IMG/VR virus record: IMGVR_UViG_3300028025_003852
Span: 1-64,000 of that record
Length of the DNA: 64,000 nucleotides
Source: a virus
Strand: one strand, 5' to 3'
Shown: positions 1 through 64,000 of the stretch, piece by piece
Layout of the letters: each line of letters begins with the position of its first letter
Position numbering within the stretch: position 1 is the stretch's first letter
The notes under the pieces: model-generated
The model's input: the letters and a program-made list of their open reading frames with translations, nothing else
Databases searched by the model: none
What the model was told of the DNA's origin: nothing
Translations under genes and position numbers: made by a program

Positions 1-1090
1 CTCCAGCAGCCATGATGCCTACACCAATGTTGCTAACGACCAGTGCTGCAAGACCATAAATTGCGTATGCAATTCTACGATTCTGTGCCTTTGGAATAAG
101 AATTCCAATAGCATCACTTGCGGCATCCTGTGCTCCCTGTGGAAGCGGTTTAATAGTAGCCATAGGTTTTGTCTCCTTAGTTGGTTTATTTGTTTCAACA
201 GGCTTTGCAGCCTCTTCTTTTGCAGCTTTGTCTGCTGCTGCTTTTGCATCTGCTGCAGCTTTTTCTTCTGCCTTCTTAGCTTCTGCAGCTACCTTTTCGG
301 CAACTGCTTTTGCATATTCTGCTGCTTTGTCTGCTGCTTTCTTAGCTTCGGCTGCTGCTTTAGCTGCTTCTGCTTTTGCATTATTCATAGCATTAATGTC
401 CTCTACTAGGGTCTGCAAGAATCCAGCCCACGATAGTGGACCAAGAATTCCATCGACAGATCCTGGTGGGGCATAGTTACCATTTTTCTGACCATACTTC
501 TGTAATCCCATATATGTGTTTTTACCTGGAATTCCATCAATTAGCCCTGAATAAAGATAGTTTTGCTGTAGCAGTGTCTGGATTCCTGTCCAAGTCTTTG
601 GTCCAGTAGTGCCATCAATAGCTCCGTCGTAAAGTCCAATGTTTGCTAGATTCTGTTGTACTAAACGGATAGAGTTTGTGACTGATGAAGCAGTGCTTCC
701 ACTACCACCAGCAGATGCACCCTGAACATATTCAAGTGGGTTGACCCTTACTCCATCTGGTGAAATTAGATGCCAGTGTACGTGGGGTCCAGTGCTGTCC
801 CCAGTGTTACCTGTGAAGCCGATAACCTGACCCTGAGCATAGTTTCCCTCACCAACAAAACTGTTAAGATGTAAATACTCATCAACAAAACCGTTTCCAT
901 GATGAAAACGAATCCAATTCCCTCGACCATTTCCAGTGTCTGGTCTATTTTCTAAACGACCAGCTCCTGGAGCAGGAATCGGGGTGTTCATGCCAGTGGC
1001 ATAATCAATGCCGCCACGAGAGCCACGATTTAAGTGGTCTTGCCATCCATCCGAAATTGGATAGCGAGCGAGCGTGTTAATATAACTCAT
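1..1090 (-). CDS. Endolysin: M23 peptidase + peptidoglycan-binding repeats + Ala/Lys/Glu linker + C-terminal holin-like TM segment (runs off window)
   Basis: Not in ORF track; translated by hand from ATG 1090 (RBS AAGGAGG): ...GGIDYA...YLHL...GNTGDSTGPHVHWH; three IDG.xG repeats; EAAKAAAEAKK linker; RRIAYAIYGLAALVVSNIGVGIMAAG; no stop before base 1. Confidence 0.9.
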   Translation of the reverse strand, partial: MSYINTLARYPISDGWQDHLNRGSRGGIDYATGMNTPIPAPGAGRLENRPDTGNGRGNWIRFHHGNGFVDEYLHLNSFVGEGNYAQGQVIGFTGNTGDSTGPHVHWHLISPDGVRVNPLEYVQGASAGGSGSTASSVTNSIRLVQQNLANIGLYDGAIDGTTGPKTWTGIQTLLQQNYLYSGLIDGIPGKNTYMGLQKYGQKNGNYAPPGSVDGILGPLSWAGFLQTLVEDINAMNNAKAEAAKAAAEAKKAADKAAEYAKAVAEKVAAEAKKAEEKAAADAKAAADKAAKEEAAKPVETNKPTKETKPMATIKPLPQGAQDAASDAIGILIPKAQNRRIAYAIYGLAALVVSNIGVGIMAAG

Positions 1091-1128
1091 GTCTTACCTC
1101 CTTAACAATTATACCATGATATAAAAAA

Positions 1129-1725
1129 TTACCCTGTTGCGTATTTGTTCATTACAGGCCAAGGATCAACTGGCGTATTTCCATCACGAATTTCATAGTG
1201 CAAGTGAGGACCAGTTGAAAGACCAGTGTTTCCTACTTGGCCAATTGGATCTCCCATTCTTACTGTCGTGCCAGGTGCAATATGTGGTGGTATTGATCCC
1301 TCAATCATATGAGCATAAACCATTGTATAGTATCCACCGTCAAATATTATAACGTGTACCCCATAAGACCCAGACGATTCTGCTTTTATAACTACTCCGT
1401 CTGTTGCTGAAACTATTGTTGTTCCATACCCTGGCATAAGGTCAAGCCCGTTATGATAGGACTTTGTGTTTGCTCTCCAAACACCAAACCCCTCATTGTA
1501 ATGTTCTGGTGATACAGGCCACATAAACTTTGGCACATAAATGTCAAGAGATCTTTTTGAAGCAGTGTAATCTGATGCCTTTAGAGTTTGTGTTCCTTTT
1601 TCTTCAAAGCTATAACTAGCATTTTCATCAGCATTTGAGATAGCTGGGTTTGCCAAAGAAAATGATAAAAATATAGCAAAACTTGCAACAACTGCAAAGC
1701 CCTTAAAACTAAAAAATTTTAACAT
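1129..1725 (-). CDS. Secreted M23 metallopeptidase
   Basis: Signal-peptide-like N-terminus; HNGLD, YAH, GNTGLSTGPHLHYE motifs. Confidence 0.9.
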   Translation of the reverse strand: MLKFFSFKGFAVVASFAIFLSFSLANPAISNADENASYSFEEKGTQTLKASDYTASKRSLDIYVPKFMWPVSPEHYNEGFGVWRANTKSYHNGLDLMPGYGTTIVSATDGVVIKAESSGSYGVHVIIFDGGYYTMVYAHMIEGSIPPHIAPGTTVRMGDPIGQVGNTGLSTGPHLHYEIRDGNTPVDPWPVMNKYATG

Positions 1726-1786
1726 TCTTACCTCCTAAAATAACGGTAAGTTTCTATTATAGCGTAACTATATTGAAAGTCAAAAC

Positions 1787-2833
1787 CTATTCACTATAAA
1801 ATCCAATATTCTCTAGAAGCCTTTGATCTGTCTTGTTTAGTTCAAGAGCTTTTTTGCCATACTTCAAAGCATTTTCTTTGTCTCCTAAATAATAATAAGA
1901 GATTGCAAGATAGTCATACGGAAGATATCCCCATGCAAAATCTTCACAAAGATAGTCTAGTGGCTTTTCTTTAATATCTAATGCTTCTAGGCATTGCTGT
2001 TTGCAGTTTTCCCAGTTTGATTTTTCATAATAGTACCCTGCCAATTCTACTATTGGCTCTCTTCTGCCAGGACTTTCTTTTATTGCAAGCTTAAACCATT
2101 TCTCTGCATCTTCTGTGGCACACTTTGCAATATATCGCATAGAGGCTGCTCGCTCTGGAGGCCAAACTGCCTTTGGCAAAGATAGGTGTCTCTTAAACTC
2201 TTCTTGTGCCTCTTGATACCTTGCATTAAAAAACAATTCACGAGCATAGTAGTATGCGTTTCTGTCATCTGTAGGATCTTCTTTTACAGAGAGTTCAAGC
2301 AGTGGCAGATATTGTCCCCTTGACTTTGAAGAATCTGGGTAATGATGAATTTCAAGATTACACCAACCCTGTACTTCTTCTATACGATCAGCTTTGATCA
2401 CCTCATGAACTGGATGCTTCCAAACGTATCCGTGCCTTGCATGAATCTTGTCTCCACCATACTGAAGTCCAGGAGATCCGTCTTCATTCCATGACCAAGT
2501 ATATTTATATCTAGGACGAGTAATTCCTTTTTCTAGCATACCCTCCAGTTCTTGCCTCCAACCAGGAAGAAGAATTTCGTCCATGTCTAAAGCAATACAG
2601 TAGTCAATATCCGAGGGTATCAAGGCTAGAGAAGCGTTTCTAGCAACATCAAATCTCCAAGGCTTTACAGATACAGGTATAACATTAATGCCTAAACCCA
2701 AAGCCTTTTCAAATGTGCCGTCTGTAGAACCAGTATCGGCAATCAAAAGATAGTCAGCTTCTTTTGCTGACTCATACCACTTTTCTACAAATTGCTCTTC
2801 ATTAAGTGCAATTGCATACACTGCTATTTTCAC
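1787..2833 (-). CDS. GT2 glycosyltransferase with TPR C-terminus
   Basis: IADTGSTDGT, FDVARN, LDMDE; TPR-like helical repeats. Confidence 0.88.
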   Translation of the reverse strand: MKIAVYAIALNEEQFVEKWYESAKEADYLLIADTGSTDGTFEKALGLGINVIPVSVKPWRFDVARNASLALIPSDIDYCIALDMDEILLPGWRQELEGMLEKGITRPRYKYTWSWNEDGSPGLQYGGDKIHARHGYVWKHPVHEVIKADRIEEVQGWCNLEIHHYPDSSKSRGQYLPLLELSVKEDPTDDRNAYYYARELFFNARYQEAQEEFKRHLSLPKAVWPPERAASMRYIAKCATEDAEKWFKLAIKESPGRREPIVELAGYYYEKSNWENCKQQCLEALDIKEKPLDYLCEDFAWGYLPYDYLAISYYYLGDKENALKYGKKALELNKTDQRLLENIGFYSE

Positions 2834-2849
2834 TAATACCCACTATTTT

Positions 2850-3017
2850 TTAAGACTCAACATTGGAAAGAATTTGCATAAAGGTAATGTCTGTGATCTG
2901 TGTACCACATGGACCACATACTACGTTTATTGGAATAATTTCGTCGGTAAGAATTGTAATTGGCATACCCGAATTTTGACAGCCAGCTATACGACATATA
3001 ACGATTGATTCATTCAT
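2850..3017 (-). CDS. 55-aa Cys-rich protein downstream of fibre genes
   Basis: Hand translation MNESIVICRIAGCQNSG...VVCGPCGTQITDI; RBS AAGGA. Confidence 0.7.
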   Translation of the reverse strand: MNESIVICRIAGCQNSGMPITILTDEIIPINVVCGPCGTQITDITFMQILSNVES

Positions 3018-3029
3018 ATTTTTTCCTTA

Positions 3030-4973
3030 TTACCAGTATAGCAGGACACAGCCATTGCCGCCGTCTCCCCCCAGGCCTCCGCCTCCACCGCCGCCTAGGC
3101 CACCTGCACCTCCAACAGATGTGCTTGTTGTGTCTGAGGTTCCATTGCCCCCTGGCCCCAAAAAACCACCGCCTCCTCCACCGCCAACATACTTAGTAGA
3201 TGTACCAGTACGAGTAGCCCCAGTACCACCAGGGTATACACCAGATCCGCCGCTGCCAGCTGTAGCAGTTGCTCCATTTGCAGCGTTATTTTGCCGTGCT
3301 CCACCTCCTCCGCCACCAATTAGTCCAGACCCACCATTGCCACCAGTAGCAGCAGCTGAACCAGCAAAAGAAGTAGAAGCAGCCCCACCACCGCCACCAG
3401 AAACACCAGATCTGCCATCAGTAGCAGCTACAGCACCAGCAACATTTGATATAACCCAATTACCCGATTCTCCTCCTATAGAAGTAAATAGTACAGAACC
3501 AGAATTACTAGCAACAGTTGTACTACTGCTAAGACTAGCCTGTGGGGTGGCTCCTGCACCAAAAACGGAAGGAGTTGAACCAATTGTTCCTATTCCTCCA
3601 CCAGCAGCATATAGTGTTGAGTATAAACTTGGCTCTCCTCCAGAACTTGAAAGCCCTGTTGGTCCAGCACCAACAGTTACTTTATTAGAAGCTGGAACAA
3701 GGCCATAAACAATTGCCCCAGCTCCGCCACCGCCGCCGCCGCCGCTGGCTCCTCCAGCGTTGCCACTACCTACAACAATGGCAAATACAAGATCAGGAAG
3801 TGGATCAAAATCACTCATAGAAATAGCTAGTGTGGTTGAGTTTATTTTTACAAAACCTTTGTAGAGAGTGTTTCCTGACCACTCACTGAATCCTCCGATG
3901 GCAAAAATGTCTCCGCTGGATAGCTGAATTACATCATCCACAAGGCCACCGTTACTAGGACCAAAGTTTGAACTAAACGTTCCATTTGAAGTTACTCTGT
4001 AAAGGCTCTCGACACCACCAAGAAGAAAACTTCCATCAGATTGGATGTAGATGCACCTAAAGCTATATGAAACTGACTCGTTACGGAATTCAACAGTTCC
4101 GTTTGAGTTAAGGCGAACTATTCCAACTGCTGTCTGAGAGACCGAGTTTACTATCCAAGAGCTAAAGTCTCCCCCCACAATAATAATTTTGCCATCAGGT
4201 TGTATAGCAACATCTAGTAGTACTGGACTGTACTCAGAGTCATATGGCCCCTCAACAGCAGCTGTAAAGGCCGTATCTAAGCTGCCGTCAGAATTAAGGC
4301 GAGCTACGCAATTACAAGATACTCCTTTGATCTGATTAATAGTTCCTACAAGTACAATTTTTCCATCACTTTGTACGGCCATAGCGTTGATTTGCCCACT
4401 AACATCTGTGTCATCAAAAACAAAAGAAGAGTCTCTAGTTCCGTCAGAGTTTAATCGAACAATTCCACCGACTGTTGTCACTCCATTCCAAGATTCAAAA
4501 GTTCCTGAAACAACAATTTTTCCGTCAGTTTGAAGTGCAATGCTTAATATATAACGGCTTGTTGTTGGTCCTGTACCAATATTTGTCATAAAAGCGGTAT
4601 CTAAAGTACCGTCAGGATTGAGACGAGCTATGCGAGTCGCCGTTGAGCCATTAAACAAAGTAAACTGACCAGCAATAAGTATTTTTCCGTCAGACTGCAA
4701 AAGAACTTTACTTATAGAGCCACTATCGCCTGTAGCTCCTGTCCCAGTGTTTGCAACAAAAGAGGTGTCAACGCTACCGTTTGAATTAAGCCTAGCAATT
4801 CCACTAGCATTAGGAACACCGTTTACATTAGTAAAAATTCCTACAAAAATAATTTTGCCGTCGGTCTGCTGAACAACATTGTAGATGGTGCCATCACACT
4901 TAGGGACAATTGTTCTAGTACCTGCAGTTGAATCTTGATATCTAAGTACTTTATCTTTGGGAATAGGAATCAT
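3030..4973 (-). CDS. Delta-60-type beta-propeller repeat protein with Gly-rich C-terminal domain (putative receptor-binding/tail protein)
   Basis: Repeats Q.DGKI...G.F...IARLN.DG.LDTAF; ends GGNGCVLLYW. Confidence 0.8.
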   Translation of the reverse strand: MIPIPKDKVLRYQDSTAGTRTIVPKCDGTIYNVVQQTDGKIIFVGIFTNVNGVPNASGIARLNSNGSVDTSFVANTGTGATGDSGSISKVLLQSDGKILIAGQFTLFNGSTATRIARLNPDGTLDTAFMTNIGTGPTTSRYILSIALQTDGKIVVSGTFESWNGVTTVGGIVRLNSDGTRDSSFVFDDTDVSGQINAMAVQSDGKIVLVGTINQIKGVSCNCVARLNSDGSLDTAFTAAVEGPYDSEYSPVLLDVAIQPDGKIIIVGGDFSSWIVNSVSQTAVGIVRLNSNGTVEFRNESVSYSFRCIYIQSDGSFLLGGVESLYRVTSNGTFSSNFGPSNGGLVDDVIQLSSGDIFAIGGFSEWSGNTLYKGFVKINSTTLAISMSDFDPLPDLVFAIVVGSGNAGGASGGGGGGGAGAIVYGLVPASNKVTVGAGPTGLSSSGGEPSLYSTLYAAGGGIGTIGSTPSVFGAGATPQASLSSSTTVASNSGSVLFTSIGGESGNWVISNVAGAVAATDGRSGVSGGGGGAASTSFAGSAAATGGNGGSGLIGGGGGGARQNNAANGATATAGSGGSGVYPGGTGATRTGTSTKYVGGGGGGGFLGPGGNGTSDTTSTSVGGAGGLGGGGGGGLGGDGGNGCVLLYW

Positions 4974-4977
4974 TTTA

Positions 4978-8562
<3,585 letters not shown>

Positions 8563-8574
8563 AAGTTTCCTATA

Positions 8575-9015
8575 CTATGCCTTAAGTCCTATTCGAGAAA
8601 ATCGAACAGTAACTGGCGTTACAGCTGGGGTAACGGTTAGAGTAATGTTTCCAGAACTTTGAGAAACACTAACTGCTCCAAGTGTGCCGTCGTTATCTAA
8701 TATTCCATACTCTGTAACACTAACATTGTTTTTGTCCATAAGGACTGTTAGTTCTGTTGCATAAAATTTATTATTTGCACCGTCTGTTTTTGAAATAGAA
8801 ACAAGATACTTTACAACTCTCCATTGAGTTGCAGGAAAACTGTCAATAATTGTTGGTGAAGAAATTGCACTCAAGGTGTGCTCATTGTTACCAAATGATC
8901 CAAGATCTGTGCTCTGCTGAATCAGGGTGTCAATCAAATCAACATAGTCTGCACCAGTAGGAATATCTCCAGTTTCAAACTTTGATTTTAGTGTATTGAT
9001 ATCAATTCTAGCCAT
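8575..9015 (-). CDS. Putative virion structural protein
   Basis: LKSKFETGDIPT..DY.DLIDT N-terminus typical of tail-fibre-type proteins; beta-rich. Confidence 0.6.
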   Translation of the reverse strand: MARIDINTLKSKFETGDIPTGADYVDLIDTLIQQSTDLGSFGNNEHTLSAISSPTIIDSFPATQWRVVKYLVSISKTDGANNKFYATELTVLMDKNNVSVTEYGILDNDGTLGAVSVSQSSGNITLTVTPAVTPVTVRFSRIGLKA

Positions 9016-9032
9016 AGTAAAAGTATATCAGA

Positions 9033-9344
9033 TTATAAGATTAAGTTATTGTATCCGATAACTGCAATACCAATAGGTGCCGCCGATCCAGCTGGGAAAT
9101 TAGAAAATCCCAATGTCGTAAACCTTATTCTGAATGGAGATATTTCTTCAACAGAAGATTTGTGAGAAAGATCAGAAAGATCAAGTATTGGATAGCTTGT
9201 TGCCCCTAAAACTTTTGAGGTATTGACAATGTCTGAAACTTCTGCCTTAGCCTGCAAATTATCAAAAGAGGCCCTTGCATAATTGACAGACTTAGCTCTA
9301 CGTGCTATGCCAGAACCAGTGTCTATTATCTTTACAGTAGACAT
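9033..9344 (-). CDS. Hypothetical structural-module protein
   Basis: Coupled ORF in tail module. Confidence 0.55.
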   Translation of the reverse strand: MSTVKIIDTGSGIARRAKSVNYARASFDNLQAKAEVSDIVNTSKVLGATSYPILDLSDLSHKSSVEEISPFRIRFTTLGFSNFPAGSAAPIGIAVIGYNNLIL

Positions 9345-9754
9345 TATGACACCACTGAGTTAGTAACATCCTCTAGAATGATCATGCTACCCTGGGCAAC
9401 TGTCCACACCCTTGTGGCATCTGAAAGCTCAATATCAAAGATGTCTCCAGTTTGAAGAACCGTAGATTGTTGTGGGGTAAGCTTTACTGTAAATTCTCCA
9501 GGACCGTCTGCAGCTGTTGCCTGTGGGAACAATGTCATACGCAAACTGGCGTTGTCTGTAATTGTTGGAGTTGTCTGGGCAACTGTTGGTCTCTTAATTT
9601 CCATCTCAATAGCCCAGTTGGCAATAGTTAAAGGAGCCTTTGCATCGTCTGTAACATACACTCTAAATGAAGCAGAGTCTCCACGAACAACTGTCCATGT
9701 GATAAATGGTGGGGTATTGCCAATAGAATACCCAGACCCTCTAGTAGTAGCCAT
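9344..9754 (-). CDS. Putative tail/baseplate adaptor (paralogous to 12761-13138)
   Basis: Shares WTVVRGD(S/T)A motif and F(D)..L....VWT...G.I...DVT ending with 12761-13138. Confidence 0.6.
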   Translation of the reverse strand: MATTRGSGYSIGNTPPFITWTVVRGDSASFRVYVTDDAKAPLTIANWAIEMEIKRPTVAQTTPTITDNASLRMTLFPQATAADGPGEFTVKLTPQQSTVLQTGDIFDIELSDATRVWTVAQGSMIILEDVTNSVVS

Positions 9755-9785
9755 GATTAAATTATACCATAACTAATTAATTGTA

Positions 9786-10661
9786 TTATGTAGAATTAAC
9801 CCCAGTTATATCAATTGCTACCCAAGATGTTCCGTTCCATCTTCTAACTTGTGTAATGTTTTGCCAAGCTGATCCGTCATATTTTCTAAGTTTACTTAAA
9901 ACTGTAAAGCTTGGCCCCACATATCTTGTGATAGCGGTAATGAATACTGCTGTTGATGTGGCAGCTGAGCCAAATCCTGCAGTATTAAAAGCAAACATTC
10001 TAAACTGATGATAACGTCCTGGTGTTAAGTTTGTATAGGTGTGAGAAAGGGTTGTTGTTGCTAGAACCTCAGTGCCTCCCCAAGCTCCCCAGGTTGTTCC
10101 ATCAGTAGACTCTCTTCTTTGAACTCTGTAGTTAGCGATGGCAGCACCACCATCAGCTGCAGAATTAGTTCTTGTTACTGTAACACTTGTACCGTTTAAA
10201 GTTCTAGAAATGCTAGCTGGTGCTGATGGAACGGTAGTCCAGACCCAACTTCCAGACAGTCGGCCGAGGAATGCACCATAATCACCACCAGTATAGCCAT
10301 CGTACCTATAATGTATTACAGCATTTGTTGATACGTTGTCTCTGCGAAAAGTGGTTTCTGTTCCACCAGTTTTTGTTACTCTAACGGCGCAAGTTGTTGC
10401 TGGGTTTGTTGAAGAAAGTATGATTGCGCCTTCTCCGTGCAGGACATTTGCATAAACAATAGCCTTACTATTCGTGCCAGTTAGCCTATCTGGGCTAATA
10501 GAGGCAACCCTTATAGCATAGTTACCGTCAATATTTACTCTTGCACCAGCTGCTGCATTTGGAAAGCCAACAAGTTCTTGTTGAATGAAATCGTTTGTGT
10601 CGAGGAAGAAAGATGGTCCGAAGTTTCCAATTGCTCCACCAGGAAAATCAATAGTTGGCAT
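9786..10661 (-). CDS. Fibronectin type III domain minor tail protein
   Basis: VPSAP...DGGAAIANYRV...NLTPGRYHQFRMFAFNTAGFG. Confidence 0.78.
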   Translation of the reverse strand: MPTIDFPGGAIGNFGPSFFLDTNDFIQQELVGFPNAAAGARVNIDGNYAIRVASISPDRLTGTNSKAIVYANVLHGEGAIILSSTNPATTCAVRVTKTGGTETTFRRDNVSTNAVIHYRYDGYTGGDYGAFLGRLSGSWVWTTVPSAPASISRTLNGTSVTVTRTNSAADGGAAIANYRVQRRESTDGTTWGAWGGTEVLATTTLSHTYTNLTPGRYHQFRMFAFNTAGFGSAATSTAVFITAITRYVGPSFTVLSKLRKYDGSAWQNITQVRRWNGTSWVAIDITGVNST

Positions 10662-10664
10662 CTG

Positions 10665-11264
10665 CTACCACATCCAAATGTCGCCAGCCTGCAGTCCTGG
10701 AGCAGTTGGTTGGGTTGCACCAATAAAAATTCTTCTGTATCCATCAAGATTGGTAAAATCTCCACCAGCAGCTTTGTACAGTAAAGCACTTCTTGCTACC
10801 GCAGCCGTTCCATACAAAATAGCATTATAAGAAGTTGAAGCTAGAGTGTTGCCAGCACCTGTTAAAAGTATTGCACTAGCATTTCCATTTTCAAGAACCT
10901 TTGTTGATCCATTTTCGGCAAGCATATCTGCATTGATACCATTTGATGCTGTCAAAGATCCAGTTACATTTACTGAAGAAGAAAATGTAACGCTACCACT
11001 AAAAGTTACGGTAGCTGAAGAAACGCCTACAGTAGCACCAGAAAGAGTTAGTGCACCAGAAAGAGTTAGTGCACTAGATATCGTTTGAGCTGTTGCAGTA
11101 GTTTTTTTAACTGAATCATTAAGGTACCAGCTTACGCTTGTGTGGTAATCCTCAAATGCCTTAACAATATCTGCATCATCATCAAGGGACGGGTTTGTTA
11201 CAGTAAAAAGCGGAGGTATCCCTGGTGCTGCACCTGGAATTGTTGGGGTAAAGGGTTGTGTCAT
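10665..11264 (-). CDS. Putative minor tail protein
   Basis: Ser/Thr/Gly beta repeats; C-terminal IFIGATQPT...GDIW motif. Confidence 0.65.
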   Translation of the reverse strand: MTQPFTPTIPGAAPGIPPLFTVTNPSLDDDADIVKAFEDYHTSVSWYLNDSVKKTTATAQTISSALTLSGALTLSGATVGVSSATVTFSGSVTFSSSVNVTGSLTASNGINADMLAENGSTKVLENGNASAILLTGAGNTLASTSYNAILYGTAAVARSALLYKAAGGDFTNLDGYRRIFIGATQPTAPGLQAGDIWMW

Positions 11265-11292
11265 AGTATCACCATTATGATTATATCATAGC

Positions 11293-12045
11293 CTAAGCTA
11301 CTCCAAATCTTCCCTTCGTAGCGTTAAAGTTTTCCTGTATTTCTGAACTGCTGAGTGCCTTATTATAAACGTACAAAGCACCAATTCTAGATATTGGCTC
11401 ACGAGATCCTGGTGTTTGACCAGAATTAATCTTTAGTATTGAGTTATTTGTTCCTGTGCTTGTTTCTGTATTTGCAAGAGAAATATACTCTGTGTTGTTT
11501 ACGTAAACTTTGCTTGATGTGGTGCTTCTTCCATTAAATGCAATCACTGATGTAACTAGAATCCAAGTATTTGTAGTAATTGAAGAAGTAGAAAGAACGT
11601 AGTAATCATTTGATGTACCGTCCATTTGAAGGGCAAGCTGACCTTCATTGCGAAGCTGTAGAGAATATCCTGCACCAGATGTATATTTTTCAAATATTCT
11701 ATCTTTATCATTAAATGAAGATACGTCAATCCATAGTTGTAGTGTAAACACTGTGTTTGGCTCGCCCCTAGTTACCGTTGAGTCTGGGACAGAAATAAAA
11801 TCGTCAACTCCATCTAGAACAAATACACCATTATTGAATAGGCTATAGTCTGTGCCATTTTGCAAAATTGCTGGCGAACTGTTTCCCTTTAGATCAAACC
11901 AGGATGTTCCAGTACCTGGATATGAATCGGGGTAGCTAGACTCGAAATGCGAAACTAGTCCAGACTGAACAATGTTTGCAGTAAAAGGCTCAACAGTTCC
12001 AGATCGCTTACCTGCTTGAAATGATCCTGTAAATGAACTAAGCAT
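11293..12045 (-). CDS. LamG/concanavalin-like lectin domain protein
   Basis: SYPGTGTSWFDL, FVLDGVDD, YVYNKALSSSEIQENFNATKGRFG. Confidence 0.82.
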   Translation of the reverse strand: MLSSFTGSFQAGKRSGTVEPFTANIVQSGLVSHFESSYPDSYPGTGTSWFDLKGNSSPAILQNGTDYSLFNNGVFVLDGVDDFISVPDSTVTRGEPNTVFTLQLWIDVSSFNDKDRIFEKYTSGAGYSLQLRNEGQLALQMDGTSNDYYVLSTSSITTNTWILVTSVIAFNGRSTTSSKVYVNNTEYISLANTETSTGTNNSILKINSGQTPGSREPISRIGALYVYNKALSSSEIQENFNATKGRFGVA

Positions 12046-12761
12046 TATCCAAACGACACTAGCTGACCAAAGACAGCGTATGCCCCTCCATTATTCAAAA
12101 TACTAAAGCTGACAATGTCCTTCTTGTTAGCATTTCCAGGTGGGACGCTACCTCCCTGCCAGTTAATTGTTTGTGCTACACCAGCAATCTGAACAGCGGT
12201 AGGAATTCTTGCAGTACCACCCTGATTTAGAATTAGTGTTACCGTGGTTGCTGAACCTGCATCAAGTGCTAGGTTTGTAAGATTGACCGTAAAGTTTGCT
12301 GAAAGATTTGTGTGATTAAAAATATGCCCTAAAGAACAGTTATGCACAACCACACCAGTAGCTCCAGTTACGCTTGTAAATGTTTCTGAAACTTTTTTAA
12401 TTTTGAGAATGCTTGGATCTATCCAGGTTACTGCATAATCTGTTGGAGACTCTTTCCCTAAGTAGAAACCAGTGGTTCCTCCTGCTGGAACACCACTTCC
12501 GCTTGCTGCAACCAATTGCCATACGGCTGATCCAACTTGTGGAATTTGTCCAACTGTACCAGTTGCATTACGATACCATGTTGAACCATTGTATGTAACA
12601 ACATTACCAATTGGATATGTGGCTGAATTATTATAAGGACCAGAAAAAGACCAGAGTGCATTTTGTCCTGCTGGTCCTGTTGGTCCTTGAACTCCTTGTG
12701 GTCCTGCTGCACCTGTTTGTCCAGCGGAACCTGGGAATGGAACAATTTTAATTGTTGGCAT
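12045..12761 (-). CDS. Short collagen repeat plus carbohydrate-binding-like tail protein
   Basis: Start moved to MPTIKIV (TAATG overlap); GPQGVQGPTGPAG; Y..GNVVTYNGSTW. Confidence 0.7.
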   Translation of the reverse strand: MPTIKIVPFPGSAGQTGAAGPQGVQGPTGPAGQNALWSFSGPYNNSATYPIGNVVTYNGSTWYRNATGTVGQIPQVGSAVWQLVAASGSGVPAGGTTGFYLGKESPTDYAVTWIDPSILKIKKVSETFTSVTGATGVVVHNCSLGHIFNHTNLSANFTVNLTNLALDAGSATTVTLILNQGGTARIPTAVQIAGVAQTINWQGGSVPPGNANKKDIVSFSILNNGGAYAVFGQLVSFG

Positions 12762-13138
12762 TATAAACTTCCTCCTGTTACGTCTCCGATAACAGTGATT
12801 GTACCAATGACAGGTGTCCAAACAGTATCATCAATAGTTACCTGGAGATCAAAAGCTAATTCTGCGACTACTGCCTTGTATCCGATTCCCCAAAATTTTG
12901 TAATTTCTGCAGGTGCCGTAATTTCTACGTATCCACTTCCTGCAGATGTTTCAAGTTCGTCTAGAACATCTCCCTTAAAATCATATGCGTATGAAGCATA
13001 TTCCCAAGTTGATGTAGAATATTTTGTTACTTCGTCATCCTGTAAAAACTCTACACGAAGTACAGCGGTGTCGCCTCGAACGACAGTCCATTTCATGTTA
13101 TATGGATTTGCACCAAAAATATCAGCGACGGTAGTCAT
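12761..13138 (-). CDS. Putative tail/baseplate adaptor
   Basis: WTVVRGDTA motif; start MTTVAD just after a TATAAT. Confidence 0.6.
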   Translation of the reverse strand: MTTVADIFGANPYNMKWTVVRGDTAVLRVEFLQDDEVTKYSTSTWEYASYAYDFKGDVLDELETSAGSGYVEITAPAEITKFWGIGYKAVVAELAFDLQVTIDDTVWTPVIGTITVIGDVTGGSL

Positions 13139-13164
13139 AGTAATTCTATTATACACCACTAATA

Positions 13165-13213
13165 GGACTGGCACCCGAAAATAGTGGGTATGAGAGACGT
13201 TCGAGTGCCAGCC
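13165..13213 (-). ncRNA. Candidate antisense hairpin sRNA (14-bp stem, 20-nt loop)
   Basis: TATAAT (13225-13220) 6 nt upstream; two G-U pairs that only work on the minus strand; loop complementary to the mRNA at 62969-62980. Confidence 0.6.
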
Positions 13214-13222
13214 ATAATTATT

Positions 13223-13318
13223 ATAACATATTGTAACAATTTGATAACAAAAAAATAAAAATCATTGATATATCAACACTGTTATATAATCGTTACAACA
13301 TTGTTATAGAAACGTTAC
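13223..13318. promoter_or_regulatory. Arrays of GTTAY/RTAAC half-sites at 10-11 bp period (MtrA/GlnR-like boxes)
   Basis: GTTAY at 13281, 13292, 13303, 13314; RTAAC at 13223, 13233, 13244. Confidence 0.5.
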
Positions 13319-13433
13319 CAAATACATGCTCGGGGTATGCTATGGTATATAAAGATAATAGATACTAAGAAAACTCTCTCTTAGAGATAGCTTCTCAATA
13401 AAAGAAAAACAATCCGAAGGATTAAGGATAAGT

Positions 13434-13751
13434 CTATTCTTTATTAGACTTATTGTTAGATACATAGCTTATAAACATTTCTGTAAGCCTATCTATTTTT
13501 CCATCTATCTTTTCGTGGAACTGTTCTCCACGTTCATTCTGCTCTTTTAGATGAATCACATCTGTTTCAAGTCTAGTAACCTGATCCTTTATTGATGATC
13601 CACCATTTGGCTTAAGTTCATGTCTGATCTCTTCAAACTGTTCTTTGGCAAATGCCTTAATGTAGAATCTAAGAATAGCGAATAGAATTCCAGCTACTGC
13701 TGAAACGCCAATTATGATTGCTATAATAGCTTGCCACTCTTCAATTGTCAT
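13434..13751 (-). CDS. Single-pass membrane protein with coiled coil
   Basis: Hydrophobic N-terminus; PNGGSSIKDQVTRLE motif common in actinophage membrane proteins. Confidence 0.75.
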   Translation of the reverse strand: MTIEEWQAIIAIIIGVSAVAGILFAILRFYIKAFAKEQFEEIRHELKPNGGSSIKDQVTRLETDVIHLKEQNERGEQFHEKIDGKIDRLTEMFISYVSNNKSNKE

Positions 13752-14032
13752 GATATATTAATTATATCCTGAGTTTTTAATAAAATTACTACATGTTGTA
13801 TGAAACATTCCCTGGATACACAATATACTTAATTAATCGCTCTTAAATCGCGGCGTAAAATTCGGCGGCGTATAGAGATACCAAACACATACCAAATACC
13901 ACTATCTAAATATGTGTGATATCCTGGATATAACCCAGTCAAGTGCTTTCGGAAACCAGCGTAGTTGGTTCTTTAAACCAGCACAAATTTTCTCCTTATG
14001 CAGATAGGGAGATTTTTTGTTATACTATATAT

Positions 14033-14242
14033 ATGGGAAAAGTTGGAGATGATGTAAGCATATGGGATTTGCTTGATCCTAATATGCCGAGAAGTACAAG
14101 AGAACTTATGGAATCAAGATTGGCTATTTGTTATGAATGCCCTTTCTTTTTAAAAGGATCAAAGCGATGCTCCAAATGTGGATGTTTTATGAAGCTTAAG
14201 GTTTCTCTTGAACAGGCTAAGTGTCCTATGCATAAATGGTAA
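14033..14242 (+). CDS. Cys-rich metal-binding protein (DUF6171-like)
   Basis: RLAICYECP...CSKCGCF...K...CPMHKW; ATG 6 nt after TATACT. Confidence 0.7.
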   Translation: MGKVGDDVSIWDLLDPNMPRSTRELMESRLAICYECPFFLKGSKRCSKCGCFMKLKVSLEQAKCPMHKW

Positions 14243-14302
14243 TATATCCCTTTCAGGAGCAACTGCGTTGCTAATACCTCCGAAATTTGATACAATAGAT
14301 CT

Positions 14303-14482
14303 ATGACATATTATTCAGAAATCATCAATAAAGAAATGCTTGAACAAAACTTTGTTACTCAAAGAAAGACATCAAGACAGATTGCTCGTGAGTTTCACAT
14401 CTCAAGAAGAATGGTTAATAAGTATCTTCTTGACTATGGATTTATTAATGTAAAAGATTTAGAAGATAATGATCTTCCCTAG
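14303..14482 (+). CDS. Small HTH protein
   Basis: Hand translation ...KTSRQIAREFHISRRMVNKYL...; ATG 6 nt after TACAAT. Confidence 0.65.
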   Translation: MTYYSEIINKEMLEQNFVTQRKTSRQIAREFHISRRMVNKYLLDYGFINVKDLEDNDLP

Positions 14483-14503
14483 CTACCCTCTGAGATTTGT
14501 AAA

Positions 14504-14584
14504 ATGCTAGGAGATATCTTTGGTGGCCTTGTTGCTATAGTAGCTATCTTTGCTTTGATTGTTTATCTATCAGGATTGTACTGA
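14504..14584 (+). CDS. Possible 26-aa membrane peptide
   Basis: MLGDIFGGLVAIVAIFALIVYLSGLY; no clear RBS. Confidence 0.3.
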   Translation: MLGDIFGGLVAIVAIFALIVYLSGLY

Positions 14585-14822
14585 TCCATACCCTGGACCT
14601 TCTGAAAAATTATTGTTTTTCGATTTGGACATTTTCTGAATATTTTGTATTTGTGAACGATACACACTTTACAGTAACAATTCAAGTAAATTAGTCCGCA
14701 CACTGGTATCCGCCCTGCCTCAAAAAATATTCTAATCTATTTTTAGACTTATCGGCGTGTCGCATTGTCATTGTCCGTGGTGCATGATAGGTTATAGATA
14801 ACAACAAAGAATGGATAACAAA

Positions 14823-14897
14823 ATGGAAACAGGTTGCTACTCAGAGTGTGAGTATGTGTGTGAGTGTGTGCAGTATAAGGTAGGTGCAAGCAAATGA
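14823..14897 (+). CDS. 24-aa Cys-rich peptide
   Basis: METGCYSECEYVCECV... first ORF after the 14772 promoter. Confidence 0.4.
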   Translation: METGCYSECEYVCECVQYKVGASK

Positions 14898-15031
14898 AGT
14901 GTGAAGTGTGTGACTACTTTGACGCTAATGAAGTCATGGTATACAAGACAGAGATACTTAACTTATCTATGGTAGTCATGTGTGACTATTGCTTTCACGA
15001 GATATTGGAGATGAAGAATGAAACGGTCTAA
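14894..15031 (+). CDS. Small zinc-finger-like early protein
   Basis: MKCEVC...MCDYC; ATGA coupling. Confidence 0.55.
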   Translation: MKCEVCDYFDANEVMVYKTEILNLSMVVMCDYCFHEILEMKNETV

Positions 15032-15149
15032 GGCGTACTATGTAACAAGGGGTATTGCTAGGGCATTGACTCTATTGGTCAAAGCATCTTTGGTTGTTGG
15101 TGTAGTGTATGTGTTTGTGTTGTTGTATTGGGGAGCATTCTATCCCTAA
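15018..15149 (+). CDS. Small membrane protein
   Basis: GGAG RBS; hydrophobic C-terminal half. Confidence 0.5.
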   Translation: MKRSKAYYVTRGIARALTLLVKASLVVGVVYVFVLLYWGAFYP

Positions 15150-15294
15150 CGGCGTGTCGCCTTGACATACCCCCAGATCCAGGGCCGGGCGGCCTGTGGA
15201 TAACTATGTTACCATTTCGTTATAAGAAACACCCTATATGGGCTTTACATTGTCCGTGGTCTGTGATAGTCTGAAGACATAAGATAAAGAAACA

Positions 15295-15352
15295 GAGAGA
15301 GTGAGCCTAGCAAATAAGGTCGCAAGACATGAGCCTAGCAAATAAATCTCTC
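15295..15352 (+). ncRNA. Two-fold symmetric 5'-leader RNA motif
   Basis: GAGAGA/TCTCTC outer stem, GTC-GCAA-GAC hairpin, identical 16-mers TGAGCCTAGCAAATAA on both sides. Confidence 0.5.
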
Positions 15353-15374
15353 AATAAAGAATAGGAAATAGAAA

Positions 15375-15569
15375 ATGACATTAGCAGAAACAGGAATCAA
15401 GCAAGACTTGACTATCGGTAACGTGGTTGCCATTAGCCGTAAAGGTGTAATTCGTGCAAGCGGAATCATCGAATCAGTAAAGCAAATTAACCAAGACCGC
15501 TTTGACGTAACTTTCACTAACGGAAAGACTGAGTCAATGGTATGGGGAAAGACGCTCACCGTAGTTTGA
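15375..15569 (+). CDS. Small early protein (SH3-like beta barrel?)
   Basis: ORF after promoter 15251; DLTIGNVV pattern. Confidence 0.6.
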   Translation: MTLAETGIKQDLTIGNVVAISRKGVIRASGIIESVKQINQDRFDVTFTNGKTESMVWGKTLTVV

Positions 15570-15616
15570 GTGTCAGACCCTCATGTTAGAATAAAAACAA
15601 CAAGAAAGGAAAACTA

Positions 15617-15760
15617 ATGTATATTGTAGAAGTAATCAAGAAGGGAGTCGGAGTCGTTGAGACTTTCGGCTCACGGTCTAAGGCAGAAGCAGAAGCACAA
15701 AAGAACGCTTATGCTCTCATGTATCCTGACCATGTAGTAATGATTGAATGGAGTAACTAA
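15617..15760 (+). CDS. 47-aa early protein
   Basis: Own promoter (15571) and GAAAGGA RBS. Confidence 0.65.
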   Translation: MYIVEVIKKGVGVVETFGSRSKAEAEAQKNAYALMYPDHVVMIEWSN

Positions 15761-15926
15761 CGGCGTGTCGGCTTGACATACCCTGGCAATCGGGGGCCGG
15801 GCGATCCGGCCGCCTGTGGATAACTATTTACGAGAATTATTCTACGAGGCGGAAAACTATGCCCTAAAAACTTTTCACTGTCCGTCGCCCATGTTAGAAT
15901 GAAGACGTAAAGAAAGGTAAACTAAA

Positions 15927-16106
15927 ATGGAAATCAAAGAAATCAGAAAGAACGGAATCGGAAACGGTTTCTCAGTAATCAACCCTCAAGATGGGTTCCG
16001 CAAGGATAACACCATCTGGAATGGCACTTGCTCAGAGTGTGGTGAACGAGTGTATAACTCAGTAATGACTAAGTATGAGTGGAAACACCAGACCAAGTGT
16101 GTTTGA
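15927..16106 (+). CDS. 59-aa early zinc-binding protein
   Basis: Own promoter and RBS; CSEC...H...C. Confidence 0.65.
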   Translation: MEIKEIRKNGIGNGFSVINPQDGFRKDNTIWNGTCSECGERVYNSVMTKYEWKHQTKCV

Positions 16107-16155
16107 CTGTCTGAGGCTACTGCTAAAATAAAGACATAAAGAAAGGATAACTAAA

Positions 16156-16278
16156 ATGAAAGAATGTTTCTTGTGTGATGAGGGCACTACTGCCACTACT
16201 GTATCACCATACAACTACCCCGTTTGTGCTAGCCACTACAGCGAAGACATCCGTGAATTCGCTACCGACTACTCATAG
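16156..16278 (+). CDS. 40-aa early zinc-binding peptide
   Basis: Own promoter and RBS; CFLC...CASH. Confidence 0.6.
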   Translation: MKECFLCDEGTTATTVSPYNYPVCASHYSEDIREFATDYS

Positions 16279-16309
16279 ACAATAACCAACAACGAAAGGT
16301 AAAACTAAA

Positions 16310-16471
16310 ATGACAAATCACGAACGTATCTCTGGAATCTTAGAGACAATTCGAATTGCAAAGGGTGCAGAGTCTCACTCTGACGTTATGCCCTATGTGA
16401 TAGGCATGATGACCGCCGTCCTCAACGACTCACAGCTTGAGGCTATGGAAGAGGTAGCCAAGCAATACTAA
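16310..16471 (+). CDS. 53-aa early protein
   Basis: ACAACGAAAGG RBS. Confidence 0.65.
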   Translation: MTNHERISGILETIRIAKGAESHSDVMPYVIGMMTAVLNDSQLEAMEEVAKQY

Positions 16472-16624
16472 CATATTCCAGAAATGGAATGTGGGGCCGG
16501 TTGATCCGGCCGCCCCTCTTCCTATTTACGAAGGCTATTAAAAACCCTGGACTTTTGACCGCTGGACTTTTCACTGTCCGACGTATCTGTTATTCTTGTA
16601 TTACAAACAACGAAAGGATAACTA

Positions 16625-16813
16625 ATGCGATTCGACCCTATTTTTGGTGAGGCTAACGAGATTGTTGGCTACCTCGACGACATGGGCAACGAGTGGACTG
16701 TCGAGCAGGTCGAGGACTACTGGGATGTCTCGGGCAACGAGCCTGACGGCATGTGGCTTGATGAGGACGCTCTCAACTCTATCGGCTGGGGTAGCGACGA
16801 GGCTTACTTCTAA
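16625..16813 (+). CDS. Highly acidic 62-aa early protein
   Basis: 17 D/E versus 1 R; ends DEDALNSIGWGSDEAYF. Confidence 0.75.
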   Translation: MRFDPIFGEANEIVGYLDDMGNEWTVEQVEDYWDVSGNEPDGMWLDEDALNSIGWGSDEAYF

Positions 16814-16927
16814 ACTACCCAAAGGGGGGCCGGGGGCCGTTATCAAATCGTTACATTGGATTACGTACATTACGTTTTCACTGTCAGTCGCTCGTGTTAT
16901 TCTTGTATTACAACGAAAGGAAAACTA

Positions 16928-17095
16928 ATGGACAAGCAAATACTGGTATCGGTTTGGGTGCTCAATCAGTGGGCAGAAAACGCTCGTGTTGAGCAGGAGT
17001 ACTGGATTGAGAACAACAACGACGGATTGGCAGGCTACTTCGGTGGTCGGGCTGCTGCCTATGAGTTTTTACTCGCTGAGTATGCCAAAGACTAG
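16928..17095 (+). CDS. 55-aa early protein
   Basis: Start MDKQIL after promoter and RBS. Confidence 0.65.
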   Translation: MDKQILVSVWVLNQWAENARVEQEYWIENNNDGLAGYFGGRAAAYEFLLAEYAKD

Positions 17096-17149
17096 TGTCA
17101 TAGGCTACTGCTAAACTAAAACTAACAACAACGAAAAGGACACAATAAA

Positions 17150-17335
17150 ATGATGACACGCAAAGACTATGTTTCAACTGCTAAGATTCTCAATGACCTT
17201 TGGCTTGATTTGCCAATCAGTAACATTGACCTGTTTGAGGATACCGTTATGGCTTTCTCTAAAATGTTTGCAGAAGATAACGAACGATTCGACCACAAGA
17301 TTTTTTATAACGCTTGTTTCAAGGAGGAATACTAA
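17150..17335 (+). CDS. Conserved small phage protein
   Basis: MMTRKDY...A.IL...F..DN.RFD...F..AC pattern. Confidence 0.75.
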   Translation: MMTRKDYVSTAKILNDLWLDLPISNIDLFEDTVMAFSKMFAEDNERFDHKIFYNACFKEEY

Positions 17336-17463
17336 TGAACCTGGTACCATTGTTTGCTGTAATGTTTGGGCTACTCGTAATCAATACCGTGATTATTTTG
17401 TACCTGTTGGCTAAATACAAAGAAGCCAAGCATGAGGCACAGATAAACCGACCACCCTTCTAG
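17335..17463 (+). CDS. 42-aa membrane protein ending PPF
   Basis: AAGGAGG RBS, TAATG coupling, hydrophobic N-terminus. Confidence 0.55.
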   Translation: MNLVPLFAVMFGLLVINTVIILYLLAKYKEAKHEAQINRPPF

Positions 17464-17551
17464 GAGGGCCGGACGATCTTCGTTATAAAGTTGTTACGAA
17501 GACCTTACGAAACGCCCTGGAAATGTCCGAGGTATCTGCTAAGATTAGTAT

Positions 17552-17719
17552 ATGAAGAAAAAGACCAAGCACAAAGCAACAGAAAACAAAGCCTACATCG
17601 AGGCTATGCGTGAGTTGCGTCGCTCCAATGCGGCTACTGCCCATGACAACCGACCTAACCGTCAACGCACTCGTGGTGCAGTCAAGGCTCATGCTATTGG
17701 AGAATACAAGGCTCTGTAA
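17552..17719 (+). CDS. Basic Arg-rich small actinophage protein
   Basis: ELRRSNAATAHDNRPNRQRTR...AI; leaderless after promoter 17524. Confidence 0.7.
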   Translation: MKKKTKHKATENKAYIEAMRELRRSNAATAHDNRPNRQRTRGAVKAHAIGEYKAL

Positions 17720-17785
17720 CTCAGTGGTTAGAGTGCCACCCTGTCACGGTGGAAGTCGCCAGTTCAAGTCTGGTCAGAGTCGCCA
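17710..17785 (+). tRNA. tRNA-Asp(GTC)
   Basis: Cloverleaf; anticodon arm CCACC-CTGTCAC-GGTGG; encoded CCA. Confidence 0.93.
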
Positions 17786-17786
17786 A

Positions 17787-17861
17787 TCCCCTTTAGCTCA
17801 ACGGCAGAGCAACGAGCTGTTAACTCGTAGGTTCTTGGTTCGAATCCAAGAGGGGGAGCCA
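17787..17861 (+). tRNA. tRNA-Asn(GTT)
   Basis: Anticodon arm ACGAG-CTGTTAA-CTCGT; TTCGAAT T-loop; encoded CCA. Confidence 0.95.
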
Positions 17862-17932
17862 GGATCCGGCCCCACCTTTTCACTGTCAGTCGTAGGTGTT
17901 ACGATAGTATTACAAACGAAAGGAAATTAGCC

Positions 17933-18112
17933 GTGGCTTATGTGTCTGAGTATGGTAACTATGGTGGTGAGGGAGTAATTGTATTCCCAGACTATCAACT
18001 TACCCCTGAACAATGGGATGAATTAGATATTCTTCCAGACAACGACAAGATGTCGTATGTTAAGCGTATTTTTGATGAAAACGAGTTTGGATATATGGAG
18101 TTTAACGACTGA
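17933..18112 (+). CDS. 59-aa acidic early protein
   Basis: GTG after promoter 17884 and GAAAGGA RBS. Confidence 0.6.
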   Translation: MAYVSEYGNYGGEGVIVFPDYQLTPEQWDELDILPDNDKMSYVKRIFDENEFGYMEFND

Positions 18113-18291
18113 TGAAACGTGAATCATACATTCCACCCAAGGGAATCTCAGAAAAAGAGTTCCTCACAATAGTTGCAAATGACCTAGTAGATATGCTAGT
18201 CTTAAAAGAGGTAGACTTTACCTATGTTCCAAGTGTTCGTGACTTCATTGTCAAGTATTCCAAATCCCGACACCGAAAGGGTAGAAAATGA
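18112..18291 (+). CDS. 59-aa hypothetical protein
   Basis: TGATG coupling. Confidence 0.55.
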   Translation: MKRESYIPPKGISEKEFLTIVANDLVDMLVLKEVDFTYVPSVRDFIVKYSKSRHRKGRK

Positions 18292-18431
18292 GAAGCAATC
18301 CATTCCCCGAAGATGAACAGGCTACCGAAATCATGGAAGCCCTAGACGACTACTATGCAAATCCTCAAGAGTATTCATTCCGTGACCTTGAGGAAATCTT
18401 CCAAGACCGTGACCCATTCGAGTTTCTCTAA
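18288..18431 (+). CDS. 47-aa acidic hypothetical protein
   Basis: ATGA coupling, GAAAGGG RBS. Confidence 0.55.
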   Translation: MRSNPFPEDEQATEIMEALDDYYANPQEYSFRDLEEIFQDRDPFEFL

Positions 18432-18440
18432 GGAGTAGTA

Positions 18441-18650
18441 ATGCCCAAGTATCGCATAAAGGCGACGGTAACGGTAGAGATGAACCTACCTGACGACTTC
18501 GACCCCAATAGGGATAACGAAGGAGACATTCTCTATTCCCTTGATGGATACATTCGTGAAGATGGTGTAGACGGTTGGAGACTGTGGAAGGCCGCATTGG
18601 CTGACAATGGTATGTGGCACAATGACGCAGACTATAAAATCGTAGAATGA
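18441..18650 (+). CDS. Hypothetical early protein
   Basis: AAGGAG RBS. Confidence 0.65.
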   Translation: MPKYRIKATVTVEMNLPDDFDPNRDNEGDILYSLDGYIREDGVDGWRLWKAALADNGMWHNDADYKIVE

Positions 18651-18790
18651 ACATACCCCTAATTGTTATAACAGGGTTTGTATGCTTTGTGGTTTTCTTT
18701 CCGCTAATTGCTTATATCTTTTATGCCGTCGAGGTTTTGAGTTATAAGTTTGGTAACAAGGTTGACGATACAGCAAATTTGGAGGACTAG
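18647..18790 (+). CDS. 47-aa membrane protein
   Basis: ATGA coupling; long hydrophobic stretch. Confidence 0.55.
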   Translation: MNIPLIVITGFVCFVVFFPLIAYIFYAVEVLSYKFGNKVDDTANLED

Positions 18791-18856
18791 GGGGGCCGGG
18801 CCGCTTTCACTGTCAGAGGTGCGTGTCATAATGGTATTACAACGAAAGGAAAAATT

Positions 18857-18979
18857 ATGCCGAATATGAAACTCATCCCCACTCGTGCAGGATATGTCTA
18901 TGAGTGTGTTGAGTGTGACTTTCAACTCACACCTGAGCAAGCAGACGAACACGAATGTATGACCGTCTTTAGTTTTTAG
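18857..18979 (+). CDS. 40-aa zinc-finger peptide
   Basis: YECVEC...HEC; own promoter and RBS. Confidence 0.6.
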   Translation: MPNMKLIPTRAGYVYECVECDFQLTPEQADEHECMTVFSF

Positions 18980-19024
18980 TGTCAGACGCTACTGTTAGAA
19001 TAAGAGAAACGAAAGGAAAACGCA

Positions 19025-19519
19025 ATGGGCTTGGATATGTATTTAGAGGTTCGCAAGTTTGTCGAAACCCACGATTGGGTAAACGAGAATGGCGAGTTTG
19101 TTCGTAAGGAAACTCCAGGAGCAGAGGCTATCAAGGTTGCAGGTCTTGAGAACCTTACTTCTAAAGAGGCTGTTGGCATTACTGTTCAGACTACCGCTGT
19201 CTACTGGCGTAAGGTCAACGCTATCCACAACTGGTTTGTAAATGTCTGTGCTAATGGTGTAGACGAGTGTCAGCAGATTCCTGTAAAGCGTGAGAACCTG
19301 CAAGCCTTGCGTGACCAAGTAGAATTGGTTGTTCGCAAAAAGAATCCAGCAGTTGCTCAAGAGTTTTTGCCAACCTCATCAGGTTTCTTCTTTGGCTCAA
19401 CTGAGTATGACGAGTGGTATTGGTCAGATATGCAATTCACTCTTGATGAACTCAACCGTGTGTTGTCTGAGACGGTAGACGACTATGGGATTGACTTCTT
19501 CTATCAGGCTTCTTGGTAA
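19025..19519 (+). CDS. Widespread conserved phage early protein
   Basis: MGLDMYL...YWRKVNAIHNWF...LPTSSGFFFGSTEYD...YQASW. Confidence 0.85.
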   Translation: MGLDMYLEVRKFVETHDWVNENGEFVRKETPGAEAIKVAGLENLTSKEAVGITVQTTAVYWRKVNAIHNWFVNVCANGVDECQQIPVKRENLQALRDQVELVVRKKNPAVAQEFLPTSSGFFFGSTEYDEWYWSDMQFTLDELNRVLSETVDDYGIDFFYQASW

Positions 19520-19524
19520 CAAGA

Positions 19525-19549
19525 CGAGGGGTGCGACTCGATAACGCAT
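19525..19549 (+). ncRNA. H-type pseudoknot, copy 1
   Basis: S1 CGAG/CTCG, 8-nt loop, S2 GTGCG/CGCAT. Confidence 0.45.
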
Positions 19550-19618
19550 AACCCTTCGGGGGCCGGGCCGCTTGATCTTGCAACTTTCACTGTCCGTGGC
19601 TACTGTTAGTATAAGTAT

Positions 19619-20341
19619 ATGACAAAGTTGATTCGCTCAAAAGACCGTAAAGTAACCAACGCTGTAACGCCTAACGGCAAGCAAGCCTCTATCGCTAACA
19701 CTTTTGGTTTGCCTTCTGGCACTGCCTTCTCATGTCCAGGTGCTACTAGCGTATGCGAGACTATCTGCTATGCTGGCAAGTTGGAAAAGGTATTCAAGGG
19801 TGTGCGTATCAACCTAGAGCACAACTGGGCATTGGTCAAAGACGCTGACTATCTTACTATCTACGACCTTCTCTATGAAATGATTAGCGATTTTGTTTCT
19901 GATTGCGAACGTCGTGGTGCAGAAAAGTTATTCCGCATTCACTGGGACGGTGACTTCTTTAATGAAGAATACACCTATGCATGGCGTGATGTGATTTGTG
20001 AGTTTGAGGATGTGCAATTCTGGGCATACACTCGTAGTGCTTTCGCTGTGCCTATCCTAATTGACATTCCTAACCTTGGCTTCTATTTCTCAACTGATAG
20101 TGCCAACAAGGATTTGGCTATCTCTCTCAAAGAGACTCACGGTATCAAGTTGGCATACCTTGCTCAGACGTTTGCTATTGGTAAGGCTGACATTCTTGAG
20201 ATTACTGGGCAGACTGCTATTCCATGCCCCGAAAATAACAAAAAGATTCCTATGATTAGCGAGAAGGGTAGTGCCTGTGTGACCTGTGGGCAATGTATCT
20301 TCCAACGCAATGATATCCTGTTTTCTGCTACAAAGAAGTAG
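19619..20341 (+). CDS. GP88-like protein with radical-SAM-like Cys motif
   Basis: CPGATSVCETICYA; FRIHWDGDF; FWAYTRS; C-terminal CP...CVTCGQC. Confidence 0.75.
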   Translation: MTKLIRSKDRKVTNAVTPNGKQASIANTFGLPSGTAFSCPGATSVCETICYAGKLEKVFKGVRINLEHNWALVKDADYLTIYDLLYEMISDFVSDCERRGAEKLFRIHWDGDFFNEEYTYAWRDVICEFEDVQFWAYTRSAFAVPILIDIPNLGFYFSTDSANKDLAISLKETHGIKLAYLAQTFAIGKADILEITGQTAIPCPENNKKIPMISEKGSACVTCGQCIFQRNDILFSATKK

Positions 20342-20423
20342 CGGAGGGCAGGGCCGGGTGATCCGGCCGCCCACCCCCAATGTAACAATTAGGTTACGAT
20401 AGGCTGAAAATAGCCCCTAGGAC

Positions 20424-20452
20424 TTGATATTGTGTGTGTTTTCTGTCATACT
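20424..20452 (+). promoter_or_regulatory. SigA-type promoter
   Basis: TTGATA-17-CATACT with extended TG; similar promoters at 22582-22610 and 23814-23843. Confidence 0.65.
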
Positions 20453-20516
20453 TGATATATCAGCAAGACCGCTGGTAATTAGGTTGGCTGGCTCGCCAAC
20501 AGAAATGAGGAAGCAA

Positions 20517-20663
20517 ATGGGTAACATCAACATTGGAGACACCTTCACCACGCAGAAGTCTGGCGTATCGGGAACGGTTCAGGAAATCATCAAGAACGCA
20601 AACGGTTCTACTCGTATTCGCCTGTCGGTGAACGGTGCAGACCGTTGGACTACGGTCAAGTAA
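20517..20663 (+). CDS. 48-aa SH3-like small protein
   Basis: Start MGNINIGD after GAGG RBS. Confidence 0.65.
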   Translation: MGNINIGDTFTTQKSGVSGTVQEIIKNANGSTRIRLSVNGADRWTTVK

Positions 20664-20680
20664 GGTCAGACCCTAGTCTG

Positions 20681-20708
20681 TCTGCTGGGCATCAGATAAA
20701 ACTGCCCA
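20681..20708 (+). ncRNA. H-type pseudoknot, copy 2
   Basis: S1 TCTG/CAGA, S2 TGGGCA/TGCCCA, TAAAAC linker. Confidence 0.6.
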
Positions 20709-20742
20709 CTCAAATCCAAAAGCCAAATGAAAGGAAAACATA

Positions 20743-21192
20743 ATGGCTCGTTCACTTGCTGTGAAGATTCCCACCGCTACACTTATTGCTGACATTGAGG
20801 CAAGCATCGCTGACATTGAGGCTAAGGTTGCTACATACCCTGCCGACATGGAAGCATACCGTAAGGCACAGAAGGCACACCAACAGACTGTTCTCAAGAC
20901 TGTTATTGAGGCTCTCAAGAACCCCGACAACATTGGCGAAGAGTATGGCTCAATCGTTCGTGTTCAGCAAAACCGTTATGGTAATGGTAATGTAGAGATT
21001 TCGGTAAACACGGAACTGCTCTCTGTCCCACAGCCTCCCGAGTGTCCCTCTAACCCAAATGCCAAAGAGTCGTTTGGTCGTGACTACACTAGCCGTCTTG
21101 AGTTGCTGAAGAAGAACCTGAAGGTTCTCAAGATGACAAACCAAGAGGAAGTCAACGCCTCCACCTACAACACGGTGATTGACCTCCTCTAG
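20743..21192 (+). CDS. Coiled-coil hypothetical protein
   Basis: GAAAGGA RBS; helical N-terminus. Confidence 0.8.
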   Translation: MARSLAVKIPTATLIADIEASIADIEAKVATYPADMEAYRKAQKAHQQTVLKTVIEALKNPDNIGEEYGSIVRVQQNRYGNGNVEISVNTELLSVPQPPECPSNPNAKESFGRDYTSRLELLKKNLKVLKMTNQEEVNASTYNTVIDLL

Positions 21193-21226
21193 ACTCCATA
21201 CGCCCCGAAAGGGATATGTGGAAAAT

Positions 21227-21254
21227 GACCTGAGCAGGTCTATGTAAACTGCTC
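21227..21254 (+). ncRNA. H-type pseudoknot, copy 3
   Basis: GAC-CTGAGCAG-GTC...TAAAC-TGCTC. Confidence 0.6.
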
Positions 21255-21413
21255 GCCCTCTCCCCTGTGAAGCGTCTGGATAGATTGCTGGTAAACAGGG
21301 GAGGGGAGCCGGGTAGATCAGATCCGGCCCCGAATATAACAAATTAGTTACGATGTTATAAAAAAATAGGCCTAAAACTTGATATTGTCAGAGGTATCTG
21401 CCATACTGGGAAT

Positions 21414-21629
21414 ATGGAAAAAGTAAAGGGAACGTATTTTGTTGTGACTGGTGAGTCTTACTATGTGAAGGCTGACTCTGAGGAAGAGGCTGAGGCTGTC
21501 TTCAATGTAGGTATGGGATATATGGATGAGCATAACTATCCTGACTTTGATACCGCCGATGCTTTCAGCCGTATCGAGTATACCGATACCTACACTACCT
21601 ATGAGCCTATCACTGATTTCAGTGTCTGA
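21414..21629 (+). CDS. Acidic DpnD/PcfM-like small protein
   Basis: YYVKADSEEEAE motif; leaderless. Confidence 0.6.
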   Translation: MEKVKGTYFVVTGESYYVKADSEEEAEAVFNVGMGYMDEHNYPDFDTADAFSRIEYTDTYTTYEPITDFSV

Positions 21630-21668
21630 GGCTACTGTTACACTAAAGATACAACGAAAGGGAAAAGA

Positions 21669-21926
21669 ATGATTGACAAAGCATTTGGTTTGCAGGAAGC
21701 GGCTCGTAAGTCTGCTTTCGCTCCGTCTGTAAAGTTGTCTGCTCTGATTATCCGTGATGGATACCAGAACATGACACAGCAAGAAATGGAAAAGGCTCTC
21801 ATAGAACTTGTGTCTGAGGCTGTTGTCGTTTCTTCCTACCACACTACGATGGTTCTTCTTGATGAGGAAGACCAGAACACACTCGCAACAACGATTGACG
21901 AACTACAAGAAATGGGGAACAACTAA
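21669..21926 (+). CDS. Hypothetical protein
   Basis: Own promoter and RBS. Confidence 0.7.
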   Translation: MIDKAFGLQEAARKSAFAPSVKLSALIIRDGYQNMTQQEMEKALIELVSEAVVVSSYHTTMVLLDEEDQNTLATTIDELQEMGNN

Positions 21927-22414
21927 TGTTGGACTATGAGAACATTGAAGTAAAAGATTTGCCACCGTCGCCTATCGAGCAGGGTACCCTTATCGGTATC
22001 GCTGTCGATACTAAGATTGAGGAACTTCAGAAAGAACTTGAGGGTGTCAAGGCAGAACTGGATGCCTCTCGTGCAAACGCTGATGACTGGCGTAACCGTC
22101 AGACATCTATGTATAACCAACTTGGTGAAATGCAGGACAGACTCAAGGGTATCCTGACTGAACTGGTCAACTCTGGTTCCATTGAAAAGGAATACGCAAA
22201 GACCATTGCAGACCACTGTGGCATTGAGGTTACTCGTTACATTGGTGTGTCTGGAAATATCACATTCTCTGCAAATGTCGAGGTATCGGTATTCGATGAA
22301 GATGACTTGGATACACACAACTTCAGTGCAACATACCTGTGCCTTGAGTATCAGGGTGAAGATGTCATTGACTTGAACTATGACATTGAGAACGTTGAAG
22401 AGGACTACAGTTAG
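21926..22414 (+). CDS. Acidic coiled-coil protein
   Basis: TAATG coupling. Confidence 0.75.
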   Translation: MLDYENIEVKDLPPSPIEQGTLIGIAVDTKIEELQKELEGVKAELDASRANADDWRNRQTSMYNQLGEMQDRLKGILTELVNSGSIEKEYAKTIADHCGIEVTRYIGVSGNITFSANVEVSVFDEDDLDTHNFSATYLCLEYQGEDVIDLNYDIENVEEDYS

Positions 22415-22428
22415 TAGGCCTAATAGCT

Positions 22429-22468
22429 AGGGTAGGGACTTGTTAATTCCTTTCTTAGCCTCTACCCT
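22429..22468 (+). ncRNA. Hairpin with anti-Shine-Dalgarno loop
   Basis: 12-bp stem (one mismatch); loop TGTTAATTCCTTTCTT. Confidence 0.4.
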
Positions 22469-22471
22469 CAC

Positions 22472-22499
22472 GGACCTGAGCATGTCCTTAAAAGGCTCA
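22472..22499 (+). ncRNA. H-type pseudoknot, copy 4
   Basis: S1 GGAC/GTCC, S2 TGAGC/GCTCA. Confidence 0.6.
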
Positions 22500-22646
22500 T
22501 TCTCATACCCAGGGGGGCCGGGCCGATCCGGCCGCCATTGTAACAATTGGGTTACGAACACCTAAAAATACCACCTAGGACTTGTAATTATCTTGTATCT
22601 GTGTCATACTGATATAAGTAAACAAACCTCTAACGAAAGGCAACAT

Positions 22647-23666
22647 ATGCACGAATTGGAACAGGGCAAGAACGGCGAGGTTGCTTTTGCATCTTTCCGT
22701 GAGCCTGCTTGGCATGGTCTTGGGACTGTGTTCGAGGAAGAAGTAAAGACGGCAGATATGCTGAAGTTGGCACACCTTGATAATTGGAATGTTCGTCTTG
22801 AGGAGATTCCTATTCCCGAGGGATTTGTCTCTGACAAGACTAACTATTTTGTTGCTCGCACTAACCCCTTCAACTCTGAGCAGAACGACATTCTTGGAAT
22901 CGTTGGGCAACGCTACAATACGCTTCAGAACGAATCACTGTTTGAGTTTGGTGACAACCTGCTAGACGGTGGTGGTCGTTGGGAGACGGCTGGCTCTATC
23001 AAGGGTGGTCGTGTTGTGTTCGGTGCTTTGGCACTTGAGCGTGAAACGGTGCTTGACCCTAATGGTGTGGCTGACAAGGTAAACACTTACCTTCTTGTCA
23101 ACACATCGCACGATGGGTCGGTGTCCATTATGGCGAGCATCACGCCTGTGCGTGTCGTGTGTGCGAACACTCTGAACATGGCTATCGGTTCAGGCACAGG
23201 TCACTGGCGTAGTGCTAAGCAGTCGTTCAAGATTCGTCACACTCAGACAGCCGAGGGTCGTGTTCAGGCTGCTCGTGAGGCTTTGGGTCTTGCCAATGAC
23301 TACATGGATGAGTTTGACAAGATGGCTCAGGCTATGATTGAGACAGAAATCACGAATGACCAATTCCAGGAGATTCTTCGTGCAGTCTACCCCATGCCCG
23401 AAAAGGATGCTAAGGGTGCTATGTCAAAGTGGCAGACAAAGTTGGAACTCATCGAGGACATCTACGGTGGACAGTTCAACGACACGATTGCTGGAACGGC
23501 TTGGGGTGCATTGAACGGCATCACCGAACGTCTTGACTGGTATCGTGCAGGACGCAAGGGCAACAGCGAAAGCGTGTTGGCTTCTGCTTCTGGCTTCGAC
23601 CCTGCTATCAACGCTGAGAAGAATCGTATTCTCAAGATTGTTCAGGAACTCACAATGGCTTCCTAG
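22647..23666 (+). CDS. DUF932 phage/plasmid-like protein
   Basis: AWHGLG, ETAGSIKGGRVVF, NTSHDGS, TPVRVVCANTL, GTAWGALN; start MHELEQ after GAAAGG. Confidence 0.9.
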   Translation: MHELEQGKNGEVAFASFREPAWHGLGTVFEEEVKTADMLKLAHLDNWNVRLEEIPIPEGFVSDKTNYFVARTNPFNSEQNDILGIVGQRYNTLQNESLFEFGDNLLDGGGRWETAGSIKGGRVVFGALALERETVLDPNGVADKVNTYLLVNTSHDGSVSIMASITPVRVVCANTLNMAIGSGTGHWRSAKQSFKIRHTQTAEGRVQAAREALGLANDYMDEFDKMAQAMIETEITNDQFQEILRAVYPMPEKDAKGAMSKWQTKLELIEDIYGGQFNDTIAGTAWGALNGITERLDWYRAGRKGNSESVLASASGFDPAINAEKNRILKIVQELTMAS

Positions 23667-23676
23667 TCGGTGACTC

Positions 23677-23704
23677 CCTGCCCTCCCTTGTGGAGGGTGG
23701 GGGG
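23677..23704 (+). terminator. GC-rich hairpin, putative U-less terminator
   Basis: CCCTGCCCTCC-CTTGT-GGAGGGTGGGG directly after the DUF932 stop. Confidence 0.55.
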
Positions 23705-23849
23705 CCGGGTGATCAGATCCGGACTCTACTTAGTATATACATTCATTATATTTGTATTACGATGAAGTAAAAAATACGCCAGATTACGAATAGGTAACAA
23801 TCACCCTGAAAAGTTGCATGTCAACCATGTTTTCTGTCATACTGAATAT

Positions 23850-23951
23850 ATGAATGAATTTGAGATAGCGATGCAAGTTGTATTGTCAGAGGCTCTTGAT
23901 AAACTAGAGTCTATACCAGATGAAGAAATCGAAAGGTTGTATATATCCTAA
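23850..23951 (+). CDS. 33-aa leaderless peptide
   Basis: ATG 6 nt after CATACT; TAATG coupling to the next ORF. Confidence 0.45.
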   Translation: MNEFEIAMQVVLSEALDKLESIPDEEIERLYIS

Positions 23952-24127
23952 TGGGAATTTACTATGTTAAGACTGTTGTAGAGTTTGGTGGAGAAGTTAT
24001 GGCTGATACCGCCGAGGAAGCAGAGAAACTTGGATGGCACTGGGATACTGAATTGCAGTATGACGGAGTCTACTCAATCGATGTAGAAGTTGTTGACGAG
24101 GATAACGATGAGGAGGACACCGAATGA
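23951..24127 (+). CDS. Acidic DpnD/PcfM-like small protein
   Basis: YYVK...EVMADTAEEAE. Confidence 0.6.
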   Translation: MGIYYVKTVVEFGGEVMADTAEEAEKLGWHWDTELQYDGVYSIDVEVVDEDNDEEDTE

Positions 24128-24243
24128 TGAAGGTATCGGAAGTGGAGCGTCTTATCGGTAATGCGTTCCCCAACATGCATGTGTTTGTAGATAAGAACAA
24201 CGAGATTATTGTTTGCACAGGAGAGGAAGCAATCGATGAGTAA
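24127..24243 (+). CDS. 38-aa hypothetical protein
   Basis: GAGGAGG RBS; coupled. Confidence 0.45.
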   Translation: MKVSEVERLIGNAFPNMHVFVDKNNEIIVCTGEEAIDE

Positions 24244-24397
24244 GTATTCAATTAAGGTAGAACAAATTGGACATACCGTTGTAGAGGTTGAGGCTGAAGA
24301 TGAGTTTCAGGCTGAAGACATTGCAATGGAGATGTGGGGCAATGGTGAACTTGACCATCTCTTTATCTTTGATGTAGAACTAATTGTGGATAACTAA
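24236..24397 (+). CDS. Acidic DpnD/PcfM-like small protein
   Basis: KYSIKV...VEVEAEDEFQA. Confidence 0.6.
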   Translation: MSKYSIKVEQIGHTVVEVEAEDEFQAEDIAMEMWGNGELDHLFIFDVELIVDN

Positions 24398-24630
24398 TGC
24401 GTATGCCAAAGGTAGCCGACCAAACTTGGAGGCGAATCTACCATTCCAGGGTAGCAGAGGTATACGAATCAGATAACGAGAACGACTACTACAAGGTAGT
24501 ACTAGAAGGTATGCGACCAAAGTATTTCTATGGTGAGTTAGGCTTTCAGAATTACCAACGCTATGTGTATGACTTTGAGATGGCTACCCTGTATTCACAG
24601 GACAACGCCATGATGAAGAAGTATCGGTAG
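24397..24630 (+). CDS. Hypothetical protein
   Basis: TAATG coupling. Confidence 0.7.
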   Translation: MRMPKVADQTWRRIYHSRVAEVYESDNENDYYKVVLEGMRPKYFYGELGFQNYQRYVYDFEMATLYSQDNAMMKKYR

Positions 24631-24647
24631 GCGTGGTAAAATAGAAT

Positions 24648-24881
24648 ATGACACCAACTATTTATACTAAGCCTAACTGTGTACAGTGTGATGCAACCAA
24701 ACGTTACTTTGATAACAAAGGTGTGGCCTACACTACCGTCGATATTACACAGGATGCGGACGCACTCGATCTACTTATTGCCGAGGGATTCAAGTCAGCT
24801 CCTGTTGTTAATATAGATACACACTGGTGGAGTGGATTCCAACCAGACTTAATAGATAAACACATCGCTAACTATTCTTAG
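24648..24881 (+). CDS. nrdH: Glutaredoxin-like NrdH
   Basis: IYTKPNCVQC...APVV...WSGFQPD. Confidence 0.93.
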   Translation: MTPTIYTKPNCVQCDATKRYFDNKGVAYTTVDITQDADALDLLIAEGFKSAPVVNIDTHWWSGFQPDLIDKHIANYS

Positions 24882-24909
24882 TGTCCGACGCTAATGGTAA
24901 GGTGGTAAC

Positions 24910-25296
24910 ATGACAGCAACTATAGACCTTTCCTATGAGGAATGGATTGACAAGTACAAGCCAGAGTTAGATGCCGACGGTAGCCCACGAATGTATGAGA
25001 CCTATGGCAAAGACTACGAGTATGTTCAGAGTGTAGACACTGAGTATCTTTGGACATGGACCGATGGTGGTGACTACAGTGTTATCACTAATGGATTTAG
25101 TTTTGTTAATCGCTTAGGCTACTACGTTTGTACCGTGCCATGTAGCACAGACATTTCTGTTGAGGTAGATGTGTATGTGCCAACAGAGTGTGAAGAAACC
25201 AAGATTCATTATTGGACAGAGCATGAGCGTTATGACGGAACCATGACAACCATTTGCTCAGAATGCGAGGTAGACAAAAATGACATTGACAGCTGA
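24910..25296 (+). CDS. Hypothetical phage protein
   Basis: YETYG...WT...G.SFVNRLGY pattern; leaderless after promoter 24882. Confidence 0.75.
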   Translation: MTATIDLSYEEWIDKYKPELDADGSPRMYETYGKDYEYVQSVDTEYLWTWTDGGDYSVITNGFSFVNRLGYYVCTVPCSTDISVEVDVYVPTECEETKIHYWTEHERYDGTMTTICSECEVDKNDIDS

Positions 25297-25669
25297 GGAG
25301 GAAGCCTTGCTTGCTAATCTAAACTATGACCTTAACATTTGGGACGAGGGTATGCACATGACCTGTCACCTACCAAAAGAAGAGCAGTACTCACAATGGA
25401 AGATTTCAGTACACAACGTACATGAACTACCAGATGGTTACATTCAGTGTGGTGATTGGATTGAGGATATCAATATCTATCTTACCGAAGATGAGGTGAA
25501 GGCCCTCACACTTGGATGGGCACCTGAGCTTGGTGGAGACTACACTGGTGACAGTGATTTCTTCCTTGACATCGATGGATTCTTTACTATCTATAAAGAC
25601 ATTCCCGAGAGGGTAAAGCAAGAACTACTATCACTACCGCCGATTGACATTCAGAAGGTTGAATGGTAG
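25280..25669 (+). CDS. Acidic hypothetical protein
   Basis: GAGG RBS. Confidence 0.7.
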   Translation: MTLTAEEEALLANLNYDLNIWDEGMHMTCHLPKEEQYSQWKISVHNVHELPDGYIQCGDWIEDINIYLTEDEVKALTLGWAPELGGDYTGDSDFFLDIDGFFTIYKDIPERVKQELLSLPPIDIQKVEW

Positions 25670-25681
25670 AATGGAGAGACA

Positions 25682-25906
25682 ATGCGAATTACACAAAATG
25701 AACGAGCAGCCCAAAAGATTCTAGATGCTGTAAACGATTACACCTTAGACACATACATGATTGGATTTCACATCTTCCAGTTTGCACCATTGGATTTGTA
25801 TATGAAATTGGATGAAATCATGGAAGGTGTTGACATGGCAATCAAAGCAGAGAATGAGAGAGTAGAGAAGAAGAATGAGCAACGAAAGCAAAACGCCCCT
25901 TTCTAA
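25682..25906 (+). CDS. Hypothetical protein
   Basis: GGAG RBS. Confidence 0.7.
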   Translation: MRITQNERAAQKILDAVNDYTLDTYMIGFHIFQFAPLDLYMKLDEIMEGVDMAIKAENERVEKKNEQRKQNAPF

Positions 25907-26222
25907 CAAGTGTGACATCTTGGCTGAGTTGTGGATTCAGTATAAGGGCGATGAGAACTTTGCAGACTTCATGCAATACAATGACTTGGGCTTGCCCCTT
26001 GCTTATGCAATATCAAATGACATTATCAAAGCAAGCGAACGAGCAACATTGTTTGTAGAAGAAACCTTTGCAACTCTCATGTATGCTCTTGCTGATGATT
26101 CAGAAGATAACATCACTTGGACTGATGATGAAGGCAACGATGAACCAGAAGCATGGATGGCTCAAGAGTTTGAGACTCTAGAAGATGTATTCTTGTTCTT
26201 TGGAACTGACAGGGCAAAGTAG
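25875..26222 (+). CDS. Acidic hypothetical protein
   Basis: KCDILAELW...YNDLGLPLAY. Confidence 0.75.
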   Translation: MSNESKTPLSNKCDILAELWIQYKGDENFADFMQYNDLGLPLAYAISNDIIKASERATLFVEETFATLMYALADDSEDNITWTDDEGNDEPEAWMAQEFETLEDVFLFFGTDRAK

Positions 26223-26228
26223 CTGGTA

Positions 26229-26254
26229 CCCTGCCTCCCTTCGGGGAGGTGGGG
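26229..26254 (+). terminator. Hairpin with CUUCGG loop closing the early region
   Basis: CCCTGCCTCC-CTTCGG-GGAGGTGGGG. Confidence 0.65.
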
Positions 26255-26376
26255 CCGGGCCTCCCAAACCACCAAAACACCTATATCCCAAAATACCTTT
26301 ACGATCCGATCAAAAAATACGCCTGAAAGTTATTACGAAGAATCAAAAAATACGCCTGAATAGAAAGGAGCATCAA

Positions 26377-26457
26377 ATGGAAATACCAATTGTAATATTT
26401 GTTATTACTATAGCAATTGCTATTACTGTTATTAATGTATGGTTCAAGAGACATTAG
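26377..26457 (+). CDS. 26-aa membrane peptide
   Basis: GAAAGGAG RBS; MEIPIVIFVITIAIAITVINVWFKRH. Confidence 0.5.
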   Translation: MEIPIVIFVITIAIAITVINVWFKRH

Positions 26458-26776
26458 ATCTACCCCCGGTTTTTGGGGGTCCGCAGGGTATTACGAAGAA
26501 TCCAAAATTATCCCTGAAAAATACAAATTATCCCTATATATATAAACAAAATACATCATTTATCCTATATATACAAACACTTATTTGGTCATATTTGGAT
26601 AGCCAGATAGCCCAATTTGGATATTTGGGGGGTATGGGATACAGGGTTTGGGGTTTGGTGGATACTAGATGTAGTGGTTTGGCATTACGATGGCCCCATA
26701 TATAGGGCTATAATTACTCAAACAAATATCAAACCAATCAATTACAGTCAGATAATAAATCAAACAGTAAGATGTA

Positions 26777-26841
26777 TGTGCATAAAATGTGGATAAAATG
26801 TGCATAAGTTGTTCACAATATGTGCATATCCCTGTGCATAA
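26777..26841. promoter_or_regulatory. Cluster of six DnaA-box-like 9-mers
   Basis: TGTGCATAA 26777, TGTGGATAA 26788, TGTGCATAA 26799, TTGTTCACA 26809, TGTGCATAT 26821, TGTGCATAA 26833. Confidence 0.7.
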
Positions 26842-26968
26842 CTTAGCATATTGGGACAAAAAAGGATTAAGAACGACCTATTTTTTACGCCTGAAAGTCT
26901 ATTGTATTATCACTAGGATTGGTTTTATATATAGGTATTATGATGGCTTTGTTTTATACCCCGAAAAA

Positions 26969-27133
26969 TTACTGAGTTACTGATCCATGTGCCCTAGGCT
27001 TATAAGCATTGATACTTCTATAACATTTAGCATGTACTGTCATATCTGTTCTATACTTAGGCTTACGATGCTTGCGTCTATAGGTTTTAGTCTTATCGTC
27101 TTTGTGTATTAGTTGATTGCAATACCAGCACAT
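26969..27133 (-). CDS. 54-aa zinc-finger-like protein
   Basis: MCWYC...VHAKC. Confidence 0.5.
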   Translation of the reverse strand: MCWYCNQLIHKDDKTKTYRRKHRKPKYRTDMTVHAKCYRSINAYKPRAHGSVTQ

Positions 27134-27289
27134 TTATTGCTCTTTTTCTCGAAGATCAGCCAATGCTCTCTCATACCCAATCTTCATTGCCACTACTTCT
27201 TCCCTATATGGATCACGACCAGAGTTACTTTGAGTAAATATCTTTAGTGACTCATATGCTTTTTCCATTTGTTTTGTGCTTGGTGTCAT
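27134..27289 (-). CDS. 51-aa hypothetical protein
   Basis: AAGGA RBS; tightly packed between neighbours. Confidence 0.5.
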   Translation of the reverse strand: MTPSTKQMEKAYESLKIFTQSNSGRDPYREEVVAMKIGYERALADLREKEQ

Positions 27290-27505
27290 TTATAGTTCCT
27301 TGATTTGTTTCAACAATACCGCCACTTGTCGTGGCGTAAGATTACCAATCACATCATCTGTAACTGGAGACTCATAATAGATACGATCATTCTGTAGCAC
27401 AGCTAATTCGTATAGTCCCTGGTCGTATCCAATGCTTGCAGTGTTACGAATAACTGAAGCACCGTAACCATTCTCAAAGTACCATCTACGTTTGTAGTCT
27501 TTCAT
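27290..27505 (-). CDS. Conserved small phage protein
   Basis: FENGYGASVI...GLYELAVL...TDDVIGNL. Confidence 0.8.
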   Translation of the reverse strand: MKDYKRRWYFENGYGASVIRNTASIGYDQGLYELAVLQNDRIYYESPVTDDVIGNLTPRQVAVLLKQIKEL

Positions 27506-27606
27506 TTTCCTATAATTCCTAACAGTTCGTTTATTCTTTTAATCTCTGCATCACGAGCTTCAATTCTTTCAAGTTCTGCAATCATAGCTTCACATGCATC
27601 ACACAT
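27502..27606 (-). CDS. 34-aa peptide
   Basis: MCDAC...; coupled at both ends. Confidence 0.45.
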   Translation of the reverse strand: MCDACEAMIAELERIEARDAEIKRINELLGIIGK

Positions 27607-27809
27607 TAGTCCCAGCCCTTGTATGTGCTTGTGGTTTGATTGTTTTGGTTGAAGTCAACCCCATTAACAAGATCAATAACCTCTGTTGGAGAATAGTCCT
27701 TGTGTGGATACTTCTTCATCATCTCTATGACTATAAAAATGATACGTTTGCGTTCCCACAAAATACCAGCCTCGTGTCCTTCAGGATATTCGTCTTTAAA
27801 CTCACTCAT
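27606..27809 (-). CDS. Hypothetical protein
   Basis: AAGGAG RBS. Confidence 0.6.
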   Translation of the reverse strand: MSEFKDEYPEGHEAGILWERKRIIFIVIEMMKKYPHKDYSPTEVIDLVNGVDFNQNNQTTSTYKGWD

Positions 27810-27973
27810 TTGCTCTCCTTATCAAGGATACGTTCATGTCTAATAAGATCAATCAAATCATTAAAGCTTGGCTTACCCTCAAAGACCCAGTCTTCTAGTA
27901 ATGCCAGGATACGCTCACGTTCACGTATCTTTCCTAGTTCAATGTAGTATAGATTGTTTAGTGATCTAACCAT
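27806..27973 (-). CDS. 55-aa hypothetical protein
   Basis: AGGAG RBS; G...ER.RI motif shared with 27606-27809. Confidence 0.55.
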   Translation of the reverse strand: MVRSLNNLYYIELGKIRERERILALLEDWVFEGKPSFNDLIDLIRHERILDKESK

Positions 27974-28160
27974 ATGTTTCTCCTATGTATTTATCTATTG
28001 CTTCAAGTGTCTTCCTAGATACCCCAGGAATTTCTTGCAAGTGCTCATACAAACGTAATGCACCGTTGTACATCATAATGTTTAATGCTAATTCCATTTC
28101 ATCACTTGCTGGAGCAAGGATAAATTCGTTTTCTGCCAATGGCTTGTCTGTTAATGACAT
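27966..28160 (-). CDS. Hypothetical protein
   Basis: Start MSLTDK. Confidence 0.55.
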   Translation of the reverse strand: MSLTDKPLAENEFILAPASDEMELALNIMMYNGALRLYEHLQEIPGVSRKTLEAIDKYIGETYG

Positions 28161-28258
28161 GTACACACACACCTTCCAAATGTAAAATCGACAGGGCATT
28201 CAATGTGGTAGCCTGTCATACACCACCCACTAGGGAGTCTTTCACTTTTTCTTGCCAT
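28151..28258 (-). CDS. 35-aa Cys/His-rich peptide
   Basis: SGWCMTGYHIEC...CVCTCH; leaderless. Confidence 0.55.
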   Translation of the reverse strand: MARKSERLPSGWCMTGYHIECPVDFTFGRCVCTCH

Positions 28259-28263
28259 AATCA

Positions 28264-28292
28264 ATTATACAATATGCAGATGGTGTTGTCAA
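28264..28292 (-). promoter_or_regulatory. Consensus SigA promoter
   Basis: TTGACA-17-TATAAT. Confidence 0.8.
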
Positions 28293-28452
28293 TATGTACT
28301 GCGTGTCGCAGTTGGTGTCTCTACATACCGCCGAGCTATCGCCGTGCGAACTTGCGTGTGCTAAAATTATTATATGGTATGTAATAGATGTAAGGACAAG
28401 GTCGAAGAGTTATGGATCGATCTTTGCGAACAATGTGTTAAGGATGTACAAG

Positions 28453-28707
28453 ATGATTGACAAAGACAAGACAAACAAAATAATTGATAGCTACGCTCTT
28501 AGATTTTTAGACGACTATGTCGGAACATACGGAGTTCTTCCAGATGCAAACCTTGTAGAGGTTTGGAGAATGGGATTCATTGATGGATGCCAAGCAGTTT
28601 CAGATGCTATTACAGGCAACAGCTTAATCAGAGCGTATGAATCAATACGAAGCAGTTGCGAAGATTGTGAGGGCCAGTGTGCGGTTTGCGATTCAAATAA
28701 AGAATAA
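28453..28707 (+). CDS. Hypothetical protein with C-terminal Cys cluster
   Basis: CEDCEGQCAVC; start uncertain. Confidence 0.55.
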   Translation: MIDKDKTNKIIDSYALRFLDDYVGTYGVLPDANLVEVWRMGFIDGCQAVSDAITGNSLIRAYESIRSSCEDCEGQCAVCDSNKE

Positions 28708-28709
28708 AG

Positions 28710-28979
28710 TTAGCTGGCTATTTTTCTAATAAGCTCTTGCTCTCTTTCGTATGTTCTTATTTTGTGACAGTTTGAACAAACTACGTCACACTTAGCAACT
28801 TCGTCCCACGCTTTGTCTGGACCGTACCTCTTGAGTACACGATAGACGTTGCCAACCTTTCTATGTCCTGGTCTGTGATCAAACTCTAATACATAGTGTG
28901 GGTAAAATACACCGCAGTCAACACAGCCAGACTCTTCTTTGTACTGCTGTAGGTCTGGAAGATACTGTGTAATTGTCAT
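28710..28979 (-). CDS. Small HNH endonuclease
   Basis: CVDC...LEFDH...CDVVCSNCHKIRT. Confidence 0.85.
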   Translation of the reverse strand: MTITQYLPDLQQYKEESGCVDCGVFYPHYVLEFDHRPGHRKVGNVYRVLKRYGPDKAWDEVAKCDVVCSNCHKIRTYEREQELIRKIAS

Positions 28980-29029
28980 CCTACATCAATTATATCAGCA
29001 TAATGTATACTTGTTATTGGAGATAAAAA

Positions 29030-29725
29030 ATGGATTATGTTTATGTATGTCGTGATGGCGACAATGAAGAGCTAAGGTATTCAATTAGATCGGTTGAAAG
29101 GAATATGCCACCTGGAAATATTTGGGTTGTCGGTGGCAAACCTGATTGGTACACAGGAAACTTTTTGCCTGTCGAACAAACAAACAAAGCATACAACAAT
29201 GTTCGTGAACAGATTAGGGTTGCGTGTTCTAATGAAGAAGTTAGCGATGACTTTGTTTTAATGAACGATGACTTTTTTGTTATTAATCCTGTAAAAGAAA
29301 TACCAACGTGGTATACAGGAACACTAGCAGATAGAATAGTTGGCTTGCAACAGATGAGATCTCATAACTCTGGCTACCTAAGACTTTTAATAGTAACTAA
29401 CAATGTAATCAAAAGAAGTGGTGTTGCAGATCCACTTGACTATGAAGTTCATGTACCAATGATTATGAATAAAGAAAAGGCTTTGGCTATTTTACGCTCA
29501 AATGCACTGTGGCGATCATACTATGGAAACAAATACAATGTTGGAGGGATAAGGCATGACGATGTAAAAATTCATAGCAACACTCTTCTTGAGGACAGAG
29601 GCAGAAATTTGATCGACGTGTCTACTGAGCCATACATATCTGGCAGCGATTACAATTTTGATTTTTTGAAAGATGCTATATTGGATAAGTTATTTCCTGA
29701 TGCATCTATTTGTGAGTCCCCCTAG
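29030..29725 (+). CDS. Stealth-like sugar phosphotransferase
   Basis: ELRYSIRSVE...PDW...FVLMNDDFF. Confidence 0.7.
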   Translation: MDYVYVCRDGDNEELRYSIRSVERNMPPGNIWVVGGKPDWYTGNFLPVEQTNKAYNNVREQIRVACSNEEVSDDFVLMNDDFFVINPVKEIPTWYTGTLADRIVGLQQMRSHNSGYLRLLIVTNNVIKRSGVADPLDYEVHVPMIMNKEKALAILRSNALWRSYYGNKYNVGGIRHDDVKIHSNTLLEDRGRNLIDVSTEPYISGSDYNFDFLKDAILDKLFPDASICESP

Positions 29726-29788
29726 AGAGATTCGAACTCCCGACCTGTAGGGTAGAAACCTATTGCTCTTCCGCTGAGCTATAGAGGG
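29717..29788 (-). tRNA. tRNA-Arg(TCT)
   Basis: Acceptor CCCTCTA/TAGGGGG; anticodon loop TTTCTAC; TTCGAAT T-loop; no CCA. Confidence 0.85.
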
Positions 29789-29824
29789 AAAATTGCTAGA
29801 GACTAATTGTCTTAGCAAAATTAT

Positions 29825-30721
29825 TTATATAGCTTGTCTAAACGTTGCATATTGTATAAATTCTTTTGCAACATTCTTGTCACAAAACTTTTCAAATCCT
29901 TCAAAGCCTGGTGCAGAGTTTACTTCACAAACCTTATATCCGTCTTTGTCAATCAAAACATCTACCCCAGCAATCTCTAAGTTCAAAACTTTTGCAGCAT
30001 TTAAAGATAGATACGAAAGCTCTTCGTCTATTTCAAAAACAGATCCAGTTCCTCCACGAGAAATGTTTGCCCTGAAGTCTCCATCAGTGCTCGACCTTTT
30101 CATTGCTCCAACTATTTTTCCTCCAATTACTAAAACCCTAACATCTGTCCCTGGGTGTTCGCTAACATATTCTTGTATTAAAATGTTTAGGGGAGAATTA
30201 AGGCTACTAACAAATTCCATTAACTCTTTGAGTGACTTGGCATCTTGAACTAGGTGAACGCCATTGCCATAGCTTCCACTTAAAATTTTTATAACACAGG
30301 GAAATCCAATTTGTTTTTCTACCAATGAGGCATCAACTGGAAATCTAACCAACATTGTTTTAGGCACTGGAATGTTATGCTGTGCCAAAATTTGAGTTGA
30401 ATACATTTTGTCCTGTGCGGCATCAATGCTATCACTTGTATTTAAAACTGGAACATGCATTCTTTCCAAGTGTCTTAACACACTCATTGCATAGTAGCTT
30501 GTTCCACTACCAGTTCTTGGAATGACGACAGATGGAAGCTTTACTGTTTCATTGTTTAGTATAATGCTTCTTCTATCATTCCTTGTAACAATAAGATCAA
30601 AGTTGTCAACCTCTACATGCTTTATTTCTAAATCACGAAGTGCTGCTTCTTCAAAGATACGATTAAGTTCATAGTCGTTTTTATTGTTTTTTGTAAGATA
30701 CCAGATCATTCTTATTTCCAT
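29825..30721 (-). CDS. rimK: RimK-family ATP-grasp alpha-L-glutamate ligase
   Basis: IPRTG, GSYGNGV, QEYV, DVRVLVIG, FRANISRGG, AGVD, EVNSAPGFEG. Confidence 0.9.
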   Translation of the reverse strand: MEIRMIWYLTKNNKNDYELNRIFEEAALRDLEIKHVEVDNFDLIVTRNDRRSIILNNETVKLPSVVIPRTGSGTSYYAMSVLRHLERMHVPVLNTSDSIDAAQDKMYSTQILAQHNIPVPKTMLVRFPVDASLVEKQIGFPCVIKILSGSYGNGVHLVQDAKSLKELMEFVSSLNSPLNILIQEYVSEHPGTDVRVLVIGGKIVGAMKRSSTDGDFRANISRGGTGSVFEIDEELSYLSLNAAKVLNLEIAGVDVLIDKDGYKVCEVNSAPGFEGFEKFCDKNVAKEFIQYATFRQAI

Positions 30722-30729
30722 TCACTGAG

Positions 30730-30803
30730 TAGGGCAGATGGGGCTTGAACCCACTATCGATACCTTATAAGAGTATTGCATTTACCAGTTATGCTACTGC
30801 CCC
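30730..30803 (-). tRNA. tRNA-Ile(TAT)
   Basis: Anticodon arm ATACT-CTTATAA-GGTAT; acceptor GGGGCAG/CTGCCCT; discriminator A. Confidence 0.85.
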
Positions 30804-30812
30804 GACTAATAA

Positions 30813-30914
30813 CTATTTCTTTTTTCTTGTATAGATTAGAATATTGACAACAGCATTTAACCATACCCCTACCAGTATAATAATCTCAACAATAAATATT
30901 GGATTATCTGCCAC
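30813..30914 (-). CDS. 33-aa membrane peptide
   Basis: TAGTG coupling; hydrophobic core with basic tail. Confidence 0.4.
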   Translation of the reverse strand: MADNPIFIVEIIILVGVWLNAVVNILIYTRKKK

Positions 30915-31540
30915 TATAGTCTGATTGCCTTAGCAAATACAACACGAGATGCCATCTTCGATGCACTAATAATTGCAATAGGTGCAGAGATAGCAAGGAC
31001 AACACCAGCCCACATGCGAGGCTCAGACCAGTCCCATTCCCAAAAATCTAGGGTGTGGAATGCATTTGCAAGAACAGCAATAGCTGCAAAGCCAATCATA
31101 CCTACAACAGCACCCATAGTCTTTTCTGGTTTACCATCTTCATCAAGACGAGAACCAAGGACTAGATAGGCAATAAGGAATAGCAGATACATTAGCTCAA
31201 CAAAGAAGAAGAACAATGCTGCCATCCATTCTGCTGACAGTCCTACAAATGCTGCAACAGATGTAATACCATTAAAAGAAACAATTGCAGATGAAACAAA
31301 TGCAATACCAATTCCTGTTATCCATGTCCACAAAACAATACGTTGGTCGATCTGGATTTTAGGTGCTCGTTTAGCTTCCTGGTTTGCATACAGTTCGGCA
31401 CGACGACGCTTAGTGTTACCAGTTAAACGACTCCTGGAGACTCGCTTTGCCTTTGGATTTTCTTCTGCTGTTGGGACCACAATCTCTACCCTTGGAGGAA
31501 CCTCATCAAAGTATGATCGGGGATAACTATTTTCACTCAT
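30914..31540 (-). CDS. Four-TM membrane protein (DUF2637-like)
   Basis: Four hydrophobic segments; SF...A, AN..H, A..AP pattern. Confidence 0.65.
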   Translation of the reverse strand: MSENSYPRSYFDEVPPRVEIVVPTAEENPKAKRVSRSRLTGNTKRRRAELYANQEAKRAPKIQIDQRIVLWTWITGIGIAFVSSAIVSFNGITSVAAFVGLSAEWMAALFFFFVELMYLLFLIAYLVLGSRLDEDGKPEKTMGAVVGMIGFAAIAVLANAFHTLDFWEWDWSEPRMWAGVVLAISAPIAIISASKMASRVVFAKAIRL

Positions 31541-31562
31541 ATTTTATTTTACCATCCTATTC

Positions 31563-32252
31563 TTAAATATGTAATGCTTTAAAGCTGTTTGGAAAATGCT
31601 TTGCTACAAAGTCTTTTACAGCAAATGCATATTGTTGAATTTCTACCTGTGCATCATGCTCCATACGTTGTTCAAGGAATGTCATTACTCCTTGTAGAGA
31701 TACCGTCCAACGCCAACGTACATACATTGCATACGCAGGAAGAAAAAGACGAGCAATCTCTGGTGCGACTCCCATATTAAGGGCACCACGATATAAACCT
31801 ATAGACTCATAAACAAGACGTTCTAGTCTTTTTGTCAGTATCTTGCCATCTTCATCATAAATAGGTTTGCCACTACCTTGCTTGCTATTGTCAGGCTTCC
31901 TTCGCCATTCATTTTCTGCTGGAATATAAAACTCTTCTTCCTCAGTAATGTAGCGACGTGATGATTCATTCCATCCATTCTGGTCATCGATATGACTAGA
32001 TGCAACTGCATACTTCCACCACTGTCGTGCAACAAACAATGGTGCATAGACTTCAAAAGTCATAGCAGCGTGACGAAATGGTGATGTGTGGCCTTCACGA
32101 ATTAGGAACTCAAGTAGTTTCTCATCTTTAGAATCAAACTGCTTGGACTCTTTGTCATATGATACACGAGCTGCATTTACAATTGACAGATCGCTACCCA
32201 TAACATCTACAAGCTTTACATATCCATTATCAAGAACATCAATTTTGTCCAC
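31563..32252 (-). CDS. thyX: Flavin-dependent thymidylate synthase
   Basis: VNAARVS, HTSPF, APLFVARQW, NESSRRY, EIARLFLP, HDAQVEI; GTG start after GGAGG. Confidence 0.93.
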   Translation of the reverse strand: MDKIDVLDNGYVKLVDVMGSDLSIVNAARVSYDKESKQFDSKDEKLLEFLIREGHTSPFRHAAMTFEVYAPLFVARQWWKYAVASSHIDDQNGWNESSRRYITEEEEFYIPAENEWRRKPDNSKQGSGKPIYDEDGKILTKRLERLVYESIGLYRGALNMGVAPEIARLFLPAYAMYVRWRWTVSLQGVMTFLEQRMEHDAQVEIQQYAFAVKDFVAKHFPNSFKALHI

Positions 32253-32547
32253 GTTCAATTGCCTCCAATTCAGCAATCTTCTTATTCGAATACTCTTCGT
32301 CAATAATCATATAGTAATCTCCATACTTTTTATTTTGACGAATATAGAATCCAGCAAGGTCAGCACAGATGCCTCCCCACCAACGCTTAAAAGGATTCCT
32401 GGTTCGCTTAATGCGAACGGTATCGTAGCCAAACTCATACTCAGTATCATAAACCTCACCAGTCATTTGAGCAGCAAGATCTATAAGTTCCTCATCAGTA
32501 TAAGGAATAGAGTATGTGGCATTGCTATTATCAATAAGCCTTACCAT
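32239..32547 (-). CDS. Hypothetical protein
   Basis: Coupled ORF. Confidence 0.65.
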   Translation of the reverse strand: MVRLIDNSNATYSIPYTDEELIDLAAQMTGEVYDTEYEFGYDTVRIKRTRNPFKRWWGGICADLAGFYIRQNKKYGDYYMIIDEEYSNKKIAELEAIERGQN

Positions 32548-32768
32548 TATTGCACCTTCTTTAGTGAGATTTGTGGGACATGGTCTTCGTCTTCTCGTGT
32601 AGAAAAGTTGTCATATGCCACACCAAATAGTTCTCCATCAACCTCAACAATAATGTTGTTTTCTTTTAGAACAGAGAGAAGCTTAGCTCTCTCCTCTACA
32701 ATGACCTTTGACAAAAAGTCTTCTACGTTGATGTGGTAATGGTTCTCAACCTTGATTGGATTTTCCAT
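32547..32768 (-). CDS. Hypothetical protein
   Basis: AAGGAG RBS. Confidence 0.65.
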   Translation of the reverse strand: MENPIKVENHYHINVEDFLSKVIVEERAKLLSVLKENNIIVEVDGELFGVAYDNFSTREDEDHVPQISLKKVQ

Positions 32769-32839
32769 CTTACTCCTTGCGTCTAATTATAAATTACAGC
32801 TATTCTATAATTTTATAGCATATAGCACACAATGTCAAG

Positions 32840-33964
32840 TTATGAAGATCTTAGGGTGTTCATTCGGTGTGCAACAACTGTATCAGTTGGCTTACCGTCA
32901 CGGTATAGTCTAATAACTGCAGCTGGGTTATCTGGTGTTCCATTTACCGAAACATCTGTTCCTGGAACATTGTATGTACCATTACGAATTATTCTAGTAA
33001 TCTTACCGCTTGCCCTACCGCCAGAAGAATTCCAGCTAACCATTGATCCAACACCAATGGCCTTAATCATAACCTTCTTAGACTTAGTGAAGTCCTTACC
33101 AAAATCAGCAAACAGTGCCTTGTCTCTCATGCGTTCTACGATTCCTCGTGACCAAGAGAATCCTGCATCTCCGCCCCATGCATCCCACATGATACGACCA
33201 TTGCTAGGATTAGCAGTGTTGTTAAAATCTTTGCCCTTCTTGTCTACCTCGTGACGAGAGAAGAATGAATACATACGTCTAACTACACTGAGAGACATTG
33301 CTCTTCCTGCTACGATATCTGATGCTCTGCCCCAGCCAACTGGAGTTCCTGCACCTGTAGCTTTACCATCCTGCTTCCACTTAAGAGCACGACGTGCAGC
33401 TGACTTCATTCCTGCTGTTGGGCTAAATGTCTCTGCTTTAAACATCATTTCCATGTCCTGATCTTCTTGGCTCATGGAGTGTCCTTGCAGTTCGTCAAGT
33501 CGTGTGGCATCCTGATACATCATACCAATACTGTATGGTGTCTCTTCCCACATTCCATCTTCCTCTTCTTCGAAAACTCTGACAGACATTGCTGGATTTT
33601 CTGGTGGCATGGACTGTATGGCATACTCTGTTCCTGGTTCTCCAAGAGTTCCGCCTTCCCACATTATGTGTTCGACACGTCCGTGGACCACACCTTCTGT
33701 GGTCATTCCCATTACGTAGTCACCCTCTGTGATATCAGCTTTAGACATTTCGTTACGACGACGACCCATGCGTTCGTCCTCTTCATCGTCCATTCCAGAG
33801 TGGCCTGACTTTGCGTCAATATTGCCCTCACTAACATTGATGGCATAAATTTGATTAGCTGCTTCTTCAGCTGTATTGTGGCAACCCATTACTGTGCCAT
33901 CATCTTTAACGGCTGGGTAGCCTGAGCAACCGTAAGATCCTTTAGCACCAACTTTATAAGGCAT
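32840..33964 (-). CDS. Multi-module putative head-associated protein with C-terminal DUF2945/HVA1-like Tudor module
   Basis: Leaderless start MPYKVG; modules GCH..AEEA..Q..AI, GT.VG..RA...RMYSFFSRH...W.AWGG, VGSMVSWNSSGG..SGKI. Confidence 0.7.
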   Translation of the reverse strand: MPYKVGAKGSYGCSGYPAVKDDGTVMGCHNTAEEAANQIYAINVSEGNIDAKSGHSGMDDEEDERMGRRRNEMSKADITEGDYVMGMTTEGVVHGRVEHIMWEGGTLGEPGTEYAIQSMPPENPAMSVRVFEEEEDGMWEETPYSIGMMYQDATRLDELQGHSMSQEDQDMEMMFKAETFSPTAGMKSAARRALKWKQDGKATGAGTPVGWGRASDIVAGRAMSLSVVRRMYSFFSRHEVDKKGKDFNNTANPSNGRIMWDAWGGDAGFSWSRGIVERMRDKALFADFGKDFTKSKKVMIKAIGVGSMVSWNSSGGRASGKITRIIRNGTYNVPGTDVSVNGTPDNPAAVIRLYRDGKPTDTVVAHRMNTLRSS

Positions 33965-33981
33965 ACGAATATTATACCACG

Positions 33982-34076
33982 AAAAATCCCCCACACAAGA
34001 TTCTACCTGCAGGAGGCCACGGTCTTAAATAATAGGGTAACTAATCCATCCTAAGAGCGATGCCTGCGTGGGGGAC
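33982..34076 (-). ncRNA. About 95-nt sRNA with 14-bp terminal stem
   Basis: TATAAT 6 nt upstream; GUCCCCCACGCAGG pairs with CUUGUGUGGGGGAU via G-U pairs; U-run at 3' end. Confidence 0.6.
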
Positions 34077-34137
34077 AATTACATTATATCACTAAATATT
34101 ATTATGGTAAAATTAGGGTATATAGAATTGGAGCAAC

Positions 34138-35091
34138 ATGGCAAGAATTGCCTTCTTGGGAAACTTTAGAGTTAACTATTCCACAGAGACCCATCATACA
34201 GAAACGTTAGAGTCTATGGGACACGATGTCCACAGATTGCAAGAAACTGAAGCCAACTCAGAAAAGATATACAGAGTGGCCTCTACCTGTGACTTATTCG
34301 TTTGGGTGCACACTCATGGATGGGATACCCCTGGAAGACTAGGAATGGAGCACGTACTTCAAAAACTAAAAGCTCTTGGCATACCAACAATGACATATCA
34401 TTTAGATCTATGGTTTGGTCTTAAGCGTCAGGATGATCTTGAGAATGATCCGTTCTATAAAAATATTGGTCACTTCTTTGCTACAGATAAGCTAATGGCT
34501 AACTGGTTTAATGAGAATACAGAGGTCAATGGACACTTTCTTCCTGCTGCTGTCTTCGCTCCTGAATGCTATGTTCATCCAGCTTACGATGGGACTTTTG
34601 ATTACGATGTTATTTTTGTTGGCAGTAGAAGATATCACCCAGAATACCCATACCGTCCTCAGCTAATAGACTTCTTGCGTAATACTTATGGCGAGAGATT
34701 CTTACATGTTGGTGGAGATGGAGATACAGGTGTTGTGAGAGGTGACGATCTTAATCGAATGTATGCTCGTAGCAAAATTGCAATTGGAGACACTCTCAAT
34801 ATCAACTTTACGTATCCATACTATTCTTCAGACAGATTGTTTGAATCTACTGGTAGAGGTGGCTTCACAATCTACCCCAACATTTTTGGGTTAACAGAGT
34901 ACTTTAATGATAAAGAAGAGATTGTTTTTTATGAGCATGGAGATCTTCAAGATCTTAAGACTAAGATCGATTACTATCTTGAGAATTTTTATGAACGTGA
35001 GATCATTCGCATGGCTGGATTCAAAAGAACAAAGTCTGATCACACATACACCAATAGATGGGAAACAATCATTAAGGAGCTTGGCCTATGA
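34138..35091 (+). CDS. CgeB-like GT-B glycosyltransferase
   Basis: DVIFVGS...R...Y.RSKI.I...SDRLFE..G.GGF. Confidence 0.8.
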   Translation: MARIAFLGNFRVNYSTETHHTETLESMGHDVHRLQETEANSEKIYRVASTCDLFVWVHTHGWDTPGRLGMEHVLQKLKALGIPTMTYHLDLWFGLKRQDDLENDPFYKNIGHFFATDKLMANWFNENTEVNGHFLPAAVFAPECYVHPAYDGTFDYDVIFVGSRRYHPEYPYRPQLIDFLRNTYGERFLHVGGDGDTGVVRGDDLNRMYARSKIAIGDTLNINFTYPYYSSDRLFESTGRGGFTIYPNIFGLTEYFNDKEEIVFYEHGDLQDLKTKIDYYLENFYEREIIRMAGFKRTKSDHTYTNRWETIIKELGL

Positions 35092-35774
35092 AGTATTTAG
35101 TCTCTCTTCCATATACAAGTGAAGAATATAAGAATGATTTTTTAAAAACATGTAAGCTAGATAACGTATGTTTAATTGATAATACATCTATCAATATAGG
35201 ATTTCCTGCAAGCACAAATACTAACATGAAAAAATTTATTGAGCTTGGATATGATTGGTTTATTATTTGCGGAACCTCTATTAGATTTGGAGAAAGCGGA
35301 GGTCTAGACTTTATTGAAGCTTTAGAAAAATCTAACAACTTGGTTGTTGAAGCTCAGGTAGTATACGGATGGCACTTGATTGCATTCCATCGTACGATTA
35401 TTGAAAATGTCGGACTCTGGGATGAAAACTTTGTACCTTATGGCTATGATGATCTAGATTATAGCCTGAGAATTCATAAAACTTTTAGTGATCCAAAAAC
35501 CAGGGATAAAAAATTTGACAATATAGCTGAGCTATGGACAAAAGTTTCAATAGATGTTAACGATATCGGAATGGGCCAGAGTGTAAAGACTGGAAAGGTT
35601 GATTTTAGACCAGAGCTTAATGAGGAAACTCGTGAGTACTACAAGCGTAAGTGGGGAATGTATCCAGGTAGCGGAGAGACCATCCTAAACACATATCAGT
35701 TTCCATTTAACAACAAAGACAATGATGTAAAATATTTTCCAGCAAGAGATAGGTATGAATATCATGTCGTATAA
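35088..35774 (+). CDS. GT2-like glycosyltransferase
   Basis: IDN...NIGF; VGLWDENFVPYGYDDLDYSLR. Confidence 0.75.
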   Translation: MKYLVSLPYTSEEYKNDFLKTCKLDNVCLIDNTSINIGFPASTNTNMKKFIELGYDWFIICGTSIRFGESGGLDFIEALEKSNNLVVEAQVVYGWHLIAFHRTIIENVGLWDENFVPYGYDDLDYSLRIHKTFSDPKTRDKKFDNIAELWTKVSIDVNDIGMGQSVKTGKVDFRPELNEETREYYKRKWGMYPGSGETILNTYQFPFNNKDNDVKYFPARDRYEYHVV

Positions 35775-36615
35775 AGCATACTCAATATCGCATGGGCAGC
35801 ATGGATTTGCTGACGACAAATGGGATTTCGGTTTTATTAAAGAAGCGTTTGACAGAAACAATGTGTTAGTAAAACAAGTTAAGTCTCTTCCCAAAGTAAA
35901 GAAAGCTTTTGTAGTTGCACCTGGATTTGAGTGGACAGGATCAGAAGAAGAGCTAAATAAAAACCTAAATAATATTGAAAAGGTTGTTCTATTCATAACT
36001 TCAGATGAGCTTGGAGTTTTTGACATAGAAAAGATTAGTCATCCTAATATAAAGATATGGGTTCAGTATCCGTATGAAAAGCATCAAGATTATTACAAGA
36101 TGCCTCTTGGATCACCTAGTAGGATTGTTGACTTTATTCCCGAATACCCTGAAAAAAAATACGACACATTCTTTTCTGGTCAGATAACCCATAGCAGAAG
36201 AAAAGAACTTGCAGAGGTTATGCCTAATCTAAAAAATTCTTTATTCAATCCTACAGAAGGCTTTACTCAGGGGTATGAGCCAACTGAATACTACAAGTTT
36301 TTATCTCAGTCTAGAATAGCTCCTTGTCCTGCTGGCGTAGCATCCATTGATTCATTTAGATTCTTTGAATCAATAGAGATGATGGCTATACCTATTGGTG
36401 ATACAAAAAGCTCATCTGACGAACCCTTTGATTTCTGGACCTTTGTTTTTGGAGAAAACGAAATTATAAAAACAGACAATTGGAAGATGTTACCCAAAAT
36501 AGTAAGAAAAACTTTAGCAAACTATCCAGCAAATCTTCATCAAACTGTTTCCTGGTGGATCAGATATAAGAGGGACTTTGCAAACAAAATTATGGAGCAG
36601 ATAAATGAAGATTGA
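35755..36615 (+). CDS. Exostosin/GT47-like glycosyltransferase
   Basis: FFSGQ..H.RR; Y...L..S...PCPAG...DSFRFFESI. Confidence 0.7.
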   Translation: MNIMSYKAYSISHGQHGFADDKWDFGFIKEAFDRNNVLVKQVKSLPKVKKAFVVAPGFEWTGSEEELNKNLNNIEKVVLFITSDELGVFDIEKISHPNIKIWVQYPYEKHQDYYKMPLGSPSRIVDFIPEYPEKKYDTFFSGQITHSRRKELAEVMPNLKNSLFNPTEGFTQGYEPTEYYKFLSQSRIAPCPAGVASIDSFRFFESIEMMAIPIGDTKSSSDEPFDFWTFVFGENEIIKTDNWKMLPKIVRKTLANYPANLHQTVSWWIRYKRDFANKIMEQINED

Positions 36616-37363
36616 AGACGTAACAATAGTTATCCCAACATCTGTTAGTCCTATACATCCTAGTACTGAAATTATTGATGCCGTGATATCTGGTGCTAGA
36701 CAATACTTTCCAAACAACGAAATCATATTACAAATAGATGGTCTTAGAGAAGAGCAGGCACATCGTAAAGATCAGTACGATGAATATAAAAGTCGTGTAC
36801 TATGGAAATGTTTGCATGAATGGAAGAATGTTGTTCCTATAGTCTTTGATCATCACGAGCATCAGTCTAACATGATGTGGAAGACTATCGATCTTATCAG
36901 AACACCACTAATGTTTTATAATGAAGGAGACATCGCACTCCAGGATGATCTAGATGTAGACTGGCAAGAGGTCGTTAGCATGTTCAATAATGATAAAGCA
37001 TATACCGTTCGATTCTATTCGTATCATTATCAAATAGAGGAGGCCCACCAACACCTAATGCTTGAGCAAAAGGGAAACTATGTTAGAAGCTTTCAGTGGA
37101 GCCAGCAGCCACACATATCTCGTGTAGACTATTACAGAAATGTAGTTCTTCCAAACACTACCCCCAACCTATTCATTGAAGATAAGTTTTATGGAAAGAT
37201 ATTTGCAGATTGTCACGAGACTTTGGAAAGATGGAGAGAGCACAGACTTTGGTTATACAACCCACCAGGAAAAGATATTAGGATAGTTAACAACTTAGAT
37301 GGAAGAAAAGGTCTTAGAAAGTTTACAAGTGATGACGAAGCCTGGGGACTGACAGAAGCATGA
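36605..37363 (+). CDS. GT-A-like glycosyltransferase
   Basis: VTIVIPT...HPS; FYNEGD; WSQQPH; LDGR. Confidence 0.6.
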   Translation: MKIEDVTIVIPTSVSPIHPSTEIIDAVISGARQYFPNNEIILQIDGLREEQAHRKDQYDEYKSRVLWKCLHEWKNVVPIVFDHHEHQSNMMWKTIDLIRTPLMFYNEGDIALQDDLDVDWQEVVSMFNNDKAYTVRFYSYHYQIEEAHQHLMLEQKGNYVRSFQWSQQPHISRVDYYRNVVLPNTTPNLFIEDKFYGKIFADCHETLERWREHRLWLYNPPGKDIRIVNNLDGRKGLRKFTSDDEAWGLTEA

Positions 37364-38403
37364 GAATAGGAATAATTGCTAGATGTGACAACACTGGTCT
37401 TGGAAACCAGACACGAGAGCTTGTAAGTATGTTGAACCCTAGCAAGGTAATGGTTATAGATTTTTCAGGGTATAATCCAATTAAACAAGATCCCTCAATA
37501 TATAACGGATACAATACTTACAACATAGGTGCAGCACCAAGTGACAATCAGGTGAAGGAGTTTTTGAAAGACTTAGATGTAGTCATAAGCTGTGAGACAT
37601 TCTACAACAACAGCATACCAGACATAGCAAGATCTATGAATGTTAAAACATATCTTCAGTATAACTATGAGCTGTTTGGATACTTGGCTGATAGAAAGAT
37701 GCCTCTTGCAGATGTCTTGTTGTCTCCAAGCACATGGTACTTTCAAAAAACAAAACAAAAGCTTGGCAATGTAGTTGAAGGTTTTTATCACATTCCTCCT
37801 CCAACTACCCCAGAACTATTTACTGAAGCTAAGAATATTAATCTATCAAAAGATCACAAAAGGATTTTGCACATAGCTGGAAAGCCTGCAGCCAAGGATC
37901 GCAACGGAACAATGGATGTCGTAGAGATGCTGAGGTACTCTAAGGCCGATTATGAATTAGTGGTGCATACACAAGTACCCCTAGAAATAACTCAACATGA
38001 TAGTAGATTAACAATCATTGCTGACAACATTGAGGACCGACAGGACATGTATTCTGGCTACGACGCAATGGTTCTTCCTAGAAGATATGCTGGATTGTGT
38101 CTACCAATGAATGAAGCTTTGCTTAGCGGCCTTCCAGTATTCATGACAGATATATCACCAAACAATTCTATACTGCCAAAAGAATGGTTGATCCCCTCAC
38201 ACGAATATGGATACATAAAAACCAAGGCTCGTGTATTGATGTTCCAGGTTAACATTAAAGAGCTTGCTGGCAGTATCGATGAGTATATAAATAGCAATGG
38301 TAAGCTCCAACAAAAAGAAAGAGCTTACCAAATTGGCTATGAGAACTTCTCTCCAGATGTCCTCAGAAATAGGTATGAAGTTATTTTTAATCGTTACCGT
38401 TAG
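37360..38403 (+). CDS. GT4 glycosyltransferase
   Basis: YDAMVLPRRYAGLCLPMNEALLSGLPVF. Confidence 0.8.
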   Translation: MRIGIIARCDNTGLGNQTRELVSMLNPSKVMVIDFSGYNPIKQDPSIYNGYNTYNIGAAPSDNQVKEFLKDLDVVISCETFYNNSIPDIARSMNVKTYLQYNYELFGYLADRKMPLADVLLSPSTWYFQKTKQKLGNVVEGFYHIPPPTTPELFTEAKNINLSKDHKRILHIAGKPAAKDRNGTMDVVEMLRYSKADYELVVHTQVPLEITQHDSRLTIIADNIEDRQDMYSGYDAMVLPRRYAGLCLPMNEALLSGLPVFMTDISPNNSILPKEWLIPSHEYGYIKTKARVLMFQVNIKELAGSIDEYINSNGKLQQKERAYQIGYENFSPDVLRNRYEVIFNRYR

Positions 38404-38782
38404 CTGGTACTGGCAAAAGATCTATTAGCTTTGAGTAAGCTTCCTTGTAAGCTTTTGACATTTCTTTTGGTGTTGACCTTGCTACTGGCATCTTATCTGC
38501 CACGACAATGAACTCTAGAATAGTCTGCTGAGCATTTTCAATATACTCAAAAGCAGAGCCTCTGGAATCTGTTAGAAACTTTACGAAAGAATCGTTGGTG
38601 TCACCAAATGCACTTTTGGTAAGCTCAGTACCTAGTTGATCGAGTAGCAAGAGCTTGTCTGATAGTGCTTGTGTCAAGGCTGACTCAGACCTTTTCAATT
38701 CTTTATACAATACCATAGCATAGGCAATGCCAGCTAGTAGTAGAAAGGATAAGATTATTACAACTATGTTATCTATTGTCAC
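38387..38782 (-). CDS. Membrane-anchored hypothetical protein
   Basis: GTG start; N-terminal TM; FVKFLTDSR..AFEYIE. Confidence 0.7.
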   Translation of the reverse strand: MTIDNIVVIILSFLLLAGIAYAMVLYKELKRSESALTQALSDKLLLLDQLGTELTKSAFGDTNDSFVKFLTDSRGSAFEYIENAQQTILEFIVVADKMPVARSTPKEMSKAYKEAYSKLIDLLPVPANGND

Positions 38783-39273
38783 TGTGTTACCTTTTCTCGA
38801 TAGTAGTGTGCAACCCAAAAATATTTGCAATCTGGGCAGCATGGCTGATTGTATTTGTCAGTTACAGAATCACGAAATTGTGAATACAATACCTGGTCCT
38901 TAATAAATAGGTTTGCCTTGTGTGTTGTAGTCACATACTTCATAAGTGTTTTGTCAGACATCCACTTTGGATTACGAAGGCCCCATTTTTTACCCTTAAC
39001 ATCACGCAGTTCAATCAAGTTGTTAAGGTTTTTATCAGTCTTAATGTTTCTGGTGTTAGCCTCAACAATCATTGCCTGAACATATTTCCATAGTGCGAAC
39101 TCGTGACTCTTCCACATTTTAACAGCAGGGTGATTACGCCATGCCGCCTTGGGGTCATCGCTAGACAGTACTTTTAGAATCTGATAACATTCAAGAATTT
39201 GTTTATTCAGTCGCTTAGAGTCCAATTCTTTTGCAGACTTGGTAAAGCTTTTGTATGGAAGAAAAGTTTGCAA
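38779..39273 (-). CDS. Pyrimidine-dimer glycosylase-like protein (MSMEG_6728/DenV-like)
   Basis: QTFLPY..F..SA..LD.KRL.KQ...WRNHPAVKMW; TTG start. Confidence 0.82.
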   Translation of the reverse strand: MQTFLPYKSFTKSAKELDSKRLNKQILECYQILKVLSSDDPKAAWRNHPAVKMWKSHEFALWKYVQAMIVEANTRNIKTDKNLNNLIELRDVKGKKWGLRNPKWMSDKTLMKYVTTTHKANLFIKDQVLYSQFRDSVTDKYNQPCCPDCKYFWVAHYYREKVTQ

Positions 39274-39274
39274 T

Positions 39275-39535
39275 TTAATCAATTGCCTTTCTGGTAATTT
39301 GTACAACAGCACCATTATCTTCTAGTGCATGTTTTACTTTGAATAGGTATCTTACTGCTTCGATCTTGCCATCGTAGTCCAGTCGCATAAACGCCTGCTC
39401 GTCAGCAATAATCTCTAAGAACAATAATACACCATTATCACTGTGTTCCGCAATAGCTACCCCAAAATTTTTTGGAGGATGAATTGAGTGAACCGCCCTA
39501 CGCATTTCATTTGTGTAAAAACTAATCTCAGTCAT
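39275..39535 (-). CDS. Hypothetical protein
   Basis: Coupled ORF. Confidence 0.7.
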   Translation of the reverse strand: MTEISFYTNEMRRAVHSIHPPKNFGVAIAEHSDNGVLLFLEIIADEQAFMRLDYDGKIEAVRYLFKVKHALEDNGAVVQITRKAID

Positions 39536-39812
39536 TTGTCAGATTCCTCCACGTTTCTGCCCAATCCTGTTTCGATCTATGAGAGTTAAACTCTTTTGAT
39601 ATTTTTCCATTTTCTAGGTATACCCCACCCCAGACACCCCACTCTTTATTTGAGACACCTGTGGCAAAACACATTCTGCGTACTGGGCATTCTGAACAAA
39701 CCTTATCTACTGCAAGTCTAAAACTTTCATTCTCTTCATACTTATCAAAGAATATGTTAGTGTCATAGCCTAGGCATTTAGCGTTGTCTCTCCAAGTGTG
39801 GTCACTTTGCAT
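39528..39812 (-). CDS. whiB: WhiB-family transcription factor
   Basis: W...AKC...FF...CSECPVRRMC...GVWGG. Confidence 0.92.
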   Translation of the reverse strand: MQSDHTWRDNAKCLGYDTNIFFDKYEENESFRLAVDKVCSECPVRRMCFATGVSNKEWGVWGGVYLENGKISKEFNSHRSKQDWAETWRNLTND

Positions 39813-40023
39813 CGTCTCTCACCAACTTGGCAGGAATGTCCCAGCCTTTTTCGGTAATTGGGTAGGTATTCACGATACCCCATTTGCCATTACGATATGC
39901 ACCGTTTGGCTTTGTCCAGCCAGTTTGAGACTCTGTGTAGTGGATGATATCCCATCCATTCCAGTATAGTGAGTCATTGTTTTCTACAACTGACTCTGCA
40001 ACTTCTAGAGAATTAATCTTCAT
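39802..40023 (-). CDS. Hypothetical protein
   Basis: Coupled ORF; L.WNGWDI. Confidence 0.7.
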   Translation of the reverse strand: MKINSLEVAESVVENNDSLYWNGWDIIHYTESQTGWTKPNGAYRNGKWGIVNTYPITEKGWDIPAKLVRDDAK

Positions 40024-40396
40024 CGCTAGACTCGCTTTCTGTGTATATTACTTTTTTAATTTGTGTTTCTTCAATCAGGACCTGGCATCGATCGCATGGC
40101 TTGCTATTTCTATCTTCGCCACTGCGACTAACTCTTGCAACATAAAGGACAGCACCCTTTACATTCCATCCAGCATCTCTAACAGCCTCTGCTTCTGCAT
40201 GTACAGAGCAATGCTTTTTGATGTGCTCTGGTGATACAATGTATGGGCTATTTCTATCTTTGTTAAAGCCAGTTCCAATTACTCTACCGCCTTTAACAAT
40301 TACCGCACCGTGCATTCTACGAGATTTTGATTTAGCAGCAAAATATCTTGCAACAGATAGGTAAGCATTTTCACTATTACTCAGGTCATACTCCAT
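40013..40396 (-). CDS. CMP/dCMP deaminase-like protein
   Basis: HGAVIV...HAE...PCDRC. Confidence 0.85.
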   Translation of the reverse strand: MEYDLSNSENAYLSVARYFAAKSKSRRMHGAVIVKGGRVIGTGFNKDRNSPYIVSPEHIKKHCSVHAEAEAVRDAGWNVKGAVLYVARVSRSGEDRNSKPCDRCQVLIEETQIKKVIYTESESSDED

Positions 40397-40749
40397 TAGA
40401 ATCTGTAAATTCCAACTTCTACATCAAGAGCTTCTGCGTCGTCCACTAGAAGCCCTTTGCCCTCATTCTCACGACAAAAAAAGGCTAGGTAATCCATATC
40501 ACCAATAGAGTTTTGAATGTCAGAGAACGGCCTGTTATTTATACGAACACGGATGCCCATAGACTTCATGCTGCGTTCTGTAATGTTAAAAAACTCTCTT
40601 GCAAATGCATTTACATTTGCTGGTCCAGCTGAATAAATTTCAAGATCAGTGTCCTGGTTCTTGTTCATCTCAGAAAGAACTACACGCATAGCTCGAAGAA
40701 ACGCATCGTAGTTACTGAAACCTTTAGTTCCACTGACTGCTATCTTCAT
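40396..40749 (-). CDS. SLOG/YspA-like Rossmannoid protein
   Basis: MKIAVSGTKGFSNY N-terminus. Confidence 0.5.
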   Translation of the reverse strand: MKIAVSGTKGFSNYDAFLRAMRVVLSEMNKNQDTDLEIYSAGPANVNAFAREFFNITERSMKSMGIRVRINNRPFSDIQNSIGDMDYLAFFCRENEGKGLLVDDAEALDVEVGIYRF

Positions 40750-40752
40750 TAC

Positions 40753-41139
40753 CTAATCCTTTGTTAGTTGCTCAACTATAAACATGAGCTTTTTTAATTC
40801 TACATCATTCATAGACGTTGTGTCAAGTTGAACTGCATTGTCTGTGTCAAGGACCTCGTCATTAAAGCTTGCGTAGTAGACAGCGTTATTCGATATCCAA
40901 TATCCACCATCTTCTAGTATTAGAATTGTTGGGTTCATCTTATCGAAGAACTTTGTTGCCTGTGTTTTTTTTGATTTACTAGTTTTTTCTGGAATAGAAT
41001 ATAGCTTTAGAGCCATTGCTATTGCTCTTGACTGTGACATCACTGGTAACTTCTTAACAGAAATTTTTCTTCCAATATTTATCATTCTATATATTACAAA
41101 TATAGGAATGACTAGCAAGATTAAAAGTAAATATTCCAT
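40753..41139 (-). CDS. Membrane-anchored hypothetical protein
   Basis: N-terminal TM. Confidence 0.7.
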   Translation of the reverse strand: MEYLLLILLVIPIFVIYRMINIGRKISVKKLPVMSQSRAIAMALKLYSIPEKTSKSKKTQATKFFDKMNPTILILEDGGYWISNNAVYYASFNDEVLDTDNAVQLDTTSMNDVELKKLMFIVEQLTKD

Positions 41140-41155
41140 AGTTATCTTTTAGTAA

Positions 41156-41500
41156 TTATGCCTGGTCCTGCTTAAAATGCTCAATCATATTTTTCAGTAC
41201 CATACCTTCGAAATCTGGCAGCACAGAGATTGCGAAATCGTCGTTACATCTTTCTGTCAAGAAAATAAGTGGATCTTCACTATCATTTTCATACTTTAGT
41301 TCAATGAAGCCTTTGCTCCACAAGTTCATAGTGGTAGCGGCAAACTTATCTTCGACAAGCTTTGCAAGATTGGGAGAAATTTCTTTAAGATTTTTATTAA
41401 AACTAAATAGCATCTCTCCAGTATCTGAATCCATTCCAGCAGGCTCTACAGCCCCCTTAAGAATAAGACGTTCAAACATTTCATTATTGCGATCGATCAT
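41156..41500 (-). CDS. Hypothetical protein (winged-helix-like?)
   Basis: LW.KGFI pattern. Confidence 0.65.
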   Translation of the reverse strand: MIDRNNEMFERLILKGAVEPAGMDSDTGEMLFSFNKNLKEISPNLAKLVEDKFAATTMNLWSKGFIELKYENDSEDPLIFLTERCNDDFAISVLPDFEGMVLKNMIEHFKQDQA

Positions 41501-41757
41501 TACAGATCTCCTTTAAGTCGGTTTTCATTTGTTAGGAAAGGACGCTCATCAACTATTTCAGTGGCAAACGATTTCATCTTTTCATTGGCTGCTGCATTGT
41601 TTTCAATTTTACTATAGTGGTGTCCACAAAAGAATAGATTACCAGTTGCTCCAGTAACTTTGACATATGCTCCAGCACCGCAAGAGTCACACCTATCTAT
41701 AAGTGTAAGCTGGCGTTCTTGACTTTCTTCTACCGCTGTTTCTTCCATTACTACCAT
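41500..41757 (-). CDS. Small actinobacterial zinc-finger protein
   Basis: DRCDSCGAGAYV...LFFCGHH. Confidence 0.75.
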   Translation of the reverse strand: MVVMEETAVEESQERQLTLIDRCDSCGAGAYVKVTGATGNLFFCGHHYSKIENNAAANEKMKSFATEIVDERPFLTNENRLKGDL

Positions 41758-41767
41758 TTTACACCTC

Positions 41768-41944
41768 TTACTTGTCTGTTGAATAGAATCCGCTACCCTT
41801 GAAGGAAACGCCTATATTAGAGTATAGCCGTTTTCTGGCAGTATTGCAAGTCTGACACATAGATTCTTGATCTCTTTTGTCAAAGCCTCTAGCTTCAACT
41901 ATAATTTCATCACATGTCTTACACAAAAATTCGTACAGTGGCAT
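41768..41944 (-). CDS. FmdB-family zinc ribbon protein
   Basis: [11 protein letters not shown]...CQTC...[10 protein letters not shown]. Confidence 0.88.
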
Positions 41945-42935
41945 TAGTTTTTTCCTTATAAATCTTATCTGAGTAAACACGAGCAGCATCTCTAACCCAT
42001 GCACCATCTTCGTGAGCTTCTTTGCGTCGTGCAAGACGAATTGTGTTAGCTGCACCATGACCAGCCAGGACTTGATGAAACTCTGTCCAGTCTAACTCTC
42101 CAAAATCAAAGTGTCCTCGTTCTTCATTCCACTTAATGTCAGGGTCAGGCAAGGTGACACCTAGTATCTTAGCTTGCGGAACGAGCATGTCTACAAAACG
42201 TTGACGAAGTTCGTCATTACTAAAACGTTTTATTTTCCAGTCCATGCTTTGTTGAGAATTAGGAGAGTTGTCGTCTGGTGGTCCGAACATCATGAGTGCA
42301 GGAGCGTACCAACGATTTACTGATTCTTGTGCCATTTTTTTCTGTGCATCTGTGCCTCGCATAAGGTGCAGTAATATCTCAAACCCTTGACGCTGATGGA
42401 ACGACTCTTCTTTACAGATACGAACCATTGCTCGTCCGTATGGACCATATGATGCACGACACAGCGGCACTTGATTGCAAATAGCAGCACCATCAACCAG
42501 CCAGCCGATGGATCCCATATCTGCCCAGGTCGGGGTGGGGTAGTTGAAGATTGATGAGTATTTAGCTGTTCCAGTAATAAGCTGATCAAACATTGTTTCC
42601 CGATCAGTACCTAGAGTCTGTGCTGCGGAGTATAAGTAAAGACCGTGACCTGCTTCATCCTGAACCTTAGCCATTAAAATTGCTTTGCGTTTTAAGCTAG
42701 GTGCTCTGCTAATCCAGTTTGCCTCTGGTTGCATACCAATAATCTCGGAGTGCGCGTGCTGAGAAATCTGACGAATGAGCGTCTTTCGATACCCCTCGGG
42801 CATCCAGTCTGTCGGCTCGACCCGCTGTTCGTTAGCTAGTAACTTATCAAAAAACTTTACATTACAATTTTGACAAACAGATTCTTGATCAGTTGTTTCA
42901 TTGCAAGTCTTGCATATAAACTCAGATGTCATCAT
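41919..42935 (-). CDS. paaA: Phenylacetyl-CoA epoxidase catalytic subunit PaaA with extra N-terminal CxxC/CxxC
   Basis: [59 protein letters not shown]. Confidence 0.93.
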
Positions 42936-43116
42936 TGTCTTTTTCCTTTTGTCTTTCAAATATAACTATTTTTCCTGGGGCAACGTCATCATAAAGATGT
43001 CTCCATTGCGATATGTCCCAGCGTTGTTTTGTTGCATAATTTGCAGCCATAGCATAGTCATTGCAATAGATAATGTATCTTGCTCTTGTATCTTCACCGT
43101 GATATGTTTTAGCCAT
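42922..43116 (-). CDS. Hypothetical protein
   Basis: Coupled ORF. Confidence 0.55.
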
Positions 43117-43122
43117 ACCTAA

Positions 43123-43905
43123 TTATACCGTATAGAGCCTAGCAAAATCAAGTGTGTTCTTTAGAAGTTTATTTCTTTTCTTCTTTCTCTTTGTCTTTGT
43201 ATTAATTTCTGCAACAACATATCCATCAAAGCCAATGTCTCTAAGATATTCTAAAGTTTCTTTTACTGGCTGTGTTCCTTTTCCTGGTACCAGGTGTTCA
43301 TCAAATATGTGAAACTTATCTTTTTGACTATGACCATCACAAAGATGAACGTGCTTTAGAGAATTACCCCAAGACTTTGCCAGATCAAGAGCATTGGATC
43401 CCTGTGAAGCTGAATGAGAAAAATCTAATGTTCTTGATCTAATGTTTTCAGACTCTGGGTTCCACGATGGATAGAAAACATCAAACTCTTTTCCACGAAT
43501 ATTCCAGCCAAACATATTCTCAACAGCAACAATAAGGCCATAGGTGTCTTCTATTGACTCTATAATCTTTTTAAAGTTGTTTCTGTAAACTACCTGCCAC
43601 TTGTATGGTGGGTGAACAACTATCGTAGTTGCCCCAACTGCATTTGCCAGCTCTGCTGTTTTAGTTAGCTTATCTTGCGGAAGTCTTCCAAATACTTTTG
43701 AGGTCATTATTAGTACTGGAGAGTGTATGGATAAAACTGGATGATTGTATTTCTTAATTAATTTATTTATTGTGTCAGCATTCTGAGTATCTTTATCTGC
43801 TGTCACCATAACCTCAACTCCATCAAATCCAAGTTCAGAACCTAATTTGAAAGCTGATTCTAGTCCTAGCGGATAAACGCTAGTTGAGCTTAAGCCAATC
43901 TTCAT
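43123..43905 (-). CDS. Sugar-phosphate isomerase/epimerase TIM barrel (AP_endonuc_2, actinobacterial Rv0498-like)
   Basis: SVYP, GFDGVEVMV, VVHPP, AVENM, TLDFSH, HVHLCDG, DEHLVPG.G. Confidence 0.85.
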   Translation of the reverse strand: MKIGLSSTSVYPLGLESAFKLGSELGFDGVEVMVTADKDTQNADTINKLIKKYNHPVLSIHSPVLIMTSKVFGRLPQDKLTKTAELANAVGATTIVVHPPYKWQVVYRNNFKKIIESIEDTYGLIVAVENMFGWNIRGKEFDVFYPSWNPESENIRSRTLDFSHSASQGSNALDLAKSWGNSLKHVHLCDGHSQKDKFHIFDEHLVPGKGTQPVKETLEYLRDIGFDGYVVAEINTKTKRKKKRNKLLKNTLDFARLYTV

Positions 43906-43961
43906 ATCAATACTATTATATCAGGTCGTTGTCCTAGTTAAATTTTCTATAAATATTTTTG

Positions 43962-44930
43962 CTACGTTTTTCCAGGGTATTTTTTGACAGAGTCTGAAAC
44001 CTTTGCACGATTTAATCTAGAAGCTTTTCTGATTGCCTTATCTATTTCGTCTTCAGACTTTATTAAATACCCATTAACATTATTTTCGATAATTGTCTTT
44101 GGTCCAGTAACATTGTATGCAACAACTGGGGTTCCACATGCCATGCTTTCAATCATCACAATTCCGAAGGTATCGAAAAGACTTGGGAAAAAGAATACGT
44201 CTGCTGAGGCATACCAAGATCTTAGTTTGCTGTTTTCTACTTTGCCAACAAACCTTACCCCTGGATATTTGATTTTAAGTTTTTCTAAGTAAGGACCATC
44301 ACCAATTAATACACACTCATATCTTTCATCTAAAGAAAGTTTACAAAACTGTTTTAAGTTTTTTTCTTTGCTTACTCTGCTTACACATAGAAGAACTGTT
44401 TTTTCAGACCTGGTCTTCTTCTCTTTAAAAAAGAATTTAGAGCTGTCTATTCCTCTAGACCAAACAACAAGCTTATTTTTAAACCTTTTATTTTTTAGGG
44501 TATCCCTTACATCTTTGTTTGTTACCAAAATTTTTTCACTCGATTCGTGAAACCATCTCATTGTTTCCCATGTAATGTCTTCTGGAATATAGAAGAGATC
44601 TTTCATCATGTGCGGAAAGTTTGTATGAAAACTTGTATTGTGCTTTTTCTTTTTTATTTGACAATAATTTTTGCCAGCTAGACCGATTGGGCCTTCAGTG
44701 GCAATGTGAATATAATCAGGACCATAATCGTCGATCATCTTAAAGATACTTATTGGTATAGCCAACGATATATCTTTATAAAAAGAAAGGTTGATGCTCT
44801 TGAATAGTCCTGGATGTATTACATATACATCGTATTTCTTTTCAAGTTGTTTTATTAAATTTTTTAGTGTTGTAACTACCCCGTTTGTTTGAGGCGACCA
44901 TGCATCTGTTAATATTAAAATTTTTTCCAT
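43962..44930 (-). CDS. GT4 glycosyltransferase (apparent frameshift near C-terminus)
   Basis: TDAWSPQTNGVV, IHIATEGPIG, VSRVSKEKN, DTFGIVMIESMACGTPV; start MEKIL. Confidence 0.88.
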   Translation of the reverse strand: MEKILILTDAWSPQTNGVVTTLKNLIKQLEKKYDVYVIHPGLFKSINLSFYKDISLAIPISIFKMIDDYGPDYIHIATEGPIGLAGKNYCQIKKKKHNTSFHTNFPHMMKDLFYIPEDITWETMRWFHESSEKILVTNKDVRDTLKNKRFKNKLVVWSRGIDSSKFFFKEKKTRSEKTVLLCVSRVSKEKNLKQFCKLSLDERYECVLIGDGPYLEKLKIKYPGVRFVGKVENSKLRSWYASADVFFFPSLFDTFGIVMIESMACGTPVVAYNVTGPKTIIENNVNGYLIKSEDEIDKAIRKASRLNRAKVSDSVKKYPGKT

Positions 44931-44945
44931 AGTTAATTGTATCAT

Positions 44946-45019
44946 TGGAGGGAATGGAGAGAATCGAACTCTCACCTTCAGTTTGGAAGACTGAGGCACT
45001 ACCACTATGCAACATTCCC
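44946..45019 (-). tRNA. tRNA-Gly(TCC)
   Basis: Anticodon arm TCAGT-CTTCCAA-ACTGA; discriminator T; CCA. Confidence 0.93.
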
Positions 45020-45076
45020 AGACCCTGTCCCAGTGAATGGTTCTTATGGGTCATGCTAGGGACAGGGAGCCTTTTA

Positions 45077-45247
45077 TTAAATCAGAATTTTAAATACAGG
45101 GCAACATGGATCTCCGCCCTCTTCCCAATCCTGCATCTCATCATCTGTCATATATGGATCACCGTCATGAGTATGACAAAATCCTTCGCTAATCCATCCC
45201 TGGTCAATACCAATTTGTGCCCAGTCGTTGAATTCCATTTTAGCCAT
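45077..45247 (-). CDS. Small acidic Cys/His protein
   Basis: GWIS..FCHTHDG.P...EEGGDPC. Confidence 0.7.
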   Translation of the reverse strand: MAKMEFNDWAQIGIDQGWISEGFCHTHDGDPYMTDDEMQDWEEGGDPCCPVFKILI

Positions 45248-45764
45248 TCTTATACCTTTCAAGTATTTCTTTTGCCCAGTTTACCAGATCTTCAACTCTT
45301 TGTCCAGATGGCTGGCTAGAAACCCATAGCTCAAGGTTTTCTATTCTATTGTCATTGCGAACACCATTGATATGATGAACATTTTCTCCTGGAAACAGTG
45401 CTCTTCCTAAATATTCTTCCATAATAAATCTGTGTTGAGACTGCATTTCGTATTTTCCATTTACTCTGCGAGTTCTACGAATATACCCAGACTCGTGCTT
45501 AAACCAGTCGTTCCACTCCCCTGGACGCTGATATTTAATTGGCTGAAGCTTACCAAACTTTTTCATTTGATAGTTGTGTCCAGAACAAAGATTGTTTCCT
45601 TTATGTGGTTTGTGGCAACCTTCAAAGGTACATGTATCCAGTCTTGCACCTTCTCTAGGACGCAATTTGCGAAGGTTTTCTCCACGAAGACTCATTTTAT
45701 AATGAGATTGGCAAAGATCCTTTGCGTAAGGCTTTCTGATACATTCACTAAAAGAGCACTTCAT
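45240..45764 (-). CDS. Free-standing HNH homing endonuclease
   Basis: Two CxxxxC..C..H repeats; QHR.IME...VHHINGVRNDNRIENL. Confidence 0.88.
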   Translation of the reverse strand: MKCSFSECIRKPYAKDLCQSHYKMSLRGENLRKLRPREGARLDTCTFEGCHKPHKGNNLCSGHNYQMKKFGKLQPIKYQRPGEWNDWFKHESGYIRRTRRVNGKYEMQSQHRFIMEEYLGRALFPGENVHHINGVRNDNRIENLELWVSSQPSGQRVEDLVNWAKEILERYKNG

Positions 45765-45797
45765 TTATTTAGTATAGCATATTTTCTATGTTATTGG

Positions 45798-48859
<3,062 letters not shown>

Positions 48860-48873
<14 letters not shown>

Positions 48874-49246
48874 TAAAAATCTCCAACCTTTCACGAATTG
48901 TTTCTACATCTTCTGGTGTTCCAAATATTTCTATCATGCCAAGAATTGGAACATCTGTTTTCTTAGCAATCAGTTTGGCAGCCTTGCAGTAGTCTTTGCC
49001 AAAATTAGTATTGCCAAATCCAACGACTGCCTTTAGCAATTCTCTATTTGTTTTAATATTTAGAAAGGTTGCTACTGGTCTTGGGATGGCATAATCATTT
49101 TTACCACCGCCATAGGTTGGTACAAAAAGAACGTACTCACGAGTAGCAAATGGAAGCTCCTCAACTGAGTACGATCTATCATACCCTAACTTTTCAACAA
49201 AACGTTTGGTGTTGCCAGAACGGTTTGAGAAGTATACTATATCCAT
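48860..49246 (-). CDS. nrdI: Flavodoxin NrdI
   Basis: [25 protein letters not shown]. Confidence 0.95.
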
Positions 49247-49255
49247 TATACCAAC

Positions 49256-51040
49256 CTAAATTAAATCAAAATTTTCCAAATAGCTTTTAACTTTATCTGG
49301 CATAGGTTTATATTGTATCACGTTGTCTGCCTGTTCGTCAACTTTGGATTTTGGTCTATCCTTGAATGTATGAATCTCAACTACCTGGTTTGTCAGTCGT
49401 GGCGTGTGAGAGATTGCCCCATAGATAGCACCACAGACAGCATCTGCAAGGTCCTTAGAAGACTTTCTGGGGTGGTCAACTTTGTTGCCCCTCATAATCT
49501 TTAGCTCTGTAAGCTCTTCAAACAATAGATCAATTGCTGGCATTGCTAGCCTGTCTTCATAGATAAGCATAGCCATATCCTCGTAGTGCTTCTTGGCAAC
49601 AGATACTGTTTCAGTTCTCATACCGACCTGCTTCAACTCATTCTGAATATCAAATGACTGCCAGCGGTCAAAGCTAACCATACCAATATCAAAGCCTAGA
49701 CGACGAAGGTTCTGAATCCACTGCTTTACCTCTGAAAGGTTGACTGGCCCCTCCACCTTTGGCTCCCACCATGCCACAGCGTCTACCACTACAATTGGTG
49801 CCACCTGCTGATAGTCCTTGATTACTTGAATGTTTACCCATTTATCCACATGTGCAATTGCCACGGCACACTTGTCATGTTTCTGTGCAAGGTCAGCATG
49901 TACAAAATACTTCTTGTCTGGATCTGGAACAAAGGTTGAATCAAATCTTCTATACGTATCAAGAGGGTTTCGTAGAGACATGGCAGACCTAACCTTTTCT
50001 GTCTGCTTAAAGAATCTATCCGAAGAGAATGTAGGGATGCAGGCAAATCGCATCATAGCATCCCCCAAGTCAGTGTAGAATGCTAGCTTAAAGTCATCAA
50101 TCTTTCTTGTTGGATTTACTGCCCATGTAGGTCTCTTCAATGCAAAGACTCCTGGGTACTTATAGCTAATAATGTTATCTTCTTCCCATTCGATCTCTAG
50201 ACTATTACCCTCGGCATTTTCTGGAAGATCTGGATTCATAATAAACTTATGAGTCTTTAGGATAGCCTCTTTTTCAGCGATAACATCATCGTATCTTTGA
50301 GAGATAAAGTCTCCTGGATATCGTGGAAATGATAGCAGTGCAACCTTTCCAAGATCTGGGAAACGAGAATCTACTGATGCACGAAACGCCTTGTAAATAT
50401 TGTCAGCAGTTTTACCTTGGTCATTTCCAGTTGCAACCTCCTGAGCAAAGCCAGAAATCTCGTCAAGAACAGCTAGAAGAAGGTTTAGTCCTTCATGGCT
50501 CTCTCGTTCTGAGTGACCAGAGTAAACCGTAATGGCATGATCAAACTCAATCGAGTCTGCCTTAGCATAGAAGCGACCAGCAAACCAGGGAGAACGCTCA
50601 ATCTTATTCTTGAATCCCTTAAAGAATACGTTCTTAGCCTGCTGTGCGTTGATCGCTACGTTAATAATATCAATAGCATCGCCAGAAGGCTTGCCAAAGT
50701 ATCTTGCTGGATCTTTCAAACATAAAAGCTTATACACAATGTACGCACAAGCTACTGTTGATGTGAAGTCTTTTCCACTACCCTTTCCGAGCTGTAGAAT
50801 TACCTCGTTCTTTGTGTACTTCTTGTAATACCTTGTTCCTTTTTCAGCACCGAGCAGCTCTACTAAATCTTCAAGCTTATAGATTTGGCTCATGGCCTCA
50901 ACGATGTCATACTGAGTTTCAGAAAGTGGTGGCTGACCAAGAAAGTCTTCGCCTTCTACAAATGTCTTGGCGTCTACTGGAGTTTCGATAAAGTTATCTG
51001 CCTTTAGAACTTCAAGGAACTCACTAAACATCTCTGACAA
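49256..51040 (-). CDS. terL: Terminase large subunit
   Basis: Walker A GKGSGKD, Walker B LAVLDE, nuclease HADLA and KDLADA. Confidence 0.9.
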   Translation of the reverse strand: MSEMFSEFLEVLKADNFIETPVDAKTFVEGEDFLGQPPLSETQYDIVEAMSQIYKLEDLVELLGAEKGTRYYKKYTKNEVILQLGKGSGKDFTSTVACAYIVYKLLCLKDPARYFGKPSGDAIDIINVAINAQQAKNVFFKGFKNKIERSPWFAGRFYAKADSIEFDHAITVYSGHSERESHEGLNLLLAVLDEISGFAQEVATGNDQGKTADNIYKAFRASVDSRFPDLGKVALLSFPRYPGDFISQRYDDVIAEKEAILKTHKFIMNPDLPENAEGNSLEIEWEEDNIISYKYPGVFALKRPTWAVNPTRKIDDFKLAFYTDLGDAMMRFACIPTFSSDRFFKQTEKVRSAMSLRNPLDTYRRFDSTFVPDPDKKYFVHADLAQKHDKCAVAIAHVDKWVNIQVIKDYQQVAPIVVVDAVAWWEPKVEGPVNLSEVKQWIQNLRRLGFDIGMVSFDRWQSFDIQNELKQVGMRTETVSVAKKHYEDMAMLIYEDRLAMPAIDLLFEELTELKIMRGNKVDHPRKSSKDLADAVCGAIYGAISHTPRLTNQVVEIHTFKDRPKSKVDEQADNVIQYKPMPDKVKSYLENFDLI

Positions 51041-51557
51041 CTGTAATTACCTCACTCTCTTTTGCCACATTAGAAAGTCTACGCATAATCTCGTCACGTA
51101 CCTGTGGATATTCAGAGGCAATGTCTTTTAGAATATTAACAAGAACCTCTTGCTTTCTTTCGATCTCTAGCATTTCCTCAGCAAGCTCCTTGTTTTCAAG
51201 CAGTCCTGCCTTCTGTAGCATTTCAATACGTCTAGACTCGATGTCCAGCACCAACTTGATTCCTGCGTTTTTTGCACTAAGATTAGCAGTTGTGGTTGCG
51301 TCGTCAATAACCTCATATGCTTTTTGAATTAGCTTAGTATAGTGTGTGTCTGCAGCAACAAGTGCTTCTTTTGCACGAGCACGAATAGCTGCATTATCTG
51401 CAGCCATGTACTGCCACTCTTTAATATGTGCAACAACCTTTTGCCTTGGAATTGAAAGCTCTTTAGAGATTTGAGTGGGGTCGTTACCCTCTAGGTACTT
51501 GCCCACAACCTTGTTTACTTCATCAAGGTGTTCAACTATCTTCTGTTCGTCTGACAC
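51024..51557 (-). CDS. HTH protein, putative terminase small subunit
   Basis: TQISKELSIPRQKV HTH; directly upstream of terL. Confidence 0.6.
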   Translation of the reverse strand: MSDEQKIVEHLDEVNKVVGKYLEGNDPTQISKELSIPRQKVVAHIKEWQYMAADNAAIRARAKEALVAADTHYTKLIQKAYEVIDDATTTANLSAKNAGIKLVLDIESRRIEMLQKAGLLENKELAEEMLEIERKQEVLVNILKDIASEYPQVRDEIMRRLSNVAKESEVITVVRDV

Positions 51558-51843
51558 GCTTCTTCCTCCTTACAGGGAGCTTTTTGACACGATCAATATA
51601 GAAGGCACGGAACGCACCAATTTGACCCTTGTTCATTTCTCTACACTCAATCCAGGAAACGCCAGTCTCGACATTTGTTGTGAGAGAGGTAAACGTAAAG
51701 GTGGTTCCATACTCACCCATAATCTTAATAAGTTCACCAGCAATAATTGTTTTACCATTTGGCAATACCGCTTCATATTCACGGCTAAACTCAATTGGAG
51801 GCTTGGTTGGCTTTCCATAAATAACCTTGCGAGGACGACCCAT
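51532..51843 (-). CDS. Hypothetical basic protein
   Basis: Coupled ORF. Confidence 0.7.
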   Translation of the reverse strand: MGRPRKVIYGKPTKPPIEFSREYEAVLPNGKTIIAGELIKIMGEYGTTFTFTSLTTNVETGVSWIECREMNKGQIGAFRAFYIDRVKKLPVRRKKRVRRTEDS

Positions 51844-52136
51844 TATTCTCCTGCCAATCTTTTAATTTCATCGTTAATGTAGAATACTGCTTTTTGTAAA
51901 TCTTCAACTTGCTTTGTCTTAATGCTTTTATTTGAATCTTCTTTTAGTCCTGCTCGCCAAAGGTATTTAATGGCATTGCCAACATTAAAGTTACGATGAC
52001 GTGTAATATCTATACACTCTACACCAGAGGGGTCAGAGGTATAGTGATCTGGGTGATTGACCATGTCAATCTCGTGATTGAAAGCATTGGCCATATCATA
52101 GTATTGTACGAAACGTTCTTCGTTTGAAACTGTCAT
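51843..52136 (-). CDS. DUF3310 family protein
   Basis: VNHPDHY...ECID...GNAIKYLWRAG.K...EDLQKA. Confidence 0.9.
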   Translation of the reverse strand: MTVSNEERFVQYYDMANAFNHEIDMVNHPDHYTSDPSGVECIDITRHRNFNVGNAIKYLWRAGLKEDSNKSIKTKQVEDLQKAVFYINDEIKRLAGE

Positions 52137-52291
52137 TATCGTTTTGATTTCCTTAATCCAAATTTAGCAAGGTAGACATAGATTGTTTCAACAGATACAC
52201 CGCACTCTTTAGCAATGTCTACTGGTGCTTTACGATCTACGTGGAAGCGTTTACGCAACCAATTCTCATTCATATACAGTTTACTAGCCAT
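52136..52291 (-). CDS. 51-aa HTH protein
   Basis: WLRKRF...DIAKECGVSVETIYVYLAKFGL. Confidence 0.75.
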   Translation of the reverse strand: MASKLYMNENWLRKRFHVDRKAPVDIAKECGVSVETIYVYLAKFGLRKSKR

Positions 52292-52871
52292 TAGCAGTTT
52301 TGTCAACCTTCTCCCAATTATTAATAGCCCAATGACCTATGGCAATTGCATCAGCAACATCATCATCATTAACAGATTTGTCATAATAGGCATTAACAAA
52401 GTTGATTGTTTTTTGTTTTCTAAACTCTCTTTCACGAGCCTTGTACCATGCAACAGACTTTCCTGGATTGACATCTGCCATTTCCTTCTTTTCAATTTTG
52501 CTAAGAATTTTGTTTCCAATAAAACTTTGCCATGTTATAGGATTTACCGATCCAGCAACAGGAATTTTATTTATTCCAGCTGCACCCAGGATTGCTCCTT
52601 GCACTAGTGCTAGATCAGCCACTGTCTTTGGACTGTTCATGAAGACTGTATGCTCAATTACGATTGTGCTACCGCCTACCTTTTCAAGAAAAACAGATAG
52701 CTTTCTAGATGCATCCTGAACCTTTTGATAAACAGTTTTGCCTTCAAAGTTTATCTTGCCATGCATAATAAGTTTCTTATCTTCAAACACTGCAAAGGCT
52801 ATGCTATTTGTACTTGCATCAATAGACAAAATCTTTTTAGGTGGTTGATTAATCAAGCTCAAGTTTACCAT
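52284..52871 (-). CDS. RuvC-like resolvase
   Basis: ILSIDAST, IVIE, DDVADAIAI. Confidence 0.85.
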   Translation of the reverse strand: MVNLSLINQPPKKILSIDASTNSIAFAVFEDKKLIMHGKINFEGKTVYQKVQDASRKLSVFLEKVGGSTIVIEHTVFMNSPKTVADLALVQGAILGAAGINKIPVAGSVNPITWQSFIGNKILSKIEKKEMADVNPGKSVAWYKAREREFRKQKTINFVNAYYDKSVNDDDVADAIAIGHWAINNWEKVDKTANG

Positions 52872-53142
52872 TCGCAATGCCCTTCATCTGTTTTAAGATC
52901 TTGCCAACTTCTTTTTCGTCAACACTACACTTAGAACAAATCTTGTTTTCATTATACATTGAAAGATTTCCACCACAGGAAGAACACTTCCTTGGCTTCT
53001 TGGCTCTTGCCTCAACCTTTTTCTTTTGATATCTTATTGCAATATTATGCTTAGTTGCAGCGTCTCTGCAAGTATCTGAACAATAAATCTTGTATGATAT
53101 TTTTGTTTCAAACTGTGCGTCACACCATTGACAATGTTTCAT
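52849..53142 (-). CDS. Zinc-finger protein
   Basis: Four Cys pairs. Confidence 0.75.
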   Translation of the reverse strand: MKHCQWCDAQFETKISYKIYCSDTCRDAATKHNIAIRYQKKKVEARAKKPRKCSSCGGNLSMYNENKICSKCSVDEKEVGKILKQMKGIANGKLELD

Positions 53143-53923
53143 CGATAAGCTCCAAAGAAGATATTTTTACGTCTCCCTTGCCAGCATCTGCACAAACCTT
53201 TGACAGAGGACAGCTCTTGCAAATCCTTGAGTTGGACCGATAGTTCTTTTCAGGCAGAGTCTTGTTTTCCCATGCCTTACGAACATTACGCATCCACTCA
53301 AATGTATTATTCACCCACTGAATATAGTAATCATTTACCTCAACAGGAATTACCAATAGTTCATGGTTGTTCTTGTTTTCATAAATAAGTACCGCCTTTT
53401 GCTTTTTGAGAATCTTCATATAAATAAGAAGCTGAATCAAGTGTCCTGGCTTTGGCTTTCTATTTAGCTTGCGATACTCAAATCCTTCGTTCATCATTGT
53501 CTTGATTTCACCAAGAAGTTCTTCTCCTTGCCAATCAAGCATTACGTCACCGTATCCGAAGATTGGTGGATCATTGTTTACGATCTTGAACTCTGAATCA
53601 ATTAGGAAGCCTGCGTCCTCCATTGCCTTTTGAATACGCTCATGGCTCTTAGTACCATTAGTCATATTAGCACCTGCAAATGCGTCTGCATTGTCTTCGA
53701 ATGTACCGCCCTCAAATGCAAGATACCAGTAGCGAGCACACTCACCATGCCCATATGCAATTGTTGATGGTGCGAATGTCTTCTTCTGCTGGTGTCGTGG
53801 TCCACGGTTAGCGGTATATCCAGACTTAATCTTTTCAATCAACTCGTCTGGATTAATGCCAGAGCCGTCAACAATCTTGGTGTCTGGTGGTGTTTCCATG
53901 ACCTGGTTTAGTAAGTTTTTCAT
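53120..53923 (-). CDS. Cas4-like PD-(D/E)xK exonuclease
   Basis: ECAR, GT..H, GYGD, EIKT, QLLIY, CKSCP...C. Confidence 0.85.
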   Translation of the reverse strand: MKNLLNQVMETPPDTKIVDGSGINPDELIEKIKSGYTANRGPRHQQKKTFAPSTIAYGHGECARYWYLAFEGGTFEDNADAFAGANMTNGTKSHERIQKAMEDAGFLIDSEFKIVNNDPPIFGYGDVMLDWQGEELLGEIKTMMNEGFEYRKLNRKPKPGHLIQLLIYMKILKKQKAVLIYENKNNHELLVIPVEVNDYYIQWVNNTFEWMRNVRKAWENKTLPEKNYRSNSRICKSCPLSKVCADAGKGDVKISSLELIDETLSMV

Positions 53924-53931
53924 AATCATAC

Positions 53932-54234
53932 TTAGCGAGTAATATACTTCAGAGCTGCGACCAAATCATTGATTGCTGTTGCTGCTGTATAATAGATATT
54001 CTTCTTCGCTCTATCTCCCTTGTCTACGTTGGTAAGCCAAGTTGCCTTGAATGACATCTTGGCAGCAATTGCTTGTAGTCGAACAATTTCGACTGTAGCA
54101 ACTTGCAGAGGAATATCTGGTTTAATAATTAGTTTTGCGACCATAACAAGTGCCTCTGTGAGTTCATCGTCTTCCATAAAGTCAGAAATCTCACTTAGGC
54201 CGTTTACCATTTCTAGCGTTGTTTTTGTTTCCAT
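53932..54234 (-). CDS. Hypothetical helical protein
   Basis: Leaderless after TATACT. Confidence 0.7.
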   Translation of the reverse strand: METKTTLEMVNGLSEISDFMEDDELTEALVMVAKLIIKPDIPLQVATVEIVRLQAIAAKMSFKATWLTNVDKGDRAKKNIYYTAATAINDLVAALKYITR

Positions 54235-54239
54235 TATAT

Positions 54240-54530
54240 CTAGTATACCTCATCCTCAACCATTTGTTCAAGCAGCGAAAGCTCTATTACTGCTAATCTA
54301 GTTTTTTGTTCACCATCACCGATAACTACAATGATTGCTGGATCAAGCTTATTCTTGATTGCATCTGTTGTAGCCTTGGCCCACACCTCTTTGTTGAGTG
54401 TGAATGATTTGCCTACCTCTTTAAAGTCTACGCAAAAGTTGTGCCATGTTGCATCACCTTTCTTTGTGTTCCTTCCCGAGTTTTTGTGCTGGCTTGCACC
54501 AATACGCTTACTCTCGTTCTTCTCGCTCAT
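54240..54530 (-). CDS. Hjc-like Holliday junction resolvase
   Basis: E...NSG...KGD...VDFKE. Confidence 0.7.
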   Translation of the reverse strand: MSEKNESKRIGASQHKNSGRNTKKGDATWHNFCVDFKEVGKSFTLNKEVWAKATTDAIKNKLDPAIIVVIGDGEQKTRLAVIELSLLEQMVEDEVY

Positions 54531-54693
54531 AATCTTTCTTATCCTTCTTTGTTTCGAGACTAAGCTCAGTGAGGTGTTTGTCTGGACACATCCAAGATAG
54601 CATACGCATTCCTGGGTAGCTGCGAATAGTTTTTGATTCTAGTCCGCATGTATGACAGGGAAAACTTCCTGGGTAGATATTGTACTTAGCCAT
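54508..54693 (-). CDS. Small zinc-binding protein
   Basis: CHTC...CPDKH. Confidence 0.65.
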   Translation of the reverse strand: MAKYNIYPGSFPCHTCGLESKTIRSYPGMRMLSWMCPDKHLTELSLETKKDKKDYEREERE

Positions 54694-55696
54694 TAAGCTG
54701 ATCCTCAATAGACTTGCGGAAGTCATCATTCTCACGAACATATGTGATGAATGCGTCTCGACCCTGAACCTTTTTGTCTTCTGATACAACGTACCATGCA
54801 CCTGTACGAGTTACAATACCAGCAAGCTCTGCTGTATCCACAAGATCTCCAATTGCGTCTACCCCAACAAATGGTCCACGGAAATAGAAGTCGTACTCGC
54901 CAGACTGGAAGCCTGGAGATGTCTTGGAGAACTGAACTTCCCAACGAACCTTCCTGCCAATCTTCTCTTCAATGAGCTTGTCTCCTACTGGAATCTTACC
55001 CTTAATAGCTTGGTTATCTGACTCTGACGAGAAGAGCTTGATAACTGTAGAAGAGTAGAACTTCGTTGCCTGACCCCCCGTAGGCTGCTGTGAGGTGTAC
55101 ATAGCAGAGATATTATTACGACTCTGACTAATTAGCACAAACAGTGTTGGCTTTGGCTTGTTGTTAGAATAGTTAATCATCTTCCATGCATTGCTAAAGT
55201 CTCGTGACTCAGCACCGATTTGCTTAGTATTCTCAAGTTGCTTTAGCTCATCCGAATCTTTCTCAAAATAGATAGCAGGAAGCAATGATGTAATTGAATC
55301 AACAACTACTAGGTCTACACCTGCCTGCATTAGCTTTGTGCCAAGATCTACCATCTCATTGATGGTGCGACATTGTGAGACGATAAGCTTTGTTGTATCT
55401 ACCCCGAGACGCTCAGCCCACTTTTTGTCGTACGACATCTCAGCATCAATCCATGCACAGACCTTTCCTTCCTTCTGTGCAAGACCAATCATCTGCAAAC
55501 ACATTGACGACTTTGCTGAAGATTTGCTTCCCCAAATAAGAATCTGTCTTCCATAGGGAAGGCCACCACCCAGGGCACGGTTAAGTCCGTAGCTTGCTGT
55601 AGGTTGCAAAATTGTTTCTGGCATTTCATCACCAACAAATAGCTGTTTGCGAATCTTGGGGTCAAGCTTTGCCATTACCTCTTCTACTGTCATCAT
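54686..55696 (-). CDS. recA: RecA/UvsX-like recombinase
   Basis: LGGGLPYGR, variant Walker A GSKSSAKS, WIDAE, VVVDS, TGG.A.KFYSS, GAWY. Confidence 0.92.
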   Translation of the reverse strand: MMTVEEVMAKLDPKIRKQLFVGDEMPETILQPTASYGLNRALGGGLPYGRQILIWGSKSSAKSSMCLQMIGLAQKEGKVCAWIDAEMSYDKKWAERLGVDTTKLIVSQCRTINEMVDLGTKLMQAGVDLVVVDSITSLLPAIYFEKDSDELKQLENTKQIGAESRDFSNAWKMINYSNNKPKPTLFVLISQSRNNISAMYTSQQPTGGQATKFYSSTVIKLFSSESDNQAIKGKIPVGDKLIEEKIGRKVRWEVQFSKTSPGFQSGEYDFYFRGPFVGVDAIGDLVDTAELAGIVTRTGAWYVVSEDKKVQGRDAFITYVRENDDFRKSIEDQLNG

Positions 55697-56028
55697 CAGA
55701 ATCTTACACCATGCTTTTCTGGTCGTGACTTGTTAAGGTTAGTCTTGTTTTCAAAAGCGTGGTCCAAAGAAACGCGAGTGTACCCATGCTCAACCAAGCC
55801 TGCATAAAGATCTAGTGTTCGGATAAGGATATCTGCCATCTCATCTGAAATCTCATGCTCACCCTTATTTTTACGAATAGCCTCCATTACTTCTACAGCC
55901 TCAGAGACAATCATCATAAGCTGTTTAGTAATAAAGATGTCATCTACATCTTCAGGCCAGAAGCCTTTTTCTACAGCGGTCTTGTGCAATTGCTCGCATA
56001 GATCGTCAAACTCAATTTTGTCATTCAT
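55696..56028 (-). CDS. MazG-like nucleotide pyrophosphohydrolase
   Basis: SEAVEVMEA...EMADILIR..D. Confidence 0.85.
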   Translation of the reverse strand: MNDKIEFDDLCEQLHKTAVEKGFWPEDVDDIFITKQLMMIVSEAVEVMEAIRKNKGEHEISDEMADILIRTLDLYAGLVEHGYTRVSLDHAFENKTNLNKSRPEKHGVRF

Positions 56029-59000
56029 TATTTGATATCCTCCAATATAGTTGTTCCATCTTTTGTTTTTGCAAATGAAAAGTTATACACATTTCCTTCT
56101 TGTACTTTCATGTAGGCCTTTGGGAACTGTGTTGGGAAGACTGTAACAGAGTGTAATTCTCGTCCAGAGTCTGCCACAACCATGTATGCCATCTTCTTGC
56201 CTGCCTTAGTTACTCGTGGTTTAAACGATATCACCATCATCTCTTCTTCCTTATATGGAAGCATACGATAGTTCATATACTTAATCAGCGAAGAGTCAGA
56301 CTCTTTAATATCATCTACTGGTACAGCAAACGAGATTCGGTTATCACTGGCTAGAATCAGGTATGTTTTTCCTGCCTCAATTAGAGTGTCCTCATTGTCG
56401 AAGATTCCAGCAACACCAGTCTTATCTAGAATTTCTACTCTAGACCATCCCTTACCTCGCTTGATATTCTTCACTATACCCATCAGAACGAAGGAACCCT
56501 TCTCCTCGTACTCTTCTGTATCTGTAATATACGCATTGTAGTGTGATGGTACAGAGATGTTAAACTCTGGTAGGTTTAGGTACTCGTATAGATTTTGACG
56601 GATGTCTTCATCGTTTCGTGGGTTATCCTCAAATGTAGCTGCACCGATGAGTCGTAGTGCTGAAAGTGCACGAGAGTTTACTCCGTTACCCTTGCCAAAT
56701 GTGAACTCTTCCAGCTCTTTGTATGAGCTAAATGGTCGTGCAGAGATATACTTCTGAGCAATATTGTCAGAGATATATTTGATTGCACTAAGTCCAAACC
56801 GAATACCCTTACCCTCGATCTTGAAGTCAATGTCAGAGTCATTGATGTGTGGCAACTTGATGGAGATACCCATACGCTTTGCCTCAATCAGGTATTCTGT
56901 ACGAGCATCTTTGTCCTTCTCATTCTTAAGAAGAGCAAACATAAACTCAATTGGGTAGTGGTACTTTAGCCATGCAGTCCAGTATGAGACCGTAGAATAG
57001 GCTACAGCGTGACTCTTATTGAATGAGTAGCCAGCATGTGCCTCAAAGTCATGCCAAAGGTTTCTGGCACCCTCTTCTCCAAGATACTGTGTAGCACCCT
57101 GCACAAACTTGTCCTGGAACTGATCGAACTCCTTGGCATCCTTCTTCTTACCAATAATCTTACGAACCTTATCGGCTTCTGCCATTGACATACCGCCAAG
57201 TTCCACACAAGCCTGCATAACCTGTTCCTGATACAGAATACAGCCATACGTTTCTTGTGTAAATGTTTTCATAACTTGGTGATGATATGAGATATTCTGC
57301 TTGCCATGCTTACGAGCAATATAGTCTTTACCAATTGTATTCATAGCACCTGGACGCACCAAAGCATTTGATGCAGCAAGCTCTGAGAAGTTCTTTACCC
57401 CCATCTTTACGAGTAGGTTTGTATATGGGGTAGCCTCACACTGGAAGACACCTTTTGTAAAACCATCAGAGAGCATTCCGTACACGTTCTTATCTTGCAT
57501 GTCAATGTCGTGAAGTTCAATCACGTCACCTGTACGCTCTTTGATAATTGCAATAGTGTCTTGAATAACAGATAGAGTCTTTAGACCAAGAGCATCAATC
57601 TTAATAAGACCAATACGCTCTGCCTCTTCCATGTCAACGGCAACGACAGGGATACGCTCCTTGCTTCCTGGCGATGTGCGTGTCTCTAGTGGTGCATACT
57701 TAAAGATAGGCTCTTTTGCAGTAACAACACCAGCAGCATGAATACCAGTACCACGAATTCGACCTCGAAGCTGTTCTCCATACATCTCTACCTCTGGGTA
57801 CTTTTCACGGAACCATTCAGTAGACTTTGAGTTGCAGTAGTCGTCCCAATCGTCAACAAGCTTTAGTACCTTGTTCACATCTGGCAAAGGGATCATAAGC
57901 ACACGAGCAATGTCACGCACCATACCCTTACCCTTGAACTGCAAGAATGTTGCAATAGATGCTACGTGTCGGTATTGACGAACAAGGTAGTCCTTGACTT
58001 CTTCACGACGTGAGTCCTGGATATCTGTATCAATATCTGGGAAGTCATTACGTTCTGGATTAATAAAACGGAAGAACAAGAGGCCATGCTCAATAGGATC
58101 AATGTCTGTGATGCCAAGTGCATAGCATAGAAGAGAACCAGCAGCAGATCCACGACCTGGACCTACCATGATGCCCTCCTTCTTTGCCCACGCAATCATA
58201 GAGCGTACAACCAAGAAGTATGGACCAAAGTTCTTGTCCTTAATTACCTGTAACTCTTCATCTAGACGATCTAGGTATTCCTGATTCTCTGCAAACCCAA
58301 GAGCAGTGAGACCCTCCATAGCAAGATTACGAAGCTCATCATTTGGCTTCTGATACTGCACTGGCAACAGGTCCATGTGGTCTTCGATATTGTAGTCTTC
58401 AATCTTATCTACAATCTCAAGAGTATTCGAATAGATATCTTCACGGTCAATGCCCTGAGCAGTCATAGCCGAACGCATCTCTTCGTCAGACAAAAGATGA
58501 ATCTCAAACTTGTTAAAAGTCATCTGTCGGTCTGCACCATAAAGGTAGTCAAGTCGATCCATAAGATTGTCATACTCACGAGACTTATCAAATGAAGCAT
58601 TCTTATCAGTCTTATTTGAGTATGAGTTTAGAATCAGTTTTAGCTCTTGAATCTCTTTCTGTCCTGGGTCTGAGTGATGACAGTCTGGTGTAGTAATTGG
58701 CTTAATGCCAAACTCATCAGCCAGCTCTAGGATAATCTTGTTAATCTCTGGTGGGTTGTGTGGCATTACCTCGATGTAGTAGTCGTCACCAAAGGTATCC
58801 TTAGCCCACTGAAGATGAAACTTCGCTGCTGCTAGATTGTCTGCCTCAATAGCCTTTGCTAGATATCCACTTAGACATCCAGATGTAATTACTAGCCCCT
58901 CTTTATATTTCTCAAGAATAGACCAGTCCATTCGTGGCTTCTTGTAGAAACCCTCTGTCCATGCAATCTCGTTAAGTTTATTTAGGTTCTCTAGACCCTT

Positions 59001-59300
59001 TGCATTCTTAGCAAGAATGATAAGGTGATTATAGTTAAGGTCTAGAGGGTCGTTCTTGTCCTTCTTATCCTCATGGTCGTGGCGGTCTTTTGCAATATAC
59101 CCCTCAATACCAAGGATAGGCTTAATTCCTGCTTCTTTAGCAGCACGATACATTTCACGGTGTCCAGATAGCGAACCATGATCGGTAATCGCAATAGCTG
59201 GCATTCCTAGTGCGACGGCTCTGTCAACATATTCCTGTGGTGTAGCAATACCGTCAAATAGCGAGTAGTGGGTGTGAACGTGTAGTCCAGCGTAACTCAT
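56028..59300 (-). CDS. dnaE: DNA polymerase III alpha subunit with PHP domain
   Basis: HVHTHYS, TDHG, GRGSAAGS, PDIDTD, KIDALGL, YSFNKSH. Confidence 0.97.
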   Translation of the reverse strand: MSYAGLHVHTHYSLFDGIATPQEYVDRAVALGMPAIAITDHGSLSGHREMYRAAKEAGIKPILGIEGYIAKDRHDHEDKKDKNDPLDLNYNHLIILAKNAKGLENLNKLNEIAWTEGFYKKPRMDWSILEKYKEGLVITSGCLSGYLAKAIEADNLAAAKFHLQWAKDTFGDDYYIEVMPHNPPEINKIILELADEFGIKPITTPDCHHSDPGQKEIQELKLILNSYSNKTDKNASFDKSREYDNLMDRLDYLYGADRQMTFNKFEIHLLSDEEMRSAMTAQGIDREDIYSNTLEIVDKIEDYNIEDHMDLLPVQYQKPNDELRNLAMEGLTALGFAENQEYLDRLDEELQVIKDKNFGPYFLVVRSMIAWAKKEGIMVGPGRGSAAGSLLCYALGITDIDPIEHGLLFFRFINPERNDFPDIDTDIQDSRREEVKDYLVRQYRHVASIATFLQFKGKGMVRDIARVLMIPLPDVNKVLKLVDDWDDYCNSKSTEWFREKYPEVEMYGEQLRGRIRGTGIHAAGVVTAKEPIFKYAPLETRTSPGSKERIPVVAVDMEEAERIGLIKIDALGLKTLSVIQDTIAIIKERTGDVIELHDIDMQDKNVYGMLSDGFTKGVFQCEATPYTNLLVKMGVKNFSELAASNALVRPGAMNTIGKDYIARKHGKQNISYHHQVMKTFTQETYGCILYQEQVMQACVELGGMSMAEADKVRKIIGKKKDAKEFDQFQDKFVQGATQYLGEEGARNLWHDFEAHAGYSFNKSHAVAYSTVSYWTAWLKYHYPIEFMFALLKNEKDKDARTEYLIEAKRMGISIKLPHINDSDIDFKIEGKGIRFGLSAIKYISDNIAQKYISARPFSSYKELEEFTFGKGNGVNSRALSALRLIGAATFEDNPRNDEDIRQNLYEYLNLPEFNISVPSHYNAYITDTEEYEEKGSFVLMGIVKNIKRGKGWSRVEILDKTGVAGIFDNEDTLIEAGKTYLILASDNRISFAVPVDDIKESDSSLIKYMNYRMLPYKEEEMMVISFKPRVTKAGKKMAYMVVADSGRELHSVTVFPTQFPKAYMKVQEGNVYNFSFAKTKDGTTILEDIK

Positions 59301-59327
59301 TTAAAATCTTTCTGTTAGAAGTTGATA

Positions 59328-59357
59328 GGGGGGCAGCCTGTACTCAAGCCACCCCCC
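59328..59357 (-). terminator. GC-rich hairpin between ssb and dnaE
   Basis: GGGGGGUGGCUUG-AGUA-CAGGCUGCCCCCC with G-U pairs on the minus strand. Confidence 0.5.
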
Positions 59358-59364
59358 AGATTGT

Positions 59365-60015
59365 TTACCAGTCAGTGTTCGTTGAAGAAGTTACTGATGG
59401 TGTGTCGAATCCAAAGTAGAAAGCCTCTTGCTCTGAATATGGGATTTCACGAAGGACAGCTTCCAAGTCGTTCATCTCAAGTGCAGACCAATCGAATGGC
59501 TCGGTGTCTGGACCCTTTGGAATAAGGGTGTAGTTTGTCTCAGTACCCTGACCGTTACGCTTGATCTTCCATGTCAGGTTAGAGATTCCATTGGTATCGC
59601 CATAGAACTCCATAAGAGTTGGCACAGCCGACTGCTTGCTAATGCCCTGTGACCAAACAGCTACGTATGGAGACTCAAGTCCGTCGTCAACGAGGACGTT
59701 GCAGTAGAAGCGATTACGTGCTCGCCAGCCTGCCTTGGGGTCCTTACGAGCCATCTCACAGCCGTAGCAACGGCCCTCTGAGTCCATACTACAAGCAGCC
59801 TTACGCTTGTAGTCCTTTGGGTTAGTGTGTTCTGCATACACCACAGCAAGACCACGGTCTTCTGAGAAGTGTGCAGAGTCTGCGTCAAGCTCTTCTACAA
59901 AGCGGATAGTCGCAGATTGTCCATCAGCAAGCTTGAGCCAACGGACCTTAGTTCCTTCATATTTTGGTTTTTCGAGTAGGGCGTTGATATTCTTAATTCC
60001 CTTAATTGCACTCAT
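59365..60015 (-). CDS. gp32-like single-stranded DNA-binding protein
   Basis: KLADG...IRF, H/C zinc ligands, KIKRNGQGTETNY, acidic-aromatic tail. Confidence 0.75.
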   Translation of the reverse strand: MSAIKGIKNINALLEKPKYEGTKVRWLKLADGQSATIRFVEELDADSAHFSEDRGLAVVYAEHTNPKDYKRKAACSMDSEGRCYGCEMARKDPKAGWRARNRFYCNVLVDDGLESPYVAVWSQGISKQSAVPTLMEFYGDTNGISNLTWKIKRNGQGTETNYTLIPKGPDTEPFDWSALEMNDLEAVLREIPYSEQEAFYFGFDTPSVTSSTNTDW

Positions 60016-60039
60016 ACTTTCTCCTTATTGTTGAGGTTA

Positions 60040-60984
60040 TTAGTTTAGCATAGATATGATTGACTTGTCAAACGAGACTTCTAGTTTCGTCAGTTCTTCA
60101 TCAGCCATATCTCCAATATCCTTGTATTTGTTATCTAGTTGTATTGTGTTTACACGAGATCCAAGCTTATCAATAATCTTAGATTTCATATTCCCTCCTG
60201 CATCATCATTATCTGCAATAACAATTACGTTATTGAAGTATTTTTTGAGCAGGTCAATTTGGTAGTTTGATACGTTGGCTCCCAATGTTGCTACCGCTGG
60301 AAGCCCTACCTGGTCAAGGCGTATAACATCGAATGATGATTCGACAATATAAACCCTGTCTGCTGTCTTTACCCTGTGGAGGTTAAACAGAAGTTTTGAT
60401 TTAGGAAGTCCTGGAGTATTCTTAAACTCTTTTCCTTCTACAGATCTACCAACAAAGCCTACAGCCATGCCGTCTGGAGAATGGACAGGAATAGTCACCA
60501 TGTCTTGCTTTTCAGAATATCCAAGAGCAAACTTGTTTACGGAATGTTCTGTAATAAAACGTCCTGAATAGTATCTCATTGCACGAGGTGATTCGATTGC
60601 CTGTTGGTTTAATCTTTTAACCATTAGCTCATCGAACTGTTTGTAGTCTGGCTTATCGATCAGACGCTTTCCGACCTCAGCTTCAAGATTGCTTTCTGTT
60701 CTTTTAGAGTTAACAAAACGCACAGCTTCAAAGTATGTACGACCAGAAACATGCATCACAAGCTCTACTAGATTTGAGACGTGGTGACAAGAAAAACAAA
60801 AGAATATTCCAGACTGCTTGTCTACTTCTCCAGCAGGTGTTCTATTGTTTGCGTGGAATGGGCAATAAATGATATAGTCAGAGTCAACCTCGGACTCAAT
60901 GTCTACGCCTGTTCCTCGGAGTACTCTTGTAATTTGCTCTTCTGTAAAGGTATCGCTACCGTTCCGTCTATTCCCTCTATGCAT
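60040..60984 (-). CDS. dnaG: DNA primase (zinc finger + TOPRIM)
   Basis: CPFH...CFSC; VES.FD; DNDDAG; KDIGD. Confidence 0.9.
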   Translation of the reverse strand: MHRGNRRNGSDTFTEEQITRVLRGTGVDIESEVDSDYIIYCPFHANNRTPAGEVDKQSGIFFCFSCHHVSNLVELVMHVSGRTYFEAVRFVNSKRTESNLEAEVGKRLIDKPDYKQFDELMVKRLNQQAIESPRAMRYYSGRFITEHSVNKFALGYSEKQDMVTIPVHSPDGMAVGFVGRSVEGKEFKNTPGLPKSKLLFNLHRVKTADRVYIVESSFDVIRLDQVGLPAVATLGANVSNYQIDLLKKYFNNVIVIADNDDAGGNMKSKIIDKLGSRVNTIQLDNKYKDIGDMADEELTKLEVSFDKSIISMLN

Positions 60985-61229
60985 TGTGATTGTTTTTTCC
61001 CTAAGTATGTCCCGTAAAGTGAGATCATGAATTCAAATACATCTTTTTTCTCATTATAGTATATCGTAAAATCTGTGTCAATGTCTAGTCTTGGTACATA
61101 TCCTGTTAACACCATTTCAGTTTTCAAAAGCCTGATGTATTCATCTTTGAGTCTAACTATAGATGAATCATCTTGGAAGATTCCGTCTAAGGTAAATCTT
61201 TTGATAGGTTTATGGTGAAAATTTTCCAT
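60903..61229 (-). CDS. Hypothetical protein
   Basis: GYVPRLDID motif; leaderless. Confidence 0.7.
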   Translation of the reverse strand: MENFHHKPIKRFTLDGIFQDDSSIVRLKDEYIRLLKTEMVLTGYVPRLDIDTDFTIYYNEKKDVFEFMISLYGTYLGKKQSQCIEGIDGTVAIPLQKSKLQEYSEEQA

Positions 61230-61241
61230 ACTCCATTATAA

Positions 61242-62462
61242 CTAGTTATCTTCAAAGTCTTTGTACTTATATGTACCCTTGTCAAAATCAGCCTGCACCA
61301 TGAATTCACCCATAAAACCATTACGATTCTTACGAAAAACACACTCTATAATGTCGGAGTTTGTACCACGACCAAGAGCCATAACCCAGTCAGCATCGTA
61401 TGCAATCTGTCGTGACCAAGCGGTCTGACCAAGTGTTGGAACAGTGTCTAGCTTAGTTACATCATCTGGTGTTGCTGATGAGATAGCAATAATGGGAACC
61501 TCTTCTGAAATAGCCATAAGCTTTAGTTCACGAGAAAGGTTTTTCATTCGAACAGTTTCGTTGTCTGACTTTTGGTTTGGCGACATAAGCTGCAAATAGT
61601 CTACAATAACAAAGTCTGGTTTGTACTGATCTATCTTACCACGCAATACTGAGGGCGTAATCTCTCCACCAGAATCATTTGAAATAATGTGAAACTCTGG
61701 CTTTCCTGCAAGATTTTTCGTGTGCCAAGATTTTAGCATATCAAGCTCTACCTGACCAGCAGAAAGCTTTCTGTGTGACCAAAGGCCTTCCCCCATAATT
61801 GTAAAGACACGATTACGAACCTCTGTCTCACTCATCTCAAGGCTAACAACCATTGGAGACTTGCCCTGCTTCCATGCCTGTACCGCAAAATAAAGCGATA
61901 GCCATGACTTTCCAATACCTGGATAAGCAAGGAATACTCCAAGCTGTCCTGGCGTAATTCCAGCAGGAAGGTAGTTGTCGAAACCCGGAAGACCAGTCTT
62001 GATTCCTGTGAACCCTAGAGCAGCCTGCTCTTGAACATTTGTATAGTATGCAATCGCATCATCAATATCTGTAACATCAATATCACGGATTGCAGAAGTG
62101 TTCTTCTTTAGTTCTGATGTCATTGTAATCAATGACTCAAGTACCTCTACACCCTTACCACCTTGAATATCTGTAGCTGCTGTGCGAACAATGTCCTTTA
62201 GACTATCATTAAGGTACTCTGCCTGTAGTTCTTCTAGGTGGTGCTTTGTTGCCCCTACCCCAGAAACTGGCTCAAAGTCACGGAACTTCTCAACAACTAG
62301 TGCTGTTGGTGGAACCGTGCCATTATGATCAAAGTAGTTACGAACAAACTGCCAGATATCATTATGAGTACGTAGCATGTTGTCTACGTTTGCCTGAAGC
62401 AAAACGTGGACCTGCTTATCCTCTAACACAGCAGAGATAAGCTTTGCCTCTGAATTACTCAT
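61242..62462 (-). CDS. dnaB: DnaB-like replicative helicase
   Basis: AYPGIGKS, SLEMS, IVDYLQL, YDAD, KNRNG. Confidence 0.93.
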   Translation of the reverse strand: MSNSEAKLISAVLEDKQVHVLLQANVDNMLRTHNDIWQFVRNYFDHNGTVPPTALVVEKFRDFEPVSGVGATKHHLEELQAEYLNDSLKDIVRTAATDIQGGKGVEVLESLITMTSELKKNTSAIRDIDVTDIDDAIAYYTNVQEQAALGFTGIKTGLPGFDNYLPAGITPGQLGVFLAYPGIGKSWLSLYFAVQAWKQGKSPMVVSLEMSETEVRNRVFTIMGEGLWSHRKLSAGQVELDMLKSWHTKNLAGKPEFHIISNDSGGEITPSVLRGKIDQYKPDFVIVDYLQLMSPNQKSDNETVRMKNLSRELKLMAISEEVPIIAISSATPDDVTKLDTVPTLGQTAWSRQIAYDADWVMALGRGTNSDIIECVFRKNRNGFMGEFMVQADFDKGTYKYKDFEDN

Positions 62463-62763
62463 TTAACCATTCCTTTGCTCTAGCCCTACGCTCTTGTCGT
62501 TCTTTCTCGTCTACCTTTTGTTGCCGAACAGCAGAAATAATACTGTCAGCATAGTTTGCAAAATACTTCCAACTTGGCGATGGAGCAACATCAAAGTAAT
62601 ACTCCAACAGGTCGTAGCATTGTGGCAAGCCGTATGATTCAATTAATGCATCTGCTGCCCATTGCTCAACATTCAAATTCAACAATGGCTTTTTCTCATG
62701 CTTTATAACATAAAGCTTGGAATACCTACTGAGCAAAGCCATACGATCTTTGCGTTCAGCCAT
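62455..62763 (-). CDS. Hypothetical protein upstream of helicase
   Basis: Coupled ORF. Confidence 0.7.
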   Translation of the reverse strand: MAERKDRMALLSRYSKLYVIKHEKKPLLNLNVEQWAADALIESYGLPQCYDLLEYYFDVAPSPSWKYFANYADSIISAVRQQKVDEKERQERRARAKEWLNE

Positions 62764-62969
62764 TACTCTTTAATTTCAGACTTAGCTTCGTTAATCTTTT
62801 CAACAAGCTTTGATTCAACGAATGCGTACACTCGCTCAAATGCTTCTGTGATGTTCTCTCCATCACGACGTGAGTCAACTACACCAAGATCGATTCGTAG
62901 TGACTGGAAGTTGCCAAGGTTAAGTGTGTAACCCAATGTAACATTTACCTTTGTTTCTTCGTTATTCAT
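62763..62969 (-). CDS. Conserved small phage protein
   Basis: LGYTLNLGNFQSLRID motif. Confidence 0.8.
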   Translation of the reverse strand: MNNEETKVNVTLGYTLNLGNFQSLRIDLGVVDSRRDGENITEAFERVYAFVESKLVEKINEAKSEIKE

Positions 62970-62991
62970 CTCTCATACCCCTTTCGAAGGC

Positions 62992-63528
62992 TTAAATACT
63001 TTCTGACCAAACAGGAATAAACCTGCCGTCTTCTGTTCTCGTATATGTCAGTATACCACTGCCTAAACGGCGTGTCAACTCTTGTCTAGTAGGAGTTATA
63101 TCGTTTGTGATAAGCTTATCCTTTCTTGGTCTTCCCATGTGATAGGTAGAAAGTATATCACGAATTTCGTAAACCTGCGATTCTGAATAGTAGCACCTTA
63201 TCTGCCACCCTCTTTCTCCGCCCTTGGATGCCCCCCTAGGCTCTGGAATGATCCCACGCTTCATGAGACTAGGCATATATTTTCTATGACGATTTACTAA
63301 GATAGCTACTTCTCCAACAGTATACGCTCGTTCTCTATTCTTCTTAAAGTCTCCTACTAGACAACTTTCAAGTTGATCCTTGTTCATATTGTAGACAGAC
63401 ATAATGCCGTTAGATTTTCCTAAATGATGTACCCTGACCAAATCGCCATTAAGAAACCATACCTTTTTGCTACCAGGTATTACTGGTGCAGAGTTATAGG
63501 CCTGTCTGTCAAATCCTGGGGATGGCAT
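62992..63528 (-). CDS. MerR-like HTH DNA-binding protein
   Basis: YTVGEVAILVNR...GIIPEP...R.YSE. Confidence 0.7.
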   Translation of the reverse strand: MPSPGFDRQAYNSAPVIPGSKKVWFLNGDLVRVHHLGKSNGIMSVYNMNKDQLESCLVGDFKKNRERAYTVGEVAILVNRHRKYMPSLMKRGIIPEPRGASKGGERGWQIRCYYSESQVYEIRDILSTYHMGRPRKDKLITNDITPTRQELTRRLGSGILTYTRTEDGRFIPVWSESI

Positions 63529-63538
63529 TTGTGCCAGC

Positions 63539-63982
63539 CTATACTGGAATGCCGATTGCAATAACGTTTACGCCGACGGTAAACTCACCACTAGTCTCAA
63601 ACTTAACTGCACCTCTAACACTACTTGTTGTAACACTTGTTAGAATTACCGTTGCGTTTTTAGCTGCATTGCTAGCTGTGGCACGAAGAGAAATTGGGGT
63701 TGCCGTAACAACTGGGGGATACTTAAATGCAATATCAAAACGATATTCAAAATCTACATATTGATCAGCATTTGTTGTCTTTTCTGTATTGATCTTTACT
63801 TGACCACTAACAAATTTAACCTCGCTAGACCTTACCTGCTTGCGTCCAGACAAAGTCCAAAGACTAGCATATGCAGAAATCTTAATAGCAACCTTGTCAT
63901 ATAGATCATTGACTGATCTAACAATGTCAGATATAAAAGTTACATCTAGGGGCTGTCCTCTTTGTGGAATTGGCAGTTTCAT
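63539..63982 (-). CDS. Putative minor structural protein (H-type lectin-like)
   Basis: F...FKYPPVVTAT...VNVIAIG. Confidence 0.6.
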   Translation of the reverse strand: MKLPIPQRGQPLDVTFISDIVRSVNDLYDKVAIKISAYASLWTLSGRKQVRSSEVKFVSGQVKINTEKTTNADQYVDFEYRFDIAFKYPPVVTATPISLRATASNAAKNATVILTSVTTSSVRGAVKFETSGEFTVGVNVIAIGIPV

Positions 63983-64000
63983 GTTTTTCTCCTTATAGTA

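What the first reader, a model, noticed from the sequence alone, without database searches (positions are those of the whole stretch)
13165..13213. Trans-acting hairpin sRNA whose loop pairs perfectly with a replication-operon start site 50 kb away
Seen: on the minus strand, TATAAT + 6 nt precedes GGCUGGCACUCGAA-(CGUCUCUCAUACCCACUAUU)-UUCGGGUGCCAGUC. The 14-bp stem has two G-U pairs that would be A-C mismatches on the plus strand. Loop 12-mer UCUCUCAUACCC is the exact complement of GGGUAUGAGAGA, positions -11 to +1 of gene 62763-62969 (window 62969-62980), which is coupled to the next ORF and dnaB. Inference: an sRNA made at the head of the structural arm blocks translation into the helicase operon, acting as a replication-to-morphogenesis switch. 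I know of no description of this element.
Basis: partly seen in the sequence, partly recalled or inferred. Interest (0 to 1): 0.85.

Follow-up and report, generated by a model that had tools for sequence, protein, structure and literature searches.

The report
Conserved phage small RNA targeting replication operon
This is the gene for a tiny one-hairpin RNA, conserved in many uncultured freshwater phages, whose loop matches the ribosome-binding site of the first gene of the phage's own DNA-replication operon, so it probably turns that operon down, though no experiment has shown this yet.

Summary
Minus-strand hairpin 13213..13166 has a 14-bp stem with two G-U pairs and a 20-nt loop, and starts 7 nt after a perfect extended -10. 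Loop bases 13197..13186 are the exact complement of 62980..62969. With a G-U and a G-C the pairing reaches 14 bp and covers the ATG of the 68-aa gene.

The hairpin is a real RNA family. In 60 distinct loci from uncultured viral contigs, all 11 stem pairs covary, the loop core is invariant, and 51 of 60 carry a U-tract. No Rfam family matches.

In 22 of 24 viral records holding both loci, the loop has 7-12 contiguous Watson-Crick pairs with that gene's start region. Loop and target flanks co-vary. The site ranks 1-5 among gene starts in 7 of 8 genomes.

The best reading is a trans-acting antisense sRNA that represses the operon of the 68-aa gene, a 102-aa gene, DnaB, primase, SSB and Pol III alpha.

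Not shown: the transcript, the repression, or any timing 'switch'. This window's copy lacks the U-tract. Two lineages lack the complementarity.

It is a new member of a known kind.

The parts
13281..13308 (-). Conserved upstream motif pair (TATAAC-n-TTGTAAC type), 55-85 nt upstream of the -10 of P1. Possible regulator-binding site.
   Evidence: Read. Related motif pairs lie upstream of the sRNA in all 8 full records. Clusters of the motif occur only there in G000, G007 and G012. Function is inferred.
13220..13247 (-). Promoter P1: TTATCA, 16 nt, TATAAT, with TG (extended -10 TGTTATAAT at 13228..13220).
   Evidence: (10 of 12 matches, TG yes). An extended -10 is present in 60 of 60 distinct family loci. 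18 of those 60 were not chosen through a pattern that demanded it.
13166..13213 (-). sRNA hairpin: 14-bp stem (13213..13200 with 13179..13166) and 20-nt loop (13199..13180). The likely +1 is G13213.
   Evidence: Family covariation: 11 of 11 pairs with compensatory changes, 96.1% of cells paired.
13186..13199 (-). Seed: loop bases complementary to 62967..62980 (12 Watson-Crick pairs, then one G-U and one G-C).
   Evidence: Duplex energy is -26.6 kcal/mol, and -23.6 after the site-opening cost.
13136..13153 (-). Promoter-like P2 (-10 TATAAT at 13153..13148), then 9 nt and ATG 13138..13136 with no Shine-Dalgarno. This gives a leaderless or near-leaderless start for the tail-fibre cassette.
   Evidence: The same layout (extended -10, 6-9 nt, ATG) is seen in relatives and in relatives without the sRNA.
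12761..13138 (-). 125-aa gene (weak hit to phrog_1084), first gene of a tail-fibre cassette.
62967..62980 (-). Predicted target site: -11..+3 of the 68-aa gene, covering part of the purine-rich ribosome-binding region and the ATG.
   Evidence: It is the best non-self site in the genome. The site costs 3.0 kcal/mol to open. The 5' region has no significant structure (z +0.84).
62763..62969 (-). 68-aa gene (phrog_5189, function unknown). Model: beta-hairpin plus long helix.
   Evidence: No significant PDB fold match. At least 594 relatives in viral contigs.
56028..62763 (-). Downstream replication genes: 102-aa ORF 62455..62763, DnaB 61242..62462, 108-aa ORF, primase 60040..60984, SSB 59365..60015, Pol III alpha 56028..59300.
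   Evidence: The 1-nt and 8-nt overlaps fit translational coupling (inference). The same gene order is annotated in Streptomyces phage Mildred21.
63050..63058 (-). Extended -10-like site TGGTATACT, about 80 nt upstream of the 68-aa ATG. Candidate promoter of the target operon.
   Evidence: The same sequence context is printed for G006 and G010. Function is inferred.
27167..27178 (-). Second exact copy of the 12-mer, inside a 51-aa ORF. Possible second site in this genome only.
   Evidence: The ORF has no homologue in the 7 other full records.

Best explanation
The locus is a minimal small-RNA gene. Promoter P1 (extended -10) starts transcription at the foot of a single 14-bp hairpin. In most relatives a U-tract right after the stem ends the RNA at about 55-60 nt.

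The unpaired 20-nt loop is the seed. It base-pairs in trans with the translation-initiation region of the 68-aa gene that heads the operon of the 68-aa gene, a 102-aa gene, DnaB, primase, SSB and Pol III alpha, 50 kb away on the same strand. The pairing covers part of the ribosome-binding region and the start codon. It therefore most likely blocks 30S binding and lowers translation of that gene and, through overlapping stop and start codons, of the genes behind it.

Shown here: the structure, the promoter motif, family-wide conservation and covariation, and conserved, partly co-varying complementarity.

Inferred: that the RNA is made, that pairing represses, that repression spreads to dnaB, and when it acts.
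For: 1. The RNA is real.
- The hairpin lies upstream of the homologous gene in 23 of 23 protein-anchored loci with enough flank.
- In 60 distinct loci, 11 of 11 stem pairs show compensatory changes and 96.1% of cells pair, against 27-44% when the partner is slid. 0 of 500 shuffles reach the covariation score.
- 65 of 637 cells are G-U, so the strand matters.
- An extended -10 lies 6-8 nt before the stem in all 60 loci, and a U-tract follows in 51 of 60.

2. The loop is more conserved than the stem. ATACCCAC is invariant in the 13-sequence alignment.

3. The target.
- In 24 viral records with both loci, the longest Watson-Crick run between loop and -28..+12 of the 68-aa gene is 12 (1 record), 10 (5), 9 (3), 8 (9), 7 (4), 6 (1) and 5 (1). 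It always lies within -18..+3.
- Against rough gene calls, the number of gene starts binding the loop at least as well is 0/122, 7/173, 1/81, 2/74, 0/177, 1/155, 1/78 and 2/85.
- Under a liberal null, where every ORF gets its best in-frame start, the ranks are 1/123, 23/174, 1/81, 5/74, 2/177, 1/155, 4/78 and 4/85. This is the only gene family that recurs in the top-7 lists: 6 of 8 genomes, plus rank 1 in G000.

4. Co-variation.
- Beyond the shared 6-nt core, cognate loop and target flanks extend the helix by 44 bp in total over 18 distinct combinations. Permuted partners give 28.8 +/- 4.2 (p 0.0004; 0.008 with G-U allowed).
- Example: G010 has target ...GAAA with loop TTTC..., and G056 has target ...GAAG with loop CTTC....
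- G007 and G012 lost the GGGTAT core in the target yet keep 10 and 9 bp through the CT-rich part of the loop.

5. Target sites are accessible. Opening costs 2.1-3.5 kcal/mol in 7 of 8 genomes, and net energies run from -9.0 to -23.6.

6. Relatives without the sRNA (G011, G019) still have P2 directly before the leaderless gene, so the sRNA is a separate unit and not part of that gene's promoter.
Against: - No RNA data exist for this virus, so expression is unproven.
- This window's copy and its two closest relatives lack a U-tract. Here the hairpin may be the 5' end of a longer P1 transcript.
- The terminator scan does not call the hairpin plus U-tract, because its loop exceeds 8 nt.
- G057 (6 bp) and G072 (5 bp) have the sRNA but poor complementarity. 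G001 ranks only 23/174.
- The 3' part of the invariant loop core (AC) is unpaired with this target in most lineages, so something else also constrains the loop.
- The GGGTATGA start-region motif also occurs in relatives that show no sRNA (G011, G019).
- The statistics are not corrected for shared ancestry. The gene calls behind the ranks are my own rough ones.
- P1, P2 and the site upstream of the target share one -10 type, so there is no sign of temporal separation.
Confidence: 0.5

Rival explanations
1. A real trans-acting sRNA whose main targets are elsewhere: host mRNAs, or other phage mRNAs with GTGGGTAT-like start regions. The match to the 68-aa gene would then be a minor or inherited side effect.
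For: - The invariant loop core extends beyond what pairs with this target in most lineages.
- G057 and G072 keep the sRNA without the match.
- In G001 a promoter-proximal start region scores better (-22.4) than the 68-aa site (-13.8).
- The host genome is unknown, so host targets could not be searched.
Against: - No other gene family recurs among the top predicted phage targets in more than 3 of 8 genomes. Those hits are mostly at internal start candidates.
- Flank co-variation with this particular target.
Confidence: 0.2
2. A cis-acting element. It would be a promoter-proximal terminator or insulator in front of the tail-fibre cassette, perhaps read through under control of a phage factor. 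In this window, which lacks the U-tract, it would be a 5' stem-loop that stabilises a P1 transcript. The loop would be a protein-binding site.
For: - Fixed position between the upstream gene and P2 in every locus.
- A stem followed by a U-tract in 51 of 60 loci.
- A conserved motif pair upstream of P1 suggests regulated transcription.
- The U-tract is lost in the window lineage, so read-through is plausible there.
Against: - The cassette has its own extended -10 (P2) placed for a leaderless start. It keeps P2 in relatives with no hairpin, so read-through from P1 is not needed.
- A terminator needs no invariant 8-nt loop core.
- This reading does not explain the conserved, co-varying complementarity 50 kb away.
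Confidence: 0.15
3. The RNA acts as a decoy or ligand for a protein or for the translation apparatus rather than by pairing with an mRNA. For example, its loop contains the complement of a start codon next to a C-run. That loosely recalls an anticodon loop. This resemblance is recalled, not tested.
For: The loop is conserved more strongly than pairing with the one target requires. The single-hairpin architecture is simple.
Against: No protein partner is indicated by any search. The variable 5' part of the loop tracks the target sequence, which a decoy model does not predict.
Confidence: 0.08
4. Chance. The hairpin is an ordinary terminator-like repeat and the 12-mer match is a coincidence.
For: The same 12-mer also occurs inside an unrelated ORF at 27167..27178. 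CT-rich loops match purine-rich start regions easily.
Against: Family-wide covariation and loop invariance. Recurrence of the match in 22 of 24 records, and top ranks among start regions.
Confidence: 0.03

Closest known systems
Phage P1/P7 c4 antisense RNA and phage P22 sar RNA (immunity antisense RNAs that block the ant start region). Recalled, no call.
   Same: A small phage-encoded hairpin RNA whose loop bases pair with the ribosome-binding region of a phage gene and prevent its translation.
   Different: c4 and sar are encoded next to or opposite their target and belong to immunity regions of temperate phages. Here the RNA gene is 50 kb from the target, in a tail-fibre cassette. The target heads a replication operon. 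There is no sequence or Rfam relation.
Lambda PreS (LPR1) and vibriophage VP882 VpdS, phage-encoded trans-acting sRNAs. Sources: abstract and outline of bioRxiv 10.1101/2024.10.31.621285; passages of review PMC12197685.
   Same: Trans-encoded phage sRNAs that act by base-pairing and affect DNA replication during the lytic cycle.
   Different: According to those texts, PreS depends on Hfq and enhances translation of the host dnaN. The present RNA is predicted to repress the phage's own operon. It comes from a phage whose gene content points to an actinobacterial host (WhiB; nearest cultured relatives are Streptomyces phages). My recollection, not from any call, is that Hfq is generally absent from that phylum.
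DicF of the Qin prophage (represses ftsZ translation). Recalled, no call.
   Same: A short prophage or phage sRNA that pairs with a start region to block initiation.
   Different: DicF has a host target, is Hfq-dependent and is processed from a longer transcript. It is not related in sequence.
T4 RegA translational repressor. Recalled, no call.
   Same: The proposed job is the same: turning down translation of early and replication mRNAs by occupying their start regions.
   Different: RegA is a protein. Here the effector would be an RNA and, as far as seen, with one conserved target.
Hfq-independent sRNAs with C-rich loops of Gram-positive bacteria (actinobacterial 6C RNA; S. aureus RNAIII hairpins, including its terminator hairpin). 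Recalled, no call.
   Same: The seed lies in a hairpin loop with a C-run that pairs with G-rich ribosome-binding sequences. A terminator hairpin can carry the seed.
   Different: No Rfam match to 6C or any other family, even at E up to 10. This RNA has a single hairpin only and is phage-encoded.

Membership tests
Trans-encoded base-pairing sRNA (general class) | Own promoter placed to start at the RNA's 5' end | tested here: met
   Extended -10 with TTATCA at 16 nt. It lies 6 nt before the stem. It is present in 60 of 60 distinct loci, 18 of which were chosen without demanding it. This is sequence evidence only.
Trans-encoded base-pairing sRNA (general class) | Defined 3' end (intrinsic terminator) | tested here: inconclusive
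   A U-tract follows the stem in 51 of 60 distinct loci but not in the window, L002 or L003. The tool's terminator rule (loop 3-8 nt) does not call it in L004.
Trans-encoded base-pairing sRNA (general class) | Conserved secondary structure supported by covariation | tested here: met
   11 of 11 pairs with compensatory changes. 96.1% of cells paired against 27-44% when slid. The alignment was fitted to the model. An independent MAFFT/RNAalifold run gave 5 of 11 pairs with compensatory changes in 13 sequences.
Trans-encoded base-pairing sRNA (general class) | Conserved single-stranded seed complementary to a conserved target site | tested here: met
   22 of 24 records have at least 7 Watson-Crick bp at -18..+3 of the 68-aa gene. 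Flank co-variation gives p 0.0004, not corrected for phylogeny.
Trans-encoded base-pairing sRNA (general class) | Transcript detected, with a regulatory effect on the target | not testable with these tools
   No RNA run holds the stretch. The host is uncultured.
Any Rfam 15 family | Covariance-model score at or above the gathering threshold | tested here: not met
   Only 5 tRNAs in the window at gathering level. For 13050..13350 the best hits have E 1.5-9 and scores far below threshold.
Canonical intrinsic terminator | GC-rich stem, short loop (3-8 nt), U-tract | tested here: not met
   The loop is 20 nt and this window has no U-tract. Relatives have the stem and the U-tract but the same large loop.
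Cis-antisense RNA (sar/OOP type) | Encoded opposite its target | tested here: not met
   The RNA gene and its target lie on the same strand, 49.8 kb apart.

The most novel reading that the evidence does not exclude
The RNA is a family-wide timer of virulent freshwater actinophages. It is made from the tail-fibre region and accumulates until it shuts off translation of the whole helicase-primase-Pol III operon through one start site and translational coupling. That would be an RNA counterpart of T4 RegA, and the first trans-acting sRNA shown to switch a lytic phage from replication to assembly. The conserved motif pair upstream of P1 would be where a phage regulator sets the timing.
Probability: 0.2. 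Interest if true: 0.8.

Novelty: new member of a known kind. Interest (0 to 1): 0.6.

Why it matters
Few phage sRNAs have a known target, and almost all come from enterobacterial or Vibrio phages that use Hfq. The 2025 review I searched by term names no example from Actinobacteria.

This case offers three things:
- a compact RNA gene that is easy to recognise;
- a specific, conserved and partly co-varying predicted target in the phage's own replication operon.

It gives a directly testable case of RNA-based control of phage replication genes. It also provides a covariance model for annotating the family, and it adds a case to the leaderless, extended -10 gene organisation of these uncultured phages. 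If the target is wrong, it is still a new conserved phage RNA family.

Tried and rejected
- DNA search of the phage collection with 12900..13500 found no match.
- RNAcofold of the full sRNA with the target is uninformative. A loop-to-mRNA helix with the stem kept closed is a pseudoknot that the program cannot draw. I used loop-only duplex energies plus site-opening energies instead.
- The weak R1 hits with E 0.14-1 are ordinary terminator and promoter pairs, not relatives. The hit in G021 (E 0.018) is a different, larger structure at the same kind of place.
- Five of the 15-mer matches (L303, L305, L307, L333, L336) are chance hits in GC-rich DNA. The line '0 of 3 complete records' therefore says nothing about the family.
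- The 68-aa protein has no Pfam family and no significant PDB fold match (best E 2.1). Its function stays unknown.
- R1 found nothing in Streptomyces phage Mildred21. That is one record only and no evidence on the group.
- The genome-contig scan gave 5 matches, 4 of them true hairpins. They lie on contigs binned into MAGs labelled Beijerinckiaceae (2), Actinomycetota and an uncultured Bifidobacterium. The labels disagree, so I take no host call from them.
- Sequencing runs: no RNA holder is listed.
- The second 12-mer site at 27167 could not be assessed, because its ORF has no homologue in the 7 other full records.
- The 8x8 test of cognate against non-cognate energies (diagonal -17.9, off-diagonal -15.4, p 0.006) is weak, because the core pairing is shared and G006 and G010 are near-duplicates. 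I rely instead.
- Literature: searches listed no description of this element. I read only the outline and abstract of 10.1101/2024.10.31.621285 and term passages of PMC12197685. All other papers were seen as search listings only. Supplements are closed and were not seen.

Full report
**What is in the sequence.**
- On the minus strand, TGTTATAAT (13228..13220) is a perfect extended -10, with TTATCA 16 nt upstream.
- Six bases later a hairpin begins: 14-bp stem, 20-nt loop, 13213..13166. Its energy is -22.3 kcal/mol, z -2.8. Two stem pairs are G-U.
- After the stem there is no U-tract.
- A second TATAAT (13153..13148) follows. Nine bases later comes the ATG (13138) of a 125-aa gene that has no Shine-Dalgarno sequence.
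- That gene opens a cassette of tail-fibre-like proteins, including a 1194-aa collagen-like fibre, a glycosyltransferase and a peptidase/endolysin-like protein.
- The gene upstream (13434..13751) is a small membrane-type protein. I read a short hairpin plus T-run after it, by eye, as its own terminator.

**The complementarity.**
- Loop bases 13197..13186 are the exact complement of 62980..62969. Two further pairs (G-U, G-C) extend the helix to 14 bp over the whole ATG of gene 62763..62969.
- That gene's 68-aa product is phrog_5189, with no Pfam family and no significant fold match.
- It is followed by a 102-aa ORF (1-nt overlap), DnaB (8-nt overlap), a 108-aa ORF, primase, SSB and Pol III alpha.
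- The 12-mer is over-represented: 4 matches at up to 1 mismatch against 0.24 expected. One exact extra copy lies inside a non-conserved 51-aa ORF.
- Genome-wide, the 62980 site is the loop's best partner apart from its own antisense strand.

**Where the window comes from.**
- It is part of a 72.8-kb IMG/VR viral record estimated 67% complete.
- It carries a WhiB gene.
- Its nearest cultured relatives are Streptomyces phages. DnaB is 41% identical, and the 68-aa protein is found only in Streptomyces phages among 50,697 records.
- Mildred21 has the same order of small protein, small protein, helicase, small protein, primase.
- Runs holding the DNA are labelled subsurface, freshwater, lake water, aquatic or simply metagenome. 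Most hold only small shares that I did not lay, so I name no habitat from them.
- I therefore take the host to be an actinobacterium. This is inference. MAG labels for four related contigs disagree.

**The hairpin is a conserved RNA.**
- The 125-aa protein has 27 relatives in viral contigs. All 23 loci with enough upstream flank show the same layout: extended -10, 6-8 nt, a hairpin with a different stem but the same loop core, usually a U-tract, then a second extended -10, 6-9 nt and ATG.
- An alignment of 13 distinct sequences gives 11 consensus pairs, 5 with compensatory changes. The extended -10 and ATACCCAC are invariant.
- A covariance model built from it found five more copies among 36 records chosen only for carrying the 68-aa gene.
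58 of them fold strongly.
- I passed 43 of those 58 on. Dropped were 9 that by eye lack the architecture, 3 from records already held and 3 duplicates.
- Together with 18 earlier loci, all 61 match the model. In the 60 distinct rows every one of the 11 pairs has compensatory changes. 96.1% of cells pair, against 27-44% in slid controls, and 65 of 637 cells are G-U. That alignment is fitted to the model, so one search is the independent check.
- A U-tract follows the stem in 51 of 60 loci. The window and its two closest relatives are among the 9 without it.
- Rfam has nothing like it.

**Is the replication-operon start site the target?**
- I obtained 24 viral records that hold both loci.
- The longest Watson-Crick run between loop and -28..+12 of the 68-aa gene is at least 7 in 22 of 24 records, always within -18..+3. 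G057 has 6 and G072 has 5.
- For eight fully fetched records I compared the site with every other gene start, using my own rough gene calls. At most 2 other starts bind as well in 7 of 8 records, and 7 of 173 do in G001.
- Giving every other ORF its best in-frame start candidate, the ranks are 1, 23, 1, 5, 2, 1, 4 and 4 out of 74-177. No other gene family recurs in the top lists of more than 3 genomes.
- The paired segments differ between lineages:
  - GGGTAT plus GAGAGA in the window;
  - GGGTAT plus GAAA or GAAG in others;
  - GTGGGTAT in G002 and G003;
  - only the purine run in G007 and G012, whose targets lack GGGTAT.
- Beyond the shared 6-nt core, cognate partners extend the helix by 44 bp over 18 distinct combinations, against 28.8 +/- 4.2 for permuted partners (p 0.0004).
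- One clean case within a clade with the same stem: G010 pairs A with T where G056 pairs G with C.
- Not every change is compensated. G048 and G058 have C opposite A, and G057 has C opposite A at the core edge.
- Sites are accessible, and net energies are -9.0 to -23.6 kcal/mol.

**What speaks against, or limits, this reading.**
- No RNA data exist.
- The tests are not corrected for shared descent.
- The loop's invariant AC is unpaired with this target in most lineages.
- The start-region motif GGGTATGA also exists in two relatives that show P2 but no hairpin, in fragments 62% and 49% complete.
- Sixteen extended -10 sites occur in the window against 6.7 expected, 14 of them on the minus strand. 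They include P1 and one about 80 nt upstream of the target gene. P2 has TG directly before its TATAAT and is not among them.
- So promoter type gives no hint that the RNA is made later than its target. The 'switch' is therefore only a possibility.

**Mechanism proposed.**
- Shown: a conserved, strand-specific hairpin RNA gene with a conserved loop, and conserved, partly co-varying complementarity to one start region.
- Inferred: transcription from P1; pairing of the loop with the mRNA; occlusion of the ribosome-binding region and ATG; reduced translation of the 68-aa protein; through overlapping stops and starts, reduced translation of the 102-aa protein and DnaB.
- I put 0.9 on the RNA being real and functional. 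I put about 0.5 on the full statement.

**Comparison with known systems.**
- It works like the classic phage antisense repressors (c4, sar; recalled) and like trans-acting phage sRNAs such as PreS and VpdS.
- It differs in four ways. It is encoded far from its target. It is aimed at the phage's own replication operon. It consists of a single hairpin whose loop is the seed. It comes from a probable actinophage.
- It is a new family of a known kind.

Noticed in passing
window 9015-9030, 9754-9769, 13136-13153, 43905-43923, 45764-45779 (all minus strand): Several genes have a -10 element (extended, TGNTATAMT, at four of the five sites; TG directly before TATAAT at 13136-13153) only 6-9 nt upstream of their ATG, with no Shine-Dalgarno. 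This suggests leaderless or near-leaderless mRNAs, which would fit an actinobacterial host.
   Followed up: partly
window 13231-13250 and 13281-13308; equivalent places in G001-G012: A conserved pair of TATAAC/TGATAAC-type motifs lies 20-85 nt upstream of the sRNA promoter in all 8 full records. Clusters of the motif occur only there in three of them. It may be a regulator-binding site.
   Followed up: partly
window 14749-17548 (+ strand genes): An array of small plus-strand genes is separated by repeated units of about 60 nt (5 copies). Each carries a TTGACA-containing box, a GC-rich hairpin and a strong AAAGGA ribosome site. It looks like a repeated early promoter/terminator cassette.
   Followed up: no
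window 15195-15203, 15815-15823, 24385-24393, 26788-26796 (-), 49842-49850 (+); also upstream of the sRNA in L008-L027: The DnaA-box-like 9-mer TTATCCACA occurs 5 times against 0.72 expected. It also sits about 40 nt upstream of P1 in the L008-L027 lineage.
   Followed up: no
L119 (record G021), about 1500-1633 of the locus: At the same kind of place (a P1-like TGCTACAAT, then a structure, then an extended -10 and a leaderless ATG), this relative has a different and larger RNA structure of about 100 nt instead of the hairpin.
   Followed up: no
window 62967-62980: The target region contains an out-of-frame upstream ATG (62976..62974) that opens a 4-codon mini-ORF ending in a TAA that overlaps codons 2-3 of the gene. 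In several relatives the ATG that pairs with the loop is the true start codon instead.
   Followed up: partly
window 39528-39812 (-): WhiB-family transcription factor gene (PF02467, E 4e-13).
   Followed up: yes
window 17710-17858 (+), 29717-29788, 30730-30803, 44949-45019 (-): Five tRNA genes.
   Followed up: no
window 27167-27178 (-): A second exact copy of the 12-mer lies inside a 51-aa ORF that has no homologue in the 7 other full records.
   Followed up: partly

What the first reader, a model, noticed from the sequence alone, without database searches (positions are those of the whole stretch)
14772..24903. Early region driven by 17 promoters mimicking the host PafBC (RecA-NDp) DNA-damage promoter
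Seen: 17 plus-strand copies of TGTC(A8/C7/T2)G-N10-(T/C)ANNNT with invariant spacing and an extended -10 TG (one copy is TGTCAT). Many also have TTTTCA/TTGATA/TTTACA/TTGTCA 17 bp from the -10. Established: mycobacterial PafBC, a WYL activator switched on by single-stranded nucleic acid, uses TGTCRG-N10-TANNNT as a -26 element. No WYL or sigma gene lies in this window. Inference: the phage wires host-takeover and anti-defence genes to the host LexA-independent damage sensor, so nuclease attack or infection stress amplifies them. Position 5 is never G, so a host-variant PafBC or a phage-encoded factor elsewhere in the genome is possible.
Basis: partly seen in the sequence, partly recalled or inferred. 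Interest (0 to 1): 0.88.

Follow-up and report, generated by a model that had tools for sequence, protein, structure and literature searches.

The report
Phage early promoters copying host PafBC sites
An uncultured freshwater phage of actinobacteria drives its early genes from 17 promoters built like the promoters that its hosts' DNA-damage activator PafBC switches on, which suggests, without proving it, that the phage borrows the host's damage alarm to start its own programme.

Summary
Seventeen same-strand copies of TGTC[A/C/T][G/T]-N7-TG-N-[T/C]ANNNT lie at 14772-24903. Four are followed by an ATG exactly 6 nt after the -10, so those mRNAs are leaderless and the sites are real promoters.

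The record is a 72.8-kb fragment of a ~110-kb phage. It encodes WhiB, so the host is an actinobacterium. At least 597 IMG/VR stretches encode a relative. In 80 fetched loci the motif occurs 843 times on the gene strand and 66 on the other, only with the 10-nt spacer, while the small genes behind it are mostly not shared.

Sequence and geometry equal the published PafBC element, tGTCgg(N10)tA(N3)T at -28 to -23. The same element, flanking bases included, sits upstream of recA in 28 of 30 genomes of one actinobacterial family and 28 of 28 of one low-GC genus; WYL matches, in many of them two about 1 kb apart, were found in 40 of 41 genomes of the family. Neither this phage nor five complete relatives encode a WYL, sigma, MotA or AsiA protein.

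This phage's sites also carry an extended -10 and a weak -35, so they may fire without PafBC. The use is not reported in the papers searched.

The parts
14772..14793 (+). promoter 1: -26 element TGTCCG, N10, -10 TAGGTT, extended -10 TG; -35-like TTGTCA 17 bp upstream of the -10
15251..15272 (+). promoter 2 (TGTCCG ... TAGTCT)
15571..15592 (+). promoter 3 (TGTCAG ... TAGAAT); the leader with GAAAGG Shine-Dalgarno precedes the ATG at 15617
15879..15900 (+). promoter 4 (TGTCCG ... TAGAAT)
16108..16129 (+). promoter 5 (TGTCTG ... TAAAAT)
16575..16596 (+). promoter 6 (TGTCCG ... TATTCT)
16882..16903 (+). promoter 7 (TGTCAG ... TATTCT)
17096..17117 (+). promoter 8, the TGTCAT variant (... TAAACT)
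17524..17545 (+). promoter 9 (TGTCCG ... TAAGAT). Leaderless: the ATG at 17552 lies 6 nt after the -10. A 55-aa ORF follows, then tRNA-Asp 17710-17785 and tRNA-Asn 17787-17861
17884..17905 (+). promoter 10 (TGTCAG ... TACGAT)
18811..18832 (+). promoter 11 (TGTCAG ... CATAAT)
18980..19001 (+). promoter 12 (TGTCAG ... TAGAAT)
19591..19612 (+). promoter 13 (TGTCCG ... TAGTAT), leaderless for the GP88-family gene
19619..20341 (+). GP88-family early gene (PF17338, E 1.5e-51). Found in 80 of 80 related loci. Homologue of gene 88 of mycobacteriophage D29, the second gene from that genome's right end
21386..21407 (+). promoter 14 (TGTCAG ... CATACT), leaderless: ATG at 21414
21623..21644 (+). promoter 15 (TGTCTG ... 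TACACT)
22647..23666 (+). DUF932 gene (PF06067, E 2.4e-49), found in 63 of 80 related loci
23884..23905 (+). promoter 16 (TGTCAG ... TAAACT)
24882..24903 (+). promoter 17 (TGTCCG ... TAAGGT), leaderless: ATG at 24910
39528..39812 (-). WhiB-like gene (PF02467, E 3e-14); marks an actinobacterial host

Best explanation
The 17 sites are the early promoters of a lytic-type phage of about 110 kb that infects an actinobacterium, probably a low-GC freshwater one. Each promoter has a canonical SigA -10 (TANNNT) with an extended -10 TG. Exactly 10 nt upstream of the -10 lies a 9-10 bp element, TGTC-N-G-W-S-G-Y. [quoted passage not shown]

Proposed mechanism, inferred and not shown: the host's constitutively present PafB/PafC heterodimer is activated by single-stranded DNA. 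It reads the GTC triplet at -28 to -23 and bridges to sigma-A region 4 ('sigma adaptation'), recruiting host RNA polymerase to all early cassettes at once. The phage encodes no WYL protein or sigma factor, so it depends on the host factor.

In this phage the added TG and a weak -35 (TTTTCA-like) probably give a basal, PafBC-independent level. PafBC would then amplify expression when ssDNA appears, for example from entering DNA ends, nuclease attack or the start of replication.

The promoter, and in this phage also a shared leader with a GAAAGG ribosome-binding site, acts as a portable cassette in front of small genes that differ between relatives.
For: They are promoters. In 4 of 17 sites here the ATG starts exactly 6 nt after the -10. 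In the family 63 of 670 unique sites have ATG or GTG at that offset, against 0-9 at offsets 4, 5, 7, 8 and 9. A is 77% at the predicted +1.

The host is an actinobacterium. WhiB is present here and in 5 of 5 complete relatives; at E <= 0.001 it hit only Corynebacterium among 14 control genomes. The best DNA polymerase matches, at about 55% identity, are Streptomyces phages. The GP88 gene is shared with Mycobacterium and Streptomyces phages.

The motif equals the PafBC element. The published form is tGTCgg(N10)tA(N3)T, with the 5' part at -23 to -28, GTC strictly conserved and no -35 (passages of PMC8635444). In 80 related loci a spacer of 10 gives 768 sites, against 17-135 for spacers 5-16. 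No -35 consensus appears family-wide.

Host promoters of the same build. The motif lies upstream of recA in 12 of 23 WYL-positive and 0 of 7 WYL-negative sampled Actinomycetota. It is there in 28 of 30 genomes of the family of MAG G006 and 28 of 28 of its genus. WYL is found in 40 of 41 genomes of that family. G006's tandem pair matches PafB and PafC of solved structures 6sj9 and 7p5x.

The flanks agree too. The host family reads A-N-TGTC-R-G-W-G-G-Y; the phage reads A(17/17)-N-TGTC-M-G-W(17/17)-S(17/17)-G(16/17)-Y(17/17). Host-derived weight matrices built from unconstrained positions only score phage promoter sites about 8-9 bits above other TGTCNG in the same phage DNA. With the genus matrix, 318 of 653 promoter sites score above 0, against 78 of 1518 controls.

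No phage factor was found. WYL is absent in 0 of 6 records, sigma region 2 in 0 of 6, and MotCF and AsiA in 0 of 6.

It is a separate promoter class. Other promoters of this genome look like TGnTATAAT or TTGACA-17-TAGAAT and have no TGTC element.

It is not a general host promoter feature. Five host-type genomes show no genome-wide excess over the reversed-pattern control.
Against: The host is not identified. All matches to cellular assemblies were phage contigs binned into MAGs with five unrelated labels. The phage WhiB has no close cellular relative in 401 genomes.

WYL was not found in 46 of 301 sampled Actinomycetota, many of them 1.3-1.8 Mb. Of the small genomes without WYL whose recA upstream sequence I printed, G015 (1.3 Mb, locus GC 0.46) and G029 (1.6 Mb, 0.49) show only a LexA-box promoter at recA. 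If the host is of that kind, PafBC cannot be the factor.

Two low-GC genomes that do have a WYL pair (G184, G246) also lack the motif at recA.

This phage's sites have an extended -10 TG (17 of 17) and a partial -35. Neither is part of the published PafBC consensus, and the TG is absent from the 28 host recA sites. These features could make the promoters self-sufficient.

A promoter that needs ssDNA-activated PafBC is an odd choice for the very first genes of an infection.

The closest cultured relatives do not carry the motif. Streptomyces Stanwilliamsviridae have 0-4 sites per ~130 kb, equal to the control, and the D29 early arm has none.

No binding, transcription or expression data exist; no RNA run holds the sequence.
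Confidence: 0.5

Rival explanations
1. A phage-encoded, non-WYL DNA-binding protein recognises TGTC-N-G-W-S-G. It would be either an activator made from the flanking ordinary promoters or, more likely, a shut-off repressor whose operator sits in the spacer of every early promoter. The likeness to the PafBC element would then be convergent or incidental.
For: An asymmetric site between -35 and -10 is a classical operator position (general knowledge, recalled). Two genes directly upstream of the array are leaderless and sit behind ordinary TGnTAnnnT promoters. One of them (14303-14482, 59 aa) gives weak, sub-threshold HTH hits: HTH_11 at E 0.016 and Sigma70_r4_2 at E 0.022. Most early proteins have no known family, so a regulator could hide among them.
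Against: The 59-aa HTH-like ORF has no homologue in 0 of 80 related loci, although all of them carry the motif. The conserved 149-aa core protein (pLDDT 83) has no DNA-binding or any other fold match. A phage factor does not explain why core, spacing and flanking bases all equal those of host recA promoters. The strict 10-nt spacing, 768 sites against at most 135 for any other spacer, points to a factor that docks on RNA polymerase rather than a free-standing operator.
Confidence: 0.25
2. These are strong host SigA promoters that need no accessory factor. The extended -10 TG plus the -10, and here a weak -35, suffice. The TGTC block would be a spacer sequence kept because whole promoter cassettes were copied.
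For: TG is present in 17 of 17 sites here and 387 of 670 in the family. The -35-like hexamers match TTGACA at a mean of 3.3 of 6 positions. Spacers and leaders are shared between some cassettes, which suggests duplication.
Against: The element is invariant in position over 650-700 unique sites from 80 loci whose cargo genes are mostly unrelated, while the rest of the spacer and the -35 region drift. About 40% of family sites lack TG and there is no family-wide -35, so those sites would be poor unaided promoters. Other promoters of the same genome lack the element.
Confidence: 0.2
3. The sites bind host PafBC mainly as a sink. They would titrate the activator away from the host's repair genes, rather than (or as well as) driving phage genes.
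For: There are 17-27 sites per genome, multiplied by replication. PafBC joins only RNAP already bound at a cognate promoter (passage of PMC11804915).
Against: Every site is a complete promoter in front of a gene, with a fixed start point, so transcription is clearly selected for. No test was possible.
Confidence: 0.05

Closest known systems
PafBC-dependent ('RecA-NDp', -26 element) promoters of mycobacteria and other actinobacteria; sigma adaptation (PMC8635444, PMC11804915; passages read)
   Same: TGTC-R-G at -28 to -23, exactly 10 nt before TANNNT; GTC invariant; no -35 consensus across the phage family. The flanking W-G/S-G-Y matches the recA promoters extracted here.
   Different: The sites are on a phage, in arrays of about 10-27 (17 here, 18 with the degenerate copy). 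In this phage position 5 is A, C or T. An extended -10 TG is added (17 of 17 here, 58% in the family) and in this phage a weak -35. PafBC dependence is untested.
Phage T4 middle promoters (MotA box at -30 plus -10; MotA/AsiA sigma appropriation). Recalled; also named as a comparison in PMC8635444.
   Same: An upstream box replaces the -35 at a fixed distance from a normal -10, and the factor bridges DNA and sigma region 4.
   Different: T4 brings its own MotA and AsiA. No MotCF or AsiA match was found in 6 of 6 records (those searches had no positive control). Here the presumed factor is the host's.
Host-takeover module of Bacillus phage SPO1: many small early genes, each with a strong promoter and ribosome-binding site (recalled, not checked in a paper)
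   Same: A dense array of short cassettes, each with a strong promoter, a strong Shine-Dalgarno and a small gene of unknown function.
   Different: As recalled, SPO1 early promoters are plain sigma-A promoters with no factor-specific box.
Early right arm of cluster A mycobacteriophages (D29/L5 genes 89-88...)
   Same: The GP88-family gene is shared (about 53% identity) and lies near the start of the early leftward operon.
   Different: No TGTC-N10-TANNNT site lies on the gene strand there. As recalled, those phages use a repressor-controlled SigA promoter.

Membership tests
PafBC-dependent (-26 element) promoter class | tGTCgg-like element with invariant GTC at -28 to -23 | tested here: met
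   GTC in 17 of 17 sites. The position is fixed by the leaderless ATG, which sets +1. The definition is from passages of PMC8635444.
PafBC-dependent (-26 element) promoter class | exactly 10 nt between the element and a SigA -10 (tA(N3)T) | tested here: met
   17 of 17 sites here (two have CA in place of TA). In the family, spacer 10 gives 768 sites against 17-135 for spacers 5-16.
PafBC-dependent (-26 element) promoter class | no -35 consensus | tested here: inconclusive
   Family-wide there is none; only an A/T-rich tract abuts TGTC. This phage has a TTTTCA-like hexamer at 17 bp, with a mean of 3.3 of 6 matches to TTGACA.
PafBC-dependent (-26 element) promoter class | the same element at the host's own damage genes (recA P1) | tested here: inconclusive
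   The host is unknown. In candidate lineages it is present: 28 of 30 (family of G006) and 28 of 28 (its genus). In the wider phylum sample it is 12 of 23 WYL-positive and 0 of 7 WYL-negative genomes.
PafBC-dependent (-26 element) promoter class | the host encodes the PafB/PafC pair | not testable with these tools
   The host is unidentified. WYL is found in 255 of 301 sampled Actinomycetota and 40 of 41 genomes of the family of G006. G006's pair matches PafB and PafC structures.
PafBC-dependent (-26 element) promoter class | transcription requires PafBC activated by ssDNA | not testable with these tools
   Needs in vitro transcription or a pafBC deletion. No RNA data were available.
Extended -10 SigA promoter | TGn immediately upstream of TANNNT | tested here: met
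   17 of 17 sites.
T4-type sigma appropriation (MotA/AsiA) | phage-encoded MotA and AsiA | tested here: not met
   PF09158 and PF09010 gave 0 of 6 records each. These searches had no positive control, so the result is weak.
Phage-encoded sigma factor promoters | a sigma-70-family gene in the phage | tested here: not met
   PF04542 gave 0 of 1 (this record) and 0 of 5 complete relatives.

The most novel reading that the evidence does not exclude
A large, widespread family of freshwater actinophages (at least 597 IMG/VR stretches encode the marker gene) has placed its whole early programme under the host's ssDNA-sensing WYL activator PafBC. Each phage carries about 10-27 copies of the host's recA-type -26 element in front of interchangeable small-gene cassettes. 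The cell's LexA-independent damage alarm, set off by incoming DNA ends, nuclease attack or replication, would then become the phage's start signal. The array might at the same time draw PafBC away from the host's repair genes. The variants of the element (ACC, TGG, GGTGG forms) would track the PafBC specificity of different host lineages and could serve as a host marker for uncultured actinophages.
Probability: 0.4. Interest if true: 0.85.

Novelty: new variant of a known kind. Interest (0 to 1): 0.72.

Why it matters
PafBC and sigma adaptation are known only as a cellular DNA-damage response. A phage that uses the same promoter class for its early genes would be the first case of a virus borrowing a WYL-type, ssDNA-sensing activator.

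It would join two active fields, WYL regulators in damage and defence and phage takeover of transcription, in a group of abundant freshwater bacteria that is hard to grow.

It is directly testable with the published mycobacterial in vitro system.

The conserved cassette (promoter, and in this phage a shared leader and ribosome-binding site) also marks out hundreds of variable early genes. These are candidates for host-takeover or counter-defence functions. The motif flavour may help assign hosts to uncultured actinophages.

Tried and rejected
Near-identical DNA in cultured phages: none.

Host assignment failed by every route tried. The phage RecA-like protein against genome contigs returned only phage contigs binned into MAGs with five unrelated labels. 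The phage WhiB had no cellular match at E <= 1e-14 in 401 Actinomycetota, apart from the binned phage contig. The ESM Atlas search with ThyX gave mixed taxa. The genome search does not draw 'relatives' for a virus, and it showed no taxon names for any genome.

Genome-wide excess of the motif in five host-type genomes: none over the control. This is uninformative for a small regulon.

Sequencing runs: no RNA holder is listed. The DNA holders are subsurface, freshwater, aquatic and lake metagenomes. I did not lay reads, because contigs cannot show transcript starts.

Intrinsic terminators between cassettes: not enriched, 11 found against 10.7 expected.

Phage factor candidates. The 59-aa HTH-like ORF is not conserved. 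The 149-aa core protein has no fold match (best E 0.66). GP88 and DUF932 have no solved relatives. No 'no support' result is used as evidence.

Pfam failed on a wrong frame and was not repeated, so ORFs 34138-38403 and 41919-46748 remain unannotated.

Literature. Searches were 'PafBC'+'RecA-NDp' (3 papers), 'RecA-NDp' (9), 'PafBC'+'bacteriophage' (27 papers, 15 listings seen), and PafBC with mycobacteriophage, actinophage or prophage (top 20 listings, none holding PafBC). No title or abstract seen reports phage promoters of this class.

Unpublished genomes. The tallies 255 of 301 and 60 of 61 include genomes flagged as unpublished: G011, G028, G058, G092, G098, G130, G157, G183, G233, G245, G270. 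None of the recA loci analysed (L092-L126, L130-L165, L167-L193) comes from them.

Full report
OBSERVATION

The pattern TGTCNG-N10-YANNNT occurs 20 times in the window, against 5.05 +/- 2.19 in shuffles. Sixteen matches lie on the + strand between 14772 and 24903. The TGTCAT copy at 17096 makes 17, and all 17 carry an extended -10 TG. The strict pattern has only two other matches in the whole 72.8-kb record, both on the other strand.

- A two bases before TGTC, 17 of 17.
- W at position 7, 17 of 17.
- S at position 8, 17 of 17.
- G at position 9, 16 of 17.
- Y at position 10, 17 of 17.

Most sites are followed by a shared A-rich leader with a GAAAGG Shine-Dalgarno. In four sites (17524, 19591, 21386, 24882) an ATG that opens an ORF starts exactly 6 nt after the -10. 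That is the signature of leaderless mRNAs. It fixes +1 and places TGTCNG at -28 to -23 and the -10 at -12 to -7.

A degenerate eighteenth copy, with TGTGTG in place of TGTCNG, lies at 20431-20452.

WHAT THE DNA IS

The window is the first 64 kb of a 72.8-kb IMG/VR virus record estimated to be 67% complete. It encodes:
- a collagen-like tail fibre, a DnaE-type polymerase, a ribonucleotide reductase and a DnaB-like helicase;
- a primase, a RecA-like recombinase and ThyX;
- five tRNAs;
- a WhiB-like protein at 39528-39812 on the - strand.

The polymerase is about 55% identical to those of Streptomyces phages of the Stanwilliamsviridae. WhiB, the leaderless starts, the TANNNT -10 and the GAAAGG ribosome-binding site together indicate an actinobacterial host. 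GC is 37-48% per 2-kb window.

The 240-aa gene behind promoter 13 belongs to Pfam GP88. Its cultured homologues are in Mycobacterium and Streptomyces phages. In D29 it is the second gene from the right end, which I recall as the start of the early leftward operon. This supports calling the region early.

A FAMILY-WIDE FEATURE

At least 597 IMG/VR stretches encode a GP88 relative; 80 loci were fetched, with 63-95% identity and GC 36-52%.
- In these 1.32 Mb the motif occurs 843 times on the gene strand and 66 on the other.
- Only the 10-nt spacer is enriched: 768 sites, against 17-135 for spacers 5-16.
- Five complete relatives of 107-117 kb each have a one-strand cluster of sites within roughly 5-15 kb.
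- Over 709 unique sites the logo is www-TGTC-A(68%)-G-W-S-S-c-N3-t-g-N-TA-n-a-a/c-T. A is 77% at the predicted +1, and there is no -35 consensus.
- 63 of 670 unique sites have ATG or GTG exactly 6 nt after the -10, against 0-9 at neighbouring offsets.

The genes behind the promoters are mostly not shared. Most small ORFs of this phage are found in 0-13 of the 80 loci. The more widely shared genes are GP88 (80 of 80), a 48-aa ORF (75), a 149-aa ORF (69), DUF932 (63), a 61-aa ORF (61) and a DUF6171 ORF (54).

Position 5 is G in 13% of family sites, and TGTCGG is the commonest form among the sites of relative G003.

COMPARISON WITH PafBC PROMOTERS

Passages of PMC8635444 give the in vivo PafBC motif as tGTCgg(N10)tA(N3)T. 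The 5' part lies at -23 to -28, GTC is strictly conserved in actinobacterial recA promoters, no -35 is present, and PafBC sits between the DNA and sigma-A region 4. Passages of PMC11804915 show that ssDNA bound to the WYL domains activates PafBC, and that PafBC joins only RNAP already bound at a cognate promoter.

I then extracted recA upstream regions from unnamed GTDB genomes.
- In a phylum-wide sample of Actinomycetota, the motif lies within about 200 nt of recA in 12 of 23 WYL-positive and 0 of 7 WYL-negative genomes. The WYL-negative genomes whose upstream sequence I printed (G015, G029, G060) show LexA-box promoters instead.
- MAG G006 has the record title 'uncultured Aquiluna sp.' and was reached only because a phage contig was binned into it. 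It has a tandem pair that matches PafB and PafC of 6sj9 and 7p5x.
- In its GTDB family, 28 of 30 recA loci carry rA-TGTC-R-G-W-G-G-Y ... TANNNT, and 40 of 41 genomes have WYL, in many of them as two matches about 1 kb apart.
- In its genus (locus GC 0.51-0.57, genomes 0.7-1.9 Mb), 28 of 28 recA loci carry AAA-(A/T)GTC-N-N-A-S-S ... TAGCTT, 69-85 nt upstream.

The A-rich tract, the variable position 5 and the W-S-S block are the features of the phage logo. The commonest phage 9-mers are TGTCAGACC (165), TGTCAGTGG (72) and TGTCGGTGG (60); their forms recur at host recA.

Weight matrices built from host sites, using only positions that my search pattern left free, score phage promoter sites 8-9 bits above other TGTCNG occurrences in the same phage DNA. 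The means are -1.5 against -9.4 and -10.5 with the family matrix, and -1.2 against -10.6 with the genus matrix. With the genus matrix 49% of promoter sites score above 0, against 5% of controls.

The element is not a general host promoter feature: five host-type genomes show no genome-wide excess.

NO PHAGE FACTOR FOUND

WYL, sigma-70 region 2, MotCF and AsiA are not found in this record or in five complete relatives. The MotCF and AsiA searches had no positive control.

A 59-aa ORF with weak HTH hits lies just upstream of the array, behind an ordinary TGATACAAT promoter. It has no homologue in any of the 80 loci. The conserved 149-aa early protein folds confidently (pLDDT 83) but matches no solved fold.

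Other promoters in the genome are TGnTATAAT-like or TTGACA-17-TAGAAT and lack the element. The TGTC class is therefore a distinct regulatory class.

WHAT SPEAKS AGAINST THE PafBC READING

- The host is unknown.
- WYL was not found in 46 of 301 sampled Actinomycetota, many of them small genomes.
- Two low-GC genomes with a WYL pair lack the motif at recA.
- This phage adds an extended -10 TG and a partial -35. The published consensus does not include them, and the TG is absent from the 28 host recA sites.
- Cultured relatives lack the motif: three Stanwilliamsviridae genomes have 0-4 sites, equal to the control, and the D29 early arm has none.
- Nothing shows binding or induction, and no RNA run was available.

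VERDICT

The sites are real early promoters of an actinophage (about 0.95). I put the chance that they are PafBC-type promoters served by the host's PafBC, or a close host paralogue, at about 0.5. The rivals are a phage-encoded regulator (0.25), factor-independent SigA promoters (0.2) and a pure PafBC sink (0.05).

In this phage the most likely working mode is dual. Basal firing would come through the TG and the weak -35. PafBC would amplify it when ssDNA appears.

The searches listed under Tried and rejected found no report of phage promoters of this class. I rate it a new variant of a known kind, with interest 0.72.

Noticed in passing
window 20431-20452 (+): A degenerate eighteenth cassette: TTGATA, then TGTGTG in place of TGTCNG, N10, CATACT with TG. 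It is a close copy of promoter 14 and lies upstream of a 48-aa ORF (20517-20663) that is conserved in 75 of 80 related loci. It is a natural GTC-to-GTG variant that could serve as a built-in control.
   Followed up: partly
window 14018-14035 and 14288-14305 (+): Two leaderless genes directly upstream of the array sit behind ordinary extended -10 promoters (TGTTATACT and TGATACAAT, each 6 nt before the ATG). One is a DUF6171 protein found in 54 of 80 loci. The other is a 59-aa protein with weak HTH hits found in no relative.
   Followed up: partly
window 14772-25300 compared with loci L004-L083: The promoter is conserved across the family, but the small genes behind it are mostly unique or shared with fewer than 14 of 80 relatives. 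The array looks like a swap-site for accessory early genes.
   Followed up: partly
window 17552-17861 (+): One TGTC promoter (17524) drives a leaderless 55-aa ORF and then tRNA-Asp and tRNA-Asn. The ORF's end overlaps the first tRNA by 10 nt.
   Followed up: no
window 12822-13433: A 612-nt region without a long ORF lies between the tail-fibre operon and the early region. It is AT-rich and has repeated GTAACG / TATAACA-like words; it could be an origin or a packaging site.
   Followed up: no
loci L085-L091 (genome contigs): Contigs of this phage family are binned into MAGs labelled Methylococcus, Beijerinckiaceae, Bifidobacterium, Aquiluna and Lishizhenia. These are mis-binned viral contigs in public MAGs.
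   Followed up: partly
recA loci L123, L121, L115, L116, L106, L097: In the printed recA upstream regions of genomes lacking the -26 element, recA sits behind a TTGACA-type promoter overlapped by a TCGAAC-N4-GTTCG LexA box. G006 has both a LexA box and the -26 element, the two-promoter layout recalled from mycobacteria.
   Followed up: partly
window 4978-8562 (-): A 1194-aa tail fibre protein with many collagen-like repeat matches (PHROG tail fibre families).
   Followed up: no

Follow-up and report, generated by a model that had tools for sequence, protein, structure and literature searches.

Purge of short palindromes and retention of GATC in the early-gene block of an uncultured freshwater actinobacterial phage

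The early genes of an uncultured freshwater phage with an actinobacterial host are purged of short palindromes, and one of these words, GATC, is kept against the trend. The purged block (14584..26981, + strand) lies in a window of 64,000 nucleotides, positions 1 to 64,000 of IMG/VR record IMGVR_UViG_3300028025_003852, and is defined by a 1-kb bin profile, codon shuffles and synteny with the Streptomyces phage Jay2Jay. The reading proposed here, which is given a probability of about 0.6, is that the block is the early module and probably the leading terminal repeat, purged by restriction, that its GC-rich boxes are junction modules, and that GATC is retained for a trans-acting factor. The interpretation offered by a first-pass annotation of the same DNA is partly supported.

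The phage is distantly related to Streptomyces phages with terminal repeats of ~11 kb. Its DnaE-type polymerase has 53-55% identity to those of Streptomyces cluster BE/BK phages. A WhiB gene, counted as evidence on the host, is present in 5/5 phage records, and the WhiB family matches Corynebacterium alone among 14 control genomes.

Palindrome depletion in the early block

The block contains 38 small genes on the + strand, two tRNAs and 22 spacers. The 38 curated genes (9,228 nt) were compared with 1000 synonymous-codon shuffles, in which both the encoded proteins and the codon usage of the block stay the same, and with a set of 59 ORFs from outside the block, each 100 aa or longer (50,523 nt); the 22 spacers (2,336 nt) were compared with 1000 dinucleotide shuffles. 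GATC occurs once in the early genes against 32.2 expected, with 0/1000 shuffles as low, so the purge claimed for it by the first-pass annotation holds up in codon-aware counts; the ORFs elsewhere have 176 GATC for 167.3 expected. Before a C, the aspartate codon is GAC 25 times and GAT once in the early genes, versus 54 and 93 times elsewhere. AGCT (5 observed, 40.6 expected), TTAA (13, 38.3), ACGT (13, 36.5) and GTAC (12, 34.0) are likewise depleted, and CCGG, GCGC and CGCG each number 0 in the 38 genes. The purge is palindrome-specific: the 16 palindromic 4-mers have a median observed/expected ratio of 0.35, whereas the remaining 240 4-mers stand at 1.02 (Mann-Whitney p 9e-7).

Avoidance has two layers. 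CCGG, GCGC and CGCG are avoided contig-wide, the other genes of the contig having 1, 6 and 3 copies against 57, 58 and 26 expected, and GATC, AGCT, TTAA, GTAC and ACGT are avoided in the early block only. AGCT (1 observed, 6.8 expected), TTAA (3, 13.4), GTAC (2, 8.7) and TCGA (1, 5.5) are depleted in the spacers too, and therefore the purge works at the level of DNA rather than of coding. Pooled over GATC, AGCT, TTAA, GTAC, ACGT and TCGA, observed/expected ranges from 0.08 to 0.58 across the twelve 1-kb bins 15001-26001 and from 0.42 to 1.03 in bins outside the block. The edges are sharp, with a GATC at 14583 on the left and at 26982 on the right. The purge is thus wider than first noted, in its words, in its inclusion of the spacers and in having bounds at ~14.58 and 26.98 kb. 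At the left edge is a 340-nt non-coding stretch (14483..14822) that holds no curated gene, where the strand switches from late genes (-) to early genes (+) and which is a candidate genome end; at the right edge is a 532-nt non-coding stretch (26458..26989) with repeated TGTGCATAA/TGTGGATAA words.

Relatives with as little as 68% protein identity show the pattern too, and the set of purged words differs from lineage to lineage. In relatives L001-L006 and L011 the block is poor in both GATC and AGCT, in L009 and L015-L019 it is poor in GATC alone, and AGCT is missing from the entire locus in many distant relatives.

The block as a probable terminal repeat

Jay2Jay has an exact terminal repeat of 11,438 bp that carries GP88 and DUF932 homologues in the order and orientation seen in the block. 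The GP88-family gene (19619..20341, + strand; PF17338, E 1.5e-51) has 47.7% identity to Jay2Jay gene 10, which is found in both repeat copies, and the DUF932 gene (22647..23666, + strand; PF06067, E 2.6e-49), which serves as the other synteny marker and anchors the related loci, has 53.0% identity to Jay2Jay gene 5. Because the two genes share this order, the region 14.58-26.98 kb is probably an early module that represents the collapsed single copy of a long direct terminal repeat, and probably the leading one. The literature gives cluster BE1 phages direct terminal repeats of ~11 kb (PMC5764925). IMG/VR classes the record and nine relatives as linear with no end repeats, and exact-match contig depths, which are not informative here, show no twofold cover.

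A leading terminal repeat would fit restriction avoidance in first-entering DNA, as such a repeat would be present before phage counter-measures. In the order of DNA entry that we infer, the early block would be in the cell and need expression before any such counter-measure, and host restriction enzymes would select against short palindromes in this block alone, in genes and spacers. DNA entering later would retain its palindromes, save CCGG, GCGC and CGCG. This part of the first-pass interpretation is supported indirectly, by the palindrome specificity, the depletion in spacers, the sharp bounds, the lineage-varying words and the synteny with the Jay2Jay repeat.

The spacers of Jay2Jay (cluster BE) have the same order as those of the block, namely a UUCG hairpin, a GC-rich inverted repeat (GTCCGnCCCGGACA) and a promoter. 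Jay2Jay differs from the window phage in having 0 GATC in the 38 kb examined, within and outside the repeat, in not avoiding CCGG, in its G+C of 49-55% and in its other host genus.

GC boxes and junction modules

Thirteen GC-rich boxes (277 nt in total, + strand) lie in the block, all 3' of a stop codon or tRNA and 5' of a promoter. The order at these junctions is a variable tetraloop hairpin, a constant GC-only inverted repeat, operators and a promoter. Full hairpins with GATC are seen in box 9 (20349..20372), which has a variable hairpin 5' at 20324-20345 (z -3.9), and in box 11 (22511..22536), upstream of the DUF932 gene. Box 2 (15792..15814) has GGCCGG on the 5' side and CCGGCC on the 3' side of a 5-nt loop whose last three bases are GAT, and is followed by a DnaA-box 9-mer; such a 9-mer also comes directly after box 1 (15176..15194), where GATC is on the 5' side. 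Box 3 (16492..16517) has GATC in the loop and 3' arm and a variable hairpin 5' at 16472-16493 (z -5.3), and box 10 (21300..21331) has a long loop and two GATC. Box 12 (23695..23722) also has two GATC, and the strong variable hairpin 5' of it at 23674-23704 goes with a fold of -34.4 kcal/mol on the + strand versus -21.9 on the reverse complement (z -4.3). Box 5 (17464..17478) is a 5' arm only, followed by GATC, and box 6 (17860..17875) is a 3' arm form with GATC, directly 3' of the tRNA-Asp and tRNA-Asn genes (17710..17861, + strand) and 2 nt 5' of a class A promoter. Boxes 4 (16823..16839) and 7 (18791..18803) are short forms without GATC, the latter abutting a class A promoter, and box 8 (19557..19577) is a short form with GATC on the 3' side and a small TTCG-loop hairpin 5'. 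Box 13 (26245..26261) has no internal GATC; a TTCG-tetraloop hairpin lies 5' of it at 26229-26250 (z -3.0) and a GATC doublet 3' at 26303/26308.

The promoters are predicted from consensus matches only. Class A has nine copies (starts 15565, 15873, 16102, 16569, 16876, 17878, 18805, 19585 and 21617), of which 15873..15901 (+ strand) is an example: TTTCAC, 16 nt ending in TGT, then TAGAAT. Class B is exemplified by 20424..20452 (+ strand; TTGATA, 17 nt, CATACT), with further copies at 21379 and 22582 and an inverted repeat TGTAAC..GTTACG 5' of each.

At 11/13 boxes the + strand folds as stably as its reverse complement or more so. U-tract terminators are found at none of the 13 boxes, and a scan gave 8 terminator-like sites versus 9.8 expected. 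Folding clearly superior to that of shuffles is limited to 4/13 of the 67-nt windows, and stems of at least 6 bp to 6/13 boxes.

CCGG occurs 21 times in the whole 72,814-bp contig, 19 times in the boxes, all 13 of which contain it, and otherwise at 26466 and 61985, the two places that the first-pass annotation had noticed. That annotation also saw GATC, CCGG and GGCC as stockpiled in the spacers through deliberate placement. The enrichment is real: the spacers hold 19 CCGG against 10.2 expected (2 of 1000 shuffles as high), 25 GGCC against 9.7 (0 of 1000) and 14 GATC against 6.5 (6 of 1000). CCGG and GGCC do not form a store of sites, and their deliberate placement is not supported. The box word is uniform in each genome and varies between relatives (GGCGCC, GGGGTCGCCCC and others), being GGGGCCGGG in the window phage and L001, GGGCGGCGCC in L002/3/6, GGCGGCCCC in L008/9, with no obvious hairpin, GCTGCGCCCC in L011, GGGTCGCCCC in L012/13/16/17 and GGGCTCGCC in L014/19. 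The same junctions in relatives have a GC-only inverted repeat spelled in other words, and CCGG is wholly missing from 64/80 related loci. It had been proposed to see whether relatives carry different palindromes; their box words do differ by genome, but many contain no 4-bp palindrome. Among GC-rich 6-mers, palindromic ones are repeated about as often as non-palindromic ones. U-less hairpins at gene ends, which the annotation had set aside as an alternative, are the better reading for CCGG and GGCC, and these words would be the mere spelling of this genome's box. A point against the preferred reading is the odd presence of 19 CCGG in the block of a genome that otherwise actively avoids this word.

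The GC-rich spacers are probably junction modules that separate early transcription units. Each begins with a gene-specific hairpin, often with a loop of the UUCG or GNRA type, continues with the GC box and then with DnaA boxes and operator-like words, and ends in a sigma-70-type promoter and a ribosome-binding site. The boxes appear to be kept uniform within a genome because they are near-identical, and this could come about via recombination or a common sequence-reading factor. Between the window and L001, small cassettes whose borders coincide with spacers or lie close to them are inserted, deleted or replaced (17327-17544 and 18638-19007); these changes, from only three gaps in total against one relative, suggest exchange at the modules.

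Retention of GATC

The block has 13 GATC between 14590 and 26300, ~1 per kilobase, and 11 occur in bases 1-3000, where the first-pass annotation had counted at least 10. As it had also reported, twelve of the 13 lie in the GC-rich boxes (15176, 15803, 16503, 17475, 17863, 19574, 20360, 21316, 21321, 22525, 23711 and 23716), and the only coding one is in a glutaredoxin/NrdH-like gene (24768; gene 24648..24881, + strand; Pfam Glutaredoxin, E 9e-14). Ten of the 13 boxes bear GATC, the exceptions being those at 16823, 18791 and 26245. The nrdH site occupies an identical offset in 6/6 near relatives, although the next codon varies, and no other GATC occurs in the 6.7-8.0 kb of coding DNA aligned between orthologues in L001, L002, L003 and L006.

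In eight relatives (L012 being left out as a duplicate of L013), GATC is present in the 40-nt flanks of 45/67 boxes. Among 72 distinct DUF932 genes, 65 are without GATC (26 in total versus 286 expected) and 70 have a GATC within the 250 nt 5' of the gene, embedded in several distinct motifs; the downstream figure of 72/72 is inflated because the GATC sits in a tRNA gene in distant relatives. The 55 distinct GP88 genes have 90 coding GATC versus 129 expected, and only 15/55 and 22/55 have one in their 150-nt flanks. About half of the block GATC of L067 and L020 are inside called ORFs, and the rule that GATC stands only between genes weakens with the distance of the relatives.

Unlike the other words, GATC in or touching the constant box is, on this reading, actively kept, at roughly one per unit. 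It is most likely part of the recognition sequence of a trans-acting factor, in which case it could not be purged; a search for a factor reading GATC or the box identified none.

Alternative explanations

It is possible, if rather doubtful, that positive selection maintains one GATC in each early unit as a place for cutting, nicking or methylation. An enzyme of host or phage directed at GATC would then break the expendable leading repeat copy only between self-contained promoter-gene-hairpin cassettes, or methylation state would time early expression. The contrast between a ~30-fold purge in genes and a twofold enrichment in spacers is consistent with this, as is the location of the sites 3' of the gene-specific hairpin and 5' of the next promoter. 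The site shifts between motifs inside the same spacer across relatives, the sole long box-less operon has the conserved in-gene site, kept while the next amino acid varies, and the upstream site is missing in 2/7 lineages with unpurged DUF932 versus 0/65 purged ones. With a second copy of the repeat, the phage could do without the leading one. The sites are also regularly spaced (388-1711 nt; coefficient of variation 0.37 versus 0.89 random, P 0.0006), but this follows from the spacing of the transcription units. Being cut brings no evident gain, sites that are merely tolerated need no keeping, and in distant relatives many GATC are inside genes. The Dam-type methylase family was not found in 10 phage records and, to our knowledge, Actinobacteria are generally without Dam; no result points to the decoy, methylation-sensor or break-point role that the first-pass annotation had suggested.

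That GATC has no role and belongs to a short repeat spread by gene conversion, which keeps restoring it, is unlikely. Eight of the 12 box sites share the context GATCCGG, boxes are uniform in each genome and differ between genomes, and the cassette changes against L001 point the same way. However, the core changes from GGCCGG to GGCGCC between near relatives while the adjacent GATC is unchanged, GATC lies 5' of, within or 3' of the core depending on the copy, the nrdH site is conserved outside any repeat, and the same spacers are purged of other palindromes. An endoribonuclease of host or phage that cuts GAUC, so that early messages avoid it and intercistronic sites are processing points, is very improbable. 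It would account for depletion in transcribed early genes, for sites at transcript ends beside hairpins with RNA-type UUCG/GNRA loops and for early transcripts that embed tRNAs, but the co-depleted words are all DNA palindromes, spacers lose the other palindromes as well, late genes are not depleted of GATC and a GAUC-cutting nuclease was looked for and not found; because GATC is palindromic the strand cannot be told, which also counts against this. Hardly credible is an artefact of composition or recent transfer, in which the block is merely of other origin and word usage. Its G+C is ~0.43-0.47 versus ~0.40 elsewhere and its GC skew is opposite, yet the depletion is seen with amino acids and block codon usage preserved, non-palindromic 4-mers are at their expected level and the pattern persists among relatives, results that already contradict this reading. 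Retention of GATC for a trans-acting factor in a restriction-purged leading repeat is the reading preferred here.

Relation to known systems

Rusinov et al. (2018) reportedly described genome-wide avoidance of restriction sites in phages. Type II-recognised palindromic words are depleted here as well, but the window phage adds a block-only layer to the contig-wide one. The modules may act like the PeSLs of T4-type phages, terminating or insulating one unit and starting the next. PeSLs are described, in the passages cited, as small terminator/promoter repeats found on either side of small, variable early genes, where they act as exchange points (PMC4122927; PMC2839356). Both are composite cassettes beside such genes; the window modules differ in phage family and sequence and, unlike a PeSL, are two-part (variable hairpin plus constant GC-only inverted repeat) without a U tract.

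One study demonstrates experimentally, in murciaviruses, restriction pressure on first-injected DNA at sub-genomic scale, and refers to T5 for a further case (PMC12455610). T5 becomes sensitive when an EcoRI site is gained in the first-step-transfer region, and sites elsewhere are irrelevant (PMC12455610). Its pre-early DNA, situated within a long terminal repeat (PMC8594841 mentions one of 10,219 bp), resembles the block in comprising ~10-12 kb of early genes that enter first and work before protection. It has no sequence relationship to the window phage; one 6-bp site is concerned rather than many purged 4-bp palindromes, and the cited passages describe no regular GATC retention. In the Marinomonas murciaviruses (Autographiviridae), sensitivity is set only by motifs in the first-injected region (PMC12455610), a pressure at the same sub-genomic scale as that proposed for the block. 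These are podoviruses with a Type I motif and experimental proof, whereas the present case concerns Type II-like palindromes in a long-tailed actinophage relative and is drawn from sequence statistics. Restriction avoidance in first-entering DNA is a principle already known from T5 and the murciaviruses.

Palindrome depletion in the early block

The early block, a + strand module of 38 genes, two tRNAs and 22 spacers (14584-26981), is purged of short palindromes. Synonymous codons were shuffled within the set of 38 curated early genes (1000 shuffles). GATC occurs once in these genes against 32.2 expected, a count that none of the 1000 shuffles reached, and the 59 ORFs of 100 aa or more outside the block hold 176 copies against 167.3 expected. 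The Asp codons that precede a C are GAC and GAT in a ratio of 25:1 in the block and 54:93 elsewhere, and GATC is absent from the block genes in the two other reading frames. AGCT is found 5 times in the early genes (40.6 expected), TTAA, ACGT and GTAC are each at about 0.35 of expectation, and CCGG, GCGC and CGCG have zero copies. Over all 256 4-mers the median observed/expected ratio is 0.35 for palindromes and 1.02 for the others (p 9e-7). The 22 spacers (2,336 nt) are depleted as well as the genes, with AGCT at 1 against 6.8 expected, TTAA at 3 against 13.4, GTAC at 2 against 8.7 and TCGA at 1 against 5.5, so translation is not the cause of the purge. The purge acts on DNA and extends beyond the words reported in the first-pass annotation, whose claim of GATC-poor early genes is confirmed and extended by these codon-aware counts.

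The limits of the block are sharp in a 1-kb profile, running from a GATC at 14583 to a GATC at 26982. The depletion of restriction-type words is significant and confined to this one contiguous block, as in depletion of the T5 first-step-transfer type. Outside the block, strong avoidance is seen only for CCGG, GCGC and CGCG, and exceeds that of non-palindromic words made of G and C only. Loss of CCGG by deamination of methylated cytosine was considered and not adopted; CTGG is in excess (1.41) and CCAG is at 1.10 observed/expected, and this route is indistinguishable from selection.

The best 80 of 399 related loci in IMG/VR (L001-L080) were fetched and examined. GATC and AGCT are both sparse in the block of L001-L006 and of L011, in L009 and L015-L019 the sparseness is limited to GATC, and the DUF932 gene, one of two conserved genes of the block, is not purged of GATC in 7 of 72 lineages. 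Many of the loci L020-L080 lack any AGCT in 11-21 kb, six lack GGCC, and nearly all have next to no CGCG; these avoidances are lineage-specific and cover the whole locus. Variation of the purged words from lineage to lineage is the outcome to be expected if host enzymes change.

Probable leading DNA and terminal repeat

The Streptomyces phage Jay2Jay (L104/L105) has an exact direct terminal repeat of 11,438 bp. The two conserved genes of the early block, a GP88-family gene (19619-20341) and the DUF932 gene (22647-23666), have homologues inside this repeat in the same order and orientation, with 47.7% and 53.0% identity, respectively. The block is 12.4 kb long, with non-coding flanks of 340 and 532 nt, and the phage records are classed as linear. 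From the synteny with Jay2Jay we infer that the block is probably a long terminal repeat collapsed to one copy in the assembly, and hence would be leading DNA. Restriction pressure limited to first-injected DNA has experimental proof for murciaviruses, and the same principle is cited for T5 first-step-transfer DNA, in PMC12455610. Restriction avoidance in leading DNA, as proposed in the first-pass annotation, matches this known principle and is supported indirectly.

Jay2Jay differs in the extent of its avoidance, with no GATC in the 38 kb examined, inside or outside the repeat (147 expected from composition); it is also low in TTAA and CGCG. Among the early proteins, searches of families, solved structures and an atlas pointed to no nuclease, no methylase and no anti-restriction protein, nor to any function that would protect later-entering DNA.

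The 532-nt non-coding right edge of the block (26458-26989) carries repeated TGTGCATAA/TGTGGATAA and TTATCC words, and may represent a boundary of the repeat, an origin or a region where entry stops. A 59-aa protein encoded at 14303-14482 (+), immediately beyond the left edge, weakly matches DNA-binding and HNH-associated families.

Junction spacers and the GC box

The 13 long spacers of the block each start directly after a stop codon or tRNA. Their elements follow one order: a gene-specific hairpin (with UUCG-type loops in several), a constant GC box, TTACGA/inverted-repeat words, a promoter and a ribosome-binding site. The GC boxes are 13 GC-rich repeats at early gene junctions, and the unit between boxes is a promoter-gene-hairpin cassette. 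The promoters predicted from sequence matches are sigma-70-like and fall into class A (n=9) and class B (n=3), and the ribosome-binding site is strong. Nine shorter spacers have a promoter or ribosome-binding site only, without a box. Upstream of the class B promoters lie TTACGA words and a TGTAAC..GTTACG inverted repeat (20378-20398, 21333-21353, 22537-22557 and in other spacers). TACG occurs 9 times in the early genes, where 31.5 copies are expected, which looks like avoidance of a regulatory word inside genes.

In two long spacers a DnaA box accompanies the TTACGA/inverted-repeat words. The DnaA-box 9-mer TGTGGATAA has five copies in the window (0.81 expected), four in the early block (15195-15203, 15815-15823, 24385-24393 and 26788-26796), two of them directly 3' of GC boxes, and one at 49842-49850 on the - strand. 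Distant relatives have one or two DnaA boxes directly after the GC box in nearly every early spacer. One possibility is that the leading DNA uses host DnaA or titrates it.

A GC-rich stem-loop stands directly 3' of the stop codon, and in 6 of the 13 boxes the stem reaches 6 bp or more. No U-tract terminator was found at the boxes (eight matches in the terminator scan, none within a box), and a U tract after the gene-specific hairpin is present in distant relatives. A GGACCTGAGCA..GTCC..AAACTGCTCA structure at 22468-22505 is conserved upstream of the DUF932 gene throughout the clade (L001-L080); it is followed by a U tract in distant relatives, forming a canonical terminator, and by none in the window. 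Rfam identified two tRNAs and nothing else in 14000-27500.

CCGG is concentrated in the boxes, which hold 19 of the contig's 21 copies, as the first-pass annotation had it; its view that CCGG and GGCC sites are stockpiled there is not supported. The box word is uniform within a genome and differs between relatives, being GGGGCCGGG in the window and L001, GGGCGGCGCC in L002, L003 and L006, and GGCGGCCCC, GCTGCGCCCC, GGGTCGCCCC or GGGCTCGCC in other relatives; in Jay2Jay, GTCCGnCCCGGACA comes after a UUCG hairpin. Inverted repeats built of G and C only, with arms of 4-6 bp around a spacer of 3-5 nt, make up most versions, many without a 4-bp palindrome, and CCGG is absent from 64 of the 80 related loci. 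Since the relatives keep the inverted repeat in other words, mostly without CCGG, CCGG and GGCC are merely the spelling of the box in this genome. In relatives that do have CCGG, it is confined to the box position at about one per spacer, which indicates that the box tolerates a word avoided by the rest of the genome. Stockpiling of each lineage's own palindrome in the box was also considered and is not supported, since GC-rich palindromic and non-palindromic 6-mers are repeated alike (about 1.7% and 1.1% in a rough tally). Palindromic box words do occur in several lineages (GGCGCC, GGGCCC, CCTAGG, GACGTC and CACGTG).

That all boxes of a genome are alike points to gene conversion or to a common factor that reads the sequence. 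Three gaps in the alignment with L001 have edges at or near spacers and include two small cassette replacements or deletions. Contig joints from related strains, taken at 90% likeness, have flanking sides of no more than 22-33 letters and are too short to be relied on. The arrangement resembles the PeSL cassettes of T4-type phages (PMC4122927), in that a composite stem-loop and early promoter is repeated between small early genes; the closest cultured phages are Streptomyces siphoviruses and not T4-type myoviruses, the PeSL sequence is not shared, and the likeness is one of working and not of identity. Hairpin promoters of the N4 type were rejected, there being no ORF for a giant virion RNA polymerase (the largest ORFs have 1392, 1194 and 1090 aa).

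GATC in the spacers and nrdH

All coordinates in the first-pass annotation proved correct. Twelve of the 13 GATC sites of 14590-26300 lie inside the 13 GC boxes, which total 277 nt, and the sole coding site, at 24768, is in the glutaredoxin/NrdH-like gene nrdH (24648-24881). The description of GATC as lying in or beside GC-rich spacers thus holds for 12 of 13 sites, but only 10 of the 13 boxes carry one. The spacers contain 14 GATC against 6.5 expected, with other palindromes depleted in the same spacers, and the retention of GATC there is real. In near relatives the core word of the box is replaced and the adjoining GATC is unchanged, and across eight relatives GATC lies within the examined flanks of 45 of 67 boxes. 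Gaps between GATC sites measure 388-1711 nt.

Among 72 distinct DUF932 genes, 65 have no GATC (26 sites in total, 286 expected), and 70 have GATC within 250 nt upstream, in several motif contexts. Automatic gene calling in the relatives agreed with 83% of the curated calls in the window, so that the densities of 2.99 GATC per kb outside called ORFs and 1.19 inside, with the outside value higher in 61 of 64 loci, are a rough check only. In the spacer upstream of DUF932 in L020-L080, a CRP-like palindrome, TGTGA-N6-TCACA, recurs and often contains the GATC of that spacer.

The nrdH site is in the middle of the single long operon without a box. Its offset is identical in all six near relatives, although the next codon encodes L, R or Q, and it is the sole GATC in the 6.7-8.0 kb of aligned coding DNA of four relatives.

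The favoured explanation for the spacer sites is that a factor recognises the constant box with GATC as part of its target; the family, solved-structure and atlas searches named no reader of GATC among the early proteins. Under a tentative reading, to which we give about one chance in five, GATC is a punctuation that is positively maintained in a leading terminal-repeat copy that is expendable, at roughly one site for each early unit and at no other place. Attack by a host restriction enzyme or a phage nickase, or methylation, would then act only between cassettes. The early genes would then be expressed from fragments, with the trailing copy of the repeat preserving the genome. The spacing of the sites and the conserved nrdH position are consistent with such punctuation. 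A GATC rule has its limits: in distant relatives the GP88 gene usually contains a GATC and its flanks usually lack one, and a tRNA gene accounts for the GATC downstream of DUF932; about half of the block GATC of L067 and L020 is in called ORFs. Dam-type methylases (PF02086, PF01555 and PF05869) had no match in 10 phage records, two rated 100% complete and the others 34-88%. A Dam methylase of their own in the lineages that do not purge GATC was likewise rejected, with no match in five such records (34-84% complete).

Phage, relatives and host

The window covers bases 1-64000 of a viral contig of 72,814 bp, which CheckV rates as 67% complete. Family searches identified a DnaE-type DNA polymerase, a ribonucleotide reductase, a DnaB-type helicase and a collagen-like tail fibre. 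Compared with the polymerases of Streptomyces cluster BE and BK phages, this DnaE-type enzyme shows 53-55% identity, and Streptomyces siphoviruses are the closest relatives in culture. Searching the cultured-phage collection at near identity gave no close relative, and a distant search matched the DUF932 gene only. No function of DUF932 is stated in the accessible portions of the literature that mention it. A WhiB gene is present at 39621-39794. WhiB is found in all five phage records, and among 14 control genomes only Corynebacterium matches, which points to an actinobacterial host. The 24 sequencing runs listed with the sequence carry the labels freshwater, aquatic or subsurface metagenome, and no RNA run is among them. 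Contigs of four runs, placed on the sequence, gave no usable depth, ends or nicks. A five-gene + strand run at 34138-38403, of which two checked genes match glycosyltransferase families, may have a role in glycosylation of the virion or its DNA.

Implications

The purged block is a clean example, from sequence only, of restriction pressure on one block of a genome and not on a whole phage genome, in a large uncultured clade. Pressure at this scale has been demonstrated experimentally only recently (PMC12455610). The boxes call for caution in motif-based inference, because a genome-uniform repeat can, as a by-product, fill spacers with conspicuous restriction-type words. The conserved pattern of GATC sites, one of them inside a gene and retained despite amino-acid change, is a concrete and testable oddity without a ready explanation. 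Given nothing but metagenomic contigs, purged blocks could serve to predict the end of a genome that enters first, the position of a collapsed terminal repeat and the short words cut by the enzymes of an unknown host.
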